Source of the DNA: Candidatus Latescibacterota bacterium | Lineage (GTDB): Bacteria; Latescibacterota; UBA2968; UBA8231 | Assembly (NCBI GenBank): GCA_964291625.2 | Contig: OZ220089.1 | Location: 1,408,001-1,472,000, forward strand | DNA: 64,000 nucleotides | Direction of reading: 5' to 3' | Shown: positions 1 through 64,000 of the stretch, in pieces | Numbering within the stretch: the stretch's first letter is position 1 | Layout of the letters: each line of letters opens with the position of its first letter | Position numbers and translations under genes: made by a program | Notes under the pieces: generated by a model | Database searches by the model: none | Told to the model about the DNA's origin: nothing | What the model saw: only the letters and a program-made list of their open reading frames with translations

Positions 1-1275
1 TTCACTTTGGAAGACCCCAACGCCAGGATCAAGGGTTCACGGGATCCCCTTGGCATGCAGCCCATCTGGACAGCATTCGGACGGCACGTCGTCACGAATC
101 TCACAACCCAGACAAACTCCACACGCGGCTTTACGATCCTGCTTCTGGGACGCTACCTCGCCGAGCGAGCGATCGAGGACGGCCGGATCGGTCGCGAACT
201 GGCGCTTGATGCCTTCCTGCGCTTCGAGCAGATCGGGGCGTACGTGCGTTACATAGCACACGACGCGGCAGGAGACATCCGCGGCATCGACCGAGTACGA
301 TCCAGGCTTGACGAGCACCGCGGATTGGTCCCGATTCGAGCGGACTCCGATGGATTCATTCTCGGCGATCAGCGAGTCAACGGACTGTGGGGGTTATTCT
401 CGGTTTCGGCCCGGGTGTCTCGCCTCATCCCGGATGGCCCCATCGGATTGACACCCGAGGCGACAGCCTTCATCGAACGCGCATATCTGCCGATCTTGGA
501 GCCCACCATGGAGCGACTGCTGCGGCTTGTCGCGCGGGATGGGCGGCTCGATACCCGTAAGCCCGATGCGATCTTCTCGGCCCTGAGCGAGGTGTTGTCG
601 GAGTCGTTCACGGTAGAAGAGCAACACTTCTACGGTGAGCATCTTCGCGACGGCCTCCACGTCAAGGGAGCGGAATCCGGCCGCCAGCGGACCTTCCGGG
701 AGTTGCTCGTCCAGCACACCGAACTAACCCCGCCGACCGACCGCAGCGAAATCGTGCAATTGCAGGGAGCCGCTCGCTCGGTGGATGACGACCTCGCAAG
801 TCGCCTTGATCAGATTGCCCGGATCGAAGCCGTGCTCGCCCCTGCCATGTCACTCTTCGACTTCATGCTTACATGCCACCACCGACAACTAAGCGACATG
901 GCGGAAGAGCTCAGAGATCGTTGGGGGGATGCGGTCCCGTTCATCGACGTGGAGAAGAATCAAGACTTGCTCGCCGGCGTCGGCTTGGTTTGGTCCGAGG
1001 CAGTTCTCGGATGCTTCGAACGCTGCCTGCGGGGGCTTTCCGCCGGAGACTACTTGGAAGTCTTGGGGGCGTTGCTCGAGTGGCACAAGAGCATCATGGA
1101 CAGCAGGGGCGGCGCATCATGGGTGCAGATCAGGGAGGACGGGTCGCTGGACGTGAGATACCGAGGAGCGGACGAGAGATTGCCGTCCAGGGATGAACTG
1201 CCTCAATTGTGGCGGAACGGATACTTCATCGATTCCCTGAAGGACATCACCCGGCAACTTGGCAACGCGGCATGA
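1..1275 (+). CDS. Hypothetical protein with N-terminal GSRDPLG motif; first gene of PLD-helicase operon (5' end probably outside window)
   Basis: Frame is open from base 1 (FTLEDPNARIKGSRDPLG); stop overlaps next ATG (ATGA 1272-1275). Confidence 0.8.
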   Translation, partial: FTLEDPNARIKGSRDPLGMQPIWTAFGRHVVTNLTTQTNSTRGFTILLLGRYLAERAIEDGRIGRELALDAFLRFEQIGAYVRYIAHDAAGDIRGIDRVRSRLDEHRGLVPIRADSDGFILGDQRVNGLWGLFSVSARVSRLIPDGPIGLTPEATAFIERAYLPILEPTMERLLRLVARDGRLDTRKPDAIFSALSEVLSESFTVEEQHFYGEHLRDGLHVKGAESGRQRTFRELLVQHTELTPPTDRSEIVQLQGAARSVDDDLASRLDQIARIEAVLAPAMSLFDFMLTCHHRQLSDMAEELRDRWGDAVPFIDVEKNQDLLAGVGLVWSEAVLGCFERCLRGLSAGDYLEVLGALLEWHKSIMDSRGGASWVQIREDGSLDVRYRGADERLPSRDELPQLWRNGYFIDSLKDITRQLGNAA

Positions 1276-3317
1276 CCACCTCAGCACGGTTTCCGAGAGC
1301 AGTGCTCTCCGGTCGGCTTGCCGAGGCGCTACAGGGCCGACGGGTGCGCAGCGCCGTTTTCACCACGTTCAACTTCGATCCCGGATTTTTCGAGTTGCAG
1401 GTGCTGCCATTCCTCTTCTCCCAGAGCTTCAGCCAAGTGGACAAGGTGCGGTTGCTTCAGCTTGAGGATGCTCTGCGCGGTGTTGACCACCTGGCGGTCT
1501 ATTACGATCGCGGCGCTCTCTCCCAAGACGCGGAGCCGGCCCGGCTCGACTACCGGCGTATCGATGTCCGCCAAAGGACCGGTGTCTTTCACCCCAAGCT
1601 CGCCTTCGTGCTGGTAGATGAGCCCGAGGACAACCCGAGCGAGACCTCTCAGTCACTGGTGGTGGCCTGCCTCTCAGCGAACCTGAGCCGCGCTGGGTGG
1701 TGGGAAAACCTCGAGTGCGCCCACATCGTGGAAGTCCAGGATCAGGATCGTGCACCCGAGCGGGTTCCGTACCGGCGGGACCTCCTCGCCATTCTGCGTC
1801 GCATCCGTGCCTGTGCAGTAGATGATGATCACCAAGCCCTCGATGCGGTGCATGCCTTCCTCCGCGAACGTGTCTCTTCCGAGCGATACGTAAATGCGAG
1901 CGCAGGAGGACGCTGGCACACACGCCTCTTCGGCGGCGAAGGCAGGTCCGACCTCGCCAACTGGCTGCAAGAGCGCGGTCTCGGTCGCGACGACTGGAAT
2001 CTGGAGGTAATCTCTCCCTACTTCGATGCTCGCGGGGCTGCTCCGCTCAAGCGATTGACGGAGGCACTCAAGGTGCGGGAGACGCGCGTCCATCTGCCGC
2101 GCGATGCGGACGGCTCGCCGCTGGTGACAGTAGACGCATACAGTGCCACGGCCGCCCTCGATGGCGTGCGATGGGCGGAACTGCCAGAGGAGATGACGCG
2201 CCGCTCCGGCAGGGGGTCCGGGGAGCGCCTCACCCCCCGCCGGGTGCACGCGAAAGTGTACCGGCTCTGGCGCGGAGGTGGCGGTGACGTCGTGCTCGTG
2301 GGTTCAGTCAACTGCACGAGTCCGGCGCACAGCCGAGGAGGGGCGGGCAACCTCGAGGCGGCATTCCTGGTCGACATCTCGGACCATCAGGTTCCCAAGC
2401 GCTGGTGGCTTCGGCCCCTCGAGTACGACGCCGAGTGCTTCCCCGAGACCCCGCCGGAAGAAGGCGATGGCCTTGACCAGCCACCGTTCGGCGTCTCCAT
2501 CCGTTACCATTGGGGCGAGCGCGCCCTTGCGGTGCGCGTCGAGAGAGACATAGCGCTGCCGATCGAGGTGATGGATATCTCGGGCCGGCCGCTGTTCACC
2601 ATCCAACACGGAGATGTAGAGCGATGGTTTCTCTGCGATGGAAACGCGGCAACCGCGGTAAGCAAGAGCCTCAAATCGAGCAGCTTCGTGCAAGTGCGTC
2701 ACGGTAACGCTCATTGGCGCGTGCTGGTGCGTGAGGAAGGCATGGCGCACCGCCCTTCCATTCTGAGCGAGCTGAGCCCCGAGGAGATCCTGGAGTACTG
2801 GTCCTTGCTCTCGGCCGAGGAGCGTGCTGCCTTTATCGAGCGTCATGCTGCATTCGACCAGGAGATTGAAGGGATCCCCGCTACCCAAAGGGAATCGCTC
2901 GGGACCGGCGACACCTTGTTCGATCGTTACGCGGGGGTGTACCACGCCTTCGGCTGCCTGCGTCGGACTGTCGAGAAGGCCCTTGAGGACGGCCACCTCG
3001 AGGTGGTGGAAATGAGGTTGCTGGGCGCGAAGTATGACTCTCTGCCCGAGTTGCTCCGGAAGACACTAGAACGCAAGGATGGCGATCCGGTGCTCCGGTA
3101 CGTCACCTTCCTCACCGCAAAGCAGCTTCGGCGCTCCCTCGACAAGCGTCACCGGCAATTCCTTCGCGACCGCAAACTGCTCGTGCGAGAACTCGACAGG
3201 CTGATTGCAGCCGGAGTCAACCGGCGGGACGAGCTGTTTACCCACGACGAGGACCAGACACGAGCCTTCCTCGAATGGTTCGAGCCCGTCTTTCTCAAGG
3301 ACCTGGGACGTCTCTGA
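1272..3317 (+). CDS. Phospholipase D-superfamily nuclease-like protein
   Basis: Two HxK motifs (FHPKLAF...SANLS; VHAKVY...GSVNCT); ATGA coupling sets start at 1272. Confidence 0.8.
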   Translation: MTTSARFPRAVLSGRLAEALQGRRVRSAVFTTFNFDPGFFELQVLPFLFSQSFSQVDKVRLLQLEDALRGVDHLAVYYDRGALSQDAEPARLDYRRIDVRQRTGVFHPKLAFVLVDEPEDNPSETSQSLVVACLSANLSRAGWWENLECAHIVEVQDQDRAPERVPYRRDLLAILRRIRACAVDDDHQALDAVHAFLRERVSSERYVNASAGGRWHTRLFGGEGRSDLANWLQERGLGRDDWNLEVISPYFDARGAAPLKRLTEALKVRETRVHLPRDADGSPLVTVDAYSATAALDGVRWAELPEEMTRRSGRGSGERLTPRRVHAKVYRLWRGGGGDVVLVGSVNCTSPAHSRGGAGNLEAAFLVDISDHQVPKRWWLRPLEYDAECFPETPPEEGDGLDQPPFGVSIRYHWGERALAVRVERDIALPIEVMDISGRPLFTIQHGDVERWFLCDGNAATAVSKSLKSSSFVQVRHGNAHWRVLVREEGMAHRPSILSELSPEEILEYWSLLSAEERAAFIERHAAFDQEIEGIPATQRESLGTGDTLFDRYAGVYHAFGCLRRTVEKALEDGHLEVVEMRLLGAKYDSLPELLRKTLERKDGDPVLRYVTFLTAKQLRRSLDKRHRQFLRDRKLLVRELDRLIAAGVNRRDELFTHDEDQTRAFLEWFEPVFLKDLGRL

Positions 3318-6300
3318 TGCGCCCGATCACCCCCAAGTTCCTCGACAAACTGATTGACTTCGCACCATCCGGCGAGGATCGCGACAAGGCCTTCGGCTCC
3401 CAGCAACGCGAAGGAACGGTGGCGGCATTCAACATGCTGGCACAGAACGGTTGCGCGTATCTGGCTGACGAGGTGGGCATGGGCAAGACATACGTCGCCC
3501 TCGGGGTGATGAGCCTCCTGCGTTACTTCGATCCCCATGCACGCATTGTCGTGATCGCGCCAAGAGAGAACATCCAGCGCAAATGGGTGAAGGAGCTACA
3601 CAATTTCGTGGGCCGGAACTGGCGCGTCGTCGGCAACCGAGTGAGATCGCTTCAGGGCAGACCGGTGTGGGAGCCCGTGGTCTGCAACTCGCTCGTCGAG
3701 TTTGCCCGCGAAGCACTGGTCAACCAGGACCGGGATTTCTTCCTGCGCATGACGAGTTTCAGCATCAGGCTGGCGGATTCCGAAGACCGGAGCAAGACCC
3801 GCGACGCCTTGCTCCAGAGCGTCCCCTGGCTCAAACGCCGTGACGTGCCGAATTACAGTCCCGAGGAATTTCGTGACGCCTTCGCCCTTGCCCTGAACCG
3901 CGCGGTGCCGGAGGCCGACTTGGTCATTCTCGACGAAGCCCACAACCTGAAGCATGGGTTCGGCGCCGAGGGCAGCACACGGAACAGGGTCATGGGACTC
4001 GCCTTCGGCCACCCGGAGGGGGAGTCCCTTGGACGACCGTGGTACGTCAAGAGAGCCAAGCGGGTGCTGCTACTCTCGGCCACACCCTTTGAGGACGACT
4101 ACGCCGCCATCCAGCGCCAGCTCGAGGTCTTCGGCTTCGGTAACGCGAAACTCAGAGGGGCAAGTGGTGAAGCCGACGCCAAGGTGACAGACCTCGCCGA
4201 CCCCGATGTCGCGGAGGATCAGAAGCGCCGGATCGCCCAACGCCTTCTCATTCGCCGTGTCTCGGGCCTCAAGATCGCGGGCAGGCTGCATACGAAGAAC
4301 ATGTACCGGCGCGAGTGGCGACGGGGCGGGCTCGAACACCACGACGAGCCAATTGAGATCGATGATCCGAAGCAGCGCCTGATCGTGGCCCTGATGCAGA
4401 AGAAGGTGGCCGAGGTCTTGCAGACTGAGCGGTTCAACAACCATTTCCAGATCGGTATGCTGTCCTCGTTCGAGAGCTTCCTGCAATCTGTGGAGACCGC
4501 GCGCCGTCGGCGGCGGGAGGAGGAGCCAGCCTTCGATGGCGAAGAGCAGCGGCGCGGCTTGAGCGACAGGGAACGCGACGGCATCGACACCGAGGCAATC
4601 GCCGAGGTCGTGCGCTCCTATCGGGAGTCCTTTGAAAGCACCCTGCCTCATCCGAAACTCGATGTGACTGCCAAGGCTCTGTCCAGTGCGTTCGAGACCG
4701 GAGAGAAGACACTCGTATTCGTGCGTCGAGTGGCAACCGTAGAGGAGTTGGCGGCCAAGCTGGACGAGAGATTCGATCGCTGGATCCAGGCACGGATGGA
4801 GGGGCATCTCCCGGAGCTTCACGATGAGATCGGTGAGTTGTTCAATCGCTACGCGAAGGAACGGCTAAGCCGGCCCGACGAAGTCGAAGCCACCGAGGAC
4901 GACGCCGATCTCTCAAGCGAAACAGAGCGCATGGACCGCAGGGACGACCTCGAGGAAGACGACGAGGGAGGGGCGGAGAGCTTCTTCGCCTGGTTCTTCC
5001 GCGGAGACGGTCCGTCCGGCGTGCTCTCTGGGGCCGCGTTTCAGAAGAACCGCCTGTCATCAACCAGTTCCGCGTACGCCACCTTGTTCGAGGACGACTA
5101 CGTGGCAAGCCTCCTCGGGGTCGAAGGAGGTGAGGTGCTCAACTCCCTCGCCCGGGTGACGGGCGAATCTCTGGAGCGTTGCGAAGGACGGTTGCGGACT
5201 CTCGCATTCGGAGTCTTCCACGGACGCAGCCGGCAGCGCGAGGGCTATCCGCGGCTGTACGTGTTCGAGGGTTACCAAGCAGCTGGCCTCGCGCTTCTTC
5301 GGCAGTGTGACGGGAAGATCGCCAAGCAAGCCGGGGTGATGTTGGAAGAGCGGTTCCCGGATTTCCGTCCCACTTCCCTCGAGCCGCCCCCCGGGTTTCC
5401 CGGACCTGGTGTAGGGCTCGGCATCACTACCGTTTTCACCGAACTCCGCAAACGCCCTGCGCTACGGAAGCATCTCTGGCCGGAAGAACACCCCGACGTC
5501 CGCAGAGACCAGAGCAAGTTCCGGACCAAGTTTCGCGACCAAGAGCAGCGCCGCGAGCTCCTGAGCGGCATGAGCCGCCTCGGTGCCCCCTATGTCGATC
5601 TCTATCTGCTGGCGATTCGGCGCATCGGCTCGTTCGCCCTCGGCCAGCGCCGGGAAGCCGAGTCCGCCACTGAACTGGCTTTGGATTTCGTCAACCTCCT
5701 CGATCGCCAGGAGGGTGAACCGGGATTCCACGCCTTCCACGAGCTCTCGCAGGCCGCGGAAGCCTTTGACCAAATCTTGTCCGTCAATTTCCCCGCAGTG
5801 CCGACTTGCCCCCTGCCGGATCTCCGCCGGCTCTACGGCCTCACCCTGCAGAAGCAGGTGCCGGTGGGTCGGATGTCGGGAGGTGTCAATCAGCGCCTAG
5901 TGCGGCAGTTCCGCATGCCCGGCTTCCCCTTGCTGCTGGTTACCACCGACGTGCTGCAGGAAGGCGAGGACCTCCACACCTTCTGCCGGCGGATCGTCCA
6001 CTACGGAATCGCCTGGACACCATCGGCGATGGAGCAGCGCACGGGCCGGGTGGACCGCATCGGGGGTCTGGTGCAGCGCCGCCTCGACGGTTCCCCCGTG
6101 CCTGCTGCGGCCGACGACTTCATCCAGGTCTACTATCCGCACTTGCGCGACACGGTTGAACTCTTGCAGGTGCGCCGCGTGCTCCGCCGCCTCAACAGGT
6201 TCCTGCGCCTGATCCACCGCGGCGACACTGCGGCGGGGGCGGACGGACATGCCATCGACGCGGCCCGTGCACTGCTCGAAGAGGTCGAAGACACGCCGCC

Positions 6301-6850
6301 GATCAAGGGAGAGCTCCAGTCCGCGTTCCCGATTGAGGCCGGTTGGCTCGATGGCGATCTGGGCGCCGACGATGTCACCGTGCCCGACTGGGAGAGCCAG
6401 TACTCTCATCTCGAAACACTCTGGCTAGGGCTTTGCGAGCATCACCGGATCGCCAATCCGACATCCGTCTTCAAGCACCTGCGCCGTGGAGAGTTCCCGG
6501 CTGCCCAAGGCCGGATGCAGCCCTTCACCTTCGGTCTGCGCTCCCAAGTAGCGGGGGACGAGATCCTGATCGAGTGTCAGAGCACGATCGGGTTTGTCGA
6601 CCTGCAGGAAGACGACGTCGTCAATGCACTGATGGACGCCCTCGATGGCACCAGTGGGGTGAAGCTCTGCGTCGATCCGCGCGTCGGCAAGCATCAGGAC
6701 CAGATATACGTCCGGCGTGAGCTGCTGTTCCACCCTGAAGCCACCCGCCTCACGGATGTTCTCGCCATGTTCGAGAACACTCTTCCCCCCGCAGTCCACC
6801 TGCGCGCCTTCCTAGAAGGCACCGGCCTGCTCGGCACGAGCGTTGACTGA
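3317..6850 (+). CDS. SF2 (SNF2-like) helicase with C-terminal extension
   Basis: LADEVGMGKT, ILDEAHN, LLSATP, TDVLQEGEDLH, EQRTGRVDR motifs; TGATG coupling at 3315-3319. Confidence 0.9.
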   Translation: MRPITPKFLDKLIDFAPSGEDRDKAFGSQQREGTVAAFNMLAQNGCAYLADEVGMGKTYVALGVMSLLRYFDPHARIVVIAPRENIQRKWVKELHNFVGRNWRVVGNRVRSLQGRPVWEPVVCNSLVEFAREALVNQDRDFFLRMTSFSIRLADSEDRSKTRDALLQSVPWLKRRDVPNYSPEEFRDAFALALNRAVPEADLVILDEAHNLKHGFGAEGSTRNRVMGLAFGHPEGESLGRPWYVKRAKRVLLLSATPFEDDYAAIQRQLEVFGFGNAKLRGASGEADAKVTDLADPDVAEDQKRRIAQRLLIRRVSGLKIAGRLHTKNMYRREWRRGGLEHHDEPIEIDDPKQRLIVALMQKKVAEVLQTERFNNHFQIGMLSSFESFLQSVETARRRRREEEPAFDGEEQRRGLSDRERDGIDTEAIAEVVRSYRESFESTLPHPKLDVTAKALSSAFETGEKTLVFVRRVATVEELAAKLDERFDRWIQARMEGHLPELHDEIGELFNRYAKERLSRPDEVEATEDDADLSSETERMDRRDDLEEDDEGGAESFFAWFFRGDGPSGVLSGAAFQKNRLSSTSSAYATLFEDDYVASLLGVEGGEVLNSLARVTGESLERCEGRLRTLAFGVFHGRSRQREGYPRLYVFEGYQAAGLALLRQCDGKIAKQAGVMLEERFPDFRPTSLEPPPGFPGPGVGLGITTVFTELRKRPALRKHLWPEEHPDVRRDQSKFRTKFRDQEQRRELLSGMSRLGAPYVDLYLLAIRRIGSFALGQRREAESATELALDFVNLLDRQEGEPGFHAFHELSQAAEAFDQILSVNFPAVPTCPLPDLRRLYGLTLQKQVPVGRMSGGVNQRLVRQFRMPGFPLLLVTTDVLQEGEDLHTFCRRIVHYGIAWTPSAMEQRTGRVDRIGGLVQRRLDGSPVPAAADDFIQVYYPHLRDTVELLQVRRVLRRLNRFLRLIHRGDTAAGADGHAIDAARALLEEVEDTPPIKGELQSAFPIEAGWLDGDLGADDVTVPDWESQYSHLETLWLGLCEHHRIANPTSVFKHLRRGEFPAAQGRMQPFTFGLRSQVAGDEILIECQSTIGFVDLQEDDVVNALMDALDGTSGVKLCVDPRVGKHQDQIYVRRELLFHPEATRLTDVLAMFENTLPPAVHLRAFLEGTGLLGTSVD

Positions 6851-7245
6851 TGGAAGGTCTGCTTCACGGGATTGACGAGCTGATCAAAGAGGAGCGTCTT
6901 CCCTGGACCCGCATCGGCAACCAGGTACGGATCTCGCGCTCGCGAACCGGGCGCTCGCAGGTCGTACGGGTCGCTCGGCGGAGTGACCGCTACGTATTCT
7001 CTTCAGTCATCGCCCGCGTAGCCGCGCTGAATGAAGACCGAAGGGCGCTCGCCTTCCGGCTCTGGCGGCGAAATGCCCTGAAGGCAGTGGTAATGTTCAC
7101 CATTGATCGCCGGGACCGGGTGATCGGTCTGATCGATCAGCCAATCGAGAGCGTGAACCCCAAGGAGATCAAGTTCTACCTCGAGACGCTGGCTCATGAG
7201 TGCGACCGGCTGGAGTACATACTGACCGGAGCGGACATGCGGTGA
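6850..7245 (+). CDS. YbjN / type III secretion chaperone-like small protein
   Basis: 131 aa; helix-strands-helix(LWRRN)-strands-helix pattern ending ECDRLEYILTGAD; TGATG coupling. Confidence 0.6.
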   Translation: MEGLLHGIDELIKEERLPWTRIGNQVRISRSRTGRSQVVRVARRSDRYVFSSVIARVAALNEDRRALAFRLWRRNALKAVVMFTIDRRDRVIGLIDQPIESVNPKEIKFYLETLAHECDRLEYILTGADMR

Positions 7246-9395
7246 CGCGCACCGAAACCACTCGTGGCGCGACGCGAAGTCTCGACGCCGGAAACCCACC
7301 CCTTCACGACCCACACCTCCAGGCCGCCCTCGAAGCCGTCCAGGCCGGCGACCCCGAGGCCCTCCGCCCCCTGCTGGAGACCCACCCCTCCATCGTAAAC
7401 ACTCCCCTGCCGCACGACGGCCGCACCCGGCGACCCATGCCGACGCTGCTGCACCGGGCCATCCTCGCCTGGATCGAAGGGGAGCCGCAGGTGCCCCAGC
7501 TGCTGATCGATCACGGCGCCGACGTGAACAGCACGTCGGGCGGGACCCTGGCGCCGCTGGAGATGGCGGCGGCGTCCCTGCACCCGGGGATCGCCGAGCT
7601 GCTGATCGCCAACGGCGCCGACGTGGAGCTGCACGTCGAGCTGCCGCCGGTGGAGGTGGCCGTCCGCTACCAGAGGAGGCAGATCTTCAAGTTCCTGATC
7701 GCGGCGGGCGCGCGGTACGACATCTCCCATACCCTGCGCCTGGGCATGATGGCGGAGACCCGGGCCCTGCTCGCGGCCGATCCGTCTCTGGCCAACATCG
7801 AGACCGACCACGGGCTGCCGCTGAACCTGGCCGTGGGCCGACCCGGCATCTTCAAGCTGCTGCTGCGCCACGGGGCGGACATCCACGCCGAGGACTCCCT
7901 CGGCCTGACGCCGTTGAAGGCGGCGCGAACCCCGGACAGCGGCAAGGAGGTGCGGGCCCTGCTGGAGATGGGCGTCGAGGACGACATCTACGGCGCCATC
8001 TCGGCCGGCGACGAGGACCGGGTCGAGGCGATCCTGAAGGCCGACCCGGCACAGGCCCACCCGGTGGGCTGCTGGCCGCAACGGGGGCCGGTCCCGCCCG
8101 TCATCTGGGCGGTCTGGTCGGGGTCGACGCGCATCCTCGAGCTGATCCTGGAGCAGGACGTGGCCCTCGACATCCGGCCGAACCCGCTCAGCACCGCCAT
8201 CGGCTACGACTACGACGAGATGGTGCGCATGCTGCTGGACAAGGGGGCCTCGCCCGAGTGCGCGGACCCCTCCGACTGGCCGGGGGCCTCCAGGCTGCGG
8301 CCGTACCGTTTCGTCTTTCCGGCGGATCCTCCCCGGCCCCACGTGCCCCTATACACGGCCCTGCGCGGGGGAACCATCGCCGCCGTGGAAATGCTGCTCG
8401 ACGCCGGGGCGGACCCGAACTGCACCCTGACGGACTGGGCCGGCCTTCAGTGGCCGGCGCTGGCGGGCAATCTGCGGCAGGTGAAGCTCCTGCTCGACCG
8501 GGGCGGCGATCCGTCCAGCCCCTGCGCCGAGAGCGCCCTCCGTTGGGCCGTGCAGCTGTGCCGGCGGCCGATGATCGAGCTGCTCGTCACCCGCGGCGTC
8601 GACATCGACACGGTAGACGCGGACGGCCGGGGTCTGCTGGACATGGTGGGCAAGTCCGACTGGAGGCCGCGCCGCCCGGAGCGGGTCCTGACGACCGCCT
8701 TGCTGGAGGAGCTGATGGGGCTCTTCCACGGGTCCCGGCAGGAGGCGCGACTCCTGCGTCTGCGCGGCGACATCATGGACGCGGTCATCGAGGGCCGGAC
8801 CGGCGACCTGCGCGCCGTGCAGGCGGAGGCGCCCGAGCTCCTGGAGCGGGAGCTGGTGCGGGACGAGCTGTTCCACTGGGCCGCCAGCCGGGGTCACGGC
8901 CACGTGGTCGATCTGCTGGCGGAGCTGGGCGCGCCCATGACGATCAGCGTCGCCGCGGCCCTCGGGCGGGCGGAGCTGGTCGACTCCATGTTGGCGGCGG
9001 ACCCGTCCCTGGTGGAGGGAGACCTGACGCCCGAGGAGATCGACTGGAACAAGCACCTGCCCTGGCCCCAGCACCCGCCCCTCGTCGTCGCCGCCATGAA
9101 CGACCGCACAGAGGTGGCGGCGCTGCTGCTGGACCGCGGCGCCCAGATCGACCGCCAGGTCGGCTGGTACCAGACCACGGCCCTCCACCACGCCGTGAGC
9201 AGCGAGTCCACCAAGACCGTCAAGCTCCTGCTGGACCGGGGCGCCGACGTCAGCATCCGCAGCCGGAACCACCACCTGCCGACGGCCCTGGTGAAGAACT
9301 GGCCGCCCACGGTTTCGCGCCGCGAGATCCGCGACCTGCTCGTCGCCCACGGGGCCAACCCCGAGGAACAGCTCCCTCACAGCGCAGGTGAATGA
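7242..9395 (+). CDS. Ankyrin repeat protein (paralog A)
   Basis: Repeated TPL/ALH...LL..GADVN motifs; GTG at 7242 overlaps previous stop (start uncertain). Confidence 0.85.
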   Translation: MTRTETTRGATRSLDAGNPPLHDPHLQAALEAVQAGDPEALRPLLETHPSIVNTPLPHDGRTRRPMPTLLHRAILAWIEGEPQVPQLLIDHGADVNSTSGGTLAPLEMAAASLHPGIAELLIANGADVELHVELPPVEVAVRYQRRQIFKFLIAAGARYDISHTLRLGMMAETRALLAADPSLANIETDHGLPLNLAVGRPGIFKLLLRHGADIHAEDSLGLTPLKAARTPDSGKEVRALLEMGVEDDIYGAISAGDEDRVEAILKADPAQAHPVGCWPQRGPVPPVIWAVWSGSTRILELILEQDVALDIRPNPLSTAIGYDYDEMVRMLLDKGASPECADPSDWPGASRLRPYRFVFPADPPRPHVPLYTALRGGTIAAVEMLLDAGADPNCTLTDWAGLQWPALAGNLRQVKLLLDRGGDPSSPCAESALRWAVQLCRRPMIELLVTRGVDIDTVDADGRGLLDMVGKSDWRPRRPERVLTTALLEELMGLFHGSRQEARLLRLRGDIMDAVIEGRTGDLRAVQAEAPELLERELVRDELFHWAASRGHGHVVDLLAELGAPMTISVAAALGRAELVDSMLAADPSLVEGDLTPEEIDWNKHLPWPQHPPLVVAAMNDRTEVAALLLDRGAQIDRQVGWYQTTALHHAVSSESTKTVKLLLDRGADVSIRSRNHHLPTALVKNWPPTVSRREIRDLLVAHGANPEEQLPHSAGE

Positions 9396-9414
9396 CACCC
9401 AGGGAGAGGATCGC

Positions 9415-10503
9415 ATGGATCGCAGGGAGACCGCCGCCTTCTGGAGACAGGCCTGGATGTCGGAACACGAACGCCCGCTGACGCCGGCTGAGGAGGAGTT
9501 CGTGGACGCATCCGTTCGCCTCACCTCCGACCGCTGGAGCGGCGAGTGCGACGTGGAGCGCATGACGGCCCTCGTCGAGCGCCTTCCCTCGCTGCTCGAG
9601 ACGATCGGACCCGCGGTGCTCAACATCGCCGCGTACCGGGGCGGCTGCGCCCCGGCCCTGGAGCTCCTGCTCGACCGGGGGCTGGTGTTCTCGGTGGCCG
9701 AGCACCGCGCGAAAGGCGGCAAGGCGTCCGAGTACGACATCGTCCACGAGGCCGCCTGGGCGGTCTCCACCGACAACTTGCGCATCCTCCTCGAGCGCGG
9801 CATGGCCGACCCCAGGAGCACCTCGAACCCGCACACCGGCTGGCCCGACAACGTCTCCCTCCTCTACTGGGCGGCCGTCCAGGGGGGAGACGATGGGGAC
9901 GGCGAGGCCCTCACCCGACTGCTGCTGGAGCACGGCGCCGACCCCGAGGTCAAGTTCAAGGGCAACGGCGAGCGCGGGTGCACCGCCCTGCAGGAGGCCT
10001 GCGTCCACGGACTGGGCAGCCGCGACGGGATCGTCCAGGCCCTGATCGACCACGGCGCCCACTACGACGCCTTCTCCGCCAGCGCCCGGGACGACCTCGA
10101 CCGCCTGCGCCAGTGCGCGCGGGAAGAGCCCGAAGTGGCGCGCTCCCTGGGAGAGGCGGAGATGACCCCCCTCCACTGGGCATCCCGCGCCGGCGCGCTG
10201 CGCTGCGCCAGGTGGCTGCTGAACCACGGAGCGGATGTGGACGCTCAGACCGCGGCGGGGCGGACCCCCCTGCACATGGCCGACGGCCCCGAGATGCTGT
10301 GGCTGCTGGCCGGGAAGGTCGCGAACCTGAACCCCCAGGACCGCAAGGGCCGCACGCCGCTGCACCAGGCGATGTATGGGGGTGACCTTGAGAAGGCGGA
10401 GATCCTGATCGTGCTCGGCGCCGACGTGCGCATCCCCAACCGGCAGGGGAAGACACCGCTGGAGGTGGCGCGCAAGGAGTGCCTGTTCTTCAAGCGGGGG
10501 TGA
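9415..10503 (+). CDS. Ankyrin repeat protein
   Basis: TPLHWA, GRTPLH and LL.HGAD motifs; GGAGAGG RBS before ATG 9415. Confidence 0.85.
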   Translation: MDRRETAAFWRQAWMSEHERPLTPAEEEFVDASVRLTSDRWSGECDVERMTALVERLPSLLETIGPAVLNIAAYRGGCAPALELLLDRGLVFSVAEHRAKGGKASEYDIVHEAAWAVSTDNLRILLERGMADPRSTSNPHTGWPDNVSLLYWAAVQGGDDGDGEALTRLLLEHGADPEVKFKGNGERGCTALQEACVHGLGSRDGIVQALIDHGAHYDAFSASARDDLDRLRQCAREEPEVARSLGEAEMTPLHWASRAGALRCARWLLNHGADVDAQTAAGRTPLHMADGPEMLWLLAGKVANLNPQDRKGRTPLHQAMYGGDLEKAEILIVLGADVRIPNRQGKTPLEVARKECLFFKRG

Positions 10504-10525
10504 CCCGCGGCGTCCATCAGTTCTC

Positions 10526-12262
10526 GTGGACTACAAGGAAACCTTGACCAGACCTGCACTTGTCGCAGCTGTCTTTCTGGCTCTCCACGTACTTCCCCTC
10601 CTCTGGAGGCCCAACCCTCTGTGGGGCGCGGATCTCCTCTTCTACCATGCCCCATTGTACCGGGGCATCTTCATTCTGCTCGCTGTCCTGCTGTTCATCC
10701 CCGCCATCCGGAGCCGAGTCCAGGGTATTGCTCGAACCCTTCCGCTCTCCCCCTGGGAGTCGGGACGTAGTGCCTGGCTCATCAAGGCCCTGGTCCTGCT
10801 CATCGCGCTCGCCGTCTTCGTCGCCCTGCGTTCGGCCTGCCATCTTCTGGGCGATGGTTACCTCCTTCTGCGGGACTTGGACGCAGGCATCCTGCAGCCC
10901 ACCCACCGAGCGCCATTTACCTTCGTCCTTGTTCGCTTCCTGCACAGCACCGGGGGCCCACTCTGGGAGACTGCTGAGAACACCTACCGAACTTACAGCT
11001 ACGTCTCCGGCGCCATCTACGTTCTGATCGCCTTCCCCGTTGCCGGTACCCTCGGCAAGACCCCTCTGAAGAAGTCCATCGTCCTGGCCTTCCTGTTGAC
11101 CGGCGGGTTCCTGCAACTCTTCTCCGGCTATGTGGAGAACTACGCCCTCTACATGCCGGGCATCCTCCTCTACCTTCTTCTGGGCATGCGAGTCCTCGAG
11201 AACCGCATGTCCATCTACGTTCCCGCGCTCTTGCTGAGCTTGCTTGTCAACCTTCATCTCGCTCTTGCCCTCTTTAGCCCGTCCCTGCTCATGCTCGTCT
11301 ATCGCAACTACTGCAACAAGCGGGGTCTCGGTCCACGCTGGAGAAACTGGCTCTCTACTGCGACGGCAGTATGTGTGGTCCCGCTGGGGGCGGCACTCTT
11401 TCTCTGGCTCTCCGGCGTTGAGTTCCTGGCCTACTTGGGACGCGCTGGTGACAGCCATCTCCTGCCCGTTCTTGCACAACCTGACTTTCGCGATCCTTAC
11501 CGCCTCTTCTCCCTGTCTCACCTCCTCGACTTTCTCAACCTGCAACTACTAGCCGCCCCTGCCGCGTGCATGGCCCTCTTCCTGCTCGGCAAGAGATCCT
11601 TCGGCCATCACCCCTTCCTTCTCTCCGCCGCGGCTTTCCCCCTGCTCTTCACCTTTCTCGCCAACCCCGAAATTGGTGCCTTCCGAGACTGGGACATTCT
11701 CGCCCTCCCGGCCCTGCCGCTCACGCTCTGGGCAGCCTCCGCGCTCCTTTCACGAATGCGTGATCCGAACAGCGCTTTCCAGGCGGCCTTCCTCATCTGC
11801 GGTGCTGCCGCCCTGCACAGTCTCATGTGGATCGGTCTGAATGCCAGTCCCACGGCCGCCGAGACCCGATACGCCCACCTCATGGACAGACTCACTGGCC
11901 ATGCGGCCTCCTATGGATGGGAAACGCTGGGAAGCTACTACCACCTGCAGGACAACCCAGGATCCGCCCTCAACGCCTACCAGCGCGCCCTCGACGCCAA
12001 CCCGGACAACCCTCGGCACTGGTTGGCTGTCGGATACAGCCGTTACATCATGGGGCAGTACGAAGAGTCAATTCGGTTCTTCCGGAGAGCCGTGGAGATC
12101 AACCCCAACCTACCAAAGGCCCACCTCAATTTGGGCATGGCCTATCGGGCGCTGAAGCGCATGGAAGAAGCCAGATCAAGCCTTGCAAGAGTCCTGGAGC
12201 TCGATCCCGACAATCCTCAGGCAGAAAGGATCCGACGATTCCTCGCGAAGCACAGGAAATAG
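10526..12262 (+). CDS. Multi-pass membrane protein with C-terminal TPR repeats
   Basis: Many hydrophobic segments followed by TPR motifs (AYQRALDANPDN, AHLNLGMAY). Confidence 0.85.
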   Translation: MDYKETLTRPALVAAVFLALHVLPLLWRPNPLWGADLLFYHAPLYRGIFILLAVLLFIPAIRSRVQGIARTLPLSPWESGRSAWLIKALVLLIALAVFVALRSACHLLGDGYLLLRDLDAGILQPTHRAPFTFVLVRFLHSTGGPLWETAENTYRTYSYVSGAIYVLIAFPVAGTLGKTPLKKSIVLAFLLTGGFLQLFSGYVENYALYMPGILLYLLLGMRVLENRMSIYVPALLLSLLVNLHLALALFSPSLLMLVYRNYCNKRGLGPRWRNWLSTATAVCVVPLGAALFLWLSGVEFLAYLGRAGDSHLLPVLAQPDFRDPYRLFSLSHLLDFLNLQLLAAPAACMALFLLGKRSFGHHPFLLSAAAFPLLFTFLANPEIGAFRDWDILALPALPLTLWAASALLSRMRDPNSAFQAAFLICGAAALHSLMWIGLNASPTAAETRYAHLMDRLTGHAASYGWETLGSYYHLQDNPGSALNAYQRALDANPDNPRHWLAVGYSRYIMGQYEESIRFFRRAVEINPNLPKAHLNLGMAYRALKRMEEARSSLARVLELDPDNPQAERIRRFLAKHRK

Positions 12263-12290
12263 TGTGCCCAGAGGGACTTGGGATTCCCCA

Positions 12291-14387
12291 ATGAACCCCC
12301 CACCCCTCCAGTCCGCCCTCGAAGCCGTCGAAGCCGGCGATCCCGAGGCCCTCCGCCCCCTGCTGGAGGCCGACCCCTCCCTCGTGAACACCCCTCTTCA
12401 GCACGACGGCCGCACCCGGAGACCCCTGCCGACGCTGCTGCACCGGGCCGCCCTCGGCTGGCGCGAAGCCGAGCTGCGGGTGGCGCAGCTGCTGATCGAT
12501 CACGGCGCCGACGTGAACAGCACGGAGGGCGGGTCCCTGGCGCCGCTGGAGATGGCCGCCTGGTCGCGGCATCCGGGAATGGCGGAGCTTCTGATCGCCA
12601 ACGGCGCCGACGTGGAACTGCACGTCGAGGTGCCGCCGGTGGAGGTGGCCGTCCTCTACCAGAGGAGGGAGATCTTCAAGCTCCTCATCGCGGCGGGCGC
12701 CAGGTACGACATCTCCCACACCCTGCGCCTGGGCATGATGGCGGAGACGCGGGCCCTGCTCGCGGCCGACCCGGCCATCGCCAACATCGAGACCGACCAC
12801 GGGCTGCCGCTGAACCTGGCCGTGGGCCGACCCGGCATCTTCAAGCTGCTGCTGCGGCACGGGGCGGACATCCACGCCGAGGACTCCCTCGGCCTGACGC
12901 CGTTGAAGGCGGCGCGGACCCCGAAGAGCGACAAGGAGGTCCAGGCCCTGCTGGAGATGGGGGTCGAGGACGACATCTACGGGGCCCTGGCGGCCGGCGA
13001 AGAGGCCCGGGTCGAGGCGATCCTGAAGGCCGACCCGTCGCAGGCGCGGCCGGTGGGCTGCTGGCCGCGACGGGGGCCGATCCCGCCCGTGATCTGGGCG
13101 GTCTGGTCCGGCTCGACGCGCATCCTGGAGTTGATCCTGGAGCAGGACGTGCCTCTCGACATCCGGCCGAACCCGCTCAACACGGCGATCTCCTACGGAT
13201 ACGACGAGATGGCGCGCATGCTGCTGGAAGAGGGGGCCTCGCCCGAGTGCGCGGACCCCTCCGACTGGCCGGGGGCCTCCACCTACCCGGCGGACCCCCC
13301 TCTCGGCCTGGTGCCGGCGCCGCCCCGGCCCCACGTGCCGCTCTACAAGGCCCTGCGCGGGGGCACCATCGCCGCCGTGGAGATGCTCCTGGAGGGCGGC
13401 GCGGACCCGAACTGCACCCTTACCAACTGGTCCGGCCTTCAGTGGCCGGCGCGAGCCGGCAATCTGCAGCGGGTGAAGCTCCTGCTCGACCGGGGCGGCG
13501 ATCCGTCGAGCCCCTGCGCCGAGAGTGCCCTTCGCCTGGCGGTGCAGCTGTGCCGGCGGCCGATGATCGAGCTGCTCGTCACCCACGGCGTCGACATCGA
13601 CACGATCGACGCGGACGGCCGGGGCCTGCCCGACATGGTGGGCAAGTCCGACGGGCGACCGCGCCGCCCGGAGCGTGTCCTGAGGACCGCCTTGCTGGAG
13701 GAGCTGATGGGCCTCGTCCACGGGTCCGGGCGGGAGGCCCGTCTCCTGCGGTTGCGGGGCGACCTGGTGGACGCGGTCATCGAGGGCCGGACCGGCGACC
13801 TGCGCGCCGTGCAGGCCGAGGCGCCCGAGTTGTTCGAGCGGGAGCTGGTCCGCGACGAGCTGTTTCACTGGGCCGCCAGCCGGGGTCACGGCCACGTGGT
13901 CGACCTGCTGGTGGAGCTGGGCGCGCCCATGACGATCAGCGTCGCCGCGGCCCTCGGGCGGGTGGAGCTGGTCGACTCCACGTTGAAGGCGGACCCGTCC
14001 CTGGTGGAGGGGCGGCTGACGCCCGGGGAGACCGACTGGAACAAGCACCTGCCCTGGCACCAGCACTCGCCCCTCATCGTCGCCGCCATGAACGACCGCG
14101 CGGAGGTGGCGGCGCTGCTGCTGCACCGCGGCGCCGGGATCGACCGCCAGGTCGGCTGGTACCAGAACACGGCCCTGCACCACGCCGTGGACAGCGAGTC
14201 CACCCAGACCGTCAGGCTCTTGCTGGAAAAGGGCGCGGACGTCAATATCCGCAGCCGCGATCACCACCTGCCCACGGCCCTGGTCAAGAACTGGCCGCCC
14301 TCCGTCTCGCGCCGCGAGATCAGCGACCTGCTCGTCGCCCACGGGGCCAACCCCCAGGAACTACCCACCCACGGAGCAAGTGAATGA
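12291..14387 (+). CDS. Ankyrin repeat protein (paralog B)
   Basis: Collinear and highly similar to 7242-9395. Confidence 0.85.
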   Translation: MNPPPLQSALEAVEAGDPEALRPLLEADPSLVNTPLQHDGRTRRPLPTLLHRAALGWREAELRVAQLLIDHGADVNSTEGGSLAPLEMAAWSRHPGMAELLIANGADVELHVEVPPVEVAVLYQRREIFKLLIAAGARYDISHTLRLGMMAETRALLAADPAIANIETDHGLPLNLAVGRPGIFKLLLRHGADIHAEDSLGLTPLKAARTPKSDKEVQALLEMGVEDDIYGALAAGEEARVEAILKADPSQARPVGCWPRRGPIPPVIWAVWSGSTRILELILEQDVPLDIRPNPLNTAISYGYDEMARMLLEEGASPECADPSDWPGASTYPADPPLGLVPAPPRPHVPLYKALRGGTIAAVEMLLEGGADPNCTLTNWSGLQWPARAGNLQRVKLLLDRGGDPSSPCAESALRLAVQLCRRPMIELLVTHGVDIDTIDADGRGLPDMVGKSDGRPRRPERVLRTALLEELMGLVHGSGREARLLRLRGDLVDAVIEGRTGDLRAVQAEAPELFERELVRDELFHWAASRGHGHVVDLLVELGAPMTISVAAALGRVELVDSTLKADPSLVEGRLTPGETDWNKHLPWHQHSPLIVAAMNDRAEVAALLLHRGAGIDRQVGWYQNTALHHAVDSESTQTVRLLLEKGADVNIRSRDHHLPTALVKNWPPSVSRREISDLLVAHGANPQELPTHGASE

Positions 14388-16351
14388 CACGCAAGATCTA
14401 CGCTTTCGGCATGGACGGCTTCATCGTCCCCATGATGAAGCGCTTCGCCGCCGAGGGGGCCGTGCCCCACTTCGAGCGCATGCTGCGGGAGGGGGCGGTC
14501 AACCAGACCCTGCCCTCCTTCCCGGTGTGGACCCCCACTAACTGGGCGACCCTGTCCACCGGCGCCCACACCGGCACCCACGGGGTGACCCGCTGGCGCG
14601 TGGAGGTCGAGCCGGGGCGGCGCATCGACAGCTTCGACGGGCGGGCCAACAACGCCGAGCGCATCTGGAACGCCCTCGAACGGGCCGGGATGACGAGCGT
14701 GGCCGTCCACTACCCGGGGGCCCATCCCTCCGGCGTGGAGAAGGGCTTCGTGGTCGACGGCTTCGGCCACCCCAGCCACCGGCGCACCGACTTCGAGGTG
14801 GCTACGTGCCAGGCCTACACGACCGAGGCGGAGCTGGCCGCCGAGATCGAGATGGACCACGACGGCACGGCCGTGCGCGCGGCCCAGAGCGGGGTCGAGC
14901 CGATCCCGCCCCTGAAGCCGGCGCAAGGGTGGAGCAACCTGCCCGACAGCCACGCGCCGCCCCTGGAGAGCCGCATCGAGGTGGAGGCCCGCCTCGGCGG
15001 CGACGTGACCGCCTTCGAGCTGCTGGCCGTGGACGGCGGCGGACGCGGGTACGACCGGGTGCTCGTCTGCCGGGGTCGGGACGGCGGCCGCCGCGTCGCG
15101 CAGGCGCGGGTCGGCGAGTGGAGCGAGTGGGCGCTGGAGGAGTTCGCCATCGACGGCGGCCGGCAGCGGGCCTCGGTCCGCTTCAAGCTGATGGAGCTGG
15201 CCCCGGACGGCAGCCGGCTCAAGCTCTACCGCACCCAGGCGACCTTCGCCGACGGCTTCACCGTGCCCGACGACCTGGCCGGGGAGCTGATCGAGCGCTT
15301 CGGCCCCTACCAGGAGCACGCCTCCATGCTGCCCTACACGGCGGGCATGGCCGACTTCGACACGGCCCTGGAGGAGTGCGAGTACCAGGGCCTGTGGTTC
15401 GCCGAGGTCGCCCGCTACATGCTGCGCGAGCGGGGCTGCTCCTTCTTCATCTGCCACTGGCACCTCTACGACTACCTCAACCACATCCACCTCGGCGACG
15501 TCGACCCCGTCTGCCCCGGGTACGACGCGGACAAGGCGGACGAGTACCTCGACTGTTTCCGGCGCGCCTACCAGGTGGGCGACCGCATCCTCGGCCGCCT
15601 CTGGGAGGATGCCGACGACCGGACCTTCGTGGGCGTCCTCTCCGACCACGGCTGCTCCCCCGACGTGCGCGTGGCCAACATCCGCCAGTTCCTCCACGAG
15701 CGCGGCTTCCTGGCCCTCGCGGGCGGCCAGGAGAACCTGGTGCGCGACCAGGTCCGCGAGGAGGACATCGACTGGGAGCGCACCCGGGCCTACCTGAAGG
15801 ACGACAAGGGCTTCGACATCTTCATCAACGCCGAGCCCGGGCCCGAGTTCGACCGCATCGAGGCGGAGCTGCTGCTGGCCCTGCGCACCTGGGTCGACGA
15901 GGAGGTGGGGCGCAACCCCGTGGCCATCGCACTGCCCCGGCGCGACGCCTGGATCCTCGGCCAGTGGGGGGACCAGTGCGGCGACGTGGTCTTCGCCTGG
16001 GACCACGGCTACGTGAGCGGTTACTACGGCCAGTGGCGGGGCATCGCCGGCGACGCCAGCGTCGGTGCGCCCAACGTGTACGGCGCCCACCACGGCGGCT
16101 TCCTGCCGACCCAGAGCCGGGACTCCTCCAGCTTCGGCTCGTGGCTGCTGGCGGGACCCGGCGTCAAGGCGGGCTACGAGCGCCCGGCGGAGAAGCTCGG
16201 CTACATCCACGCCGCCGACGTGGTCCCCACCTTCTGCCACCTGCTGGGTGCCGAGGCCCCGCGCCAGTCCCAGGGCACGGTGGCGCGGGACCTGCTTCAG
16301 GGGTTCGAGATGGAGCGGGAGCGGGAGTCCCGCGGGCCTGGCGAGCCTTGA
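14384..16351 (+). CDS. Alkaline phosphatase superfamily (nucleotide pyrophosphatase/phosphodiesterase) protein
   Basis: GMDG, PVWTPTNWATLSTG, SDHG, DVVPT motifs. Confidence 0.85.
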   Translation: MTRKIYAFGMDGFIVPMMKRFAAEGAVPHFERMLREGAVNQTLPSFPVWTPTNWATLSTGAHTGTHGVTRWRVEVEPGRRIDSFDGRANNAERIWNALERAGMTSVAVHYPGAHPSGVEKGFVVDGFGHPSHRRTDFEVATCQAYTTEAELAAEIEMDHDGTAVRAAQSGVEPIPPLKPAQGWSNLPDSHAPPLESRIEVEARLGGDVTAFELLAVDGGGRGYDRVLVCRGRDGGRRVAQARVGEWSEWALEEFAIDGGRQRASVRFKLMELAPDGSRLKLYRTQATFADGFTVPDDLAGELIERFGPYQEHASMLPYTAGMADFDTALEECEYQGLWFAEVARYMLRERGCSFFICHWHLYDYLNHIHLGDVDPVCPGYDADKADEYLDCFRRAYQVGDRILGRLWEDADDRTFVGVLSDHGCSPDVRVANIRQFLHERGFLALAGGQENLVRDQVREEDIDWERTRAYLKDDKGFDIFINAEPGPEFDRIEAELLLALRTWVDEEVGRNPVAIALPRRDAWILGQWGDQCGDVVFAWDHGYVSGYYGQWRGIAGDASVGAPNVYGAHHGGFLPTQSRDSSSFGSWLLAGPGVKAGYERPAEKLGYIHAADVVPTFCHLLGAEAPRQSQGTVARDLLQGFEMERERESRGPGEP

Positions 16352-16394
16352 ATCCCGCAGCCCCCAAGCTGAACCCTACTATGCGGCGGGACCC

Positions 16395-16434
16395 TTGACA
16401 TGACTTCACCGCACGGTTACGCTGTAGCTACAGC
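16395..16434 (+). promoter_or_regulatory. Sigma70 promoter and palindromic operator of dinJ
   Basis: TTGACA-17 bp-TACGCT; perfect palindrome GCTGTAGCTACAGC at 16421-16434 overlaps the -10. Confidence 0.75.
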
Positions 16435-16461
16435 AAAGCTACAAGAGGAGGCGAGTGCGGG

Positions 16462-16719
16462 ATGAGCACCGATACCGTTGTGAGGGCCCGGATCGACAGC
16501 GACACCAAGGCCCGCGCCACCGAAGCGCTGCAAGACATGGGCCTGTCGGTGTCCGACGCGATCCGCATGCTGCTGCTGCGCGTGGCGGAGGAGAAGCGGC
16601 TGCCCTTTGCCGTCCAGGTTCCCAACGCGACGACTGTCAAGGCCATGAAGGAGTTGCAGGAGGGCAGGGGGCAGCGATTCGACACTGCCGAGGAGTTGTT
16701 CCGAGACCTCGACATATGA
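16462..16719 (+). CDS. dinJ: RelB/DinJ family antitoxin
   Basis: VVRARID...GLSVSDAIRMLL...LPF...PNATT motif; GAGGAGG RBS. Confidence 0.9.
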   Translation: MSTDTVVRARIDSDTKARATEALQDMGLSVSDAIRMLLLRVAEEKRLPFAVQVPNATTVKAMKELQEGRGQRFDTAEELFRDLDI

Positions 16720-17242
16720 GGCCGGTGAGTAGACTGAGTGCCTGGAACGAACTGAGGCGGAAGCTAAAGCCACAGCAACTCCTTGCACTTGCAGAAAGCA
16801 GATCCGGATGGACTCCTTGAATTGCACCTAAATCCATGTGACCCATCACACGTTGCACTCCGTCTGTTCGGATACACTCGTCCCGTCTCTTCTATTCGAT
16901 CGCGCAGATCTCGCAATCCTTGTTCGACTCCTCGTTGAAGAGTTGGGGTCCCATGCAGGACCGGGACGTTCCTGATCTACTGCGTCGGCTGGCGGACGAT
17001 GTTGAGCGCCAGCAGTCTCCGTAGTCACGCTGTTCCCCTTCTTCGAATAGAGGGGATGGTGGTAGGGGCGGATAGCCCCTGCCACCTGAGCTGGGATTCC
17101 TAATGCACGAGGTAATACTGCATTTCGCTGGAGTCTGCGCAGAATGGGCTTTCAGGATCCCATGGCTGACAGGCATCCAGGCTGCCTCACCGGTCATAGG
17201 TATCGTGGTCGGCTGCGTCCTCTCCATAGTTGCGTTCCTGCA

Positions 17243-18661
17243 GGTCAAGTCCCGTTTCTAGTTGAAATGCACAGGTCCGGGTGAGTGTCAGCCCGCCTTC
17301 GCGAGCTGCTTGATGCCGAGTTCCGTCTGCAGAGCATGACGGAGGGTCGGCAGGTGGCGGTATCCGTTGATGCGGCGCAGGCGAGGCTCGATGTCGAGCA
17401 GGCCTGCGGCGACCCAGCGGTGTCGCTGGACGGAGTTGGTCCAGCGGCGCACGTTGCGCGTCAGCTGCCCCAGGAGGCTGTTGACGTTCTCGATGGGGTT
17501 GGTGGTGCGCAGGGACTTCAGCATCGGCATGAGACCAAGCCGGTGCAGCGTGAGCGTCTCCTCAAAGCCCTCCTCGAGGCTGGTCAGCGCCGACTGGTTC
17601 ATCAACTTCAGCCCGGGCTTGAGCGCCTCCAGGGCGGACTTGGCTTCTTCGTAGGTCGGCTTGGCGTAGGCCGCCTCCATCTTCCGACGGATACGCGCTT
17701 GCTCGCTCCTCGCCAGATACGACTGCACGTTCTGGCGCTTGTGATACTGGCAGCGCTGCACGCAGGCCTGGCCGGCCAGCACCGTGGTCACCGCCTTGTG
17801 GAGCCCCTTGCCGCCATCGAGCACGACCAGCAGGCCCGCCTGGTACTGCAACCCGCGATCGACCAAGTCCGTCAGGAAGCGTCGGCACACCCGCTCGTTC
17901 TCGGTGGCCGCCTGCACGAAGCCCAAAGGCACCTTCTGGCCGTCCAGGGTGATGCCGAGGGCGATGAGGATCTCCTCGTCGGCAAACGCCTTGCCGTCGA
18001 GGAAGAGCGCCACCAGGTCGTAGCCGTCCAGAGAGCGCTCCTGAAACTCGGCCAGCTTCCGCGCGGTGCCCTTCACGTAGCGCCGAGAGACCGACGAGCG
18101 GGACATGCCGAAGGCTTCCGGCACGGCCTCGGCGCAGGCCTCGTAGTTGCGGGTGGCAATGCCCTTCATCATGCGCAGCAGCAGCCCCTCGTCCAGCTGC
18201 CGAGGCGTCTGCAACGCCTGGTAGGCCTGCAGGGCCACCTCGGTGTCGGCCTCCACGTTGCGCACCCGGGGCACCGGCACCGGCAGCTTCTGGTCAGCCA
18301 GGTAGACCGAGCCTCGCTGGGAGCCCCAGCGCCGCAGCGGCTGACCCTCGGCGTTGCGCTGATACCGGGGCCCGGCCAGCGCCGCCACTTCCAGCTGCAG
18401 TTCCTCCATGACGGCCCTCAGTCCCAACGGGATCAGCAGTTGGATGGCCTCGATCCGGGCGTCCAACCCTTCGGTCAACGCCTCAGCGGCGGGGTTCGCG
18501 TTCCCCACTTCGATGCGCCCTTTGACGCGGCCTTTCCGGCCGGATAGCTTGCCCACGGCAGGCTCCTTTCTGTTGCCGGTGCGTGATACCCCCCCAGGGC
18601 ATCTTCGCACCAACGAAACGGTGGGAGCCTGTGCTATTTCAACTAAGATCGGGACATCCCC
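17243..18661 (-). mobile_element. IS256-family insertion sequence
   Basis: Imperfect terminal IRs (ggtcaagtcccgtttctagttgaaat / atttcaactaagatcgggacatcccc); 8-bp TSD TTCCTGCA at 17235-17242 and 18662-18669. Confidence 0.92.
17288..18556 (-). CDS. IS256 family transposase
   Basis: LFLDG, VVLDGGKG, QRCQYHK, TTNPIEN motifs; AAGGAG RBS before GTG. Confidence 0.92.
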   Translation of the reverse strand: MGKLSGRKGRVKGRIEVGNANPAAEALTEGLDARIEAIQLLIPLGLRAVMEELQLEVAALAGPRYQRNAEGQPLRRWGSQRGSVYLADQKLPVPVPRVRNVEADTEVALQAYQALQTPRQLDEGLLLRMMKGIATRNYEACAEAVPEAFGMSRSSVSRRYVKGTARKLAEFQERSLDGYDLVALFLDGKAFADEEILIALGITLDGQKVPLGFVQAATENERVCRRFLTDLVDRGLQYQAGLLVVLDGGKGLHKAVTTVLAGQACVQRCQYHKRQNVQSYLARSEQARIRRKMEAAYAKPTYEEAKSALEALKPGLKLMNQSALTSLEEGFEETLTLHRLGLMPMLKSLRTTNPIENVNSLLGQLTRNVRRWTNSVQRHRWVAAGLLDIEPRLRRINGYRHLPTLRHALQTELGIKQLAKAG

Positions 18662-19200
18662 TTCCTGCAATACAGGGTAGCCAAGGAGTTGAAGAATGTC
18701 CGATTGCGGTCCGATCGGCCTATTGTAAATGCTTACTGGGAAAGACACACAACTGGGTTGACGTTTGTGATAGAGAACGTCGGTAATCATCCCGCAAAGA
18801 GTGTACAGGTCGATTTCATAATCGCAGGCGGGGAGCGACTTGAGAACTCGGAATTGAGACGTAAACTGGCTGTGCTACCTGAGTCGTTGGAATATGGATA
18901 CACAGGATGTATCCCTCCCGGAAAGAGGCGGGCGTTTCCCTTTGCCTCTGAGATAGCGATACGTGATGCCATGACTCGCATGTATACTCCAGTGGAGGAA
19001 CGTCCGGTCCGAGGTGAATTCCCGGCAAGGGTTAGGCCGATATTTGTCAAAGTGGAGTACTTCGACGAATCCGGACAGAGATATACGCCTTACGATGGAG
19101 ACGAAGCCGATTCTCTGAATGTCCTGACAGGTGAGGGGATTTTCACCTCGGTCAGATGACGGGGGCGGTCATCGCGGTTGCCAAGACAAGTGTATTGTCC

Positions 19201-19473
19201 ATGCTGACTCCTATCCGCTCCTCGCAGTTCAAGCGCGATGTGCGACGGGCCGAGCGTCGAGGCAAGGACCTGACGAAACTTCGCTCATTTCTGGCGTCCC
19301 TGATCCACCAGGAGGCGTTGTCCGCGCGCTATCGCGACCATCCGCTACGGGGGATCTGGAGAGGTTACCGTGAGTCGCATTTCGAAGCGGACTGGCTCTT
19401 GATCTACCGCGTCCAGGGGGACGAGTTGCACTTGATCCGCACCGGGACGCACTCGGATCTCTTCAAAGAGTAG
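19201..19473 (+). CDS. yafQ: YafQ family mRNA interferase toxin
   Basis: QFKRD, DHPLRG.W.GYRESH, DWLLIY, RTGTHSDLF motifs. Confidence 0.92.
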   Translation: MLTPIRSSQFKRDVRRAERRGKDLTKLRSFLASLIHQEALSARYRDHPLRGIWRGYRESHFEADWLLIYRVQGDELHLIRTGTHSDLFKE

Positions 19474-19504
19474 CCCCGCGGCTCGGGTCTCTCTCTGACT
19501 TGAA

Positions 19505-21247
19505 TCACCCCTCCTCGTAGACCGCCTCGCCGCGGTGCAGCCGCTGGGCGATCTGCAGCGTCTGGAGCAGCTCGCGCTGGGTCGGCACCTTGGCCGCCAG
19601 GTAGCGGGCGGCGGCCACCATCAGCACCCGCTGCTCATCGGCGTCGGTCCGCTCGCCGTGCTGGCGGATGGCGGCCTCGAGCATCTGGAAGCTGTGGAAC
19701 TCGGCGTCCTCCCTCACCAGGGACTCGGTGAGCGCCCGGAACAGGGGTCCCGCTTCGCCCCCTGACACCAGGTAGCCGGAGACGAGCCGCCCGGCTTCGT
19801 CGACCTGCTGCTGCTGGTTGAGCAGCTGCAGGTACTCCTCCATCGCCTCGTCGGGGTCCGCCGCGGCCGCTCCCTGGTTGGGCAGGCGGGCGGGCGGGAC
19901 GTTGAGGAAGCGGTCGAGGTAGACGCGCATCGCCCCGTGGTAGACGCCGCGCAGCATCTCCGGCGACTCCGCCCTCTTCAGCATCTGGTGCAGGGCGTTG
20001 GCGTACGAGAAGGTGTGGAGCACGGCGATCCAGTCGGAGAACTCGTTGTTCACGTGGAACCGGACGATGCGCAGGGCCGCGGCCATCGTCACCGCCTCCG
20101 CCAGTTGCACGGGGCGCGCGCCCTCCTTCAAGGCCTCGTTCAATCCCTCCACGATCGCGTGGGGATCGTCCTGCAACAGGGCGTCGGTGAACTCGCCACT
20201 GCCCTTCCACTCCCTCCCCCGGCCTTCCTCCAGCAGTCGATCCAGCGAATCGAAGGTCTCGCTCAGCAGGGTCACGAGGTCGACGGGAGAGCGCCAGCTG
20301 TTCTGCTCCTCGCTGCGCTGGGCGGCGCTCAGCTGGCGGATGAGCGAGGGCAGGACGTCGGCGGCGTGCTCCCAGCCGATGCGGTCGAGCAACTCGAAGG
20401 CCTTGTTGACGAAGTCGATGACGTGGCCGCCTTCGAGGTAGAAGTGGTCGGTCGCCGCCGCCACCATCATCTCCACCAGGTCGGCCGGGCTCGAAGGACC
20501 CTCGATGGCGGCCAGCAGGGTGCGCTCGGCCCCGTCGCCGTTGCGGACCTCGACCAGGTACCGGAACCACCGCCGGAGCGCGGCGTGGGGGATCTCCCTG
20601 CTCTCGAGGGGCCGCAGCGGCACCCGCGGCGGCTGGCCGCTGGTGTCCGACGCCACGTGCAGGATCCCCTGGTACAACGGGGCGATGCGCTCGTCGCCGT
20701 CGAGGTGGTCGCTGACGTTGGCCATGGCCGAGAGGATCGTCATGCCGTTGGACCACCCGGAGCGCCGCCGGCGCGCCCCGTAGAGGCTGCTGGCCCGCAC
20801 CACGTCGTCCGGGTCCGCCCCGGCGCGCAGGAGGGAGACCACGGCCTTGGCCATCACCAGCCGGATGTTCTGGTCCATGCCTTCCTCCAGCCGGCCCAGG
20901 CCGCGCTCGACCGGGTCGCGGGGGGGCGCGGAGACGTCGATGTACACGCGTCCGTCCCTCACCTCCACCGGGTAGACGGTCGCGTCGTCGGCGAAGAGGT
21001 CGAAGGTGCAGCCGCTCTTCAGGTCGAAGCGGGCGTGATGCCAGTGGCAGGTCAGGATGCCGTCCTCCACGGTCCCGCGGTGCAGCGGAAACCCCATGTG
21101 CGGACAGCGGTTGTCCACGGCGTGGAGGTTGCCCTCCGAGTAGAACACGACGATCGGTACGGGTCCGCCCGAGACCAGGGCCCTCCCCTTGTTCCTGATC
21201 TCGTCCAGGGTCCCCGCGTCCAACAGTCTCTCCGCTGATCTGTCCAT
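19505..21247 (-). CDS. Rieske [2Fe-2S] domain protein with long helical C-terminal region
   Basis: CPHMG...CHWHH Rieske ligands; GGGAGAG RBS. Confidence 0.85.
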   Translation of the reverse strand: MDRSAERLLDAGTLDEIRNKGRALVSGGPVPIVVFYSEGNLHAVDNRCPHMGFPLHRGTVEDGILTCHWHHARFDLKSGCTFDLFADDATVYPVEVRDGRVYIDVSAPPRDPVERGLGRLEEGMDQNIRLVMAKAVVSLLRAGADPDDVVRASSLYGARRRRSGWSNGMTILSAMANVSDHLDGDERIAPLYQGILHVASDTSGQPPRVPLRPLESREIPHAALRRWFRYLVEVRNGDGAERTLLAAIEGPSSPADLVEMMVAAATDHFYLEGGHVIDFVNKAFELLDRIGWEHAADVLPSLIRQLSAAQRSEEQNSWRSPVDLVTLLSETFDSLDRLLEEGRGREWKGSGEFTDALLQDDPHAIVEGLNEALKEGARPVQLAEAVTMAAALRIVRFHVNNEFSDWIAVLHTFSYANALHQMLKRAESPEMLRGVYHGAMRVYLDRFLNVPPARLPNQGAAAADPDEAMEEYLQLLNQQQQVDEAGRLVSGYLVSGGEAGPLFRALTESLVREDAEFHSFQMLEAAIRQHGERTDADEQRVLMVAAARYLAAKVPTQRELLQTLQIAQRLHRGEAVYEEG

Positions 21248-21291
21248 GACTCTCTCCCTTCGGATGGCGGCTCCCCGTGAGCCGTGGACCG

Positions 21292-21322
21292 AATCTGCAA
21301 CTTCAAGTATACTTGAAGTCAA
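21292..21322 (-). promoter_or_regulatory. SoxR box within a 19-bp-spacer promoter
   Basis: Perfect palindrome ACTTCAAGTATACTTGAAGT (21300-21319); minus strand TTGACT-19 bp-CAGATT. Confidence 0.85.
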
Positions 21323-21333
21323 GGAGAAACTTC

Positions 21334-21804
21334 ATGGCCCACCTTGCGGAGTCCCTGACCATCGGTGAGGTAGCGGCCCGAAGCGGGGTCGCCACCTCCG
21401 CCCTGCGCTTCTACGAGGAGGAAGGACTGATCTCCTCGGAGCGGACCGGCGGCAACCAGCGCCGCTATCCGCGGGCGGTGCTGCGGCGGGTCGCCGTCAT
21501 CCGGGCCGCCCAGAGGATCGGCGTGTCCCTCCGGGAGATCCGCACGGCCCTGGACGGGCTTCCCAGCGGGCGCACCCCCAACAAGGCGGAGTGGGCGAAG
21601 CTGTCCCGGGGCTGGAGGGATCAGCTCGAGGAGCGGATCGAGACGCTGGAGAGGTTGAAGGAGAGCCTCACCGGGTGCATCGGCTGCGGCTGCCTGTCCC
21701 TGCGGTCGTGCAAGCTCTTCAACCGGGAGGACGAGATTGCCTCCCGCGTCGACGGCAGCCTGCTGATGGGGAAGCCCGCGCCGAGACGCCCGTCCTCCGG
21801 GTGA
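21334..21804 (+). CDS. soxR: Redox-sensitive transcriptional activator SoxR
   Basis: MerR HTH (LTIGEVAARSGVATSALRFYE); CIGCGCLSLRSC cluster. Confidence 0.95.
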   Translation: MAHLAESLTIGEVAARSGVATSALRFYEEEGLISSERTGGNQRRYPRAVLRRVAVIRAAQRIGVSLREIRTALDGLPSGRTPNKAEWAKLSRGWRDQLEERIETLERLKESLTGCIGCGCLSLRSCKLFNREDEIASRVDGSLLMGKPAPRRPSSG

Positions 21805-21889
21805 CGGCGCCGGGGAGCACCGACCGAACTCGGCTCGATCGAGGCACGCGCGTCGTTTGTGTGTCCTGTGCGACCGACAAGCCGGACCG

Positions 21890-23824
21890 TTACAGGTTCT
21901 GCAGCCCCCACTCCCAGGCCAGGATGACGATCTTCGGGCTCCACTCGCCGATGATGAGTCCCAGGAACAGCGGCTTAAGCGTGTTGTAGAGCCGCGGTCC
22001 CCCCAAGCGCAGGACGGCGGTCTTGATCGCCCAGGCGATGAGGATGCTGAGGAACATCTTGTAAGTCGCCAGGCTCACTGGAAAGCCGATCGGGTGGAAG
22101 GGCCACCACACGAAGCGCTGCCGGGCGAACATCAGCAGCCCCATCACCAGCGCCCCGATGCCGGTGTGGCCCCAATAACCCCAGTTCGTCTCGGTGCTCG
22201 TCTGCAGCCGGGCGGCCGCGTCCTGCCACTGGTAGTACCCCTGCTCCTTCAGCGTGTGGGTGATGTTCAGGCCGCCGTGCTCGTAGGCCGTGCCCAGGAA
22301 GACGGCCATGCCGCCGCAGATCGACACCGCGATGGCGATCAGCATGCTGGCCAGGAGCATCCGGCGGTGCCGGCGGATGGTCTCCTCCACCACCTTGAGG
22401 CTCTGCGCCGCGCAGGCCATCACCAGGATGATCATGTCCGCCGCCCAGGCATAGGTGAACCCGAGGGCGACGATCCCCGTCGGTCCCAGGGCGCGGGTCC
22501 CGAGACCGCCGACGATGGCGTCGGAGGCGATGATGGGACAGGCGAACCAGGGGATCCCCCCTTCGCAGACGACGCGGGTGATCCCCAGGTAGAGGAGGAA
22601 GGCCAGCCCCAGGTAGAGGGGCGCGATCCAGGCCGGGAGCCCGAGGAGCCAGAGCCAGAAGCAGATGAACGAGAAGCTGCCGGCGAAGAGGAGGACGGCG
22701 GTGCGGTAGGACATGATCTCGTCCCCTTCGCTGGCGTCCACCTCCGACGACAGACCCAGGGCGCGGCGCCCGACGGCCACGATGTGCCTCCGCCCGTTCC
22801 ACAGGCCGACGACCACCAGGGCGATGAAGGCGCCCAACCCCTCGAAGGAGAAGGTCGTGGGCGAGCGCGTCCACGGACTCATGAGCGGGTCCGTGTCGCC
22901 GCCCCCCGTCAGCGTCGAGACGATCTGGTAGGCCATGTAGACGAAGTAGTAGAAGCAGATCCCCAGGGTCACGTCGCGGCGGATGAAGTAGGCGAACCCG
23001 AGCATCATGAAGCTGATGCCCATGCGCACCTGCGCGACGTCGCGGAAGAGGTAGACGTACTGCCCGCCCACGTGGATCGGGTCCAGGGGGTAGTAGCGGC
23101 TCAGACCGTTGTTGACGCCGATGATGAAGGGCAGGAGGAAACCGAGCCAGAAGATCCAGTTGCGGAACAGGGGCTTGACCAGACCGGGGCGCGCGCCTTC
23201 GCCGGCGTCGTCCTGGATCATGGCGATCGGCAGCTGCATCATCGGGTAGACGAGCCGCTCGTTGTCGATCCACTGCTTGCGCAGGATGACGGCGACCGAG
23301 ACCATGGCGACCCAGAGAGACATCGCCATCGGCCCCCAGCCGATCAACAGCACCGGCAGCCACATCCCCCACGGCACCGTGCCGTCGCCGGACCCTTCGT
23401 AGAAACCGCGGATGTCCTGGAAGTAATGGGAGGGTACCACCCAGCTCGGAATGTAGGGGATCACCGCCTCGGCCCAGGCGTTCTCCGGGGAGATGTAATA
23501 GGCCATGGAGGTGATGTGGGGCAGCAGGTAGTCGGGCAGGCCGTTGGTGGCGACGCCGGAGCCGACGATCCACATCACGTATACCTGGGCCAGCTCGGGC
23601 GGCGTCAGCACCCAGTTGCGGTTGAGGAGTCCCAGCAGGGGGTTCACGACCAGCGCCATCAGGAACAGCATGAGGTTGGCGCCGATGGCGAAGTGCCAGG
23701 TGGAGAAGGCTCCGACGCGCAGGACGTAGGTGGAGTAGTTGAACCCCGCCCCGACGACGATGCACCCGAGGGTGCCGACGATCAGTCCGCGGTAGGTGCA
23801 GCCGAAGACGCGAGGTGTGTCCAT
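21890..23824 (-). CDS. DUF6785-like multi-pass membrane protein (putative transporter)
   Basis: LRKQWIDNERLVYP, WWPFHPIG, PLFLGLIIGE motifs; many TM segments. Confidence 0.75.
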   Translation of the reverse strand: MDTPRVFGCTYRGLIVGTLGCIVVGAGFNYSTYVLRVGAFSTWHFAIGANLMLFLMALVVNPLLGLLNRNWVLTPPELAQVYVMWIVGSGVATNGLPDYLLPHITSMAYYISPENAWAEAVIPYIPSWVVPSHYFQDIRGFYEGSGDGTVPWGMWLPVLLIGWGPMAMSLWVAMVSVAVILRKQWIDNERLVYPMMQLPIAMIQDDAGEGARPGLVKPLFRNWIFWLGFLLPFIIGVNNGLSRYYPLDPIHVGGQYVYLFRDVAQVRMGISFMMLGFAYFIRRDVTLGICFYYFVYMAYQIVSTLTGGGDTDPLMSPWTRSPTTFSFEGLGAFIALVVVGLWNGRRHIVAVGRRALGLSSEVDASEGDEIMSYRTAVLLFAGSFSFICFWLWLLGLPAWIAPLYLGLAFLLYLGITRVVCEGGIPWFACPIIASDAIVGGLGTRALGPTGIVALGFTYAWAADMIILVMACAAQSLKVVEETIRRHRRMLLASMLIAIAVSICGGMAVFLGTAYEHGGLNITHTLKEQGYYQWQDAAARLQTSTETNWGYWGHTGIGALVMGLLMFARQRFVWWPFHPIGFPVSLATYKMFLSILIAWAIKTAVLRLGGPRLYNTLKPLFLGLIIGEWSPKIVILAWEWGLQNL

Positions 23825-24023
23825 GCGGGTAGAGGTCGGGTGAGCCGGACGGCAATCGGTCAGGGGCGATTCGACACTATAGCCACCGATAAAGTGCTAT
23901 ACAAGGCGGGGAGCCTCGGCGATTCCCTGGACGCATGGACGCCCCCGTTGGGGCTACACCCTCACCCGGTGCTTGAGCGGACCTGACGTAGTGCCGTGAC
24001 AAGGCGTCATCCCTCAGCACCGT

Positions 24024-24223
24024 GGCTGGAGGGATCAGCTCGAGGAGCGGACCGCGACGCTTGAGAGGCTGAAGGAGAGCCTGACCGGGTGCACGAGTTA
24101 CGGCTGGCTGTCCCTGCGGACGTACAAGCTCTTCAACCGGGGGGACGAGATGGCGTCCCGGATCGACGGCAGCTTGCTGATAGGGAAACCCGCGCCGAGA
24201 CACCCGTCCTCCGGGTGATGGCG
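24024..24223 (+). pseudogene. Degenerate copy of the soxR 3' end (direct repeat of 21610-21809)
   Basis: Ungapped 200-bp similarity; GCTSYGWLSLRTY versus GCIGCGCLSLRSC. Confidence 0.9.
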
Positions 24224-24248
24224 AGGCGAGCTACATGGATCGAATGTC

Positions 24249-24527
24249 TCACAATCTGTATGCGTCATGGGGACCGACAGCGATTGCTTTGCCAACTCCT
24301 TGCCCGAGATCTTGAAAGATGAACCTGTGCTTGTCATCCAGTCTTACGGAATGAAGCGCGGGCTGGTTCCTTCGCTGCCCACCCAGCTTCTCGAGCTTTC
24401 GGCCTGGCGACAGTTCTCCCCTCTCGAATTCATCGAAGAGATCAATCAACTCCTTCTTCACCTTGGGATGTAACCTGCGAGCAGCCTTGCGAAATCTGTT
24501 GGTTGCATGGAAACTACGAATCCGCAT
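24249..24527 (-). CDS. RelE/ParE-superfamily toxin-like protein
   Basis: FRKAARRL...LEKL...SVRL...RFIF...VGPHDAY pattern. Confidence 0.65.
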   Translation of the reverse strand: MRIRSFHATNRFRKAARRLHPKVKKELIDLFDEFERGELSPGRKLEKLGGQRRNQPALHSVRLDDKHRFIFQDLGQGVGKAIAVGPHDAYRL

Positions 24528-25011
24528 CAATGTCGTCTCGCAAGAACTTCATGAGACCATCTCCGCCCCTGATCGTTCCGGCAACCTCAGAAGCCTGGCC
24601 GTCATGGATCAGAATGGTCCATCGAGCTTCTTCAAGGATGATCGTGAGTCTTCTGTAGAGATCATCTAACTGATCCAGTTCCCCAATCTGTTCCTTGTAG
24701 CCTTTGTGAACCAAGTCAGACCGTAGATGTCGTAGTTCGGCACGTTGCGCGTCAAAGTACCCCTCGGCCTTCTCCAGAAGAGGAACGGCAGTGTCATCAG
24801 GATCAATCTCGTCATCCTCCGGGTAGTCCTTGGCAAGCTCGGCAAATCGTCTGTGGAACTCCTCGACCAAAGGGGCCAGTCCCTCACGGAGCGCTCTGTA
24901 TCTCTCCAGGTCCACATCGGCCCTCAACGGCTCAGAGAGCCAAACCATCGTGCCAGTGACGTTCCGAATCGTCTCACCGGCTCCTGCTGGCGGCTGGACA
25001 AGTGTGCTCAT
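24514..25011 (-). CDS. Acidic helical hypothetical protein, putative antitoxin
   Basis: Overlaps downstream RelE-like gene; GGAG RBS. Confidence 0.5.
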   Translation of the reverse strand: MSTLVQPPAGAGETIRNVTGTMVWLSEPLRADVDLERYRALREGLAPLVEEFHRRFAELAKDYPEDDEIDPDDTAVPLLEKAEGYFDAQRAELRHLRSDLVHKGYKEQIGELDQLDDLYRRLTIILEEARWTILIHDGQASEVAGTIRGGDGLMKFLRDDIDADS

Positions 25012-25161
25012 GCCTGTTCTCCGCGGTTTCTACCCTGGTTCTTCTCAGCCTTCTTTCGCTTGCTTCTCACGTCGTTCCACCAGGATGGTGAAGGAATGTA
25101 CAGTATCCGGTGACTCCGATAGAGTCAATCTCTCCTTGGCAGATGTGTGCTGAGCTCGTGA

Positions 25162-27141
25162 TCAGGAGCCCGGCCGGTACTCCATCTCGACCCGGTTCTC
25201 GGGGCCCCTCAGGCCCATGGTGTTGACCGCCCGCGCCCGCAGGCGGTTGCGGCCCGGACGCAGCTCCCACTCGAAGGAGGGCTCGCTCTCCTCCCACTCT
25301 CCCCGGTCGAGGCTGACCTCGAAGCGGTCCAGGTGGGGGATGGGGCCGGAGAGCCTCACCGTCAGGGCCGCGGCCGTCTTCGTGTCCTGCAGGTCGATCC
25401 GCGTCCGGTTCAGGTCCCAGTAGAAGTCCTCCGGCCGGTTCGTCTGCAGCGAGTACTCGGGATACCTCGGGTCGAGGCTGTCCGTCCACCACAGGTGGCC
25501 GTCCCAGTGGTACTGGTCCATCCCCTGCTCCAGTTCCTGCGGCTCGGGGCGGTAGAGGTGGTCGTTGCGCAAGGGCATGCCGAAGCGCTGGTAGAGCTGG
25601 GCGAACATCGTCCGGAGCCGCTCGTCGGGGACGGGCGGCGGCGGCACGAACTCCAGGTCCCCCATGCGGCCGGCGGCGGCGAGGCGGTGCATCTCGAGGG
25701 CGTTGATGGGGACCCCGGACTCCTCGTACTGGAAGGCGACCTCGTGGCCGGGCAGGAGTCCCGGGTCCTGAAGGATCCACTTGCCGTGCTCGTCGGACCA
25801 GATCTCGGCCAGGCAGTGGTGGTCGACGATGAGGGCGCGGGCGTGGTAGCCGAGGGCGGCGGCGCACTGGCTGAAGACGGCGGCGTAGTGGGTGCACATG
25901 CCCAGGGCCAGGTTCTGCGGGGCCAGTTCCAGGATCTCGAGGGCGTCCCACTGGGGGCAGTAGTTGTAGGTGTTGTCGTTCCAGCCCTCCCACTGGCGGC
26001 GGACCCACTGGCGCAGCAGGGCGAACCGCTCCATCTCGGTCTGCCCGGGCGCCACGACTTCCTCCAGGCGGTGCTTCTCGCGCAGGTGACGCATGCGGGG
26101 GTGGTGCGGGTCGGCGTAGTCGAAGGGATAGGAGGAGACGGCCAGGTCGTTCTCCGGCGCCTCGACCACCTCGATCCGCCGGAGGTTGGCGCCGACGGCC
26201 CGTCCCGAGGCCTCGATGGTGACGCTCTTGAGCAGCGGGGTGACGGCGGGATCCCGACTGGAGAGGGTTGCCCGCCACTGCACGAACCGCGCAGCAGGCA
26301 GGGCCTCTCCCGAATCGGCAGCACGCCAGGAGGTCCACCGGTCCGAAGCGTAGAGCGCCGTCGAGCCGGATCTCACCTCGAAGCGGACCGAGGTCCCCGG
26401 CGGCGTTTCCGGAGTGGCCGAGAGGCGCAGGGCCTTCACCTCCATCCCGGGAGCCACGGCAGGCCCGGCGGCCAGGTCCATAACCGGAGATGTGGCCACG
26501 CCCTCCTGCGGATGGCCGCGGACCCTCAGGCGGACGACATACTCCCCGGTGAGGTCGTTGGCCGCCCCGAGCATGTCCCCCTTCCACTCGCCATGGCCCC
26601 CCAGGCGCTTGAAGCTGTTGCGGCCGGGCTCGTCGGCGTCGATGACCAGCGACCCGGCGCCGGAGAAGACCAGCTCGTTGCGGCCCGGGCGCAGATAGTG
26701 GCCGGGGATCGTCTCCCGGTCCCAGCCGCCGGTGAGCATCCTCTCGAGGTCCTGCACGTGGCGGATCTCGCGGCCGTTGACGGTGATCAGCAGGGGCTCC
26801 TCCTCGGTGCCGCCGCCCCCGTGGAACAGGACCTCCGCCGACTCCACCGCCGCCGGCAGGTCGAAGAGCTTCTTCGCCTCCACATCGGGCGTCAGGCTCT
26901 CCCGGATCTTGGAGCTGCGCGCCATGGCGTCGGCGATCAGATAGCTCGGCGCCAGGCAGAGCCCGCCGGCGTCGGCGCAGTAGTCGGTGAAGCGGTCGCG
27001 GGTGCAGCCGGCGAGGGCTTCAGCCTCGAGGGTGGTCTTCCACTCGGTCATGGGAGGCGCGGCGGAGGTGGTGCCGGCGGGCGCCAGCAGCGCCACCAGG
27101 GCGAGGGGGGCGAACCGGGAGGCCAAAGTTGGTCCCTGCAT
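25162..27141 (-). CDS. Secreted transglutaminase-like (Cys-His-Asp) domain protein
   Basis: Signal peptide; GMCTHYA...HCLAEIW...WILQDP. Confidence 0.8.
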   Translation of the reverse strand: MQGPTLASRFAPLALVALLAPAGTTSAAPPMTEWKTTLEAEALAGCTRDRFTDYCADAGGLCLAPSYLIADAMARSSKIRESLTPDVEAKKLFDLPAAVESAEVLFHGGGGTEEEPLLITVNGREIRHVQDLERMLTGGWDRETIPGHYLRPGRNELVFSGAGSLVIDADEPGRNSFKRLGGHGEWKGDMLGAANDLTGEYVVRLRVRGHPQEGVATSPVMDLAAGPAVAPGMEVKALRLSATPETPPGTSVRFEVRSGSTALYASDRWTSWRAADSGEALPAARFVQWRATLSSRDPAVTPLLKSVTIEASGRAVGANLRRIEVVEAPENDLAVSSYPFDYADPHHPRMRHLREKHRLEEVVAPGQTEMERFALLRQWVRRQWEGWNDNTYNYCPQWDALEILELAPQNLALGMCTHYAAVFSQCAAALGYHARALIVDHHCLAEIWSDEHGKWILQDPGLLPGHEVAFQYEESGVPINALEMHRLAAAGRMGDLEFVPPPPVPDERLRTMFAQLYQRFGMPLRNDHLYRPEPQELEQGMDQYHWDGHLWWTDSLDPRYPEYSLQTNRPEDFYWDLNRTRIDLQDTKTAAALTVRLSGPIPHLDRFEVSLDRGEWEESEPSFEWELRPGRNRLRARAVNTMGLRGPENRVEMEYRPGS

Positions 27142-27144
27142 CCT

Positions 27145-27735
27145 TCAGTCTCCGTTGCTGCGATAGCTGCGCGACATCTTCCGGGACTCGGGACAGAACA
27201 GCCTCGCCAGGGGATAGAGCACCGCGCCGCCGACGCCGCCCACAACCGACGCGGCCATGAAGAAGTCCCGGTCGTAGCTCAGATCGGCGGCCAGCAGATC
27301 GCGGTCCCCTGCGAGGTACCTCCGCGGCGCAAGGAGCGAGTCGATCGTGTCGAGGCCGCCGAGGGCCCCCTGGAGGGACCACCGCGGCACCTGACCCAGC
27401 CGCTCCGCAAAGGAGGTTCGCGGCCGCAGGTCTCTGTATGTAAAGGGCACGGCGACGGTGGGCTTGTCGGAAACGGAGTCGGGCTCCGTCTTCAACTGCT
27501 TCGAGGACGCGAGGAGATACCGCCCCTTCGGCGCCACGGCGCTCACCGCGACGGGCCTGGTCTCGCTGTCGACGGCGGAGGTGCTGTCGATGTCCCCATC
27601 AGCGGTGAAGATCACCTCGGCCCGGAAACGATCCTCGACGGACTCTCCCCGCGCCGGGTCGTGCAGGACGAGGCGGCTGTGGGAGCAGCCCATGCAGAGC
27701 AGAACCCACATCGACACGAAGACGAGTGACTTCAC
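27145..27735 (-). CDS. Hypothetical lipoprotein
   Basis: Lipobox-like LLCMGC; GTGA coupling. Confidence 0.55.
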   Translation of the reverse strand: MKSLVFVSMWVLLCMGCSHSRLVLHDPARGESVEDRFRAEVIFTADGDIDSTSAVDSETRPVAVSAVAPKGRYLLASSKQLKTEPDSVSDKPTVAVPFTYRDLRPRTSFAERLGQVPRWSLQGALGGLDTIDSLLAPRRYLAGDRDLLAADLSYDRDFFMAASVVGGVGGAVLYPLARLFCPESRKMSRSYRSNGD

Positions 27736-28151
27736 GGCGAGTCCTCCTTCGCGGCTCCATCCGCGAACGACTCCTCACCCCTCTCCTCCTGCTTCCGCCT
27801 CAGCTCCGCGATCTCTTCATCCGTCAGGCTCTCCTCAACCGTCACCTCTGTCCGCTGGATCAGCTCCAGCCTCAGCTCCCGGCGGGTCAGCCACTCCCAC
27901 CGTTCAGCGTTGACCGGGTGAGGATGGGGATGAACGTCGTCGGGCGCGATCTCCTCGGCCACGATGTGGAGATACCCCGGAGTGGCGCCGTCGTGCTTCA
28001 GGCTCGCGTCGGACATGGAGAGCAGGGTGGGTCTGTGGGAGAAGGCCTTGGCCACGTCCCGGCGCCGGGTGATCGAGCTGCCGGACCGCAGGCGCGTGAG
28101 CGCTTGCTGGGAGCCGTGATACCAGGTGCGGCTGAAATCCCGGTCCGGCAT
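27732..28151 (-). CDS. Arr-like ADP-ribosyltransferase-fold hypothetical protein
   Basis: WYHGS...SSIT...AKAFS...EWL pattern; TGATG coupling. Confidence 0.55.
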   Translation of the reverse strand: MPDRDFSRTWYHGSQQALTRLRSGSSITRRRDVAKAFSHRPTLLSMSDASLKHDGATPGYLHIVAEEIAPDDVHPHPHPVNAERWEWLTRRELRLELIQRTEVTVEESLTDEEIAELRRKQEERGEESFADGAAKEDSP

Positions 28152-28978
28152 CAGCTCGTCCGGTTCTCTTCCAGCCAGGAGACCGCGAAGTCCACCACGT
28201 CCCGCTGCGGCATCAGCTGGCCGTCGGCGAGACCGACCCGGCCGCGGCGGACCCCATGGCCCGCCTCCGACTGCAGGAAGGCCTCGCCCACGCGGTCGAA
28301 GTCGGAACTGTCGTTCTCGAACTCGGAGAAGGTGACCCATCCCGTGGCGGCCGGCGCCCCGTCCTCGATGATCCGCTTGGTGGCATAGTCGGCCCGGTAC
28401 TCCGCCAGGTGCATGGAGGTGTTGCGCTCATGCCCCACGCCGAGGAGCAGGACGTGGGCGTGCAGATCGTAGAGCCGCCCGAGGGGCGAGTCCTCGCCGA
28501 GGCCGTTGACCAGGCAGTGGTCGGCCGTGATCTCCCGCGCCCGGGGGCCGAGGGCGCAGACCGAGACGTGGGGATGGTCACTGCGGAGGACCCCCCTCTG
28601 CTTGCGGAAGGTCTCGGGGATGACGCCCATGGAGCGGGTCGGCGTGAGGTCCGGGTCGAAGGCCGGCATGCTCTCGCGGATGACCGGCCACCACGACTCG
28701 GGCACGGGAGGGCTCTCCCACCGGCTCGGCTCGGTCAGGTCGCTCGAGTGGGCCGGCATGACCAGGGTCCCGTCCGGGCCCAGGGCCTGCTGAAGGGCGA
28801 GGATGACGGCCACCGGTCCGCCGCAGACCCAGCCCATGGCGCTCAGGGAGGAGTGGACCAGCACCACCATGCCCGGGGTGACGCCGAGGGCGCGGAGATC
28901 GGCCTTCAGGGATGCCACCGTGGCGGGGGTTTCCGTCTGTGAAACGAGCTTCTGCACGGTGAAACAGAACGTATGCAT
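28151..28978 (-). CDS. AAC(3) family N-acetyltransferase
   Basis: VLVHSSLS, GTLVMP, MGVIPETFR, RSDHP, LLLGVG..NTSMHLAE. Confidence 0.9.
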   Translation of the reverse strand: MHTFCFTVQKLVSQTETPATVASLKADLRALGVTPGMVVLVHSSLSAMGWVCGGPVAVILALQQALGPDGTLVMPAHSSDLTEPSRWESPPVPESWWPVIRESMPAFDPDLTPTRSMGVIPETFRKQRGVLRSDHPHVSVCALGPRAREITADHCLVNGLGEDSPLGRLYDLHAHVLLLGVGHERNTSMHLAEYRADYATKRIIEDGAPAATGWVTFSEFENDSSDFDRVGEAFLQSEAGHGVRRGRVGLADGQLMPQRDVVDFAVSWLEENRTS

Positions 28979-29047
28979 CCGCGATGACCTGAACCACGAG
29001 CCGCCCGGTTGGACTATCCTTCAGTCGATCTCGACACCCCTGCCACC

Positions 29048-29653
29048 ATGACAACTCCGATCCAATCCGGGCGCTGGGTCGTCACCGGCATCGACCTCGC
29101 CGGGTCGCCCGCGAGACCAACCGGCATCTGCATCCTCACCGGGGACCGCGCCCGCACGCAGCTCGCCTTCGACGACGCGGAGATCCTGGACCTCGTCCGC
29201 GCCTCGGGCCCGGATCTCGTGCCGATCGACGCGCCGCTGAGCCTGCCTCCGGGCCGGCGGGAGATCGGCGACCGCAACGGCGAGCACTTCCGGCCGTGCG
29301 ACCGCGAGCTGCAGCGGCGGGGGATCCGCTTCTTCCCGATCACCCTGGGGCCGATGCGCATGCTCACCGAGCGCGGGCTCCGGCTCAAGGCCCGGATCGA
29401 GGCCGAGGGTCTGGTGCCGGTGGAGTGCTACCCCGGCGGGGCCATCGACGTCTGGGGGCTGCCGCGGCAGCAGCACGACCGCGAGGGGCTGCGCAGGGGC
29501 CTGGCCCGGCTGGGAGTGCGGGGGCTGCGGGCCGGCTTGAGCGGACACGAGCTCGACGCCGTGGCCGCGGCCCTGGTTGGACGGGGCTTCTTCAGCGGGG
29601 CCGCGGAGATGATCGGGGGCGAGGACGGCATGCTGCTCCCGCTGGCGGAGTGA
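29048..29653 (+). CDS. DUF429 (RNase H-like fold) protein
   Basis: GIDLAG, IDAPLS, RPCDREL, VECYP, HELDA motifs. Confidence 0.85.
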   Translation: MTTPIQSGRWVVTGIDLAGSPARPTGICILTGDRARTQLAFDDAEILDLVRASGPDLVPIDAPLSLPPGRREIGDRNGEHFRPCDRELQRRGIRFFPITLGPMRMLTERGLRLKARIEAEGLVPVECYPGGAIDVWGLPRQQHDREGLRRGLARLGVRGLRAGLSGHELDAVAAALVGRGFFSGAAEMIGGEDGMLLPLAE

Positions 29654-29760
29654 TGGCACGCGTGTAGTTGCCGGACCAGGAGCGTCGGCATACCCTCACG
29701 CGAAGAGGCAGGAAGAGCGCAGGAAATCGTAGAGCAAGGGGCGAGTCCCGAGGGGGATAG

Positions 29761-30609
29761 ATGACCACTCCGATCCAGTCCGGCGAGCCATTCTCGGAGG
29801 AGAAGACGCGGGAGATCGTCGCCGCCTTCCACAGGGACGGTTTCGCACACGTCCCCGGCGTGCTCGAAGAAGGTGAGATGCAGGCGCTGCGGGACAGGAC
29901 GGACGAGTTGCTCGACGATCCCCGGCTCGCGGAAGTGGAGGACCTCGAACTGCACGATCGCCGCTACGTGCAGATGACCCGCGGCGACGACCGGAAGCCC
30001 TTCATCCTGCGGGGCACGATCGCCCTGGACCCGATCTTCCGGGAGATGCTGCCTCGCGAGCCCATCCTGAGCCTGGCGGAGGCGGTGGTCGGACCGAACT
30101 GCCGGTTCTGCGGCCAGAACGTGCTGCGCAACCAGACCGGCGTGGCCATCGAGCGGTGGCACGTGGACGGCTCCGTCCACTTCCCCGTGCCGGAGGGCGT
30201 GCCCCGCCACGACCCGCGGATCCCGCCGCCGGTCCTGTGGATCACGGTGCAGATGGCCCTCACCGACATCGACCGGATCGAGCACGGGCCGACCCAGTAC
30301 GTCCCGGGCAGCCACCTCTCGGGGAAGGACCCCAACGACCCGGAGAATCCCGAGTTCGAGGGGCGCGGTCCGGTCTCCGTGTTCTGCAAGGCGGGGGATA
30401 TCTACCTGCAGGATCCGCAGTGCTGGCACCGCGGGGCCCCGAACACCTCCGGCCGCACCCGCTACCTGATGCAGTCACAGTACGCGGTGGACTGGGCCTA
30501 CCGCCGATTCGGCTGGATGAACGCGGTCCCGGTCCCGGAGGACGAGCGCCCGCCCGCCGGCAGCCGCCTGGACCAGCTGCTCGGCGGCCGGCATTCACCC
30601 CCGGCGTAG
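29761..30609 (+). CDS. Phytanoyl-CoA dioxygenase (PhyH) family protein
   Basis: WHVD, GPTQYVPGSH, WHRG..N...R motifs. Confidence 0.9.
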   Translation: MTTPIQSGEPFSEEKTREIVAAFHRDGFAHVPGVLEEGEMQALRDRTDELLDDPRLAEVEDLELHDRRYVQMTRGDDRKPFILRGTIALDPIFREMLPREPILSLAEAVVGPNCRFCGQNVLRNQTGVAIERWHVDGSVHFPVPEGVPRHDPRIPPPVLWITVQMALTDIDRIEHGPTQYVPGSHLSGKDPNDPENPEFEGRGPVSVFCKAGDIYLQDPQCWHRGAPNTSGRTRYLMQSQYAVDWAYRRFGWMNAVPVPEDERPPAGSRLDQLLGGRHSPPA

Positions 30610-32682
30610 GACCATCAACCCGCTGCGGGGATTCAGGTGTTGAGAGCGGGACCTCTGCTACACGCCGCCCTGAACTGGTTCTCACTTGACGCCTTTACCC
30701 CTACTGACCCCGGTGTACTTCACGCAGGTTGTCTCTTGTCCCCGTCTCTCGCTTTGCTGCCCCCGGACGCATCTTGCCAAATGACTCAAGACTGCGTACC
30801 AGCCGCCCTACCTGCTCCGGTATTTCACCTGCACCCATTGCATCGATTATTGCAGTTGGCGTTACCGAAATCCCGTATCGCTCCTGAAGTGTCTGGTTCA
30901 GGTGTCCCAATGCCTCCTTACCTGGAATAAGGGATCGCCTTGTAGCATCATCACTCCACCCTGACTCAAACTCACTGAGCGCCTTCTCGTCAAAGGTTGT
31001 CTCATCTGTCTCGGGTGAGACGCTCTTTGCATACCTCCGGGTGGCAGCCAAGCGTTGGGCAACTACAAACGTGCGTCTGTGCTCCGCAGTTCTATCGAGG
31101 ATTTCCTCGGCGCAAGGAACGAACTCGTGCTTTGTGCCGCCACGCCTGATGCTATCAGCAAGCCTTCTTCTCGCTGCTCGATCGATCGCTGTTGGGCTCA
31201 GAAGTAGGTTCTCAATTTCCTTGCAATCATGGAACCAAACCTCGTCACAGAAGGCCCTGCAACTAGCAACAAGAGCCTCGCACTCCTCTCTTGAACGGTA
31301 GTCCCGATCCAATATCACTGCCGCCGCCACTCTGCCTCCGAGGGTGCTCTCCATCCCTGCCTTCAAACTGCGTACCCTCTCTGGGCTGAACCCTCTGACT
31401 GGCACCACGGAGAAATTGCTTCGATTACTCACTACTGTACATCCGAGCTTCTTGGCGAACTTCGCGATTATCTGGAAATCCTTACCTTCGACAAATACAA
31501 CCCGCCGGGTCTTCGCGATCTCAGTGAGTAAGGGATTCAGATTGGACCCCAGAGAACCGAAGACCTCCGTGAGCGCCGAGGGATGTGAGATTCTCCTTGC
31601 GCTCCGGCGCTTCTTGTTCACCAAGACAATGTCGTCAGGCTCAGCCTCAGAGATCATCTCCGTTGAGTGTGTGGCAATTACTATGTCGGGCCCAAGATTC
31701 CTCAGGATTCCCAGCAACTGCCTTTGCAGATCCGCATGCAGATAGATGTCCGGCTCATCAATGAGAAAGATAGCTTTGTCTTCCGACTGAACTATGTGGG
31801 TCAACATCTGGCACCAAACTTGGAAGCCAAAGCCTGACCAGAACAACTCACGAGGAATCCGGTCCTCTGGACAGAACATTCTCAGAAGCGTCTTCCCGTG
31901 TGTACTATCGAGGATAGGCTTCTCAATCTCCATTCCAGGCCAAGTCTCTCTTAGCATGAGGCTGAATTGCTTAAAAGGAGCAGGATAGTGGTACCAGATG
32001 TTTCGGAAATTCCTGGCCGCTGTATAGTTGTACAGAGCACGTCTCGCAGCTTCCTCTTGGTATAGCTGCTCATTGTGGTCCACTGGGCCCAGGATCGGCA
32101 CGAACCCAATTGGACAGTTGAATTGTCGCCGAAAGGCTGATGGTGAGGTGGGTTGGCCTTGGTTGCCTTCCGCAATCAGAATGCAGGTATCCGTCTCCGG
32201 AAAGTACAGATTTAGGGAGCCTCCATCCGATAGTGTGAATAGCACGGACGCAGGCTCTGAGTCATCATAGTCATAGAAGATATTCTCCTCGGCGACGGAT
32301 GCACTGCTGATGTCTATCACATATCCAAAGGCTTGGCCATGAGGTCCCCGCACCGGTCCAGGTCTCCTTGAGGTTGCTCGTCGCAGTGCAACTGCCAAGA
32401 CCCGAAATGCTGCAAGGACTGTCGACTTACCAGAATTGTTGGGACCTACCAGGATATTAAAGTGTCGAATATTCAGAGTGAACCGCTTGAAGGCTTTGAA
32501 CCTGTGGAAGTCCACTCTCACGAATCTCTGCATTTCTTCACTCATCAACTTGGCTCCAAGGAAGGAATATCCGGCGCGAGTCCCGATCTGAACGGCTTGC
32601 GAGTACTTCCTAGCACCCGACATCCACCGCCGGCGTAGGAGCGCGTACCTGCTGCGCAGAGTCAGGTGTTGAGAGCGGGACC
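30592..32682 (+). repeat. 62-bp imperfect direct repeat (30592-30653 and 32621-32682) flanking the ATPase gene
   Basis: Ungapped, 51/62 identical by manual count, last 21 bp identical (tcaggtgttgagagcgggacc). Confidence 0.85.
30701..32545 (-). CDS. OLD-like ABC ATPase-TOPRIM nuclease
   Basis: GPNNSGKST, IDEPDIYLH, ATHS, VFVEG, ILDRD; lower GC than flanks. Confidence 0.8.
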   Translation of the reverse strand: MSEEMQRFVRVDFHRFKAFKRFTLNIRHFNILVGPNNSGKSTVLAAFRVLAVALRRATSRRPGPVRGPHGQAFGYVIDISSASVAEENIFYDYDDSEPASVLFTLSDGGSLNLYFPETDTCILIAEGNQGQPTSPSAFRRQFNCPIGFVPILGPVDHNEQLYQEEAARRALYNYTAARNFRNIWYHYPAPFKQFSLMLRETWPGMEIEKPILDSTHGKTLLRMFCPEDRIPRELFWSGFGFQVWCQMLTHIVQSEDKAIFLIDEPDIYLHADLQRQLLGILRNLGPDIVIATHSTEMISEAEPDDIVLVNKKRRSARRISHPSALTEVFGSLGSNLNPLLTEIAKTRRVVFVEGKDFQIIAKFAKKLGCTVVSNRSNFSVVPVRGFSPERVRSLKAGMESTLGGRVAAAVILDRDYRSREECEALVASCRAFCDEVWFHDCKEIENLLLSPTAIDRAARRRLADSIRRGGTKHEFVPCAEEILDRTAEHRRTFVVAQRLAATRRYAKSVSPETDETTFDEKALSEFESGWSDDATRRSLIPGKEALGHLNQTLQERYGISVTPTAIIDAMGAGEIPEQVGRLVRSLESFGKMRPGAAKRETGTRDNLREVHRGQ

Positions 32683-33600
32683 CCAGTACTTCCAGAGGTT
32701 CCGCGGCACGTCGTAGCGCTCCAGCTTCCGCCCCGGGTGGTCCGGCGGCAGGAAACCTGTCCCAGTCACTTCCTCAGGCGAGTCCTTGCCCCGCGGCGGG
32801 GGCGTCCATGGCTTCCCGTCCTTGTCGGGGAACATGACCATCGGCGCCTGCTCGCGCATCTTCCTGTGGGAGTAGCGCGCGAACTGCGCCACCCGCGGTT
32901 GCCGTGACCCCGCCTCGTTCGCCGAGTTGACGTGGGTGGTGAGGCCGTGGAGCAGCAACGCGTCCCCTGCTCTCCCCGTCATGCATTCCACCTCGCCCAC
33001 GCGCGGGTCCCCTTCCAGGATCGCCCGGTGTCCGCCGCTGCGCACCGGCTCCGTGAAGAGGTAGGAGCCGTCGAATCGCTCGGGGTGCTCGAGGAAATAC
33101 CGGTGGTTCGCCAAGTGCGACCTCGGCCACCAGGCCGTGCCTCCGCCCCTGGGGCTGCTCACGTCCCACAGCAGCACCACGAGGAACGCCATGAACCCGC
33201 CGCCCCAGCCGGTCGCGTACCCATCCAGATGACCGTCGGCAGGCGGGACCCACTCGGTGCCCGGCTCGCTCGGCAGGATCACCCGCGTCATCGGCACCTG
33301 CGGCGACCACGGCTGCCCCGCCGGGTGGGAGGGGGCGAAGGCGCCGCCGCCGAGCTGCTCCACGATCGACTGGAGGCCGGGCAGGTCGTAGAGGCAGGGG
33401 CTCAGCTTGGGCCACCCGCCCTCGGGCGCGTACCGCCCGGCCGGCCAGGTGGCCGGGTCGTCGAGGTCGACGCCGTCGGCGGAGCAGGCGCGGCGGAACT
33501 CCGCCTGCCATCCCTCCAGCACGTCGGGAGGCACCAGGCCAGGAACCGGGACCGCCCCCTCGGCCTTGAACTCGTCCAGTTGTGCGGCTGTCAGCAGCAT
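32662..33600 (-). CDS. PhyH family dioxygenase
   Basis: GHLDGY, GGTAWWPRSH, AGDALLLH...H motifs. Confidence 0.8.
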   Translation of the reverse strand: MLLTAAQLDEFKAEGAVPVPGLVPPDVLEGWQAEFRRACSADGVDLDDPATWPAGRYAPEGGWPKLSPCLYDLPGLQSIVEQLGGGAFAPSHPAGQPWSPQVPMTRVILPSEPGTEWVPPADGHLDGYATGWGGGFMAFLVVLLWDVSSPRGGGTAWWPRSHLANHRYFLEHPERFDGSYLFTEPVRSGGHRAILEGDPRVGEVECMTGRAGDALLLHGLTTHVNSANEAGSRQPRVAQFARYSHRKMREQAPMVMFPDKDGKPWTPPPRGKDSPEEVTGTGFLPPDHPGRKLERYDVPRNLWKYWGPALNT

Positions 33601-33607
33601 GCTCGTC

Positions 33608-34075
33608 CTATCTCCGGGGTGACCGACGGCCTCCCCTCCTGCGAGTTTCCATCGATTCCAGCAGCAGCTCGATCTTGTCCCCATTGTTGCCCGTGAGTTC
33701 GGGAAGCGCTTTCACCTCCGCCCAGAAGAAGTCGAAGGGATGGATGACAGATCCGTCCTCCGCGAATTCCCCATGGCGCCAGGTTTCCTTCGTTGGCCCT
33801 TCTACGGACAAGTGAAAGAACCAGCGGTGCTGCAACTCATCACTCCCCCAATCCCGCATGTCCCGGGTATCCTGTGCCAGAAACCGCTCGAGCCTGAGCT
33901 GAGTCAGACCGGTCTCCTCCCTCCCTTCCCGCATCACGGCACTCTCGGGAGTCTCGCCGGCTTCAATCGTCCCGGCTGGAACCTGGATGCCGGCCTCCGG
34001 TGCCTCGGGGTGGGTGAAGAGGAGCAGGCGACTTCCATTCGTGATGTACGCGTAAGCTCTGTGGCGGATGTCCAT
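33608..34075 (-). CDS. NUDIX hydrolase
   Basis: PAGTIEAGETPESAVMREGREETG. Confidence 0.9.
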   Translation of the reverse strand: MDIRHRAYAYITNGSRLLLFTHPEAPEAGIQVPAGTIEAGETPESAVMREGREETGLTQLRLERFLAQDTRDMRDWGSDELQHRWFFHLSVEGPTKETWRHGEFAEDGSVIHPFDFFWAEVKALPELTGNNGDKIELLLESMETRRRGGRRSPRR

Positions 34076-34110
34076 CAACTCTCCAGGGCGGCGCCAGATC
34101 TCGGAGCCGA

Positions 34111-34848
34111 CTACCTCTTTCTCACCACGAAGAAGGCACGCTTCCCCAGCTCATAGGGCTCGCCGTCGAGTGACGAGTAGGCATCGCACACATCGAAGCC
34201 CACCTCGGAAAAGAGCAGGGTCAACTCCCGATATCCGTAGACCTGCATGGAGCTCGTCCTGGTCTCGGTGACTCCGTCCGCGATCAGGGTCCAATCACAA
34301 TCGATCCGGCCCTCCACGTGCCGGTAGTTCCTGTCCTCCAGCACGATGGTTTCGCCTACCTTGCTCCAACTACGAGGCTCAAGTCTCGGCAGTATCGTCT
34401 CCGCCACATTGGGGATGTCCAGGGCGAACCGCCCGTCGGTCTTCAAAGCTCGATGCACTGCTTCCAAGAACCGTCTGTTCCCGCCGTCGTCAAAGTATCC
34501 GAAGCTGCCCCAGAAGCAGAATGCCCCATCGAACCTCTCGGTCCACGGCAGGTCCCTCATATCGGTCTCGGCAAGTTCAAGGTCGAGGTTCGCTTCCTCT
34601 GAAGCGGATCGCGCCTCCTGAAGCAGGGCTGTCGTGATGTCGACACCCGTTACCCTGCATCCCCTCTCAGCCAGGGGAATCGCCAGTCTGCCGTTGCCGC
34701 ATGGCACATCGAGGACCCGGGATCCCGGCTCAAGGTCGAGCACGCGCGCGAGAAAGTCCACCTCGTCCGAGGTGCGCCCGGCCCGCGCTTCTCTCTGAAC
34801 GTCCAGCCAGTTGCCGGCGAAAAAGGTGTTCCACCACTCCGCAGTCAT
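34111..34848 (-). CDS. Class I SAM-dependent methyltransferase
   Basis: VLDVPCGNGR, GVD, DMRDL, SFGYF. Confidence 0.9.
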   Translation of the reverse strand: MTAEWWNTFFAGNWLDVQREARAGRTSDEVDFLARVLDLEPGSRVLDVPCGNGRLAIPLAERGCRVTGVDITTALLQEARSASEEANLDLELAETDMRDLPWTERFDGAFCFWGSFGYFDDGGNRRFLEAVHRALKTDGRFALDIPNVAETILPRLEPRSWSKVGETIVLEDRNYRHVEGRIDCDWTLIADGVTETRTSSMQVYGYRELTLLFSEVGFDVCDAYSSLDGEPYELGKRAFFVVRKR

Positions 34849-35411
34849 TCCTCTGGTCCTCGGATTCGTTTCACGATCTCATCCATGCCGGGTGAGTACT
34901 CCTTTTCCGTCGAGACATGAATCGTGGGCACGTCGAACTCCGGGGCTGCATACTCGCCCGGGGGCGCCATCTCGCCTGTCTCCCTGTATACCTCGACGCG
35001 CCTGTCGCCGTGGTAGAACTCCCGGTTCGGATCATCCAGGCCCCGCTGCAGATGGCGTCTGGCGGCCACCATCGGGTCAACGGCGCAGACGATGATGACG
35101 GGACTGCTCAGCTCGAGGATCCAGGGCATCCTCGGTTCCCAGACCTCATGCTGAAAGGCGGCCTCGATCACGACGGAGACCTCACCGGCAAGATACTGAT
35201 TCACCAGCTCGAAGAAGAAGTCGGAGACCACGGCGTTGGTCTCCGGCGGAAGCTGATCGTGCTTGACGCCGTGGGTGTTGACATAGCCTTCCTTGATCTC
35301 GTCGCGGCTGATGACGGGCATCCACAGCCGGCGGGCGAGCTTCCTGGAGAGGCTCGTCTTCCCGGATCCCGGCCGGCCGGTGACGATGATGCACCTGGGT
35401 CTACTGCTCAT
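34845..35411 (-). CDS. AAA_33-like P-loop kinase
   Basis: IVTGRPGSGKTS, SRDEIKE. Confidence 0.85.
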   Translation of the reverse strand: MSSRPRCIIVTGRPGSGKTSLSRKLARRLWMPVISRDEIKEGYVNTHGVKHDQLPPETNAVVSDFFFELVNQYLAGEVSVVIEAAFQHEVWEPRMPWILELSSPVIIVCAVDPMVAARRHLQRGLDDPNREFYHGDRRVEVYRETGEMAPPGEYAAPEFDVPTIHVSTEKEYSPGMDEIVKRIRGPEE

Positions 35412-36813
35412 CTCTCGCATGAGCCAGCTCACGCAGCACGTCGACCGCGAAGAGCACGTCCTCCCGCCGGCAGTCGAACTGCCCGACCTGGAAGCGGATG
35501 ACGAACCGGCCCTCGTGGACCGTCTGCGTCAGGTAGATCCGGCCGTCGTCGTTGACGGCGCGGAGCAGGCGCTCGGTGGCGGCGTTGGCGTCCTCGCCGT
35601 CGGGGGCGTACTGGAAGGTGAAGAGCGAGAGGCGGCAGTCCGTGGTCAGGCGGAAGCCCTCCAGCGCGGCGATGGCGGCGGCGGCCTCCCCGGCCCAGGC
35701 GACGTGGTTGCGGATGCGCCGGCGGAGGTCCTCCAGTCCGTGGGCGCGCAGCAGGAACCAGAGCTTCAGGGCCCGGAACCGGCGCCCCAGGGGGATGGTC
35801 CACTCGCTGTAGTTGGTGATCTCGCTCTGGCCGAGCGTCTGGAGGTAGTCCGGACGGACCCCGAGGGTGCGGACCTGCGGTTCGGGATCCGCCAGGAACT
35901 GGATGGTGCAGTCGAACTGCGCACCGAGCCACTTGTGGGGGTTGAAGGCAATGCTGTCGGCCCCTTCGACGCCGTCCCACAACTCCCGAAGCTCGGGGCA
36001 GATCATCGCCGAACCCGCCCACGCGGCATCGACGTGGACGTAGAGATCGTGCTCCCGCGCCACTTCGATGGTCTCGCGCACACGGTCGGAGGCGCCGACC
36101 GACGTGCCCCCGACGCACAGGACGACCCCGGCCGGCAGGAGACCCGCCGCGAGATCCGCCTCGACCGCCGCGCGGAGGGCCTCCGGATCGAGGGCCTGGG
36201 AACCATCGGTCGAAACCTTGACGAGGTGCTGCTGCCCGATCCCGGCGATTCGGACCGCCTTGTCGATCGACGAGTGGGTCTCCGGTGAAGCGTAGACCCG
36301 GAGCTGCTTCTCCCCCGCCACTCCGGAGTCGTTCCCTCGCCATCCGAGGGCCCGCTCCCGCATGGTCAGGACGGCGCACAGGTTGGCGGTGGTTCCCGTG
36401 TCCTGGATGACCCCCTGGAACCCCTCCGGCAACCCGAGGGCCTGGCGCATCCAGTCGACCATGCGGGTCTCGATCTCGGTCGCCGCCGGCGAGGTCTGCC
36501 AGAGCATGCACTGGGCCGCCATGACCGACGTCAGGCTCTCGGCGATCATCGAGACCGGCGCCGCGTTGGCGGGGAAGTAGGCGAAGAAGCGGGGGTGCTG
36601 CCAGTGCGTCATGCCCCCCGGCACGATGCGCTCGAAGTCGGCGAAGATCGTCTCCATGTCCACCGGCTCTTCCGGCGGAACCTCCGGCAGCATGGCGGCG
36701 ATCTCGCCCGGCGCGGTCTGGGCACGAACGGGCCGCTCGTCGAGCGTGGCCAGGTACTCGGCGCCCCAGCGGGCGGCCCGGTCAGCCCATCGGAGGTAGT
36801 CCTCTCGTTCCAT
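35401..36813 (-). CDS. PLP-dependent aromatic L-amino acid decarboxylase family protein
   Basis: THWQHPRFFAYFP, HVDAAWAG, NPHKW, LGRRFRALKLW. Confidence 0.92.
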   Translation of the reverse strand: MEREDYLRWADRAARWGAEYLATLDERPVRAQTAPGEIAAMLPEVPPEEPVDMETIFADFERIVPGGMTHWQHPRFFAYFPANAAPVSMIAESLTSVMAAQCMLWQTSPAATEIETRMVDWMRQALGLPEGFQGVIQDTGTTANLCAVLTMRERALGWRGNDSGVAGEKQLRVYASPETHSSIDKAVRIAGIGQQHLVKVSTDGSQALDPEALRAAVEADLAAGLLPAGVVLCVGGTSVGASDRVRETIEVAREHDLYVHVDAAWAGSAMICPELRELWDGVEGADSIAFNPHKWLGAQFDCTIQFLADPEPQVRTLGVRPDYLQTLGQSEITNYSEWTIPLGRRFRALKLWFLLRAHGLEDLRRRIRNHVAWAGEAAAAIAALEGFRLTTDCRLSLFTFQYAPDGEDANAATERLLRAVNDDGRIYLTQTVHEGRFVIRFQVGQFDCRREDVLFAVDVLRELAHARDEQ

Positions 36814-37730
36814 CAGATCCGCCCGAACTCCTTCAACGCCTTCAGCACCTCGACGGTCAGACAGCTCTTCCACTGCTGCTCGGCCTGCTCCCAGGCTTCC
36901 GGATACTGGCCATACCAGCTCCAGGCAGGGGACCAGGAGCCGTCTGGATTCTGATGCTCGATGTCGAAGTCCAGGTTCATCTCTACTTCGCTCGTCAGGG
37001 TCTCTGCCAGCACCGAGGTGGGGTTGGGGGCCAGCCAGAGCGGTCTGGCAGAAGGTTGCTTCAACTCCTCGGGCGAACCAGCGACGACGTGTCTTGCTCT
37101 CCGAGTCAGGACTTCCGTCAAGGTGTCCTTCCAGCGTTGTGGCAGGTCAGGCGTCTCAACCAGGTGAACACAGCAGATGAAATCGTACATGTTCATCTCA
37201 TCTGGCAACCCGGCTATGTGCTCCACAACCTCTTCGGTGAGCTGCCTGGTCAGACCCGCAGGCGCCAGCTCAGGGTACTCATGGAGATAGCCCACGACCT
37301 CCGCACGGGGATTGGCCAGGAATTGCCCGAAGGTCTCCGCCGTATTGTCGTAGTTCCACCACGGCGCATGCGGGAACTCATCCACCTCCTCCGGGACGAT
37401 CGGCCACACTCTCCGAGACGAGTTGTATTGCGCCAGCAGGTACTCGATCGCCTTCCGGACGATCTCGTCACTACTGGTTGCCTTGACCTCTCTGAGAATG
37501 CGCAGCGCCATCGTCGTGGTCATGACGGAGGAGCCCGGCATCTGGACATCGGGCTCGAGGCCACGGCCGAAACCGCCGTCCTCATTCTGGTAGCTGGCGA
37601 GTTCCTCCAATACCGCGGCCTGAGGGGCACCATCGAAGTGACAGGACAGAAGCCGGCGATCCATCTCCCGGCCCTGCTCCATCACGAAGGTCCTTGCTCT
37701 CTCGAATGCGCTACTGGTCAACAGCTTCAT
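36813..37730 (-). CDS. Prenyltransferase/squalene-cyclase-repeat hypothetical protein
   Basis: YQNEDGGFG and QNPDGSW QW-like motifs. Confidence 0.75.
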   Translation of the reverse strand: MKLLTSSAFERARTFVMEQGREMDRRLLSCHFDGAPQAAVLEELASYQNEDGGFGRGLEPDVQMPGSSVMTTTMALRILREVKATSSDEIVRKAIEYLLAQYNSSRRVWPIVPEEVDEFPHAPWWNYDNTAETFGQFLANPRAEVVGYLHEYPELAPAGLTRQLTEEVVEHIAGLPDEMNMYDFICCVHLVETPDLPQRWKDTLTEVLTRRARHVVAGSPEELKQPSARPLWLAPNPTSVLAETLTSEVEMNLDFDIEHQNPDGSWSPAWSWYGQYPEAWEQAEQQWKSCLTVEVLKALKEFGRI

Positions 37731-38403
37731 TTGCCTCGCCTCCCAGGACGTCAGGCCATCCACGCGTGAATGCCTCAACTTCGGCCGATGATGCAAGACG
37801 CAAGAACTGGATGTGCCGCCAGCGGGGCTCCGACATGTAGCGGCGCATGTCCCGACGCTTCCGCTCATGCTGCGTGACGATCCACCAGACGAGGGAGTCC
37901 TCCTTCCTCCAGACCATCAGCTGGGGCCAGAACCGCTCGTGATTCGTGCCCCACAGCAGCTCCTTCGACCGCCACCGTGTCCACGACCGCCAGAGCACCC
38001 GCCGGACGAGCAGGTGCCTGGGCAGATCCAGCCAGACGACGGTCTCCAATCGCGGCCAGAAGGCACGCTGCGAGAAGCTCATGTACGAGCCGGCGACGAC
38101 CCATCCATCTCCAGCCGTCGCCTCCGCCATGCGACTCTCGAGCCTCTGTGGATCCGTCTCGTTCAGCCCCACCCAGCCCGGCAGCCAGTTGAGGGCGTCC
38201 AGGTCCACGAAGGGGACCTGCAGGGCGGCCGCCAGCCGTTCGCCCAGAAAGCTCTTGCCGGAGCAACTGTTGCCGACCACGTGGATCCGCCGGCCGATCG
38301 GGGCTGCGCCACTGTTCGTGTTCCCTGGCTTCATCTGGCCACGCCTGACCGCGCCGGCCTGCTTGACGCCGGCCACGAGGTGGTCGAAGTCGCGCTCCCT
38401 CAC
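37711..38403 (-). CDS. Adenylate kinase-like P-loop protein with antitoxin-like N-terminal peptide
   Basis: RIHVVGNSCSGKS, DLDAL.W.PGW, WVVAGSY, VVWLDLP; GTGA coupling. Confidence 0.8.
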   Translation of the reverse strand: MRERDFDHLVAGVKQAGAVRRGQMKPGNTNSGAAPIGRRIHVVGNSCSGKSFLGERLAAALQVPFVDLDALNWLPGWVGLNETDPQRLESRMAEATAGDGWVVAGSYMSFSQRAFWPRLETVVWLDLPRHLLVRRVLWRSWTRWRSKELLWGTNHERFWPQLMVWRKEDSLVWWIVTQHERKRRDMRRYMSEPRWRHIQFLRLASSAEVEAFTRGWPDVLGGEANEAVDQ

Positions 38404-38849
38404 TGGTCGGCCTTCAGACGTTCGTTCAGCTCCCATAGTGCGACCCGGTTGCTGTCCCATGTCAGCACTCTCGCAGCTTCCTCAAAGGACAACCAGCTGA
38501 CCTTGTCATGCTCCCGTGACAAGGCAAGCTCTTGCCCTGTGGCATCAACGGCGAACGAGTACTCAGGGACGACCAGGAGATCCCTGGGCCAGTGCTCTGT
38601 CGGACCGAATGCCGTCCTGGGGACGGAGGCTCGGGAGTCCAGCCGGATCAGCCTTGCTCCCCCCGGAATCCCCGCCTCCTCCTCCGCCTCGCGCCGCGCG
38701 GCCTGCTCCGCTGTCTCGTCGTCCTCGGCGCCGCCGGCGATGAACTGCCACATGGAGACATGGGCCCGATGGAAGACGGCGAACTCGTATCCGCCGCCCT
38801 CGCGCTCTCTGAACGGTATCACGATGACCTGCAGGGGCTGCCTGGCCAT
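38400..38849 (-). CDS. NUDIX hydrolase (NudB-like)
   Basis: WQFIAGGAEDDETAEQAARREAEEEAG, SREH. Confidence 0.88.
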   Translation of the reverse strand: MARQPLQVIVIPFREREGGGYEFAVFHRAHVSMWQFIAGGAEDDETAEQAARREAEEEAGIPGGARLIRLDSRASVPRTAFGPTEHWPRDLLVVPEYSFAVDATGQELALSREHDKVSWLSFEEAARVLTWDSNRVALWELNERLKADQ

Positions 38850-38851
38850 GC

Positions 38852-39322
38852 TCAGACCGCGGCCCCGGCATCCCTCACGATGGCATCCCTGTTGGCCTCG
38901 ATCAGCTCCCGCTGCTCCGGCCACAGGGCTCCCGGAAGTGCATCGATTGGAAACCAGCCCATCTCTCGGTGATTGTCGGTCTCGGTAGGCGTTGCATCGA
39001 CCTGGTCGGTCCAGAACAGGTAGAAGTGCATGACATTCCACCAGCGCTTGTCCAGAGTCAACCGCTCCAGCACGTCGAGCTTTCTGATCAGCGTGATTTC
39101 CGACAACCCGGTCTCCTCTTCGATCTCCCGCCTGGCAGCCTCGAGCAGACTCTCGCCGGGCTCGACTCCACCTTTCGGCAGGACAAACCCCTGCGTGTCG
39201 CCTTCACGCGTAAAGGCGACGAAGGTCCCATCACCCGATACACGGACGACGACTCCGCCGCTTGCTACGCGCTCAGGTGTTCCCTCTGGGCGCTGATACC
39301 AGGATTCATCGATGCGCGGCAT
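38852..39322 (-). CDS. NUDIX hydrolase
   Basis: PKGGVEPGESLLEAARREIEEETG. Confidence 0.9.
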   Translation of the reverse strand: MPRIDESWYQRPEGTPERVASGGVVVRVSGDGTFVAFTREGDTQGFVLPKGGVEPGESLLEAARREIEEETGLSEITLIRKLDVLERLTLDKRWWNVMHFYLFWTDQVDATPTETDNHREMGWFPIDALPGALWPEQRELIEANRDAIVRDAGAAV

Positions 39323-39337
39323 GTTGCCACCCTTCGC

Positions 39338-40291
39338 TCACGACTCCATGTACTCCTTCAGGCGTTGCCACTGCCCATCAATCCATGGATGCTCTGGTGT
39401 CTGGGCCGCAGCCCAGAGAGTGAGCGATGCCGCTCGCCCTGCCATGGCCGCGGGCAATGCCCCTACCTCCGCCTGCGAGAGTTCCCGTACTTGCCCGTAG
39501 CTTTCCAGCAGGGCGGCGCGATTCTCTTTGAAGCCGGGTTTCCCCCAGGCGCCGGCAAGAACCACTGCCAGATCGAAGACATATTGGCCGTAACCGAAGT
39601 CATCGAAATCGATCAGGTTTGGCCGTTCGCCGTCAAACAGGACGTTGCCGAAACTCGGATCGCCGTGGATCAGACCATAGCGAGAGCATTCCGTACCAAT
39701 AGCGGCCTCGGCCTGTTCAAGTGCCCGTTGCGCATCCTCGAGATCCGCGCGAAGGGGACTGTCGATGCTCTCCCAGCCTCGCGTGACCATCGATCCTGAA
39801 GCACCCAGAGTGCCGTAGATGCCCTCACTGTCGCAGCGAGGACGTACGAACCCTTCGGGAGGCCTCCATTGGGCGGAGAACTCGTGGAGTCCTGCCAACG
39901 CGGCCCCCAACCCGGCATAGTGCCCTGGCGTCCTGTCATGCTGCAATGTCTCGCCCGGGAGCCATGAGCAGACGGAGACCCCGATTGCCTCTACAGTTGG
40001 GCTCGCTGACGCCTCCCAGAGAATCCCGCCACTGCGTCTGCGCAAGGGCCGCGGCGCCGGAAAGCCATCCTCGGTGAGAGCTTCGAGGAACAGGAGTTCG
40101 GACTCGATGGCTGATCTGTCGTGCCGGCCGGGACTGTACACACGAAGATACCACTGTCGACGGTCCTGTTGAACGCGGAAGGAGGTGTTCACCAGGTGTT
40201 GCAGCAGCAGGAGCGAGCCTCCCACCAGGTCGAAGTCTGCAAGACTGGCCTCGGCAACCTCCTGCACTGCTGTTGGAGATCGACTATCCAC
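39338..40291 (-). CDS. APH/homoserine kinase type II-like phosphotransferase
   Basis: IHGDPSFGNVL, IDFDD. Confidence 0.88.
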   Translation of the reverse strand: MDSRSPTAVQEVAEASLADFDLVGGSLLLLQHLVNTSFRVQQDRRQWYLRVYSPGRHDRSAIESELLFLEALTEDGFPAPRPLRRRSGGILWEASASPTVEAIGVSVCSWLPGETLQHDRTPGHYAGLGAALAGLHEFSAQWRPPEGFVRPRCDSEGIYGTLGASGSMVTRGWESIDSPLRADLEDAQRALEQAEAAIGTECSRYGLIHGDPSFGNVLFDGERPNLIDFDDFGYGQYVFDLAVVLAGAWGKPGFKENRAALLESYGQVRELSQAEVGALPAAMAGRAASLTLWAAAQTPEHPWIDGQWQRLKEYMES

Positions 40292-40337
40292 GCTACGAGC
40301 TTGGCGAAGGGCGCAGAGAGGCCCGGTCCAGCCTGCC

Positions 40338-40637
40338 TCAGGGGGTACGGATCAGGGTCGACGCTGGGAGAATGCCATCGGTGAGCCTGTTCCGCTCTTG
40401 AGCCAGCTTGCGGAAGTCGCACTCCACCTGGATGCCCTGCCAGAACTCATCCGATTGACCGAAGAAGGCGCCAAAACGAATGGACAGGGCTGGTGTGATC
40501 GAGCGCCTCGCGTGAACGATTTCGTTGATCGTGCGAGGAGCCACGCCGATGGCACGGGCCATGGCGTTCTGCGAGATCCCCATGGGTTCGAGGTACTCCT
40601 TCAGGAGAATCTCACCAGGCGTAATCGGGTTTTCCAT
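40338..40637 (-). CDS. higA: HigA family antitoxin
   Basis: [17 protein letters not shown]...INEIV...FW. Confidence 0.92.
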
Positions 40638-40675
40638 TTCAGGGTTTTCCCCATGGCGTCATGACATGCTGGTGC

Positions 40676-40954
40676 CTAATGATAGTCCACAATCCCCACT
40701 TGGTCAGGTCCCTCATCGGTCCACCGAAAGACGATCCGCCACTGGTCGTTGATCCGAATGGAGTGAAACCCCGACAGGTTGCCCCTGAGTACTTCCAGAC
40801 GGTTGCCCGGCGGTACGGAGAGATCGCTGAGCCTGCGAGCCTGATTGATCTGGATGAGTTTTCGCAACGCCACCCGCGATATGGCCGCCAAGCGGCGGTT
40901 GCTTCCTCTGCGGAACAGTTCCTCTGTGTCCCGGTTTGCGAAGGATTGGATCAA
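40676..40954 (-). CDS. higB: HigB (RelE-like) toxin
   Basis: PPGNRLE.L.G...SIRINDQWRIVF.W...IVDYH. Confidence 0.92.
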   Translation of the reverse strand: MIQSFANRDTEELFRRGSNRRLAAISRVALRKLIQINQARRLSDLSVPPGNRLEVLRGNLSGFHSIRINDQWRIVFRWTDEGPDQVGIVDYH

Positions 40955-41144
40955 TCTGGGTGCGTCCTATGCATCACTGCTTCCTGCCGGGGTGGGAGCC
41001 GAACCTATCCATAGGGCTGAACAACTGCAACAGACTTCCCCCCCGCATCCGATATCTTGACCACCCCGGGACAGCTTCCTCTACTTTCCCTGAAGGCATG
41101 ACAGGCACTGCGCCGCCTACCTCCCAGCCGCAAGAGGCCCCCCC

Positions 41145-42032
41145 ATGACCCAGACCACCCTGCCGCCCCCCCTGCGGATCACCGAGAACCAGCGCGACTC
41201 CTACCTCGATAACGGATACCTGCTGGTCAAGTCCTACATCCCGCCTGACGAGGTGGAGCGGCTCCGGGCGGCCACCGACGAGATGGTGGAGCGCAGCCGC
41301 GCCGTCACCGTCTCGGACGAGATCTTCGACCTGGAGCCGGGGCACACGGCCGAGGCCCCGCGCCTGCGGCGGGTGTCGAGCCCGGTGGACCACCATCCCC
41401 TGTTCTGGGAGTTCGCCTCCCGGGGGGCGATCGTCGACCTGGCGGCCGACCTGGTGGGCCCCGACGTCCGCTACCACCACTCCAAGCTCAACTTCAAGTG
41501 GCCGGAGGGGGGCGAGGAGGTGAAGTGGCACCAGGACATCACCTTCTGGCCCCACACCAACTACAGCCCCCTGACGATCGGCGTCTACCTCACCGACGTG
41601 GGGCCCGACCAGGGGCCGCTGGCCGTGGTCGAGGGCAGCCACGAGGGCGAGCTGTTCGACCAGTACGACGGGGACGACAACTGGGTCGGCTGTCTCAGCG
41701 ACGAGGACGCGGCGCGGATCCCGGCCGACAAGGTGCGCTACCTCGAAGGGCCGGCGGGGTCGGTGACGGTGCACAACTGCCGCGCCATCCACGGCTCGAA
41801 GAAGAACCTCTCCGCCCGCGGGCGGCCCCTGCTGCTGAACGCCTTCTCCGCGGCCGACGCCTTCCCCTACACCTCGCCGGGCATCACCAGCCCCCACCTG
41901 GGCGACATCGTCCGCGGCCGGCCGGCCCGCTGGGCGCGCCACGATCCGCGGCCGTGCCTGGTGCCGCCGGACTGGTCGGGGGGCTACACCTCGATCTACG
42001 CCCTGCAGCAGGAGGAAGAAGAGGAGGGCTGA
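41145..42032 (+). CDS. PhyH family dioxygenase
   Basis: KLNFK, WHQD, GSH, IHGS..N motifs. Confidence 0.9.
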   Translation: MTQTTLPPPLRITENQRDSYLDNGYLLVKSYIPPDEVERLRAATDEMVERSRAVTVSDEIFDLEPGHTAEAPRLRRVSSPVDHHPLFWEFASRGAIVDLAADLVGPDVRYHHSKLNFKWPEGGEEVKWHQDITFWPHTNYSPLTIGVYLTDVGPDQGPLAVVEGSHEGELFDQYDGDDNWVGCLSDEDAARIPADKVRYLEGPAGSVTVHNCRAIHGSKKNLSARGRPLLLNAFSAADAFPYTSPGITSPHLGDIVRGRPARWARHDPRPCLVPPDWSGGYTSIYALQQEEEEEG

Positions 42033-42035
42033 CCT

Positions 42036-42908
42036 TCAGGGGAGGGCGCGGGCCAGCTTCTCCACCAGCGCCCGCAGTTGTTCCTCCCCCTGCGTCTCGG
42101 GGTCACCCCCGCCGCCGGCGGCGTCGTGGACGTACCGGTAGACGTCGGCGGCGCCGGCGAACATCTCCGGCGTCAGTCCCATGCCGCCGAAGGTGGCGGC
42201 GATCTCCTCCATCTCGCCGATCCAGCGCCCCGCCTTCGAGGGGACCCCCGGCAGGGACCGCCGGGTGTCGCCCAGGACCGCCTCCTGGCTGAGCTGCAGC
42301 TCCTCCACGAGGGCGTCGTAGAGGCCGAGCTTCGCCGCCGTCACCAGGGATTCGAGGTAGATGGCGTAGCGGCCCTTGGTCTGGGCAGCGTAGCACATCT
42401 TGAAGGCCGAGGCCTGGCCGATCTCCGGTCCCAGCAGGCGCACGTCCAGACCGTAGTCGCCGAGGACGGCGAAGCGGCCGGCGTGCTCCCCCGAGGCGTA
42501 GAAGCGGGTGATACCGGGACGCCTGGGAGGGCCGCCGATGATGCCGGCGTCCACCGGAAGCCCCCCGGCGGCGGCGATGACGTCGGCCACCTCGCGGCCC
42601 GTTGCCGGCGCCACGGCGTTGCAGTCGACGTACACGAGATCCGCGCCGGTGGCCTCGAGGGCGGCGGCCACGCGCCGGGCGGCGCTCACGGCCTCGGAGG
42701 GCACCAGGATCGACAGCAGCAGGTCGGCCCGCTCCACGAGAGCGGCGTCGTCGGCCACCGCCTCGATCCCGGCCTCCCGGGCCCGGGCGGCGGTGGCGGG
42801 GCTGCGGCCCTCCAGGCAGGTGATCACCTCGGCCCCGTGCCGGCGCAGCACGCCGCCGACGACGGCGCCCATGGAACCCGGGCTCAGCAGGGCGACGGTG
42901 GGCGCCAT
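42036..42908 (-). CDS. NAD(P)-dependent oxidoreductase (6PGD-like, DUF1932)
   Basis: SPGSMG, DCNAVAP, GIIGGPP, KMCYA, RWIGEMEEIA. Confidence 0.88.
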   Translation of the reverse strand: MAPTVALLSPGSMGAVVGGVLRRHGAEVITCLEGRSPATAARAREAGIEAVADDAALVERADLLLSILVPSEAVSAARRVAAALEATGADLVYVDCNAVAPATGREVADVIAAAGGLPVDAGIIGGPPRRPGITRFYASGEHAGRFAVLGDYGLDVRLLGPEIGQASAFKMCYAAQTKGRYAIYLESLVTAAKLGLYDALVEELQLSQEAVLGDTRRSLPGVPSKAGRWIGEMEEIAATFGGMGLTPEMFAGAADVYRYVHDAAGGGGDPETQGEEQLRALVEKLARALP

Positions 42909-43849
42909 CAGTACCCCTTCTCCTTGTCGATGAGGCCCACCAGGGGCTCGCCCGCCAGGTAGCGGCGCAGGTTGTCGCACAGGTGGTCGACGGCGCGGCC
43001 GTCGCGGGCCGGCGAGGCGCCGGCGGTGTGGGGCGTGAGGACGACGTTGTCCATCGTCCACAGGGGATGGTCGTCGGCCAGGGGCTCCACCGGGGTGACG
43101 TCGAGGCAGGCGCCGGCGATCCGCCCCTCGCGCAGGGCCTCGAGGAGGGCCTCCTCGTCGACGATGCGGCCCCGGGTGACGTTGACGAGCAGGGCGTCGC
43201 TGCGCATACGGGCGAAGGCCTCGCGGTCGAACATTCCCTCCGTCTCCGGCGTCAGGGGCGCGCACACGGCCACCACTCGCGAGCGCTCCAGCAGGTCGTG
43301 GAAGCGGTCCATGGAGCCGCACTCGGAGACGCACTCCGGGACCTCCACCGGCTCGGGGTCGACGGCGATCACCTCCATGCCGAAGGCGGCGGCGCGCACG
43401 GCCAGCTCGCGGCCGGTGCCGCCCAGGCCGACGATGCCCATGCGCTCGCCGTAGAGCTCGATCGAGGAGTCGCGGATCGGCCACTTGTCCTCCCAGGTGC
43501 GGGTGCGCGCGGCGCGGGCGACGCGCCGGCTCAGGGCCAGGAGCAGGGCCATGGCGTGCTCGGCGAGGTGGATGCCGACGAAGCCCTTGGCGCTGGTGAG
43601 GATCACGTCGCTGACGCGCAGCTCCGGCGTCAGCACGCCGTCGACGCCGGCGGCCGGCGCCTGGATCCAGCGCAGCGACCCGGCGCGGCGGAACTCCTCG
43701 CGGGAGAGGCCGCCGAAGACGACCTCCACCGAGGGCACGGCCTCGGCCCGGGCGTCGTCCGTCTGCGGTTGCAGGACCTCCACCCCGTCGACGGCGCGGA
43801 TGCGCTCCACGAGATCGGCTTCGAGATCGCCGGGGACGAGCAGCTTCAT
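42908..43849 (-). CDS. D-2-hydroxyacid dehydrogenase
   Basis: GIVGLGGTG, NVTRG, LDVTPVEPL, TPHTAG. Confidence 0.92.
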   Translation of the reverse strand: MKLLVPGDLEADLVERIRAVDGVEVLQPQTDDARAEAVPSVEVVFGGLSREEFRRAGSLRWIQAPAAGVDGVLTPELRVSDVILTSAKGFVGIHLAEHAMALLLALSRRVARAARTRTWEDKWPIRDSSIELYGERMGIVGLGGTGRELAVRAAAFGMEVIAVDPEPVEVPECVSECGSMDRFHDLLERSRVVAVCAPLTPETEGMFDREAFARMRSDALLVNVTRGRIVDEEALLEALREGRIAGACLDVTPVEPLADDHPLWTMDNVVLTPHTAGASPARDGRAVDHLCDNLRRYLAGEPLVGLIDKEKGY

Positions 43850-43973
43850 GGGGTTCCTCCTCTCGGACGGTTGGATCAGCGGCGTCAATCTATGCCGCCC
43901 GGAAGCCGGCGGCCCGTCCCCTTTGACGCGCCGGAGCGCCGGGCCTAGTCTGCGCCGCCGACAGGAGGTGAGC

Positions 43974-44834
43974 ATGGCGGAGCGAATCAACAAGGCGATC
44001 GAGCTGCTGGAGCAGGACCAGCCCGTGTACTACGCCAGCACCCACGAGGTCGACTACGAGACCGGCCGGGAGATGGCCGGCACCTGGGCCGACTACATCA
44101 ACGTCAGCATGGAGCACGGCGCCTTCGACATGCCCGGGCTGGCCGCCTTCATGCGCGGACTCGCCGACGCCGGCCCCACGGCCAGCGGCCACCGCACGCC
44201 GGCGGTGATCGTCGACCTGCCCCCGGAGGGCACGAGCGCCGCCGACATCCGCGCCAACGCCTGGGTCTTCAAGCAGGCCCTGGCCCGCGGCGTCCACGGC
44301 ATCCTGCTGTGCCACGCCGAGGACCCGGAGGCGGTGCGCGCCCTCGTGCAGATCTGCCGCTACGCCTTCCGCGGCGAGACGGGTGGCGCCCCCGAGGGCC
44401 GGCGCGGCGCCGGCGGCCAGGGGATGGCGGCCCACGCCTGGGGCGTCGACGTCGACGAGTACGCCCGCCGCGCCGACCCGTGGCCCCTGAACCCCGAGGG
44501 GGAGCTGATGATCGGGCTGAAGATCGAGAACCGCCGCGCCCTCGAGCGCGTCGACGAAACCCTCGCCGTGCCCGGCGTCGCCTTCGCCGAGTGGGGTCCC
44601 GGGGACATGCACATGTCCTTCGGCCACATGGCGGCGGACCGCAGCTACTCGGCGGAGATCCTGGAGGCGCGCCAGCGGGTCTTCGACGCCTGCCGCCGTA
44701 ACGGCCTGCCCTTCCTCGACGGCACCGGCGACCTGGTGGAGCGCATCGACGCGGGCGTGCGCATCATCCCCGGCGCCGGCGAGGAGCAGGCCCGCCTCGG
44801 ACGGGCCCACACCGGGCGGACGATGCCGGTCTAG
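43974..44834 (+). CDS. HpcH/HpaI aldolase family protein
   Basis: MEHG, GLKIE, EWGPGDM; AGGAGG RBS. Confidence 0.85.
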   Translation: MAERINKAIELLEQDQPVYYASTHEVDYETGREMAGTWADYINVSMEHGAFDMPGLAAFMRGLADAGPTASGHRTPAVIVDLPPEGTSAADIRANAWVFKQALARGVHGILLCHAEDPEAVRALVQICRYAFRGETGGAPEGRRGAGGQGMAAHAWGVDVDEYARRADPWPLNPEGELMIGLKIENRRALERVDETLAVPGVAFAEWGPGDMHMSFGHMAADRSYSAEILEARQRVFDACRRNGLPFLDGTGDLVERIDAGVRIIPGAGEEQARLGRAHTGRTMPV

Positions 44835-45805
44835 ATCTCGACTCCGATCTGCTGCGCGATGCGCAGGGCCAGATCGCGGAAGTCGCGGTGGCAGTCCTGG
44901 ACGGAGGCCGTGTGGCCGCCGATGGCTCCGTCAGCCGGCTTGAGGTGGAACATCGGTTTCCGGGCCTCCATGGCCAGAGGCATCAGGCTGCGGTAGTGCT
45001 TGAGCAGGGCCAGGCAACAGGGATCCTCTTCAACGGCGAAGTCGACGGGCCCCTCCTGAAGCACGGACTCCCGGTAGGCCGAGGGGATACGCGCCGTCCA
45101 CCGGGCGTACGCCTTGACCGGTCTGTCCAGCCGCACGGCATGCTGGGTCACGACGTAGCCGACAGGCTTCATGAGTCCCTGTGGCAGATCGAGCCCCTCC
45201 GGGCTCTTCTCGAGTCTTGCCTCCCACTCTTTGCCCCACTCCCTCAACCGGGGTCCGAGGTTCTGCAGACCAATGATCGAGTAGAGATCAGGCACGAGCG
45301 GGATCACCACGTGGTCTGCGCCGATCAGGGCCGACCGGTTGATGGAGCCCAGGTTCGGCCCCACGTCGATCAGGACCAGATCCGCCTCCCGGGCTGTGCT
45401 CGCGCGGGACAGGACTTCGTGGAACGCGGCGACCACCCGGAACGCCCGCCTTCGACCGTCCAGGCAGTGCGGCCACTGCTGGCTCAGCTCGTCCTCGAGA
45501 CCCGAGAGCGACAGGTCGCCCACCAACAGACCCAGATCCCCGACGGGCTCCACGTGGGGATCCTCGATCCCCCCCTCGCCCTCGAGCAAGGGACGCACCG
45601 GCCCAAGCAGCGTCCGCCCCCTCCCCAGCAGCCACAACTCCTCCAGGCGGTCCTCCTCCAGGAACATGGCGCTCAGGTTCGCCTGTGGATCAAGATCGAC
45701 GGCCAGGACCTTGACTCCGAGGTCGGCATAGACCCAGGCGAGGTGGTAGACCAGGGTTGTCTTGCCGACCCCGCCCTTGTTGTTGAAGAACGCTACCGTT
45801 TTCAC
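44831..45805 (-). CDS. ParA-family (AAA_31) ATPase
   Basis: FNNKGGVGKTT, DLDPQANL, IDVGPNLG. Confidence 0.9.
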   Translation of the reverse strand: MKTVAFFNNKGGVGKTTLVYHLAWVYADLGVKVLAVDLDPQANLSAMFLEEDRLEELWLLGRGRTLLGPVRPLLEGEGGIEDPHVEPVGDLGLLVGDLSLSGLEDELSQQWPHCLDGRRRAFRVVAAFHEVLSRASTAREADLVLIDVGPNLGSINRSALIGADHVVIPLVPDLYSIIGLQNLGPRLREWGKEWEARLEKSPEGLDLPQGLMKPVGYVVTQHAVRLDRPVKAYARWTARIPSAYRESVLQEGPVDFAVEEDPCCLALLKHYRSLMPLAMEARKPMFHLKPADGAIGGHTASVQDCHRDFRDLALRIAQQIGVEI

Positions 45806-46995
45806 GGCGCCGGCCTCAGAGTCACAAGAACCGTCGAGGCGTGGAGATCGAACTCGGGCGGGGGATTCCCTCCCTTCTCCATGGCCTCACGCGCCAGCGG
45901 CACCCCCACGCCGAAACGCTGAGCATAGCCCATGTGGTGCATCAGCTCGGCTACCAGGGGATTGCGGTAGTCGGTGACTCCCTTCCCGAAGTTCTCCCCG
46001 GTCACCTGTCCGTACAGTCCTCCGGGATTCGAGATCTCCACGCGGTCATTGAACCAGTAGACCCGGACGGGAGCATTGGTCCCCTCGTAGGACCGGTGCA
46101 TGACGGCGTTGCGCGTCAACTGCTGCAGGGCCACGATCGGGTAGTCCGGGCGGCGAGCCTCCAGGGGACCTCCCTTGATCTCGGTGCGCACGGAGATGTT
46201 GAGCTGCAGCAACTCGTCGAGTTGCCTCAGAACCTCGTTCAGTCTTCCGGTCAGCTCCTTCTGATCGCGGATGGGATCGGTCGCTGCCGTGCCGTCGACG
46301 CGAAGGAACTGCACGTAGGCACCGGGCAGCCATCGCTGAGGCTCTCGTCCCAAGCCCAGCAAGGCACCTTGGGTCGGCCTCCCATCGGTCAGGCAACGGA
46401 GTCCCGCCAACTGTGCATCGAGCCCGCGCTGGTTCTGCTCGAGGACATCAAGGGCCACCGCTCGCGGGAGGTACTCCGTGCGCACGAAGTCGAGGTCCAG
46501 ATCGTCCAGGCTCGCGTCGGCCGCCGGCCGCATGTCGAAGGGGAGATCCGATGCGCGGCGGCGCTCCGTCAGCAGCCGCTCTTCCTCCGGCGTGGCCAGC
46601 TGTACCGTCGGCCCCACCCTTACGAACACCCGGCCCTGGTAGCGGACCGGCGGTTGGGTCGAGGGAGCCACGGTGACGGCCACCAGCTCACACCCCCTCA
46701 CCATCCGCTTCTCGACCACCATGCTGGGCTGCGGCAGGATGTTGCCGTCCGTTCGCATCTGCGCGAGGGTGCTCACCAAGCCTTCGGTGATCTCCAGATC
46801 CGCACACGTGCCGTCGTCGTTCACGCCGACGAAGAGCACCCCCGGCTCCGCCCGTCCCGGCAGGTCGTTGGCAAAGGCGCAGATCGTCCTTCGAATCCTG
46901 CTCCGATCGGCACCCGAGCGCTTGCGCCGCACCCGGTCCGACTCCAGGTCGGCCAGCAGCCTCTCCATTTCCTGGTCGCCCAGCGTCGCCGTCAA
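45802..46995 (-). CDS. Schlafen/AlbA_2 domain plus HATPase_c_4-like protein
   Basis: ICAFAN...GVNDDG; NAVMHRSY, RVEISNPGG, RNP; GGAG RBS before TTG. Confidence 0.85.
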   Translation of the reverse strand: MTATLGDQEMERLLADLESDRVRRKRSGADRSRIRRTICAFANDLPGRAEPGVLFVGVNDDGTCADLEITEGLVSTLAQMRTDGNILPQPSMVVEKRMVRGCELVAVTVAPSTQPPVRYQGRVFVRVGPTVQLATPEEERLLTERRRASDLPFDMRPAADASLDDLDLDFVRTEYLPRAVALDVLEQNQRGLDAQLAGLRCLTDGRPTQGALLGLGREPQRWLPGAYVQFLRVDGTAATDPIRDQKELTGRLNEVLRQLDELLQLNISVRTEIKGGPLEARRPDYPIVALQQLTRNAVMHRSYEGTNAPVRVYWFNDRVEISNPGGLYGQVTGENFGKGVTDYRNPLVAELMHHMGYAQRFGVGVPLAREAMEKGGNPPPEFDLHASTVLVTLRPAP

Positions 46996-47075
46996 AGGGT
47001 CATCTCCGGGTGAGGTCGCTACAGAACGTGCAGGGACCGCGCGAACTCCCGCAATCGCCTACGACGGCAGGTTTG

Positions 47076-48701
47076 TCAGTCCCCCTCGTCCCGCCCCACG
47101 GCGCGGGCCTCGAAGGCGGCGGCCATCAGCGCCCTCGTGTAGTCGCTGGCCGGCGCCTCGAACAGCCGCTGCGCGGGACCCGCCTCCACCACCCTCCCCT
47201 CCTTCATGACGATCAGCTCCTCGGCCAGGGCCCGCACCACCCGCAGGTCGTGGCTGATGAGCAGGTAGCCGAGGCCGCGCTCCTCCTGCAGGCGGCGGAG
47301 CAGCTCCAGGATCTGCAGCTGCACGGTGCGGTCGAGGGCGCTGGTGGGCTCGTCGAGGACGAGGAACCGCGGCTCCAGGACGACGGCCCGGGCGATGGCC
47401 AGCCGCTGCCGCTGGCCGCCGGAGAACTCGTGGGGGTAGCGGTCCATCCCCTCCGGGTCGAGGTCGACCTCGCCCAGGACCCGGGCCACCAGCTCCCGGC
47501 GCTCGGCGGCGGTGGCGCCGATGCCGTGGACGAGGAGTCCCTCCTCGACGATCTGGAACGCCGTCAGCCGCGGGCTCAGGGAGCTGAAGGGGTCCTGGAA
47601 GACGATCTGCATGCGCCGCCGCAGGGGCCGCAGTTCGGCGGACGGCATCGTCCGCAGGTCCCGCCCGTCGAAGCGCAGCTCCCCCTCGCAGGCCTGCAGC
47701 CTCAACAGGGCCAGCCCCAGGGTCGTCTTGCCGGAGCCGGACTCGCCGACGACGCCGACGCTGCGCCCCGGCCGCACCGAGAGGCTCACGTCCTCCACGG
47801 CGCGCACGTGGCCGGTGGTGCGGCGCAACAGGCCGGTGCGGATCGGGAAGTGGACGCGCACGCCGCTCGCCTCCACCAGAGGCGGGCCCTCCGCCTCTCC
47901 GGCGGCTTCCCGGGGCGGGGGCTCGCTGGCCAGCAGCCGCCGCGTGTAGGGGTGTCGCGGGTCCGCCATCAGGGGGCCGGTCTCGCCCTGCTCGACGATC
48001 CTCCCTTCGGTCATGACGAAGACGCGGTCCGCCAGGCGGCCGACGATCGTCAGGTCGTGGGTGATCAGCAGGATCGACATGCCCAGGCGCCGCTGCTGGC
48101 TCCGCAGCAGCTCCAGGATGCGGGCCTGCACGGTCACGTCGAGGGCGGTGGTCGGCTCGTCGGCGATGAGCAGGTCCGGCTCGTTGGCCAGGGCCATGGC
48201 GATCATGACCCGCTGCCGCTGCCCCCCCGACAGCTGGTGGGGCCAGGCCGTCAGAATGCGCTCCGGCTCGGGCAGGCGCACCTCGTCGAGCAGCTCCAGC
48301 ACCCGGCGGCGGGCCTCGCCGCGGTCCAGGCCCCGGTGCACGCGCAGGGTCTCGGCGACCTGCCGCTCCACCGTGTGCAGGGGGTTCAGCGAGGTCATCG
48401 GCTCCTGGAAGATCATGGAGACGCGGTCGCCGCGGACCTGGCGCAGCCGGTCGGCGGGGGCCCCGAGCAGCTCCTCGCCGCGCAGGCGGATCGAGCCGCC
48501 GGGGTGATGGGCCTTCGGATAGGGCAGCAGCCCGAGCACGGAGAGGGCGGTCACCGACTTGCCGCAGCCGGACTCGCCCACGAGGGCCACGGTCTCGCCC
48601 TCGTTGATGTCGAGGCTGGCCCCGCGCACGGCGTCGACGCCGGGCTGGCCGCCCTCGCCGCGGAAGGAGACGCGGAGATCGTCGACGGCGAGGAGGCTCA
48701 C
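47076..48701 (-). CDS. yejF: Peptide ABC transporter ATP-binding protein (dual ATPase)
   Basis: Two GESG.GK motifs, LSGGQRQR, DEPT. Confidence 0.85.
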   Translation of the reverse strand: MSLLAVDDLRVSFRGEGGQPGVDAVRGASLDINEGETVALVGESGCGKSVTALSVLGLLPYPKAHHPGGSIRLRGEELLGAPADRLRQVRGDRVSMIFQEPMTSLNPLHTVERQVAETLRVHRGLDRGEARRRVLELLDEVRLPEPERILTAWPHQLSGGQRQRVMIAMALANEPDLLIADEPTTALDVTVQARILELLRSQQRRLGMSILLITHDLTIVGRLADRVFVMTEGRIVEQGETGPLMADPRHPYTRRLLASEPPPREAAGEAEGPPLVEASGVRVHFPIRTGLLRRTTGHVRAVEDVSLSVRPGRSVGVVGESGSGKTTLGLALLRLQACEGELRFDGRDLRTMPSAELRPLRRRMQIVFQDPFSSLSPRLTAFQIVEEGLLVHGIGATAAERRELVARVLGEVDLDPEGMDRYPHEFSGGQRQRLAIARAVVLEPRFLVLDEPTSALDRTVQLQILELLRRLQEERGLGYLLISHDLRVVRALAEELIVMKEGRVVEAGPAQRLFEAPASDYTRALMAAAFEARAVGRDEGD

Positions 48702-49732
48702 GAGGGCTCCATCGTCCGCCGCGGGTCGAAGGCGTCGCGCACCGCCTCGCCGATGAAGACCAGCAGCGACAGCAGCACGGCCAGGGCGAAGAACCCCGTC
48801 AGCCCCAGCCACGGGGCGTGGAGGTTGCGCTTGCCCTGGCCGAGGAGCTCGCCGAGGGAGGGCGAGCCGGCGGGCAGGCCGAAGCCGAGAAAGTCGAGGG
48901 AGGCGAGGATCGCCACCGACCCGGTGAGCACGAAGGGCAGGAAGGTGAGGGCGGCCACCGCGGCGTTGGGCAGGACGTGCCGGAAGAGCACCGTCGCCTC
49001 CGGCACGCCGAGGGCCCGGGCGGCGCGGACGAAGTCGAAGTTGCGGGCCCGCAGGACCTCGGCGCGGACCACGCCCACGAGCTGGATCCAGCTGAAGAGC
49101 AGCATCAGGCCGAGGAGCCACAGGAAGTTGGGCTCCACGAGGCTGGCCAGGATGATCAGCAGGTAGAGGGTGGGCATGCCCTGCCAGATCTCGATGAGGC
49201 GCTGCAGCAGCAGGTCGACCCAGCCGCCGAGGTAGCCCTGCACGGCGCCGGCGGCGACGCCGACGACGGAGCTGACCGCGGTGAGGCAGAACCCGAAGAG
49301 CACGGAGAGGCGGAAGCCGTAGATCAGCCGCGCCAGGACGTCGCGGGCCTGGTCGTCGGTGCCGAGCCAGTTCCCGCCCGACGGCGGCGACGGCGCCGGA
49401 CGGCGCAGGTCGAAGTTGACGGTGCGCGGTCCGTAGCGGACCGGCGGCCACAGCATCCAGCCGTCGCCGGCCTCGATCAGCCCGGCCACGAAGGGGTCGC
49501 GGTAGTCGGCCTCGGTCTCGAACTCGCCGCCGAACTCGGTCTCGGCGTGCTCGGCGAAGACGGGGAAGTACCAGCGCCCGTCGCAGGAGACCATCAGGGG
49601 CCGGTCGTTGGCGACGAACTCCGCCGGCAGGGTGACGGCCACCAGGCCCAGGAAGATCCACAGGCTCCACCACCCCCGGCGGTGGCCCCGGAAGACGGCG
49701 AGGCGGCGGCGGTTGAGGAGCGAGAGTCTCAC
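48698..49732 (-). CDS. yejE: Peptide ABC transporter permease
   Basis: [32 protein letters not shown]. Confidence 0.85.
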
Positions 49733-50823
49733 GAGCGCGCCTCGAAGTCGATGCGGCGGTCGACGAGGGTGTAGGTGAGGTCGCCCACCAGCTGCAGGAC
49801 CAGGCCCAGGAGGGTGAAGACGTAGAGGGTGCCGAAGACGACGGGGTAGTCGCGGTTGACGGCCGACTCGTAGCCGAGGAGGCCGAGGCCGTCGAGGGAG
49901 AAGATGATCTCGGTGAGCAGGGCGCCGGTGAAGAGGATGCCCACGAAGGCGGCGGGGAACCCGGCGATGACGATGAGCATGGCGTTGCGGAAGACGTGGC
50001 CGTAGAGGACTCGTCTCTCGCCGAGGCCCTTGGCCCGGGCCGTGACCACGTACTGCTTGCCGATCTCGTCGAGGAAGGAGTTGCGGGTCAGCAGGGTGAG
50101 GCCGGCGAAGCCGCCGATGACCAGGGAGAGCACGGGCAGGCACAGGTGCCAGAGGTAGTCGAGGATCTTGCCCATGGCCGACAGCTCCTCCCAGTTGGCC
50201 GAGACCAGCCCCCGCAGCGGGAACCACTGCCAGTACTGGCCGCCGGCGAAGAGCACCACCAAGAGGATGGCGAAGAGGAAGGTGGGAACGGCGTTGCCCA
50301 CGACGATCGCCCCCGAGGTCCACACATCGAAGCGCGAGCCCTGGCGCACCGCCTTGGCCACGCCGAGGGGGATGGAGATGGCGTAGATGAGCAGGGTCGT
50401 CCACAGGCCGAGGGAGATCGAGACCGGCAGCTTGTCGAGGACCAGGTCGACGACGGAGCGGTCGCGGAAGAAGGAGGTGCCGAAGTCGAAGCGCAGGTAG
50501 CGGCCCATCATCTCGACGAAGCGCGCGGGGGCGGGTTTGTCGAAGCCGTACAGGGTCTCCAGCTCGGCGATCAGGTCCGGGTCGAGGCCGCGGGCGCCGC
50601 GGTAGCGGGCGGTGACCTCGGTGCCGGCGATGTCGGCGGCGGCGACCTCCCCCGCGCCCCCGGTGACGCGGCCGGCGGCCCCCAGGTCGTGGCCCTGCAT
50701 GCGGGCGATGACCTGCTCCACCGGGCCGCCGGGGGCGGCCTGGACGATGACGAAGTTGAGGACCATGATGCCGAGCAGGGTCGGCACCATGAGCAGCAGC
50801 CGCCGCAGGATGTAGGCGGTCAC
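49729..50823 (-). CDS. yejB: Peptide ABC transporter permease
   Basis: [31 protein letters not shown]. Confidence 0.85.
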
Positions 50824-52697
50824 CGCGGCCCCTCCAGGGCCTCGGCCCGGGCCGGGTCGATCCACCAGGTCTCCGGGAAGCCGAGGGAGATCATCGGCAC
50901 GATCGCCGGCCGCGCGAAGCGGTCCCAGTAGACGAGGCGGTGGACCGTGGTGTGCCAGTGGGGGATCACGTAGTGGCCCCAGGTCAGCACGCGGTCCAGG
51001 GCGCGCGCCGCGGCCACCTGCTCGGGGCGGGTCTGGGCGGCGATGAGGCGCTCCACCAGCTCGTCCACCACCGGGTCGCGGACCCCGGCGTAGTTGCGGC
51101 TCCCCGGCGTATCGGCGGCGGCCGAGGACCAGTAGTTGCGCTGCTCGTTGCCCGGCGACAGGTACTGGTTCCAGGCGCGGACGATCACGTCGTAGTCGTA
51201 CTCCTGCAGCCGGCGGTAGTACTGGGAGGCGTCCACGGTGCGGCTCGTGGTGGCGATGCCGAGGCGCTCCAGGTGCAGCCGCACCGGCCCCACGACGCGC
51301 TCGTACGACGGCCGCACGAGGAGGAACTCGAAGGCCATGGCCTGCCCCGTCTCCTCGTGGACGAGGGCGCCGCCGCGCACCACCCAGCCGGCGTCGCGCA
51401 GCATGCGCCGGGCCTTGCGCAGGTTGGCGCGGATCGAGGCGTCGCCGTCGGTGGACGGCGCCCTGTAGGCCTGCCCGAAGACGTCGTCCGGTACGCGGCC
51501 CCTGTAGCTCTCCAGGATCGCCAGTTCGCGCCCGCGGGGCGCACCTGCAGCGGCCAGCTCGGAGTTGGCGAAGTGGCTCTCGGTGCGCGTGTAGAGCCCG
51601 TGGAAGAGGGTGGCGTTGGTCCACTCGAAGTCGAAGGCGTGGGCCAGGGCCTCGCGCACGCGCCGGTCGGCGAAGCGGGCGCGCCGGGTGTTGAAGACGA
51701 AGCCGGACATGCCGCGGATGCGGCGGTTGGGCAGCTCCGCCTTCACCAGGCGGCCCTCCCGCACGGCGGGATGGTCGTAGCCGGTGGCCCACTCGCGGGC
51801 CGAGCCGACGGCGCGCAGGTCGTACTCGCCGGCCTTCAGCGCCTCCTGGGCGACGGTGTCGTCCCGGTAGTAGTCGTAGGTGATGCGGTCGAAGTTGTGC
51901 TGCCCCCGGCGCGCCGGCAGGCCCTCGTCCCAGTTCCCCTCGACCCGCGCGTAGGTGATCGAGCGGCCCGGGTCGACCGACTCGATCCGGTAAGGGCCAC
52001 TGCCCAGGGGCGGCTCCAGGGTCGTCTTCGTGAAGTCCCGGGCCTCCCAGTAATGCTTTGGCAGAGCCCGGAGCTGGCCGAGGACGACGGGCAGCTCGCG
52101 GTTGTCGGTGGCGGCCAGCTCGAAGGTGACGGTGCGCTCGTCCTCGGCGATCGCCGTGTCCACGTCGGCGTAGAAGGTGCGGTAGAAGGGGGTGCCGTGG
52201 CGCACGAGGGTGTAGAAGGAGAACACGATGTCGTGAGCGGTGACCGGCTCGCCGTCGTGCCAGCGCGCCTCGGGGCGCAGGAAGAAGGTGACCGAGCTGC
52301 GGTCGGGGGCCAGCCACATCGACTCGGCCAGGTGGCCGTACTCCGACAGCGGCTCGTCCTGGGCCTTCTCGCACAGGCGGCTGTAGATCAGGCTCCAGGT
52401 GCCGGCGGCGGCGACCCCCTTGAGGATGAAGGGGTTGAGGCTGTCGAAGGTGCCCACCCGCGCCAGCCGCACCTCCCCGCCCCGGACCGCCCCCGGGTCG
52501 GTGTAGTCGAAGTGGGTGAAGCCGGGTCCGTACTTGAGGTCGCCGGTCACCGCGAGGGCGTGGACGGCCGGGGTGCGGGTGGGGGTCCCGCCCTCGGCGG
52601 CGGCGGGGCCGTGGATGAGGGCCAGGAGGGTGGCGGCCAGGACAGCGGCCAGCGCTGCGGTTGGGCAGGCCGCGCGCCTGGAGGCGAGGCGGATCAC
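50820..52697 (-). CDS. yejA: Peptide ABC transporter substrate-binding protein
   Basis: [31 protein letters not shown]; signal peptide after GTG 52697. Confidence 0.85.
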
Positions 52698-52852
52698 TGG
52701 CGGGAGGGGCCGCGCCGGCGGGTGCAGCGGGCGGGCCCGGAGATCAGCGGTAGCAGGGCAGCGGCCAGCGCCGAGGAGGGCAAGACCGGGCGCACCGAGG
52801 CGAGCCGGATCGCTGGCCGGAGGGGCCGCGTGAGCGGGTGCAGACGGGCGGG
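52638..52852 (-). repeat. Imperfect tandem duplication (116-bp period) of the yejA start region
   Basis: 52638-52735 versus 52754-52852; upstream copy has GCG in place of the GTG start. Confidence 0.7.
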
Positions 52853-53251
52853 GCTGTTCTCGTGCGAGACCAGAGCAGGGTCCTTCGGCGAGAGGATCCC
52901 GGCGCCCTTGGGAGCGGCCGAGGGCCGCCAGCCAAGAGGGCAGGGACAGCAGCTGTCGTAGCGGGCGAGATGATCCCGGCGTTCCCGGGGGAGGAGAAGC
53001 GCCGGCCGGCAGCCGCGACCCGAGGGGGAAGCCGCAAGGCCGGCGGGGATGCCGGCCCGGGGCCACGGCGGCATCTATAGTAAGGGCAGGCGGGGGATTT
53101 CGCCCGGTGCGGCCCCAGCCCCAAAGGGGCCTCTCGGGTGCGCGGGCCGGGAATTCCCCTCGCCGCGGACACGCCCGCGGCGGGGGCGCCCACGCCGCTC
53201 GACCTCGGTTTCCGCTCGCGACTTCTCCCGCGCTGACCGGATCCCGCGCAG

Positions 53252-53295
53252 ATTACTCAGTATGCCGCGTGAAATTACTCAGTATGTTGAGTAAT
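53252..53295. promoter_or_regulatory. Putative operator: palindrome ATTACTCA-N6-TGAGTAAT plus a direct half repeat
   Basis: ATTACTCAGTATG at 53252 and 53274; AT-rich patch in a divergent intergenic region. Confidence 0.55.
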
Positions 53296-53327
53296 CGGTT
53301 CGGCCCGCCTCACGGAGACAGGAGACC

Positions 53328-54251
53328 ATGAGCGACTACGAGTTCAAGATGGGGATGTACCTCGGGGAGCTGCGCCAGCCCTGGGAGCAATCGCTGGCCA
53401 CGGCGCGGGACCTCGGCGCCCGCTACGTCTGGTGCGGCGCCCACTCCGACGGCCGCAGCCTCTACCAGCTCTCCGACGCCGAGATCGACGTGGCCGCCGG
53501 GCAGGTCGCCGCTCACGGCCTGGAGTTCTTCCTCATCGAGGGCGGCGGGTTGTTCAAGACCGTGCACTTGGCCGAGCTGGCGCCGGGGCGGATGCTGGAG
53601 CACGCCGACTTCCGGGAGCATCTCTCCAAGCTGGAACGGTCGATGGTGGTTTCGGCCCGCCTGGGGATCGGCGCGGTCTCGTGCAGCAGCTTCGCCTGGC
53701 CCGCCGAGTACACCGGCGGCAAGCCGACCTGGCCGATGCGCTGGGCGACCCGCGGCGGCATCATCTCCGACGGCGACATGGCCAAGCTGGTGGAGGCCTT
53801 CTCCATGTTCGCCGACCTCGCCGAGAAGCACGACGTCGACATCGCCTTCCTGATGATGCAGTGGAACTACGGCAACACGAGCCGCAACTTCCGCCGCATC
53901 GTCGAGGCCGTGGGCTCGCGCCGGTTCAAGGCCCTGTGGTGCCCGGCCGACAGCCTCAACTGCGGCGAGGCCGACAACGCCACCGCCGGCTTCGAGAACC
54001 TGCGCCCCTACCTCCACGGCGTGCACGCCAAGGACCTGCGCACCATCGACGGTTCGAAGCTGGAATTCGAGTACACCCCCATCGGCGAGGGGGACGTGGA
54101 CTACCCCACGATCCTGCGCAACCTGCGCGACAACCGCTGCGACGTGATCCTCTCCATCGCCACCCACTTCCTGCCCCCCAGCGGCTCCCCCGTGGAGGCG
54201 ATGGAGACGAACTACGCCAACATCCGCAGGCTCATCGGGGAGCTGCGGTAG
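53328..54251 (+). CDS. Sugar phosphate isomerase/epimerase (TIM barrel) family protein
   Basis: VHAKD, PIGEGDVDY; AGGAG RBS. Confidence 0.8.
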   Translation: MSDYEFKMGMYLGELRQPWEQSLATARDLGARYVWCGAHSDGRSLYQLSDAEIDVAAGQVAAHGLEFFLIEGGGLFKTVHLAELAPGRMLEHADFREHLSKLERSMVVSARLGIGAVSCSSFAWPAEYTGGKPTWPMRWATRGGIISDGDMAKLVEAFSMFADLAEKHDVDIAFLMMQWNYGNTSRNFRRIVEAVGSRRFKALWCPADSLNCGEADNATAGFENLRPYLHGVHAKDLRTIDGSKLEFEYTPIGEGDVDYPTILRNLRDNRCDVILSIATHFLPPSGSPVEAMETNYANIRRLIGELR

Positions 54252-54254
54252 CGG

Positions 54255-54695
54255 CTACCGCCGCGCGGCGAAGGGGTGGCGCCAGCGCAGGTCGGGAAAG
54301 CGGCTGAAGTCGCGGTCGGTGGTGATCCACTCGCTGCCCGACTCGATGGCCAGGGCGGCCAGGTACGCATCCTGGACAAGGTTCCCCTTGCACTGCGCCT
54401 GACGGCACAGGCGCGTGAAGATCTCCCAGTGACGCGCGCCCGGTGCGATGGCCACGCGGTTGGGTCGGTCGCGCACCTGGTCGAGGAAGGCCAGGGCCGT
54501 GTCCAGCGGGCTGGGCGGATCGAAGATGCGGCTGTGGGTGGAGATGCGGACAAAGCTGGCCAGCACGACATCGCTCAGGCCATAGGCCTGGGGACTGTAG
54601 ATCAGCTCTTCCAGCCAGTCCCGATAGTCCGCGTGGTCCGGGATTTCCTCTCGATGGGTATATAGCAGGACATTGACGTCAAGCAGGACCACCAT
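54255..54695 (-). CDS. vapC: VapC PIN-domain toxin
   Basis: LLDVNVL, DAYLAALAIE, TTDRDFSRF. Confidence 0.92.
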   Translation of the reverse strand: MVVLLDVNVLLYTHREEIPDHADYRDWLEELIYSPQAYGLSDVVLASFVRISTHSRIFDPPSPLDTALAFLDQVRDRPNRVAIAPGARHWEIFTRLCRQAQCKGNLVQDAYLAALAIESGSEWITTDRDFSRFPDLRWRHPFAARR

Positions 54696-54930
54696 CCCTC
54701 TCCATCAAGTCGAGCAGGGATGAGTTGTCGTCGAGGTCGACGCCCCTTTGCAGACCCCGGCCCTTGAAGGTCTTCAAGGGGATGCGGGCATCGGCCCGAG
54801 GGGCATCCTTCCTCGCCAGGGCTTCGCGCAGCGCGTCCTCGATCACCGCTTTCAGGGTTCGGCCCGTCTGGGCAGCCCGCTGCTTGGCCTCCGAGAGCAA
54901 CTGATCGTCGATCTGTATCGTCGTCCTCAT
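54679..54930 (-). CDS. vapB: VapB ribbon-helix-helix antitoxin
   Basis: MRTTIQIDDQLL.EAK...VIEDALR. Confidence 0.88.
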   Translation of the reverse strand: MRTTIQIDDQLLSEAKQRAAQTGRTLKAVIEDALREALARKDAPRADARIPLKTFKGRGLQRGVDLDDNSSLLDLMERDGGPA

Positions 54931-54957
54931 ACATAAAAGCATACGTCAGGCGCACAA

Positions 54958-56448
54958 CTATGCCAATCCCCCCGGATACGGGTTGTAGCGCACCTCCACC
55001 TCGACCTCCTCGATGGTGACGCTGCCGGTGAGGCCCTCCGGCCGGCTCTCCAGCGACACGCTCAGGACGTTCTCCCCCTTGCGCGGCACGACGTCGACGA
55101 GGTCGAACTCCAGCCAGTGGTTCCGCGGGTTGGTGTGGGGGAAGGCGTCGTCCCTCTCCTTCTCCTTCCAGACGCGGCGGCAGGTCTCGCCCTCCAGGGA
55201 CCGCCCGTTCAGCGACACGTTGAACCGGTCCGCGGAGACGACGTTGGTCAGGTAGAGCCGCAGCTTCGTCGCGCTGACGCGGCTGTCGGCCGCGGCGATG
55301 TCGTCGGCGATGGTGAAGGGGATCGCGTGGGCCGCGGTGGGCAGGGGCGGGGCCAGCTCGTGGGGGATGTGATGGTGATAGTCGACCCGAGCCGCGCCGT
55401 CGTACTCCCGGGCCACGACGTAGTGCTTGTCCCGGCCGCCGACCAGCTCCGGAGACCCCATCATGGTGAGCAGGTTGCGCTCGGCGTCGCCGAGAGGCCA
55501 GTCCAGCGCCCAGGTGTAGAGGCCGTCGACGCCCTTCTCCCAGTAGATGGCCGCGGCGGCCAGGAACTGCTCCAGGTTGGCGTACCGCCGGCCGCTGGCG
55601 CCGACGACGCTGTCCTGCGTGTAGTGCTGCAGGAACCCGTAGACCGAGGCGTCCGCCTCGTGGGCGGGTCCCACCACCCAGTCGAAGGGCATGTCCGGGT
55701 CGAGGACGGTGTAGATGTAGGCCACGGGCACGACGAAGTCGAGCAACCCCTCGGCGAGCCACGTCCTCACGTCGAGGCCCTGCTCGAGGTTGCCCTTCTC
55801 GGTCGGGAAGATCCGCGCCCCCACCAGGCCCGGCTCCCCCGGCCGTGAGCGCACCATCTCGGCCGAGCGCCGCACCCACTCGGTCATGGTGGCCGTGTTT
55901 TCGGGGGTCCCCCCGTCCTGGAAGTAGAAGTATCCGCTCTCGCTGAAGGCGGCGGTGTAGTCCAGCTCGACACCCTCGATGGGGTACCCGGTGGCGAGCT
56001 CGCGCAGCACCTCGAGCTTGAGGTCCTGGACGCGCTCGTCGGCCCAGCCGGGGCCGCCGTTCTCGATCTCCAGCTCCGGGTACACCCCGCCGAGCCGCTG
56101 CAGGCGCACGTCGGCAAGGAAGTCCATCCCGTGCTCGTGAGCGCGGTCGACGAGCACCCGCAGGGGGTCGAGACCCCGCTCCATGAGGCTGAGCATGCAC
56201 GCGGCGGCCCTCCACTCGTAGTTCTGCTTCGACCGCGGCCGGCCGTCCTCGACGGAGAACAGCTTCCCCACCTTCGTGGGGTAGTAGGCGCCGTCGCCGC
56301 GCTCCACGCAGTAGCTGAAGGTGTCGACCGCCGTCCCCGCCACCTCGTCGACAGGGATCCAGGCGTCCTCGAGCCGCATGGGCGGCTCGAAGTACCAGAG
56401 ATACGAGTGCCGCGCGTCGTTGTGGTAGATCGTCCTGCGCCGTCTCAT
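54958..56448 (-). CDS. Hypothetical protein, glycoside hydrolase-like (GHL10-like TIM barrel)
   Basis: IYHNDA, AHEHGM, EGVELDY, GVDGLY motifs; GGAG RBS. Confidence 0.65.
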   Translation of the reverse strand: MRRRRTIYHNDARHSYLWYFEPPMRLEDAWIPVDEVAGTAVDTFSYCVERGDGAYYPTKVGKLFSVEDGRPRSKQNYEWRAAACMLSLMERGLDPLRVLVDRAHEHGMDFLADVRLQRLGGVYPELEIENGGPGWADERVQDLKLEVLRELATGYPIEGVELDYTAAFSESGYFYFQDGGTPENTATMTEWVRRSAEMVRSRPGEPGLVGARIFPTEKGNLEQGLDVRTWLAEGLLDFVVPVAYIYTVLDPDMPFDWVVGPAHEADASVYGFLQHYTQDSVVGASGRRYANLEQFLAAAAIYWEKGVDGLYTWALDWPLGDAERNLLTMMGSPELVGGRDKHYVVAREYDGAARVDYHHHIPHELAPPLPTAAHAIPFTIADDIAAADSRVSATKLRLYLTNVVSADRFNVSLNGRSLEGETCRRVWKEKERDDAFPHTNPRNHWLEFDLVDVVPRKGENVLSVSLESRPEGLTGSVTIEEVEVEVRYNPYPGGLA

Positions 56449-56468
56449 GCAGCTCTCCTGTTCGTGGC

Positions 56469-56609
56469 TCAGTCGATGATGGCGCCGGACCAGAGATCCA
56501 CGCCGACGCTGAAGAGATGGAACTTGGGAGCCCGGGTGATGACCTGGCGCGAGCGCCGGCGGCTGAAGGGCTCCACCAAGGTGCCGAGGAGCGTCCGGAT
56601 GCAGGGCAC
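56469..56609 (-). pseudogene. Remnant of an AAA+/DUF4143 ATPase
   Basis: TLLGTLVEPFSRRRSRQVITRAPKFHLFSVGV joined to LWSGAIID*. Confidence 0.55.
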
Positions 56610-56734
56610 GGGGTTCTACTCCGGATTGGTCAGACCAAATCGGAATACAGCCCGAGTTGGTCCGTGCTCCGAGGGCCGTCGTCTCGAAGGCCCCGTGGCT
56701 GCCGGGTCCGCCGGCAGCGCCTCACTCCGCCCCT

Positions 56735-57214
56735 TCAATCAAGAGTCAGCTTCATCACCAGTTCCTCCCCCTCTTCCTCGCCCGTGTGCTCGAAGCCCAG
56801 CTTGCGGTAGAAGCCCTCCGGACTTCCATCGCCCGGCACATGGCTGAGGGTGAGCTCCTTCGCCTCCGGCTGCCCCTTCACGTGCTCGATCAGGAGCTCC
56901 ATGGCGCGGCGTCCGTACCCCTTCCCCTGATGCCGCGCATCGATCATGAAGCGCCACAGGTAGTACTCCCCTTCCTCCGGCTCGACGGACAGCATCAGGA
57001 AACCGACAGGCGCCTCCCCCGCATGGATGGCGCGAAACCATGCCTCGGGCGAGAAGTGGGCCTGGGCGATGGAGACCGCATTCGAAGCGACGAACCGTCT
57101 CTGCCCCCTGGCTACCCGAAGCTCCAGAATGGACATGAGGGTTTCCGCCGTGATCTCGCGCAGGCTGACCGTTGCCTCGGGGCCAGGTGGTGCCTTCGAA
57201 CGGAGAGGCTTCAC
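56735..57214 (-). CDS. GNAT N-acetyltransferase
   Basis: RFMIDARHQGKGYG, FYRKLGF. Confidence 0.92.
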   Translation of the reverse strand: MKPLRSKAPPGPEATVSLREITAETLMSILELRVARGQRRFVASNAVSIAQAHFSPEAWFRAIHAGEAPVGFLMLSVEPEEGEYYLWRFMIDARHQGKGYGRRAMELLIEHVKGQPEAKELTLSHVPGDGSPEGFYRKLGFEHTGEEEGEELVMKLTLD

Positions 57215-58659
57215 TTGACGAGGAGCAGGGGGCGAACCTGCCTGCCGCCCGGATGGTCCAGACGCGCCAGGTAGACGCCAGCCGCCACCGGAACGCCCTT
57301 CCGGTCGCGGCCATCCCAGGAGACCTGGTATCGACCGGAAGCCTGGATGCCGTCCACCAGCGTGCGCACGGGCTGACCTGAGACCGCGTGGATCGTCAGC
57401 CGCACCGGACCGGTCGCGGCCAGACGGTAGGGGATGCGGGTGGTGCTGTTGAAGGGATTGGGGAAGCTCGGGTCCAGACCGCTGGTGACCGGCACGGCCG
57501 TCCGCGGTCCTTCCGCCATCGTCGTGGTGGTGGGCTCGAACCGTGGATAGCCGGGGTTGAAATACAGATGGAGCGATTCCAGCGCGGTCAAACCGTGAAA
57601 CAGATCCTCCGGCAGTACTTCGAGGTCGTTGGCGCGGAGATCGAGCGTGCGCAGGGCTGTCAGGTCACGAAACAGATCGGAAGGCAACGATGCGAGGTCG
57701 TTGTAGGCCAGGTAGAGCGCTTCCAGGTCGGTCAGACCGCGAAACAGATCGGAAGGCAACGATGCGAGGTCGTTGTGGGACAAGGAGAGCCCTTCCAGGG
57801 TGGTCAGACCGCGAAACACATTCCCGGGCAGGTTCTCGAGAGCGTTGCCGGACAGCTGCAGGCTCCTCAGGGAGGTCAGATCGGCGAACATGTCGGCGGG
57901 CAAGGCCGTCAGGCCCGTCCTGCGCAGGGAGAGTCTGTCAAGCGCGGTCAGACCGCGAAACAGATCCGAAGGCAAGGATACGAGATCGTTGTCGTCTAAC
58001 GAGAGGGATCGCAGCCCGGTCAGACCGCGGAACATGCCCGACGGCAACGTCGAGAGATTATTGTCTGACAGACGGAGCGTGTACAACCCCCTTAGACCCC
58101 GAAACACATCCGGGGGCAGCGACGAGAGAGCGTTGCCGGACAGAGTGAGCGAATGGAGCGCCGCCAGACCCTGAAGCGAGTCCTTGGGCAAGGTCTCAAG
58201 CGCGTTGTGGCGCAGATCGAGCGTATACAACGCCGTCAGACCCCGAAACACATCCGAAGACAGCGACGCAAGGCCGTTGGCGCCCAGATCAAGCACTAGC
58301 AGCGACGTCAGACCATGGAATAGACCCGACGGCAGTGTCACGAGAGCATTGCTGGACAGATCGAGCCTTCTCAGCGAGGTCAATCCAGCGAAATCTCCGC
58401 CCAGCAGGCTGGAAATCCCCTTGTACTGGAGCGCCAGCCTGCGGATCGCCGCAAGGTGCTCCTCGGTCACCGCCGCGCAATCGCTGACGCCGTCAATCTG
58501 CTCGAGGATGGCCGTTTGCACCTGCGGGGTGCGGCCGCAGATGCCGGAGGAGGCCGTCTGCCCCCACGCGGCCCCTCCAAGAATCTGGACGGCGACACCA
58601 AGGAGGCAGAGCAAACCTCCCGGCGTGGCTTCCCTGGCTCGAGTCTCCGTCCTGTCCAT
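57211..58659 (-). CDS. Secreted leucine-rich repeat protein with FlgD-Ig-like C-terminal domain
   Basis: Signal peptide, GICGRTPQV cap, about 11 internal 24-aa LRRs, PNPFN...WDGRD...GVY tail. Confidence 0.92.
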   Translation of the reverse strand: MDRTETRAREATPGGLLCLLGVAVQILGGAAWGQTASSGICGRTPQVQTAILEQIDGVSDCAAVTEEHLAAIRRLALQYKGISSLLGGDFAGLTSLRRLDLSSNALVTLPSGLFHGLTSLLVLDLGANGLASLSSDVFRGLTALYTLDLRHNALETLPKDSLQGLAALHSLTLSGNALSSLPPDVFRGLRGLYTLRLSDNNLSTLPSGMFRGLTGLRSLSLDDNDLVSLPSDLFRGLTALDRLSLRRTGLTALPADMFADLTSLRSLQLSGNALENLPGNVFRGLTTLEGLSLSHNDLASLPSDLFRGLTDLEALYLAYNDLASLPSDLFRDLTALRTLDLRANDLEVLPEDLFHGLTALESLHLYFNPGYPRFEPTTTTMAEGPRTAVPVTSGLDPSFPNPFNSTTRIPYRLAATGPVRLTIHAVSGQPVRTLVDGIQASGRYQVSWDGRDRKGVPVAAGVYLARLDHPGGRQVRPLLLVK

Positions 58660-58667
58660 CTCGCTGG

Positions 58668-60461
58668 CTACTTGAGGTAGAGCACGCGCCTGGTCTGCCG
58701 CCCGCCCGGGTAGTGCAGACAGGTCCGATAGACACCCGCCGCCACCGGAACGCCCCGCTCGTCCCGGCCATCCCAGGAGACCTGGTATCGACCCGAAGCC
58801 TGGACGCCGTCCACCAGCGTGCGCACGGGCTGACCCGAGACCGCGTGGATCCTCAGCCGCACCGGACCGGACGCGGCCAGACGGTAGGGGATCCGGGTGG
58901 TGCTGTTGAAGGGATTGGGGAAGCTCGGATCCAGACCGCTGGTTACCGGAACGGCCGCCCGCGGTCCTTCGGCTATTGTCGTGGTGGTGGGCTCGAACCG
59001 CGGATAGCCGGGGTTGCCGGACAGCTGGAGCCGTTGCAGGAATGGCAGTTCACTGAAGACATCGGCGGGCAAGCTCTCGAGGGCGTTGTGGCGCAGGTCG
59101 AGGTGTCGGAGAGATCTCAGACCCGAGAACACCTCGGCCGAGAGCGACGTGAGTGAGTTGGCGGCCAGATCGAGCCTCTCCAGCGAACCCAGATCCGAGA
59201 ACACGCCGGGCGGGAGGGACTCGAGAGCGTTGTCCCACAGCTCCAGCGTTTCCAGGGACGACAGGCCCGCAAACAGGCCGACGGGCAGTCTCTCCACGGC
59301 GTTGCCGCCCAGCATGAGCCACTCCAGAGAAGACAGGCCCGAGAACACGCCAGGAGGCAGGGACGCAAGGGCGTTGGCGTACAGACTGAGCCTCTCCAGG
59401 GATGACAGATCCGAGAACACGCCGGGAGGCAGAGAGGCAAGGGTGTTGTTGTGCAGACTGAGCCTTTCCAGGGACGACAGATCCCGGAATACGTCAGCAC
59501 TCAATTGCGAGAGAGCGTTGCCATGGAGATCAAGCCGTTCCAGCGACAACAGATCCCGGAATACGGCAGGTGGCAAAGAGGTGAGGGCATTGTTGTACAG
59601 ATCGAGTCGTACCAGGGATCTCAAACCCGCAAAGGCATCATCGGGCAGCGACGCAAGGGCATTGTGGTCCAGAGTGAGCCATTCCAGAAACAGCAGACCG
59701 GCAAACGCCCCCGCGGGTAACGACGCAAGGGCGTTGTGGTCCAGAGTGAGCAGTTCCAGCGAGGTCAGATCGGAGAACACACCGGCGGGCAGCGACGTCA
59801 GGGCGTTGTCTTTCAGGGTCAGGAATTTCAGGGACGGCAGACCGGAAAACACGTCCGGAGACAGCGACGCAAGGAGGTTGCTTCTCAGAGAGAGGACCCT
59901 CAGCGAGGATAGATCCGAAAAAACACCCTCAGGCAACGACGTGAGAGCGTTGTTCTCAACATAGAGGGACTCCAGGGAGACTAGATCGGCAAACACACCA
60001 GCGGGCAATGACGCAAGATCATTGTTCTGTAGTTGAAGTCTTGCCAGCGACATCGCATCTGAAAGAAGATCGGCCGGCAGTGTCGAGAGAGCGTTGTCGT
60101 TCAGGCCGAGGAATTCCAGGGAACCCAGACCTGCAAACAGACCGGCTGGCAATGCCGAAAGATCGTTGCCTTGCAGACCGATCCTTTGCACCGAGCTCAG
60201 GCCTGCAAAGTCGTCTTCCCGCAGGTTCGAAATCCCTGCATCCGAGAGACCCAGCCCACCGGTGATCGCCGCCAACCGCTCCTCGGTCACCGCCGCGCAA
60301 TCGCTGACGCCGTCGATCCGATCGAGGATGGCCGTCTGCACCTGCGGGGTGCGGCCGCAGATGCCGTCGGCTGCCGTCTGCGCCCATGCGGTTCCGGCAG
60401 GATTGTGGAGGAGGAGGGCCAGGAGGCAGAGACCTCCCGCTACGTTCAGGCCAAGCCTCAC
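58668..60461 (-). CDS. Secreted leucine-rich repeat protein with FlgD-Ig-like C-terminal domain
   Basis: Same architecture, about 16 internal 24-aa LRRs; GTGA coupling at 60458-60461. Confidence 0.92.
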   Translation of the reverse strand: MRLGLNVAGGLCLLALLLHNPAGTAWAQTAADGICGRTPQVQTAILDRIDGVSDCAAVTEERLAAITGGLGLSDAGISNLREDDFAGLSSVQRIGLQGNDLSALPAGLFAGLGSLEFLGLNDNALSTLPADLLSDAMSLARLQLQNNDLASLPAGVFADLVSLESLYVENNALTSLPEGVFSDLSSLRVLSLRSNLLASLSPDVFSGLPSLKFLTLKDNALTSLPAGVFSDLTSLELLTLDHNALASLPAGAFAGLLFLEWLTLDHNALASLPDDAFAGLRSLVRLDLYNNALTSLPPAVFRDLLSLERLDLHGNALSQLSADVFRDLSSLERLSLHNNTLASLPPGVFSDLSSLERLSLYANALASLPPGVFSGLSSLEWLMLGGNAVERLPVGLFAGLSSLETLELWDNALESLPPGVFSDLGSLERLDLAANSLTSLSAEVFSGLRSLRHLDLRHNALESLPADVFSELPFLQRLQLSGNPGYPRFEPTTTTIAEGPRAAVPVTSGLDPSFPNPFNSTTRIPYRLAASGPVRLRIHAVSGQPVRTLVDGVQASGRYQVSWDGRDERGVPVAAGVYRTCLHYPGGRQTRRVLYLK

Positions 60462-61510
60462 GGGCCCCGACCGGCCAGCCTGCCCAGGATGGCGTGCAGC
60501 AGCTCGGCGTTGGCCATGGCGTCCTCGCCGGTGCAGCGGGGCCGCTCCCCGGTGCGCACGCAGCGCAGGAAGTGCTCGGCCTGGGCGCGGAAACACCAGG
60601 GCCCGGCCACCAGGGGCCGCTCGATCACCGGCGACGGACCGGCGCCGCGCAGCAGCTCCACCCGGGCGTGCTCGTCGCGGCGGAAGTTGGAGGAGGGCCG
60701 GATCGTCAGGCGGCCCTTCTCGAAGTAGACGACCATGCTCTCGTCGCGGTCGCCCACCACTGAGGCACTGCCGGTGTGCACGGTCTTGTAGGCGCCGTGG
60801 TCGTAGATGAACATGCGGCTCCGGGTCTCCGGCTCCATGTCGGCGTACAGGACCTCGCGCACCGGATCGAGGAGGTGGATCAGCATGTCGCTCAGGTGGG
60901 TGTCGATGAAGTTCGTGCTCCACGACAGCTGGTGGACCTCGGCGGGAAGGCCGTCGTCGGGGCCGGTGGGCACGGGCGGCTTCTCCTCGGCGGTGGTGAC
61001 CGGCTCGCTCGAGCCGTAGTTGTGGGGCGACCCCCCGCCTCCATGGATGTGGAGCCGCGCCTGCACGACCCGGCCCAGCTCCCCGGAGGCGCGCACCTCG
61101 GCCAGCAGCTGGCGGGCCTTCTCGATGCCGGGGTCGTAGCGGCGCATGTAGCCCACCATCAACAGGCGGCCGGTCTCTGTCGCCGCGTCGACGAGCCGGC
61201 GCGCCTCGGGCAGCCGGTCCGACAGGGGCTTCTCGGTGAAGACGTGCTTGCCGGCCCGCAGCAGGTCGATCCCCACCGGCGCGTGCAAAGGCTCGCGCAG
61301 GATCATCGCCACCGCCTCGATGTCGGGATCGTCGCACAACACGCGGTGGTCCCCGGCGACCTTGCCGATGCCGTAGGTGGACGCGAGCTCGGATGCGAGC
61401 TCCACGCGCCGGTCCACGAGGGTGGTGATCTCGCACTGGTCGGAGGCGGCGAACCAGGGCAGGTGCACGGTCTGCGCCGCCCGGCCGCAGCCGATGAATC
61501 CGATCTTCAT
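60458..61510 (-). CDS. Gfo/Idh/MocA family oxidoreductase
   Basis: IGFIGCG, GKHVFTEKP, VGYMRRYDP. Confidence 0.92.
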   Translation of the reverse strand: MKIGFIGCGRAAQTVHLPWFAASDQCEITTLVDRRVELASELASTYGIGKVAGDHRVLCDDPDIEAVAMILREPLHAPVGIDLLRAGKHVFTEKPLSDRLPEARRLVDAATETGRLLMVGYMRRYDPGIEKARQLLAEVRASGELGRVVQARLHIHGGGGSPHNYGSSEPVTTAEEKPPVPTGPDDGLPAEVHQLSWSTNFIDTHLSDMLIHLLDPVREVLYADMEPETRSRMFIYDHGAYKTVHTGSASVVGDRDESMVVYFEKGRLTIRPSSNFRRDEHARVELLRGAGPSPVIERPLVAGPWCFRAQAEHFLRCVRTGERPRCTGEDAMANAELLHAILGRLAGRGP

Positions 61511-61559
61511 GCTCTCTCTCCTGCGGCGATGATTGCCATAGAGGGACCGCTACCGGGTC

Positions 61560-62264
61560 TCAGGTCCGCGCCTGGTCGTTCAGCAGGGCCGGCAGGTCCT
61601 CGATCCTCCGGCACCGGGGAAAGGCGTCCGACGTCCTGGCGGCTTTCTCCACCCAGTTCCAGGGCCACCTCTCGATGAACCAGGTGGCCCAGATCGGCTT
61701 CAGGCCCGCCGCGTCCGCGCCGCGCAGCTCGTCGCTGCCGCCGTCCCCCACGAAGAAGGCTGCACCGGCGTCGACCCTCAACCTGTCACAGGCCGCGAGA
61801 TAGATGGCGGGATTCGGCTTGATCAGCCCCTCCACGCAGGAGAAGACCGGCTCCTCGACCAGGGCCGAGAGCCCGGAGGAGTCCCAGGCGGCGGTCTCGT
61901 CATGGGAGGCGTTCGAGACAAGCCCGATGCGGTACCCTGTCGCCTTCAGGGCCCGCAGGGTCTCGACGACCGCCGGATCCAGCGGCTCGAAGGGCCGCGC
62001 CTTGGCGGCGGCTCGCTCCGCCTGCATCGAGGCGATCTCCTCCTCGGGCGGGTCGATTCGGCAAGCGCGGCAGATGTCCCTCAGCACGTCGCCGTAGAGG
62101 GGCAGCCGGCCGGACATGCGCGCCCCGTAGCGGGCCGCCCACTCGCGGTTGAACTCCTCCCGCGGAATTCCGAGCCGCTCGCCCGGCGCCGGCGCCGGGA
62201 CATGCCACTCCGGGTGGTTCTCGGTGACGAGGGTTTCGTAGAGGTCGAAGAGGATGGCCTTCAT
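61560..62264 (-). CDS. HAD family hydrolase
   Basis: ILFDLYETL, LVSN, KPNP, FVGDGGSDEL. Confidence 0.9.
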   Translation of the reverse strand: MKAILFDLYETLVTENHPEWHVPAPAPGERLGIPREEFNREWAARYGARMSGRLPLYGDVLRDICRACRIDPPEEEIASMQAERAAAKARPFEPLDPAVVETLRALKATGYRIGLVSNASHDETAAWDSSGLSALVEEPVFSCVEGLIKPNPAIYLAACDRLRVDAGAAFFVGDGGSDELRGADAAGLKPIWATWFIERWPWNWVEKAARTSDAFPRCRRIEDLPALLNDQART

Positions 62265-62293
62265 ATATTCCACCGGATACGGAGAGACCCAAG

Positions 62294-62737
62294 GTGATGC
62301 GGCCCGACCACACAAGTGAGAGACCGGCCGAGAAGGCGCTGGATGAGTTCTTCCACCGGGAGCGCCCGCCCGGAGTGGCGGCGGTCTATCTCTACGGAAG
62401 CGCAGCCCGGGGGGAGGAGCACTCTCAGAGCGACATCGACGTGGCCGTGCTCCTGGACCGCGCCTGCTTCCCCTCCCGGGAGCAGCGGGCCGACGAGCGG
62501 GTGCGGCTCACCGCCGAGCTGATCCGCGTACTCGCCAGGAACGACGTCGACCTCGTCGTTCTCAACGACGTCCCGCCGGGCCTCGGCCGCCATGCGATCA
62601 CCGCGGGGGTCCGCGTGTACGTGGCCGACCCCGAGGCCGATCACGCCTTCTGCCGCGACGTGCAGCTCCTCGCCGCCGATCTCGATCCATTCCTGCGGCG
62701 GATGCGGCAGATCAAGCTGAAGGCTCTTGCCACGTGA
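62294..62737 (+). CDS. mntA: MntA minimal nucleotidyltransferase antitoxin
   Basis: LYGSAARG...SDIDVAV, VDLVVLN. Confidence 0.85.
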   Translation: MMRPDHTSERPAEKALDEFFHRERPPGVAAVYLYGSAARGEEHSQSDIDVAVLLDRACFPSREQRADERVRLTAELIRVLARNDVDLVVLNDVPPGLGRHAITAGVRVYVADPEADHAFCRDVQLLAADLDPFLRRMRQIKLKALAT

Positions 62738-63150
62738 CCTACCTCGTGGAACGGCTCGCCGAGCTGCGGAAGCACCTCGATCACCTCAGGGGGCTGGAAC
62801 CGAGAGTCGAGGGGCCGGAGTCCCTGCGGCGGGACCTGAGCCTTCACAACGATGTCATGTTCTCTCTGTTGACCGTGGCACAACTGGTCATCGACATCTC
62901 GGGGGAACTGGGCGCCCGCCGCGGGCAGCGCTTCGAGGACTACACCGAGGCCGTACGCAGTCTGTCGGCCTACGAGGAGTTTCCGCCGGAGCTCGTGGCG
63001 GGGCTCTCCCGCCTCCCGGGGTTCCGCAACATCCTGATCCACGAGTACGTCGCCCTGGACTACGAGCAGGTGGTCCGGGCGATCCGGGATCTCGAGCCCC
63101 TCGCGGAATTCCTCCGCCGCGCAGCGGCCCTCGAACAAGAGGAGCCTTGA
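62734..63150 (+). CDS. hepT: HepT (DUF86 HEPN) RNase toxin
   Basis: GFRNILIHEY (RX4HXY); GTGA coupling. Confidence 0.88.
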   Translation: MTYLVERLAELRKHLDHLRGLEPRVEGPESLRRDLSLHNDVMFSLLTVAQLVIDISGELGARRGQRFEDYTEAVRSLSAYEEFPPELVAGLSRLPGFRNILIHEYVALDYEQVVRAIRDLEPLAEFLRRAAALEQEEP

Positions 63151-63217
63151 GGCCAGGGGAGCCTCCCCTCGGCGCACTGGCCGAGAAAGCTGCCCTGGCC
63201 CCTGCGTGGCGCTGGCA

Positions 63218-64000
63218 TCAACCCTGACGAGTCACGGCGCCGCGCTCCTCGAGGTCCACCCACGCACCATCCTCGCGGCCGGCGTACTCCGACTGGGGCC
63301 GGAAGATCCGGCCCACGGCCTCCTGCTCCCGGCAGTGGGCGATCCAGCCGGCCATGCGGCTCACGGCGAAGGTGGAGCTGAACAGCTCCGGCGGGACTCC
63401 GAGCCCATGGAGCAGGACCGCCGTGTAGAACTCGGCGTTGGCATACAGGCGCCGGCCGGGCTTGTACTCCTCCAGCAGTCTCACCGCCTCCGCTTCGACG
63501 GCTCCCGCAAGGTCGAGCAGGCCTGTCTCTCCCTCGGCCGCGCACAGATCCCGGGCGGCTTGCGCGAGGACGGCCGCGCGGGGATCCCGCGCCTTGTACT
63601 CGCGGTGCCCGAAACCCATCAGGCGTTCGCCGCGCTCGAGGAGGTTGCGGATGCAGGGCTCCGCCCGGCCGGGGACCCCGATCTCCCGCAGCATGGTCAG
63701 GGCCGGCTCGGGGGCGCCGCCGTGGAGCGGGCCCTTCAGGGCGCCGAGGGCGCCGACCACGGCCGACTTCAGATCCGAGCGCGTCGAGGTGATGACGCGG
63801 GCCGTGAAGGTCGACGCGTTCATGCCGTGGTCGACCATGGTGTTGAGGTAGGTGTCCAGCGCCCGGGCCCTGGCCTCCGTCGGCCGGCGGCCCGTCAGCA
63901 TGTAGAGGAAGTTCGCCGCCAGGCGGAGTCCCGGGTCCGGCTGCACCGCCGGTTTCCCTTCCATCGATCGCGCTGCCGCGGCGACGATGACGGGGGTGGC
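63218..64000 (-). CDS. Citrate synthase family protein (5' end outside window)
   Basis: DHGMNASTF, GPLHGGA, MGFGHR, DPRA, NAEFY. Confidence 0.9.
   Translation of the reverse strand, partial: ATPVIVAAAARSMEGKPAVQPDPGLRLAANFLYMLTGRRPTEARARALDTYLNTMVDHGMNASTFTARVITSTRSDLKSAVVGALGALKGPLHGGAPEPALTMLREIGVPGRAEPCIRNLLERGERLMGFGHREYKARDPRAAVLAQAARDLCAAEGETGLLDLAGAVEAEAVRLLEEYKPGRRLYANAEFYTAVLLHGLGVPPELFSSTFAVSRMAGWIAHCREQEAVGRIFRPQSEYAGREDGAWVDLEERGAVTRQG

Follow-up and report, generated by a model that had tools for sequence, protein, structure and literature searches.

A horizontally acquired four-gene nuclease-helicase cassette related to Azaca and PDC-M27, with a chaperone-fold component and a putative anti-phage function, in a Candidatus Latescibacterota genome

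The first genes of the window analysed here, a stretch of 64,000 nucleotides from a Candidatus Latescibacterota bacterium (contig OZ220089.1, positions 1,408,001 to 1,472,000), are best explained as a self-contained, horizontally acquired four-gene cassette belonging to a distinct, widespread clade of the Azaca/PDC-M27 nuclease-helicase family, which would encode an Azaca-type DNA-degrading defence complex with the fourth protein as its helicase-bound adaptor or regulator. We assign this explanation as a whole a probability of roughly 0.6, and the anti-phage function of the cassette is argued by analogy. The catalytic core is of the Azaca/PDC-M27 type, which is already a known kind; the new part is the chaperone-fold fourth gene together with an extension of the helicase. 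Among bacterial immune architectures, nuclease-helicase systems rank with the commonest, and to our knowledge it is mostly unknown how they are held off and turned on. For Azaca, the available text of the describing preprint settles neither what ZacA does nor how targets are chosen (bioRxiv 10.1101/2025.07.10.664194).

All four genes lie on the + strand in the same orientation and are coupled by ATGA/TGATG overlaps, as the initial annotation had claimed and as inspection of the ORFs and junctions confirmed. Genes 1 and 2 overlap in gcATGAcc (1272-1275), genes 2 and 3 in TGATG (3315-3319), where the start of gene 3 lies over the stop of gene 2, and genes 3 and 4 in TGATG (6848-6852), where the start of gene 4 lies over the stop of gene 3. 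Conservation of this gene order, a check proposed along with that annotation, was examined and the order is kept across phyla, far above chance expectation. The features of the cassette are listed below.

1..1275, + strand: gene 1 (component A), 426 aa, PDC-M27A-like protein
34..54, + strand: GSRDPLG motif of gene 1, with residues invariant in aligned homologues
1272..3317, + strand: gene 2 (component B), 681 aa, PLD-family nuclease, ATGA overlap with gene 1
1590..1598, + strand: first HxK motif of gene 2, H107-P-K109, invariant in 10/10, with S135/A136/N137 downstream
2247..2255, + strand: second HxK motif of gene 2, H326-A-K328, invariant in 10/10
3317..6850, + strand: gene 3 (component C), 1177 aa, SF2 (SNF2-related) helicase/translocase
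3476..3490, + strand: Walker A of gene 3, GMGKT, residues 54-58, invariant in 10/10
3932..3943, + strand: Walker B/DEAH box of gene 3, residues 206-209, with D206, E207 and H209 invariant in 10/10
6035..6064, + strand: motif VI of gene 3, QRTGRVDRIG, residues 907-916, core invariant in 10/10 and 33/33
6300..6847, + strand: acidic C-terminal extension of gene 3, the last ~180 residues, from a 33-sequence alignment
6850..7245, + strand: gene 4 (component D), 131 aa, basic, TY-chaperone (YbjN/CesT) fold

The ATG of gene 1 (G000:C1:1407995) precedes window base 1 by 6 nt and comes right after the stop of an ankyrin gene, and the homologues of gene 1 align starting at that upstream Met. The PADLOC PDC-M27A profile matched gene 1 at 4.1e-20 and was matched by 18/18 of its homologues, and a Pfam profile search with the window protein and its homologues returned no family. 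The RDPLG motif noticed earlier in this protein proved to be conserved, with G14, S15, D17, P18 and L19 of the GSRDPLG stretch invariant in 18/18 aligned homologues; the DPLG..IW block also opens the canonical PDC-M27A proteins, and RDELG occupies the corresponding place in five ZacA proteins. Identification of gene 1 as ZacA itself was rejected, as DUF6361 (PF19888) matched 0/18 gene 1 family members at E<=10 and the PADLOC ZacA model 0/18 at E<=1. A PF19888 search of five genomes, four of them carrying the operon, also gave no match, hhalign of gene 1 against the five ZacA proteins aligned the RDxLG region only (E 0.081), and an Atlas lead from gene 1 to a DUF6361 cluster scored 0.85, which is below the Atlas trust level.

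Gene 2 matched PADLOC ZacB at 1.3e-19 over residues 42-384, PDC-M27B at 4.8e-13 and, under the family cut-off, Pfam PLDc_2 at 0.0033. The PLDc_2 match falls on the stretch of the second HxK motif, which is accompanied by G344/S345/N347, N360 and E362, and H107/K109, H326/K328, N137 and N347 were all invariant in 10/10 sequences, in agreement with the two-HxK PLD nuclease predicted at the outset. Gene 3 gave its strongest PADLOC match with PDC-M27C (1.5e-76), followed by ZacC (5.9e-25, split over three short stretches) and by DpdE and DrmD at about 1e-18. In Pfam it exceeded the cut-offs of Helicase_C, ResIII and DEAD, and its motif VI follows a consensus of QRTGRxDRIG across relatives. The expectation of a ~1177-aa SNF2-like helicase thus held for the size and the helicase motifs, but SNF2-rel_dom reached 22.6 bits, just short of its cut-off of 24.9, and because of this narrow miss "SF2, SNF2-related" is the safe wording.

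Likeness of the first three genes to Azaca, which the initial annotation had proposed, is therefore upheld by the ZacB and ZacC matches and by the PDC-M27 matches of all three. The accompanying view of gene 4 as an addition to an ordinary Azaca locus did not stand: since gene 1 fails DUF6361 and the helicase has its own extra C-terminal region, the cassette is better placed in a separate clade of the Azaca/PDC-M27 superfamily. With PDC-M27A, B and C, the cassette scored 69.9, 46.6 and 256.5 bits, against 605, 805 and 1287 bits for a canonical locus (raw bit scores, compared directly), and with scores so far under the canonical ones it is more probably a sister clade to PDC-M27 than a member. 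Whether all four genes already match a described system has a divided answer, genes 1-3 weakly matching PDC-M27, genes 2 and 3 also Azaca, and gene 4 having no convincing match.

A confident structure model was obtained for gene 4, with an alpha-beta-alpha fold composed of an N-terminal helix, a beta-meander, a middle helix, two strands and a C-terminal helix. Fold searches with this model matched YbjN/T3SS-chaperone proteins at an identity of 9-18%, which bears out the YbjN/CesT-like pattern suspected from the sequence. Among the PADLOC, Pfam, NCBIfam and PHROGs models gene 4 had no convincing match, and the window's protein did not match PF10722, PF22551 or PF05932. With 31 members of its family, weak profile matches led in the direction of this fold, YbjN being matched by 18/31 (best 1.7e-5), TY-Chap1 by 8/31 and CesT by 7/31, all at E<=10. 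Across phyla the C-terminal half of gene 4 is better conserved than the N-terminal half (0.70 vs 0.54), with 0.47-0.53 for helix 1 and strands 1-2 and 0.73-0.79 for the C-terminal elements, and W72, N75, E117, D119, R120 and E122 are invariant.

Gene 4 is closely tied to the helicase. A scan seeded with gene 4, a sample biased by its seed, gave 17 genomic loci, with hosts that include Acidobacteriota, Planctomycetota and Myxococcota; 12 of them have all four genes in order, two are partial operons and three are truncated remnants, and two loci on viral contigs also carry all four genes. From the other side, we scanned metagenome loci of the best 80 of 385 helicase relatives (helicases of at least 38% identity), and gene 4 was present in 53/53 assessable loci, about 9 of which are near-duplicates, as a separate ORF in 47 and fused in 6. 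Gene 4 follows the helicase directly, or is fused to it, in 12/17 of the gene-4-seeded and 53/53 of the assessable helicase-seeded loci. Lack of co-conservation with the helicase, which would have spoken against gene 4 as a component, was thus not seen, and its status as an extra component is sustained by this co-occurrence and by the missing PADLOC, Pfam, NCBIfam and PHROGs matches.

The natural fusions are 1310-1446 aa long, always have the gene 4 domain at the C-terminus, attached to the helicase C-terminal extension, and require at least three independent changes of the fused state on the helicase tree; an additional fused form was found in a relative with a helicase identity of just 31%. 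The extension has a pI of mostly 4.3-5.8 across relatives, which is complementary in charge to the gene 4 family (median pI 9.7). On the strength of the fusions and the charge, gene 4 may well bind to this tail. Both the extension and gene 4 are absent from two canonical PDC-M27 loci and from 5/5 Azaca loci: the inspected PDC-M27C helicases (869 and 874 aa) continue for only about 70 aa past motif VI, although the PDC-M27C profile of 1217 positions implies that some members presumably have a longer C-terminus, and the tail of ZacC, about 115 aa long, lacks the acidic extension. The acidic helicase extension together with a gene 4 of the peptide-binding YbjN/type III chaperone fold is the hallmark of the clade.

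By analogy with Azaca, the four proteins would assemble into one complex, in which the gene 3 SF2 ATPase would load on foreign DNA or translocate along it, driven by ATP, the gene 2 two-HxK PLD enzyme would cut that DNA, and gene 1 would be a required accessory or scaffold subunit. Gene 4 would be a constitutive subunit, docking on the helicase C-terminus with the better conserved half of its own chain (helix 2, the last strand and helix 3), and as adaptor or regulator would most likely grip an extended peptide segment that gates the nuclease or helicase activity. The initial annotation had suggested that gene 4 could be a sensor or regulator binding a phage protein. As an infection sensor, it would take hold of an extended stretch of such a protein in its chaperone-type groove and so switch on the helicase-nuclease. 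The fold does bind peptides, type III class I chaperones being described as crystallised with effector segments, and the variable N-terminal half could reflect changing ligands. But the divergence of gene 4 is overall much like that of genes 1-3 (identity across 12 loci of 32-65%, against 39-73% for the helicase) and shows no hypervariability, and its recurrent covalent fusion to the helicase implies that the first partner is internal. The conservation of the C-terminal half, the repeated fusion and the slow evolution therefore point to a conserved internal partner first, and we consider the sensor reading unlikely.

Gene 4 might also be a mere folding or assembly chaperone for the helicase or the nuclease, non-stoichiometric and acting on yield and not on regulation. 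[quoted passage not shown] The helicase tail could be a degenerate YbjN/chaperone-like domain that pairs with gene 4 in a SycN-YscB-like, pseudo-heterodimeric "chaperone clamp" gripping an extended peptide, be it from a phage protein or from the PLD nuclease, as an autoinhibitory segment. We put this forward, clamp and target together, as a tentative and rather unlikely idea. By eye, the tail alignment has a helix-strand-strand-strand-helix-strand-strand-helix pattern; hhalign found no relationship between the sequences of the tail and gene 4 (probability 0.9%), and 0/33 tails matched YbjN-like Pfam families. If true, an immune nuclease-helicase would be turned on and off by a type III chaperone fold, and the clamp would give the Azaca superfamily a fourth class of component, one gated by a peptide.

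The cassette was acquired recently and horizontally. Its GC3 of 0.73-0.75 contrasts with 0.91-0.92 for the neighbouring ankyrin genes; homology with a same-genus genome ends at window -20 and restarts at 7306, and none of the four genes left a trace in that genome, the cassette standing in place of a 1.7-kb segment of that genome. The system occurs in 1/168 genomes of the phylum and 0/9 other genomes of the genus, phyla are intermixed in the helicase tree, and decay forms among relatives comprise a helicase gene interrupted by an insertion, truncations and the scar of a deletion. As to the defence-island context that the initial annotation proposed to check, it was found among relatives and not in this genome, where ankyrin-repeat genes surround the cassette. 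At 12/14 related loci a flanking ORF matched a PADLOC model at E<=1e-8, a count that has no background control and to which easily cross-matching helicase profiles may contribute; the neighbours include full BREX sets, a type IIG restriction-modification enzyme, DruE, pAgo and PDC-S37/Hhe. A non-immune role, in DNA repair or recombination or in the upkeep or competition of a mobile element itself, would suit the ankyrin surroundings, the occurrence on two viral contigs and one phage-labelled record, and the description of YbjN-like DR1245, in the portion of the source available, as a partner of the DNA-repair protein DdrB (PMC9503650). Against it stand the patchy, horizontal distribution, decay forms typical of defence-gene turnover, the frequency of bona fide defence systems beside relatives and the kinship with experimentally validated Azaca, and we hold it to be very improbable.

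The clade is large and spans many phyla, gene 4 forming 498 clusters at 50% identity and gene 1 homologues, none of which has a name, at least 488 clusters at 90% identity. It offers a natural experiment, in which a common catalytic core is combined with a helicase extension and a corresponding peptide-binding subunit of chaperone fold that is obligate and in some cases fused, and it gives a handle on regulation in the form of a small protein with a putative docking region, natural fusions and invariant residues. The proposed working would extend the uses of the YbjN/T3SS-chaperone fold to DNA-targeting immunity; our literature search found no paper that connects the fold with a PLD-helicase system. 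Annotation with current defence-finder models would give a weak PDC-M27/Azaca call or nothing, and would miss gene 4.

With DISARM the cassette has in common an SNF2-type helicase and a PLD nuclease (DrmD, DrmC), gene 3 matching DrmD at 3.8e-18 over helicase-C motifs, but neither the four genes nor adjacent ORFs include a methyltransferase, DrmA or DrmB (DUF1998). DISARM membership was rejected, as the DrmD-type matches are partial and cover generic helicase motifs only. Gene 4 proteins are mostly basic, in contrast to secretion chaperones, which are usually acidic. Gene 4 has the alpha-beta-alpha fold of the TY-chaperone superfamily (YbjN, AmyR, DR1245, BacA (PA14_16140), TY-Chap1 and the T3SS class I chaperones CesT, SycE, ExsC and SycN/YscB), but it adjoins or fuses with the helicase and was never found beside secretion genes (17 + 53 loci); assignment as a type III secretion class I chaperone was rejected, the partner gene being a helicase and not an effector or apparatus gene. 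As far as the sources at hand go, BacA is a non-secretion precedent, an operon-embedded putative regulator (PMC10948618), and TY-chaperones are predicted in anti-viral conflict systems (PMC9503650).

PDC-M27 is listed as a "phage defence candidate" in PADLOC-DB v2, and our literature search found no paper on it. It provides the best profile match for genes 1 and 3 and also matches gene 2 with its B profile, and it has its first three genes in the same order and the DPLG..IW opening of component A. On the other hand, identity to the canonical proteins, sampled from three loci of which two are near-identical, is 23-34%, and the plasmid loci of Rhodoferax (the bit-score reference) and Vibrio each consist of three genes, without a match to gene 4. 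The helicase of the Rhodoferax locus is followed immediately downstream by transposon genes.

Azaca shows the same order of accessory protein, two-HxK PLD nuclease and large SF2 helicase, and an RDxLG-type motif near the N-terminus of the first protein. It differs in having three genes, with 5/5 DUF6361-anchored loci lacking a gene 4 HMM match at E<=0.01, against four coupled genes in the cassette, whose gene 1 is neither a DUF6361 nor a ZacA match and whose helicase is longer by the extra tail. In the part of the preprint available, BmAzaca protects against T-even phages and cleaves T4 DNA, and this cleavage depends on the joint presence of ZacA, ZacB and ZacC as well as on an intact Walker A (bioRxiv 10.1101/2025.07.10.664194). 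By analogy, the cassette probably works in the same manner, with all subunits required for an ATP-dependent cleavage of DNA.

The first 7.2 kb of the window hold four ORFs, all on the plus strand, which encode a GSRDPLG protein of 426 aa (gene 1), a PLD nuclease of 681 aa with two HxK motifs (gene 2), an SF2 helicase of 1177 aa (gene 3) and a small protein of 131 aa (gene 4). The left end of gene 1 lies beyond the window. Using 15 kb of DNA upstream, we placed its start at an ATG 6 nt upstream of window base 1. An ankyrin-repeat gene ends with its TAA directly before this ATG, and the start Met falls exactly where the homologue alignments begin. The junctions, read from the sequence, are as follows.

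1272-1275, plus strand: ATGA, junction of gene 1 and gene 2
3315-3319, plus strand: TGATG, junction of gene 2 and gene 3
6848-6852, plus strand: TGATG, junction of gene 3 and gene 4

These ORFs and junctions bear out the four overlapping genes described in the initial annotation. The motifs that it had picked out are also real and conserved, as the GSRDPLG core of gene 1 was invariant in 18/18 homologues and both HxK motifs of gene 2, along with the downstream Asn residues, in 10/10. Walker A, DEAH and motif VI of gene 3 were likewise invariant (10/10). The PLD active site and the ATPase are intact, and the four genes are translationally coupled. In a scan for promoters and terminators, promoter-like sites were absent and terminator-like ones were fewer than in shuffled sequence.

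In Pfam, gene 3 matched helicase domains only and gene 2 matched PLDc_2 below threshold. Against PADLOC-DB (2023 release), gene 1 matched PDC-M27A, a component of a phage defence candidate (5.8e-20), gene 2 matched ZacB (1.3e-19) and PDC-M27B (4.8e-13), and gene 3 matched PDC-M27C (1.5e-76) and ZacC (5.9e-25), with weaker matches to DpdE, DrmD and BrxH. The resemblance to the three-gene Azaca system (ZacA-ZacB-ZacC), to which the initial annotation had pointed, was therefore a good lead, because genes 2 and 3 match ZacB and ZacC. Among PDB sequences nothing was found for gene 1 (best E 0.07) or gene 2, and gene 3 matched RapA in the helicase-C motif only.

Gene 4 was named by none of the profile libraries searched, Pfam, PADLOC and NCBIfam among them, and found nothing meaningful among PDB sequences. 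An NCBIfam excisionase match (E 0.0038 over 23 residues) was rejected as chance. Gene 4 is nevertheless a real and well-conserved family, with 79 clusters at 58-91% identity in a word-indexed search and 498 clusters at 50% identity (332 with E<=1e-10) in a search by profile. An AlphaFold2 model built on a 31-sequence alignment was confident (pLDDT 91.1, pTM 0.84) and ran in the order helix, four strands, helix, two strands, helix. When this model was compared with the PDB by Foldseek, we obtained ExsC, SpcU, YbjN, SycN/YscB, SycH, SycE, CesT and AmyR, all with probability 1.00, TM 0.57-0.71 and identity of 9-16%. The gene 4 protein of the window itself gave no YbjN, TY-Chap1 or CesT match in Pfam, and weak matches were noticed among 31 family members to YbjN (18, best 1.7e-5), TY-Chap1 (8) and CesT (7). 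Taken together, the model, the Foldseek matches and the family-level Pfam matches establish that the YbjN/CesT-like fold guessed for gene 4 at the outset was correct; we refer to it as the TY-chaperone fold. Conservation was markedly higher in the C-terminal half (0.70), made up of helix 2 (WRRN), the final strand and helix 3 (ARECDRxEY), than in helix 1 and the first strands (0.54), a pattern which fits one conserved docking surface and a freer face. Two distant relatives have architectures unlike the rest of the family, with the chaperone-like domain N-terminal and followed either by a weak NERD nuclease-related match (P0227, 386 aa, E 0.0086) or by a zinc-ribbon-like region (P0234, 294 aa).

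We examined the association of gene 4 with the helicase in two complementary samples. A scan of 185,579 species genomes seeded with gene 4 gave 17 loci, of which 12 carry the complete cassette, in order and tightly joined; their hosts belong to Gammaproteobacteria, Acidobacteriota, Planctomycetota, Myxococcota and others, so the four-gene order is conserved across several phyla. One locus (L008) retains only the helicase C-terminus and gene 4, and three more (L006, L010 and L019) hold truncated remnants of gene 4. The second sample was seeded with the helicase N-terminus and took the best 80 of 385 metagenome relatives (38-76% helicase identity), from which 27 loci were set aside as the contig breaks off inside the helicase gene or fewer than 150 nt beyond it. 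Gene 4 was present in all 53 assessable loci, about nine of which are near-duplicates, as the next ORF in 47 (one split over two frames) and within the same ORF as the helicase in six. All four genes were also found on two IMG/VR contigs. Thus gene 4 is co-conserved with the helicase from either seed and is part of the system.

Two of the degenerate loci show signs of decay. A Bryobacterales locus (L007:3950-9933) is a decaying copy with an insertion of about 2.4 kb in the helicase gene and no gene 1 detected. L010:4993-5361 is a deletion scar, a single ORF in which the gene 1 N-terminus (TLEDPNAKVRGSRD) continues in frame into the gene 4 C-terminal half, all between having been lost.

Searches for longer proteins yielded helicase-gene 4 fusions of 1310-1446 aa, in which the gene 4 domain always sits at the extreme end and follows about 30 linker residues. 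To keep the fused trait itself out of the phylogeny, we used only the first 1000 residues for the helicase tree (57 distinct rows), on which the fused state requires at least three changes, a minimum forced by the starred branches. These fusions therefore provide Rosetta-stone evidence that the helicase, at its C-terminal end, is what gene 4 acts on, and the TY-chaperone-fold subunit is obligate and tied to that end of the protein. We also considered whether gene 4 might inhibit the PLD nuclease in the manner of an antitoxin, an idea for which the fold alone speaks, and rejected it, the fusions being to the helicase and not to the nuclease. A distant version of the system lies at 3812-10753 of L131 (MT835507.1, reverse complement 4349-20979), an unverified 'Bacteriophage sp.' record; its ORFs are gene 1-like (404 aa), gene 2-like (690 aa) and a helicase of 1253 aa (31% identity) that ends in a fused gene 4 domain, after which comes an AAA+-type ATPase gene.

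Compared with canonical PDC-M27C and Azaca ZacC, the window helicase is longer at the C-terminus by roughly 160-240 residues. This tail is acidic in the family (pI mostly 4.3-5.8), and most gene 4 proteins are basic (median pI 9.7, range 5.4-11.2). By eye, the tail alignment reads helix, three strands, helix, two strands, helix, and on this pattern, unsupported by computation, the bold reading is that the tail itself may be TY-chaperone-like. With hhalign we noticed no relation between tail and gene 4 (probability 0.9%), and YbjN-like Pfam families were found in 0/33 tails. A comparison of the P0084 tail, from a fused protein, with the Atlas gave scores of 0.81-0.82, which is chance level, and the third-ranked cluster, 36% YbjN, is a lead only. 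In L011-L013, where gene 4 is divergent, the tail shows no matching change.

The cassette differs in composition from its surroundings. GC3 is 0.73-0.75 in its genes against 0.91-0.92 in the flanking ankyrin genes and 0.95-0.98 in most other neighbours, and GC is 0.61-0.66 against 0.70-0.73 in the flanks. A same-genus genome (G160) is collinear at 93% identity up to window position -20 and again from 7306, with a 1.74-kb TPR-like segment between those borders, and no trace of the four genes was found in three same-genus genomes. At E<=1e-30 the PDC-M27C profile matched 1/168 genomes of the phylum and 0/9 other genomes of the genus, while the nearest relatives on the helicase tree were a metagenome contig (80% identity) and a Gammaproteobacteria MAG. 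The cassette is therefore a recent and discrete acquisition, although its borders have no direct repeats and no integrase is adjacent.

The initial annotation had also raised a defence-island context. In this genome the cassette has ankyrin and TPR genes as neighbours and not defence genes, and we turned to related loci. When 114 flanking ORFs of 14 related loci were searched against PADLOC (E<=1e-8), 12 of the 14 had at least one match; since the survey had no background control, these counts are supportive and not quantitative. The PADLOC matches included the following.

L018 flank: BrxC, PglZ, BrxD and BrxHI, reported as a complete BREX set
L041 and L072 flanks: BrxD and BrxHI
L085 flank: type IIG restriction-modification enzyme and DruE
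L092 flank: PDC-S37/Hhe
L004 flank: pAgo
L081 flank: GajB-like and DrmD-like helicases
L065 flank: E2 and TIR genes

BREX genes directly adjoin the cassette in three unrelated loci (L018, L041 and L072), a recurrent association. The ankyrin array around the window cassette (window 7200-16351 and, upstream, L002:11574-14984) consists of paralogues of about 355-371 aa and 731-743 aa and a TPR gene, in a repeating unit of long ankyrin, short ankyrin and TPR. The same array occurs in same-genus genomes with varying copy number, and two other genes lie near it, one with a Cache domain and one for a type I phosphodiesterase/nucleotide pyrophosphatase (14384-16351). Further downstream are these features.

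16462-16719: RelB/DinJ-type antitoxin gene
17242-17268 and 18636-18662: 27-nt imperfect inverted arms, with the transposase
17288-18790, minus strand: Mutator/IS256-family transposase
19156-19473: YafQ-type toxin gene

The antitoxin and toxin genes are about 2.4 kb apart with the transposase between them, and they may be one pair split by its insertion or parts of two separate pairs.

As for function, the preprint on Azaca reports that all three proteins and Walker A are required, that the complex cleaves T4 DNA and that the conserved residues of ZacA are not needed in vitro (bioRxiv 10.1101/2025.07.10.664194). We propose that the four proteins would form one complex which degrades invading DNA in an ATP-dependent manner, and that gene 4, docked on the acidic helicase tail, would serve as an adaptor or gate. 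Such a gate would probably be a held peptide segment, because the TY-chaperone fold family binds extended peptides. Our analysis favours an internal primary partner for gene 4 (autoinhibition) over a viral one (sensing). Non-secretory precedents for the fold are BacA, described as an operon-embedded putative regulator (PMC10948618), and DR1245 with its partner DdrB (by a title cited in PMC9503650); TY-chaperones have also been predicted in anti-viral conflict systems (PMC9503650). In the literature searched we found no mention of PDC-M27 and no YbjN/T3SS-chaperone-fold protein linked to a PLD-helicase system. The system is a large, clean and testable family which bears on the regulation of nuclease-helicase immunity.

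Canonical loci were located to show what true membership scores look like. A three-gene PDC-M27 locus on a Rhodoferax antarcticus plasmid gave 605, 805 and 1287 bits with the A, B and C profiles, in contrast to 70, 47 and 256 bits for the window proteins, which share only 23-34% identity with the Rhodoferax ones. A second three-gene locus was found on two near-identical Vibrio nigripulchritudo plasmids. The Rhodoferax and Vibrio helicases (869 and 874 aa) stop about 70 residues past motif VI, unlike that of the window. Both canonical loci have defence-type neighbourhoods, with a WYL-domain gene and a DUF2779 gene (weak Cas4-like match) upstream on the Rhodoferax plasmid (L114, NZ_CP019242.1, 142-2612), and nucleotidyltransferase, SLATT and reverse-transcriptase genes downstream on the conjugative Vibrio plasmid (L120, NZ_AP027054.1, 9180-12622). 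In the plasmid collection, the helicase search returned canonical PDC-M27 only and the gene 4 search returned no match.

For Azaca we used DUF6361, given as the ZacA domain in the preprint (bioRxiv 10.1101/2025.07.10.664194), and obtained five loci from 401 Pseudomonadota genomes, all three-gene and Azaca-sized (A 388-439, B 616-711 and C 1023-1129 aa). Among 18 homologues of gene 1, none matched DUF6361 (Pfam, E<=10) or PADLOC ZacA, four genomes with the operon gave no match to PF19888, and by hhalign the gene 1 family met the five ZacA proteins at E 0.081. Gene 1 nevertheless shares an N-terminal (R)DxLG block with Azaca ZacA, and with PDC-M27A the shared block is longer (DPLG..IW). Searched with the gene 4 HMM, neither the five Azaca loci nor the two PDC-M27 loci of canonical type gave a match. 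From these sequence comparisons we conclude that the window cassette represents a third, separate clade within one Azaca/PDC-M27 superfamily. Its catalytic core is of an already known kind, and what is new in comparison with these systems is the obligate fourth subunit together with the helicase extension.
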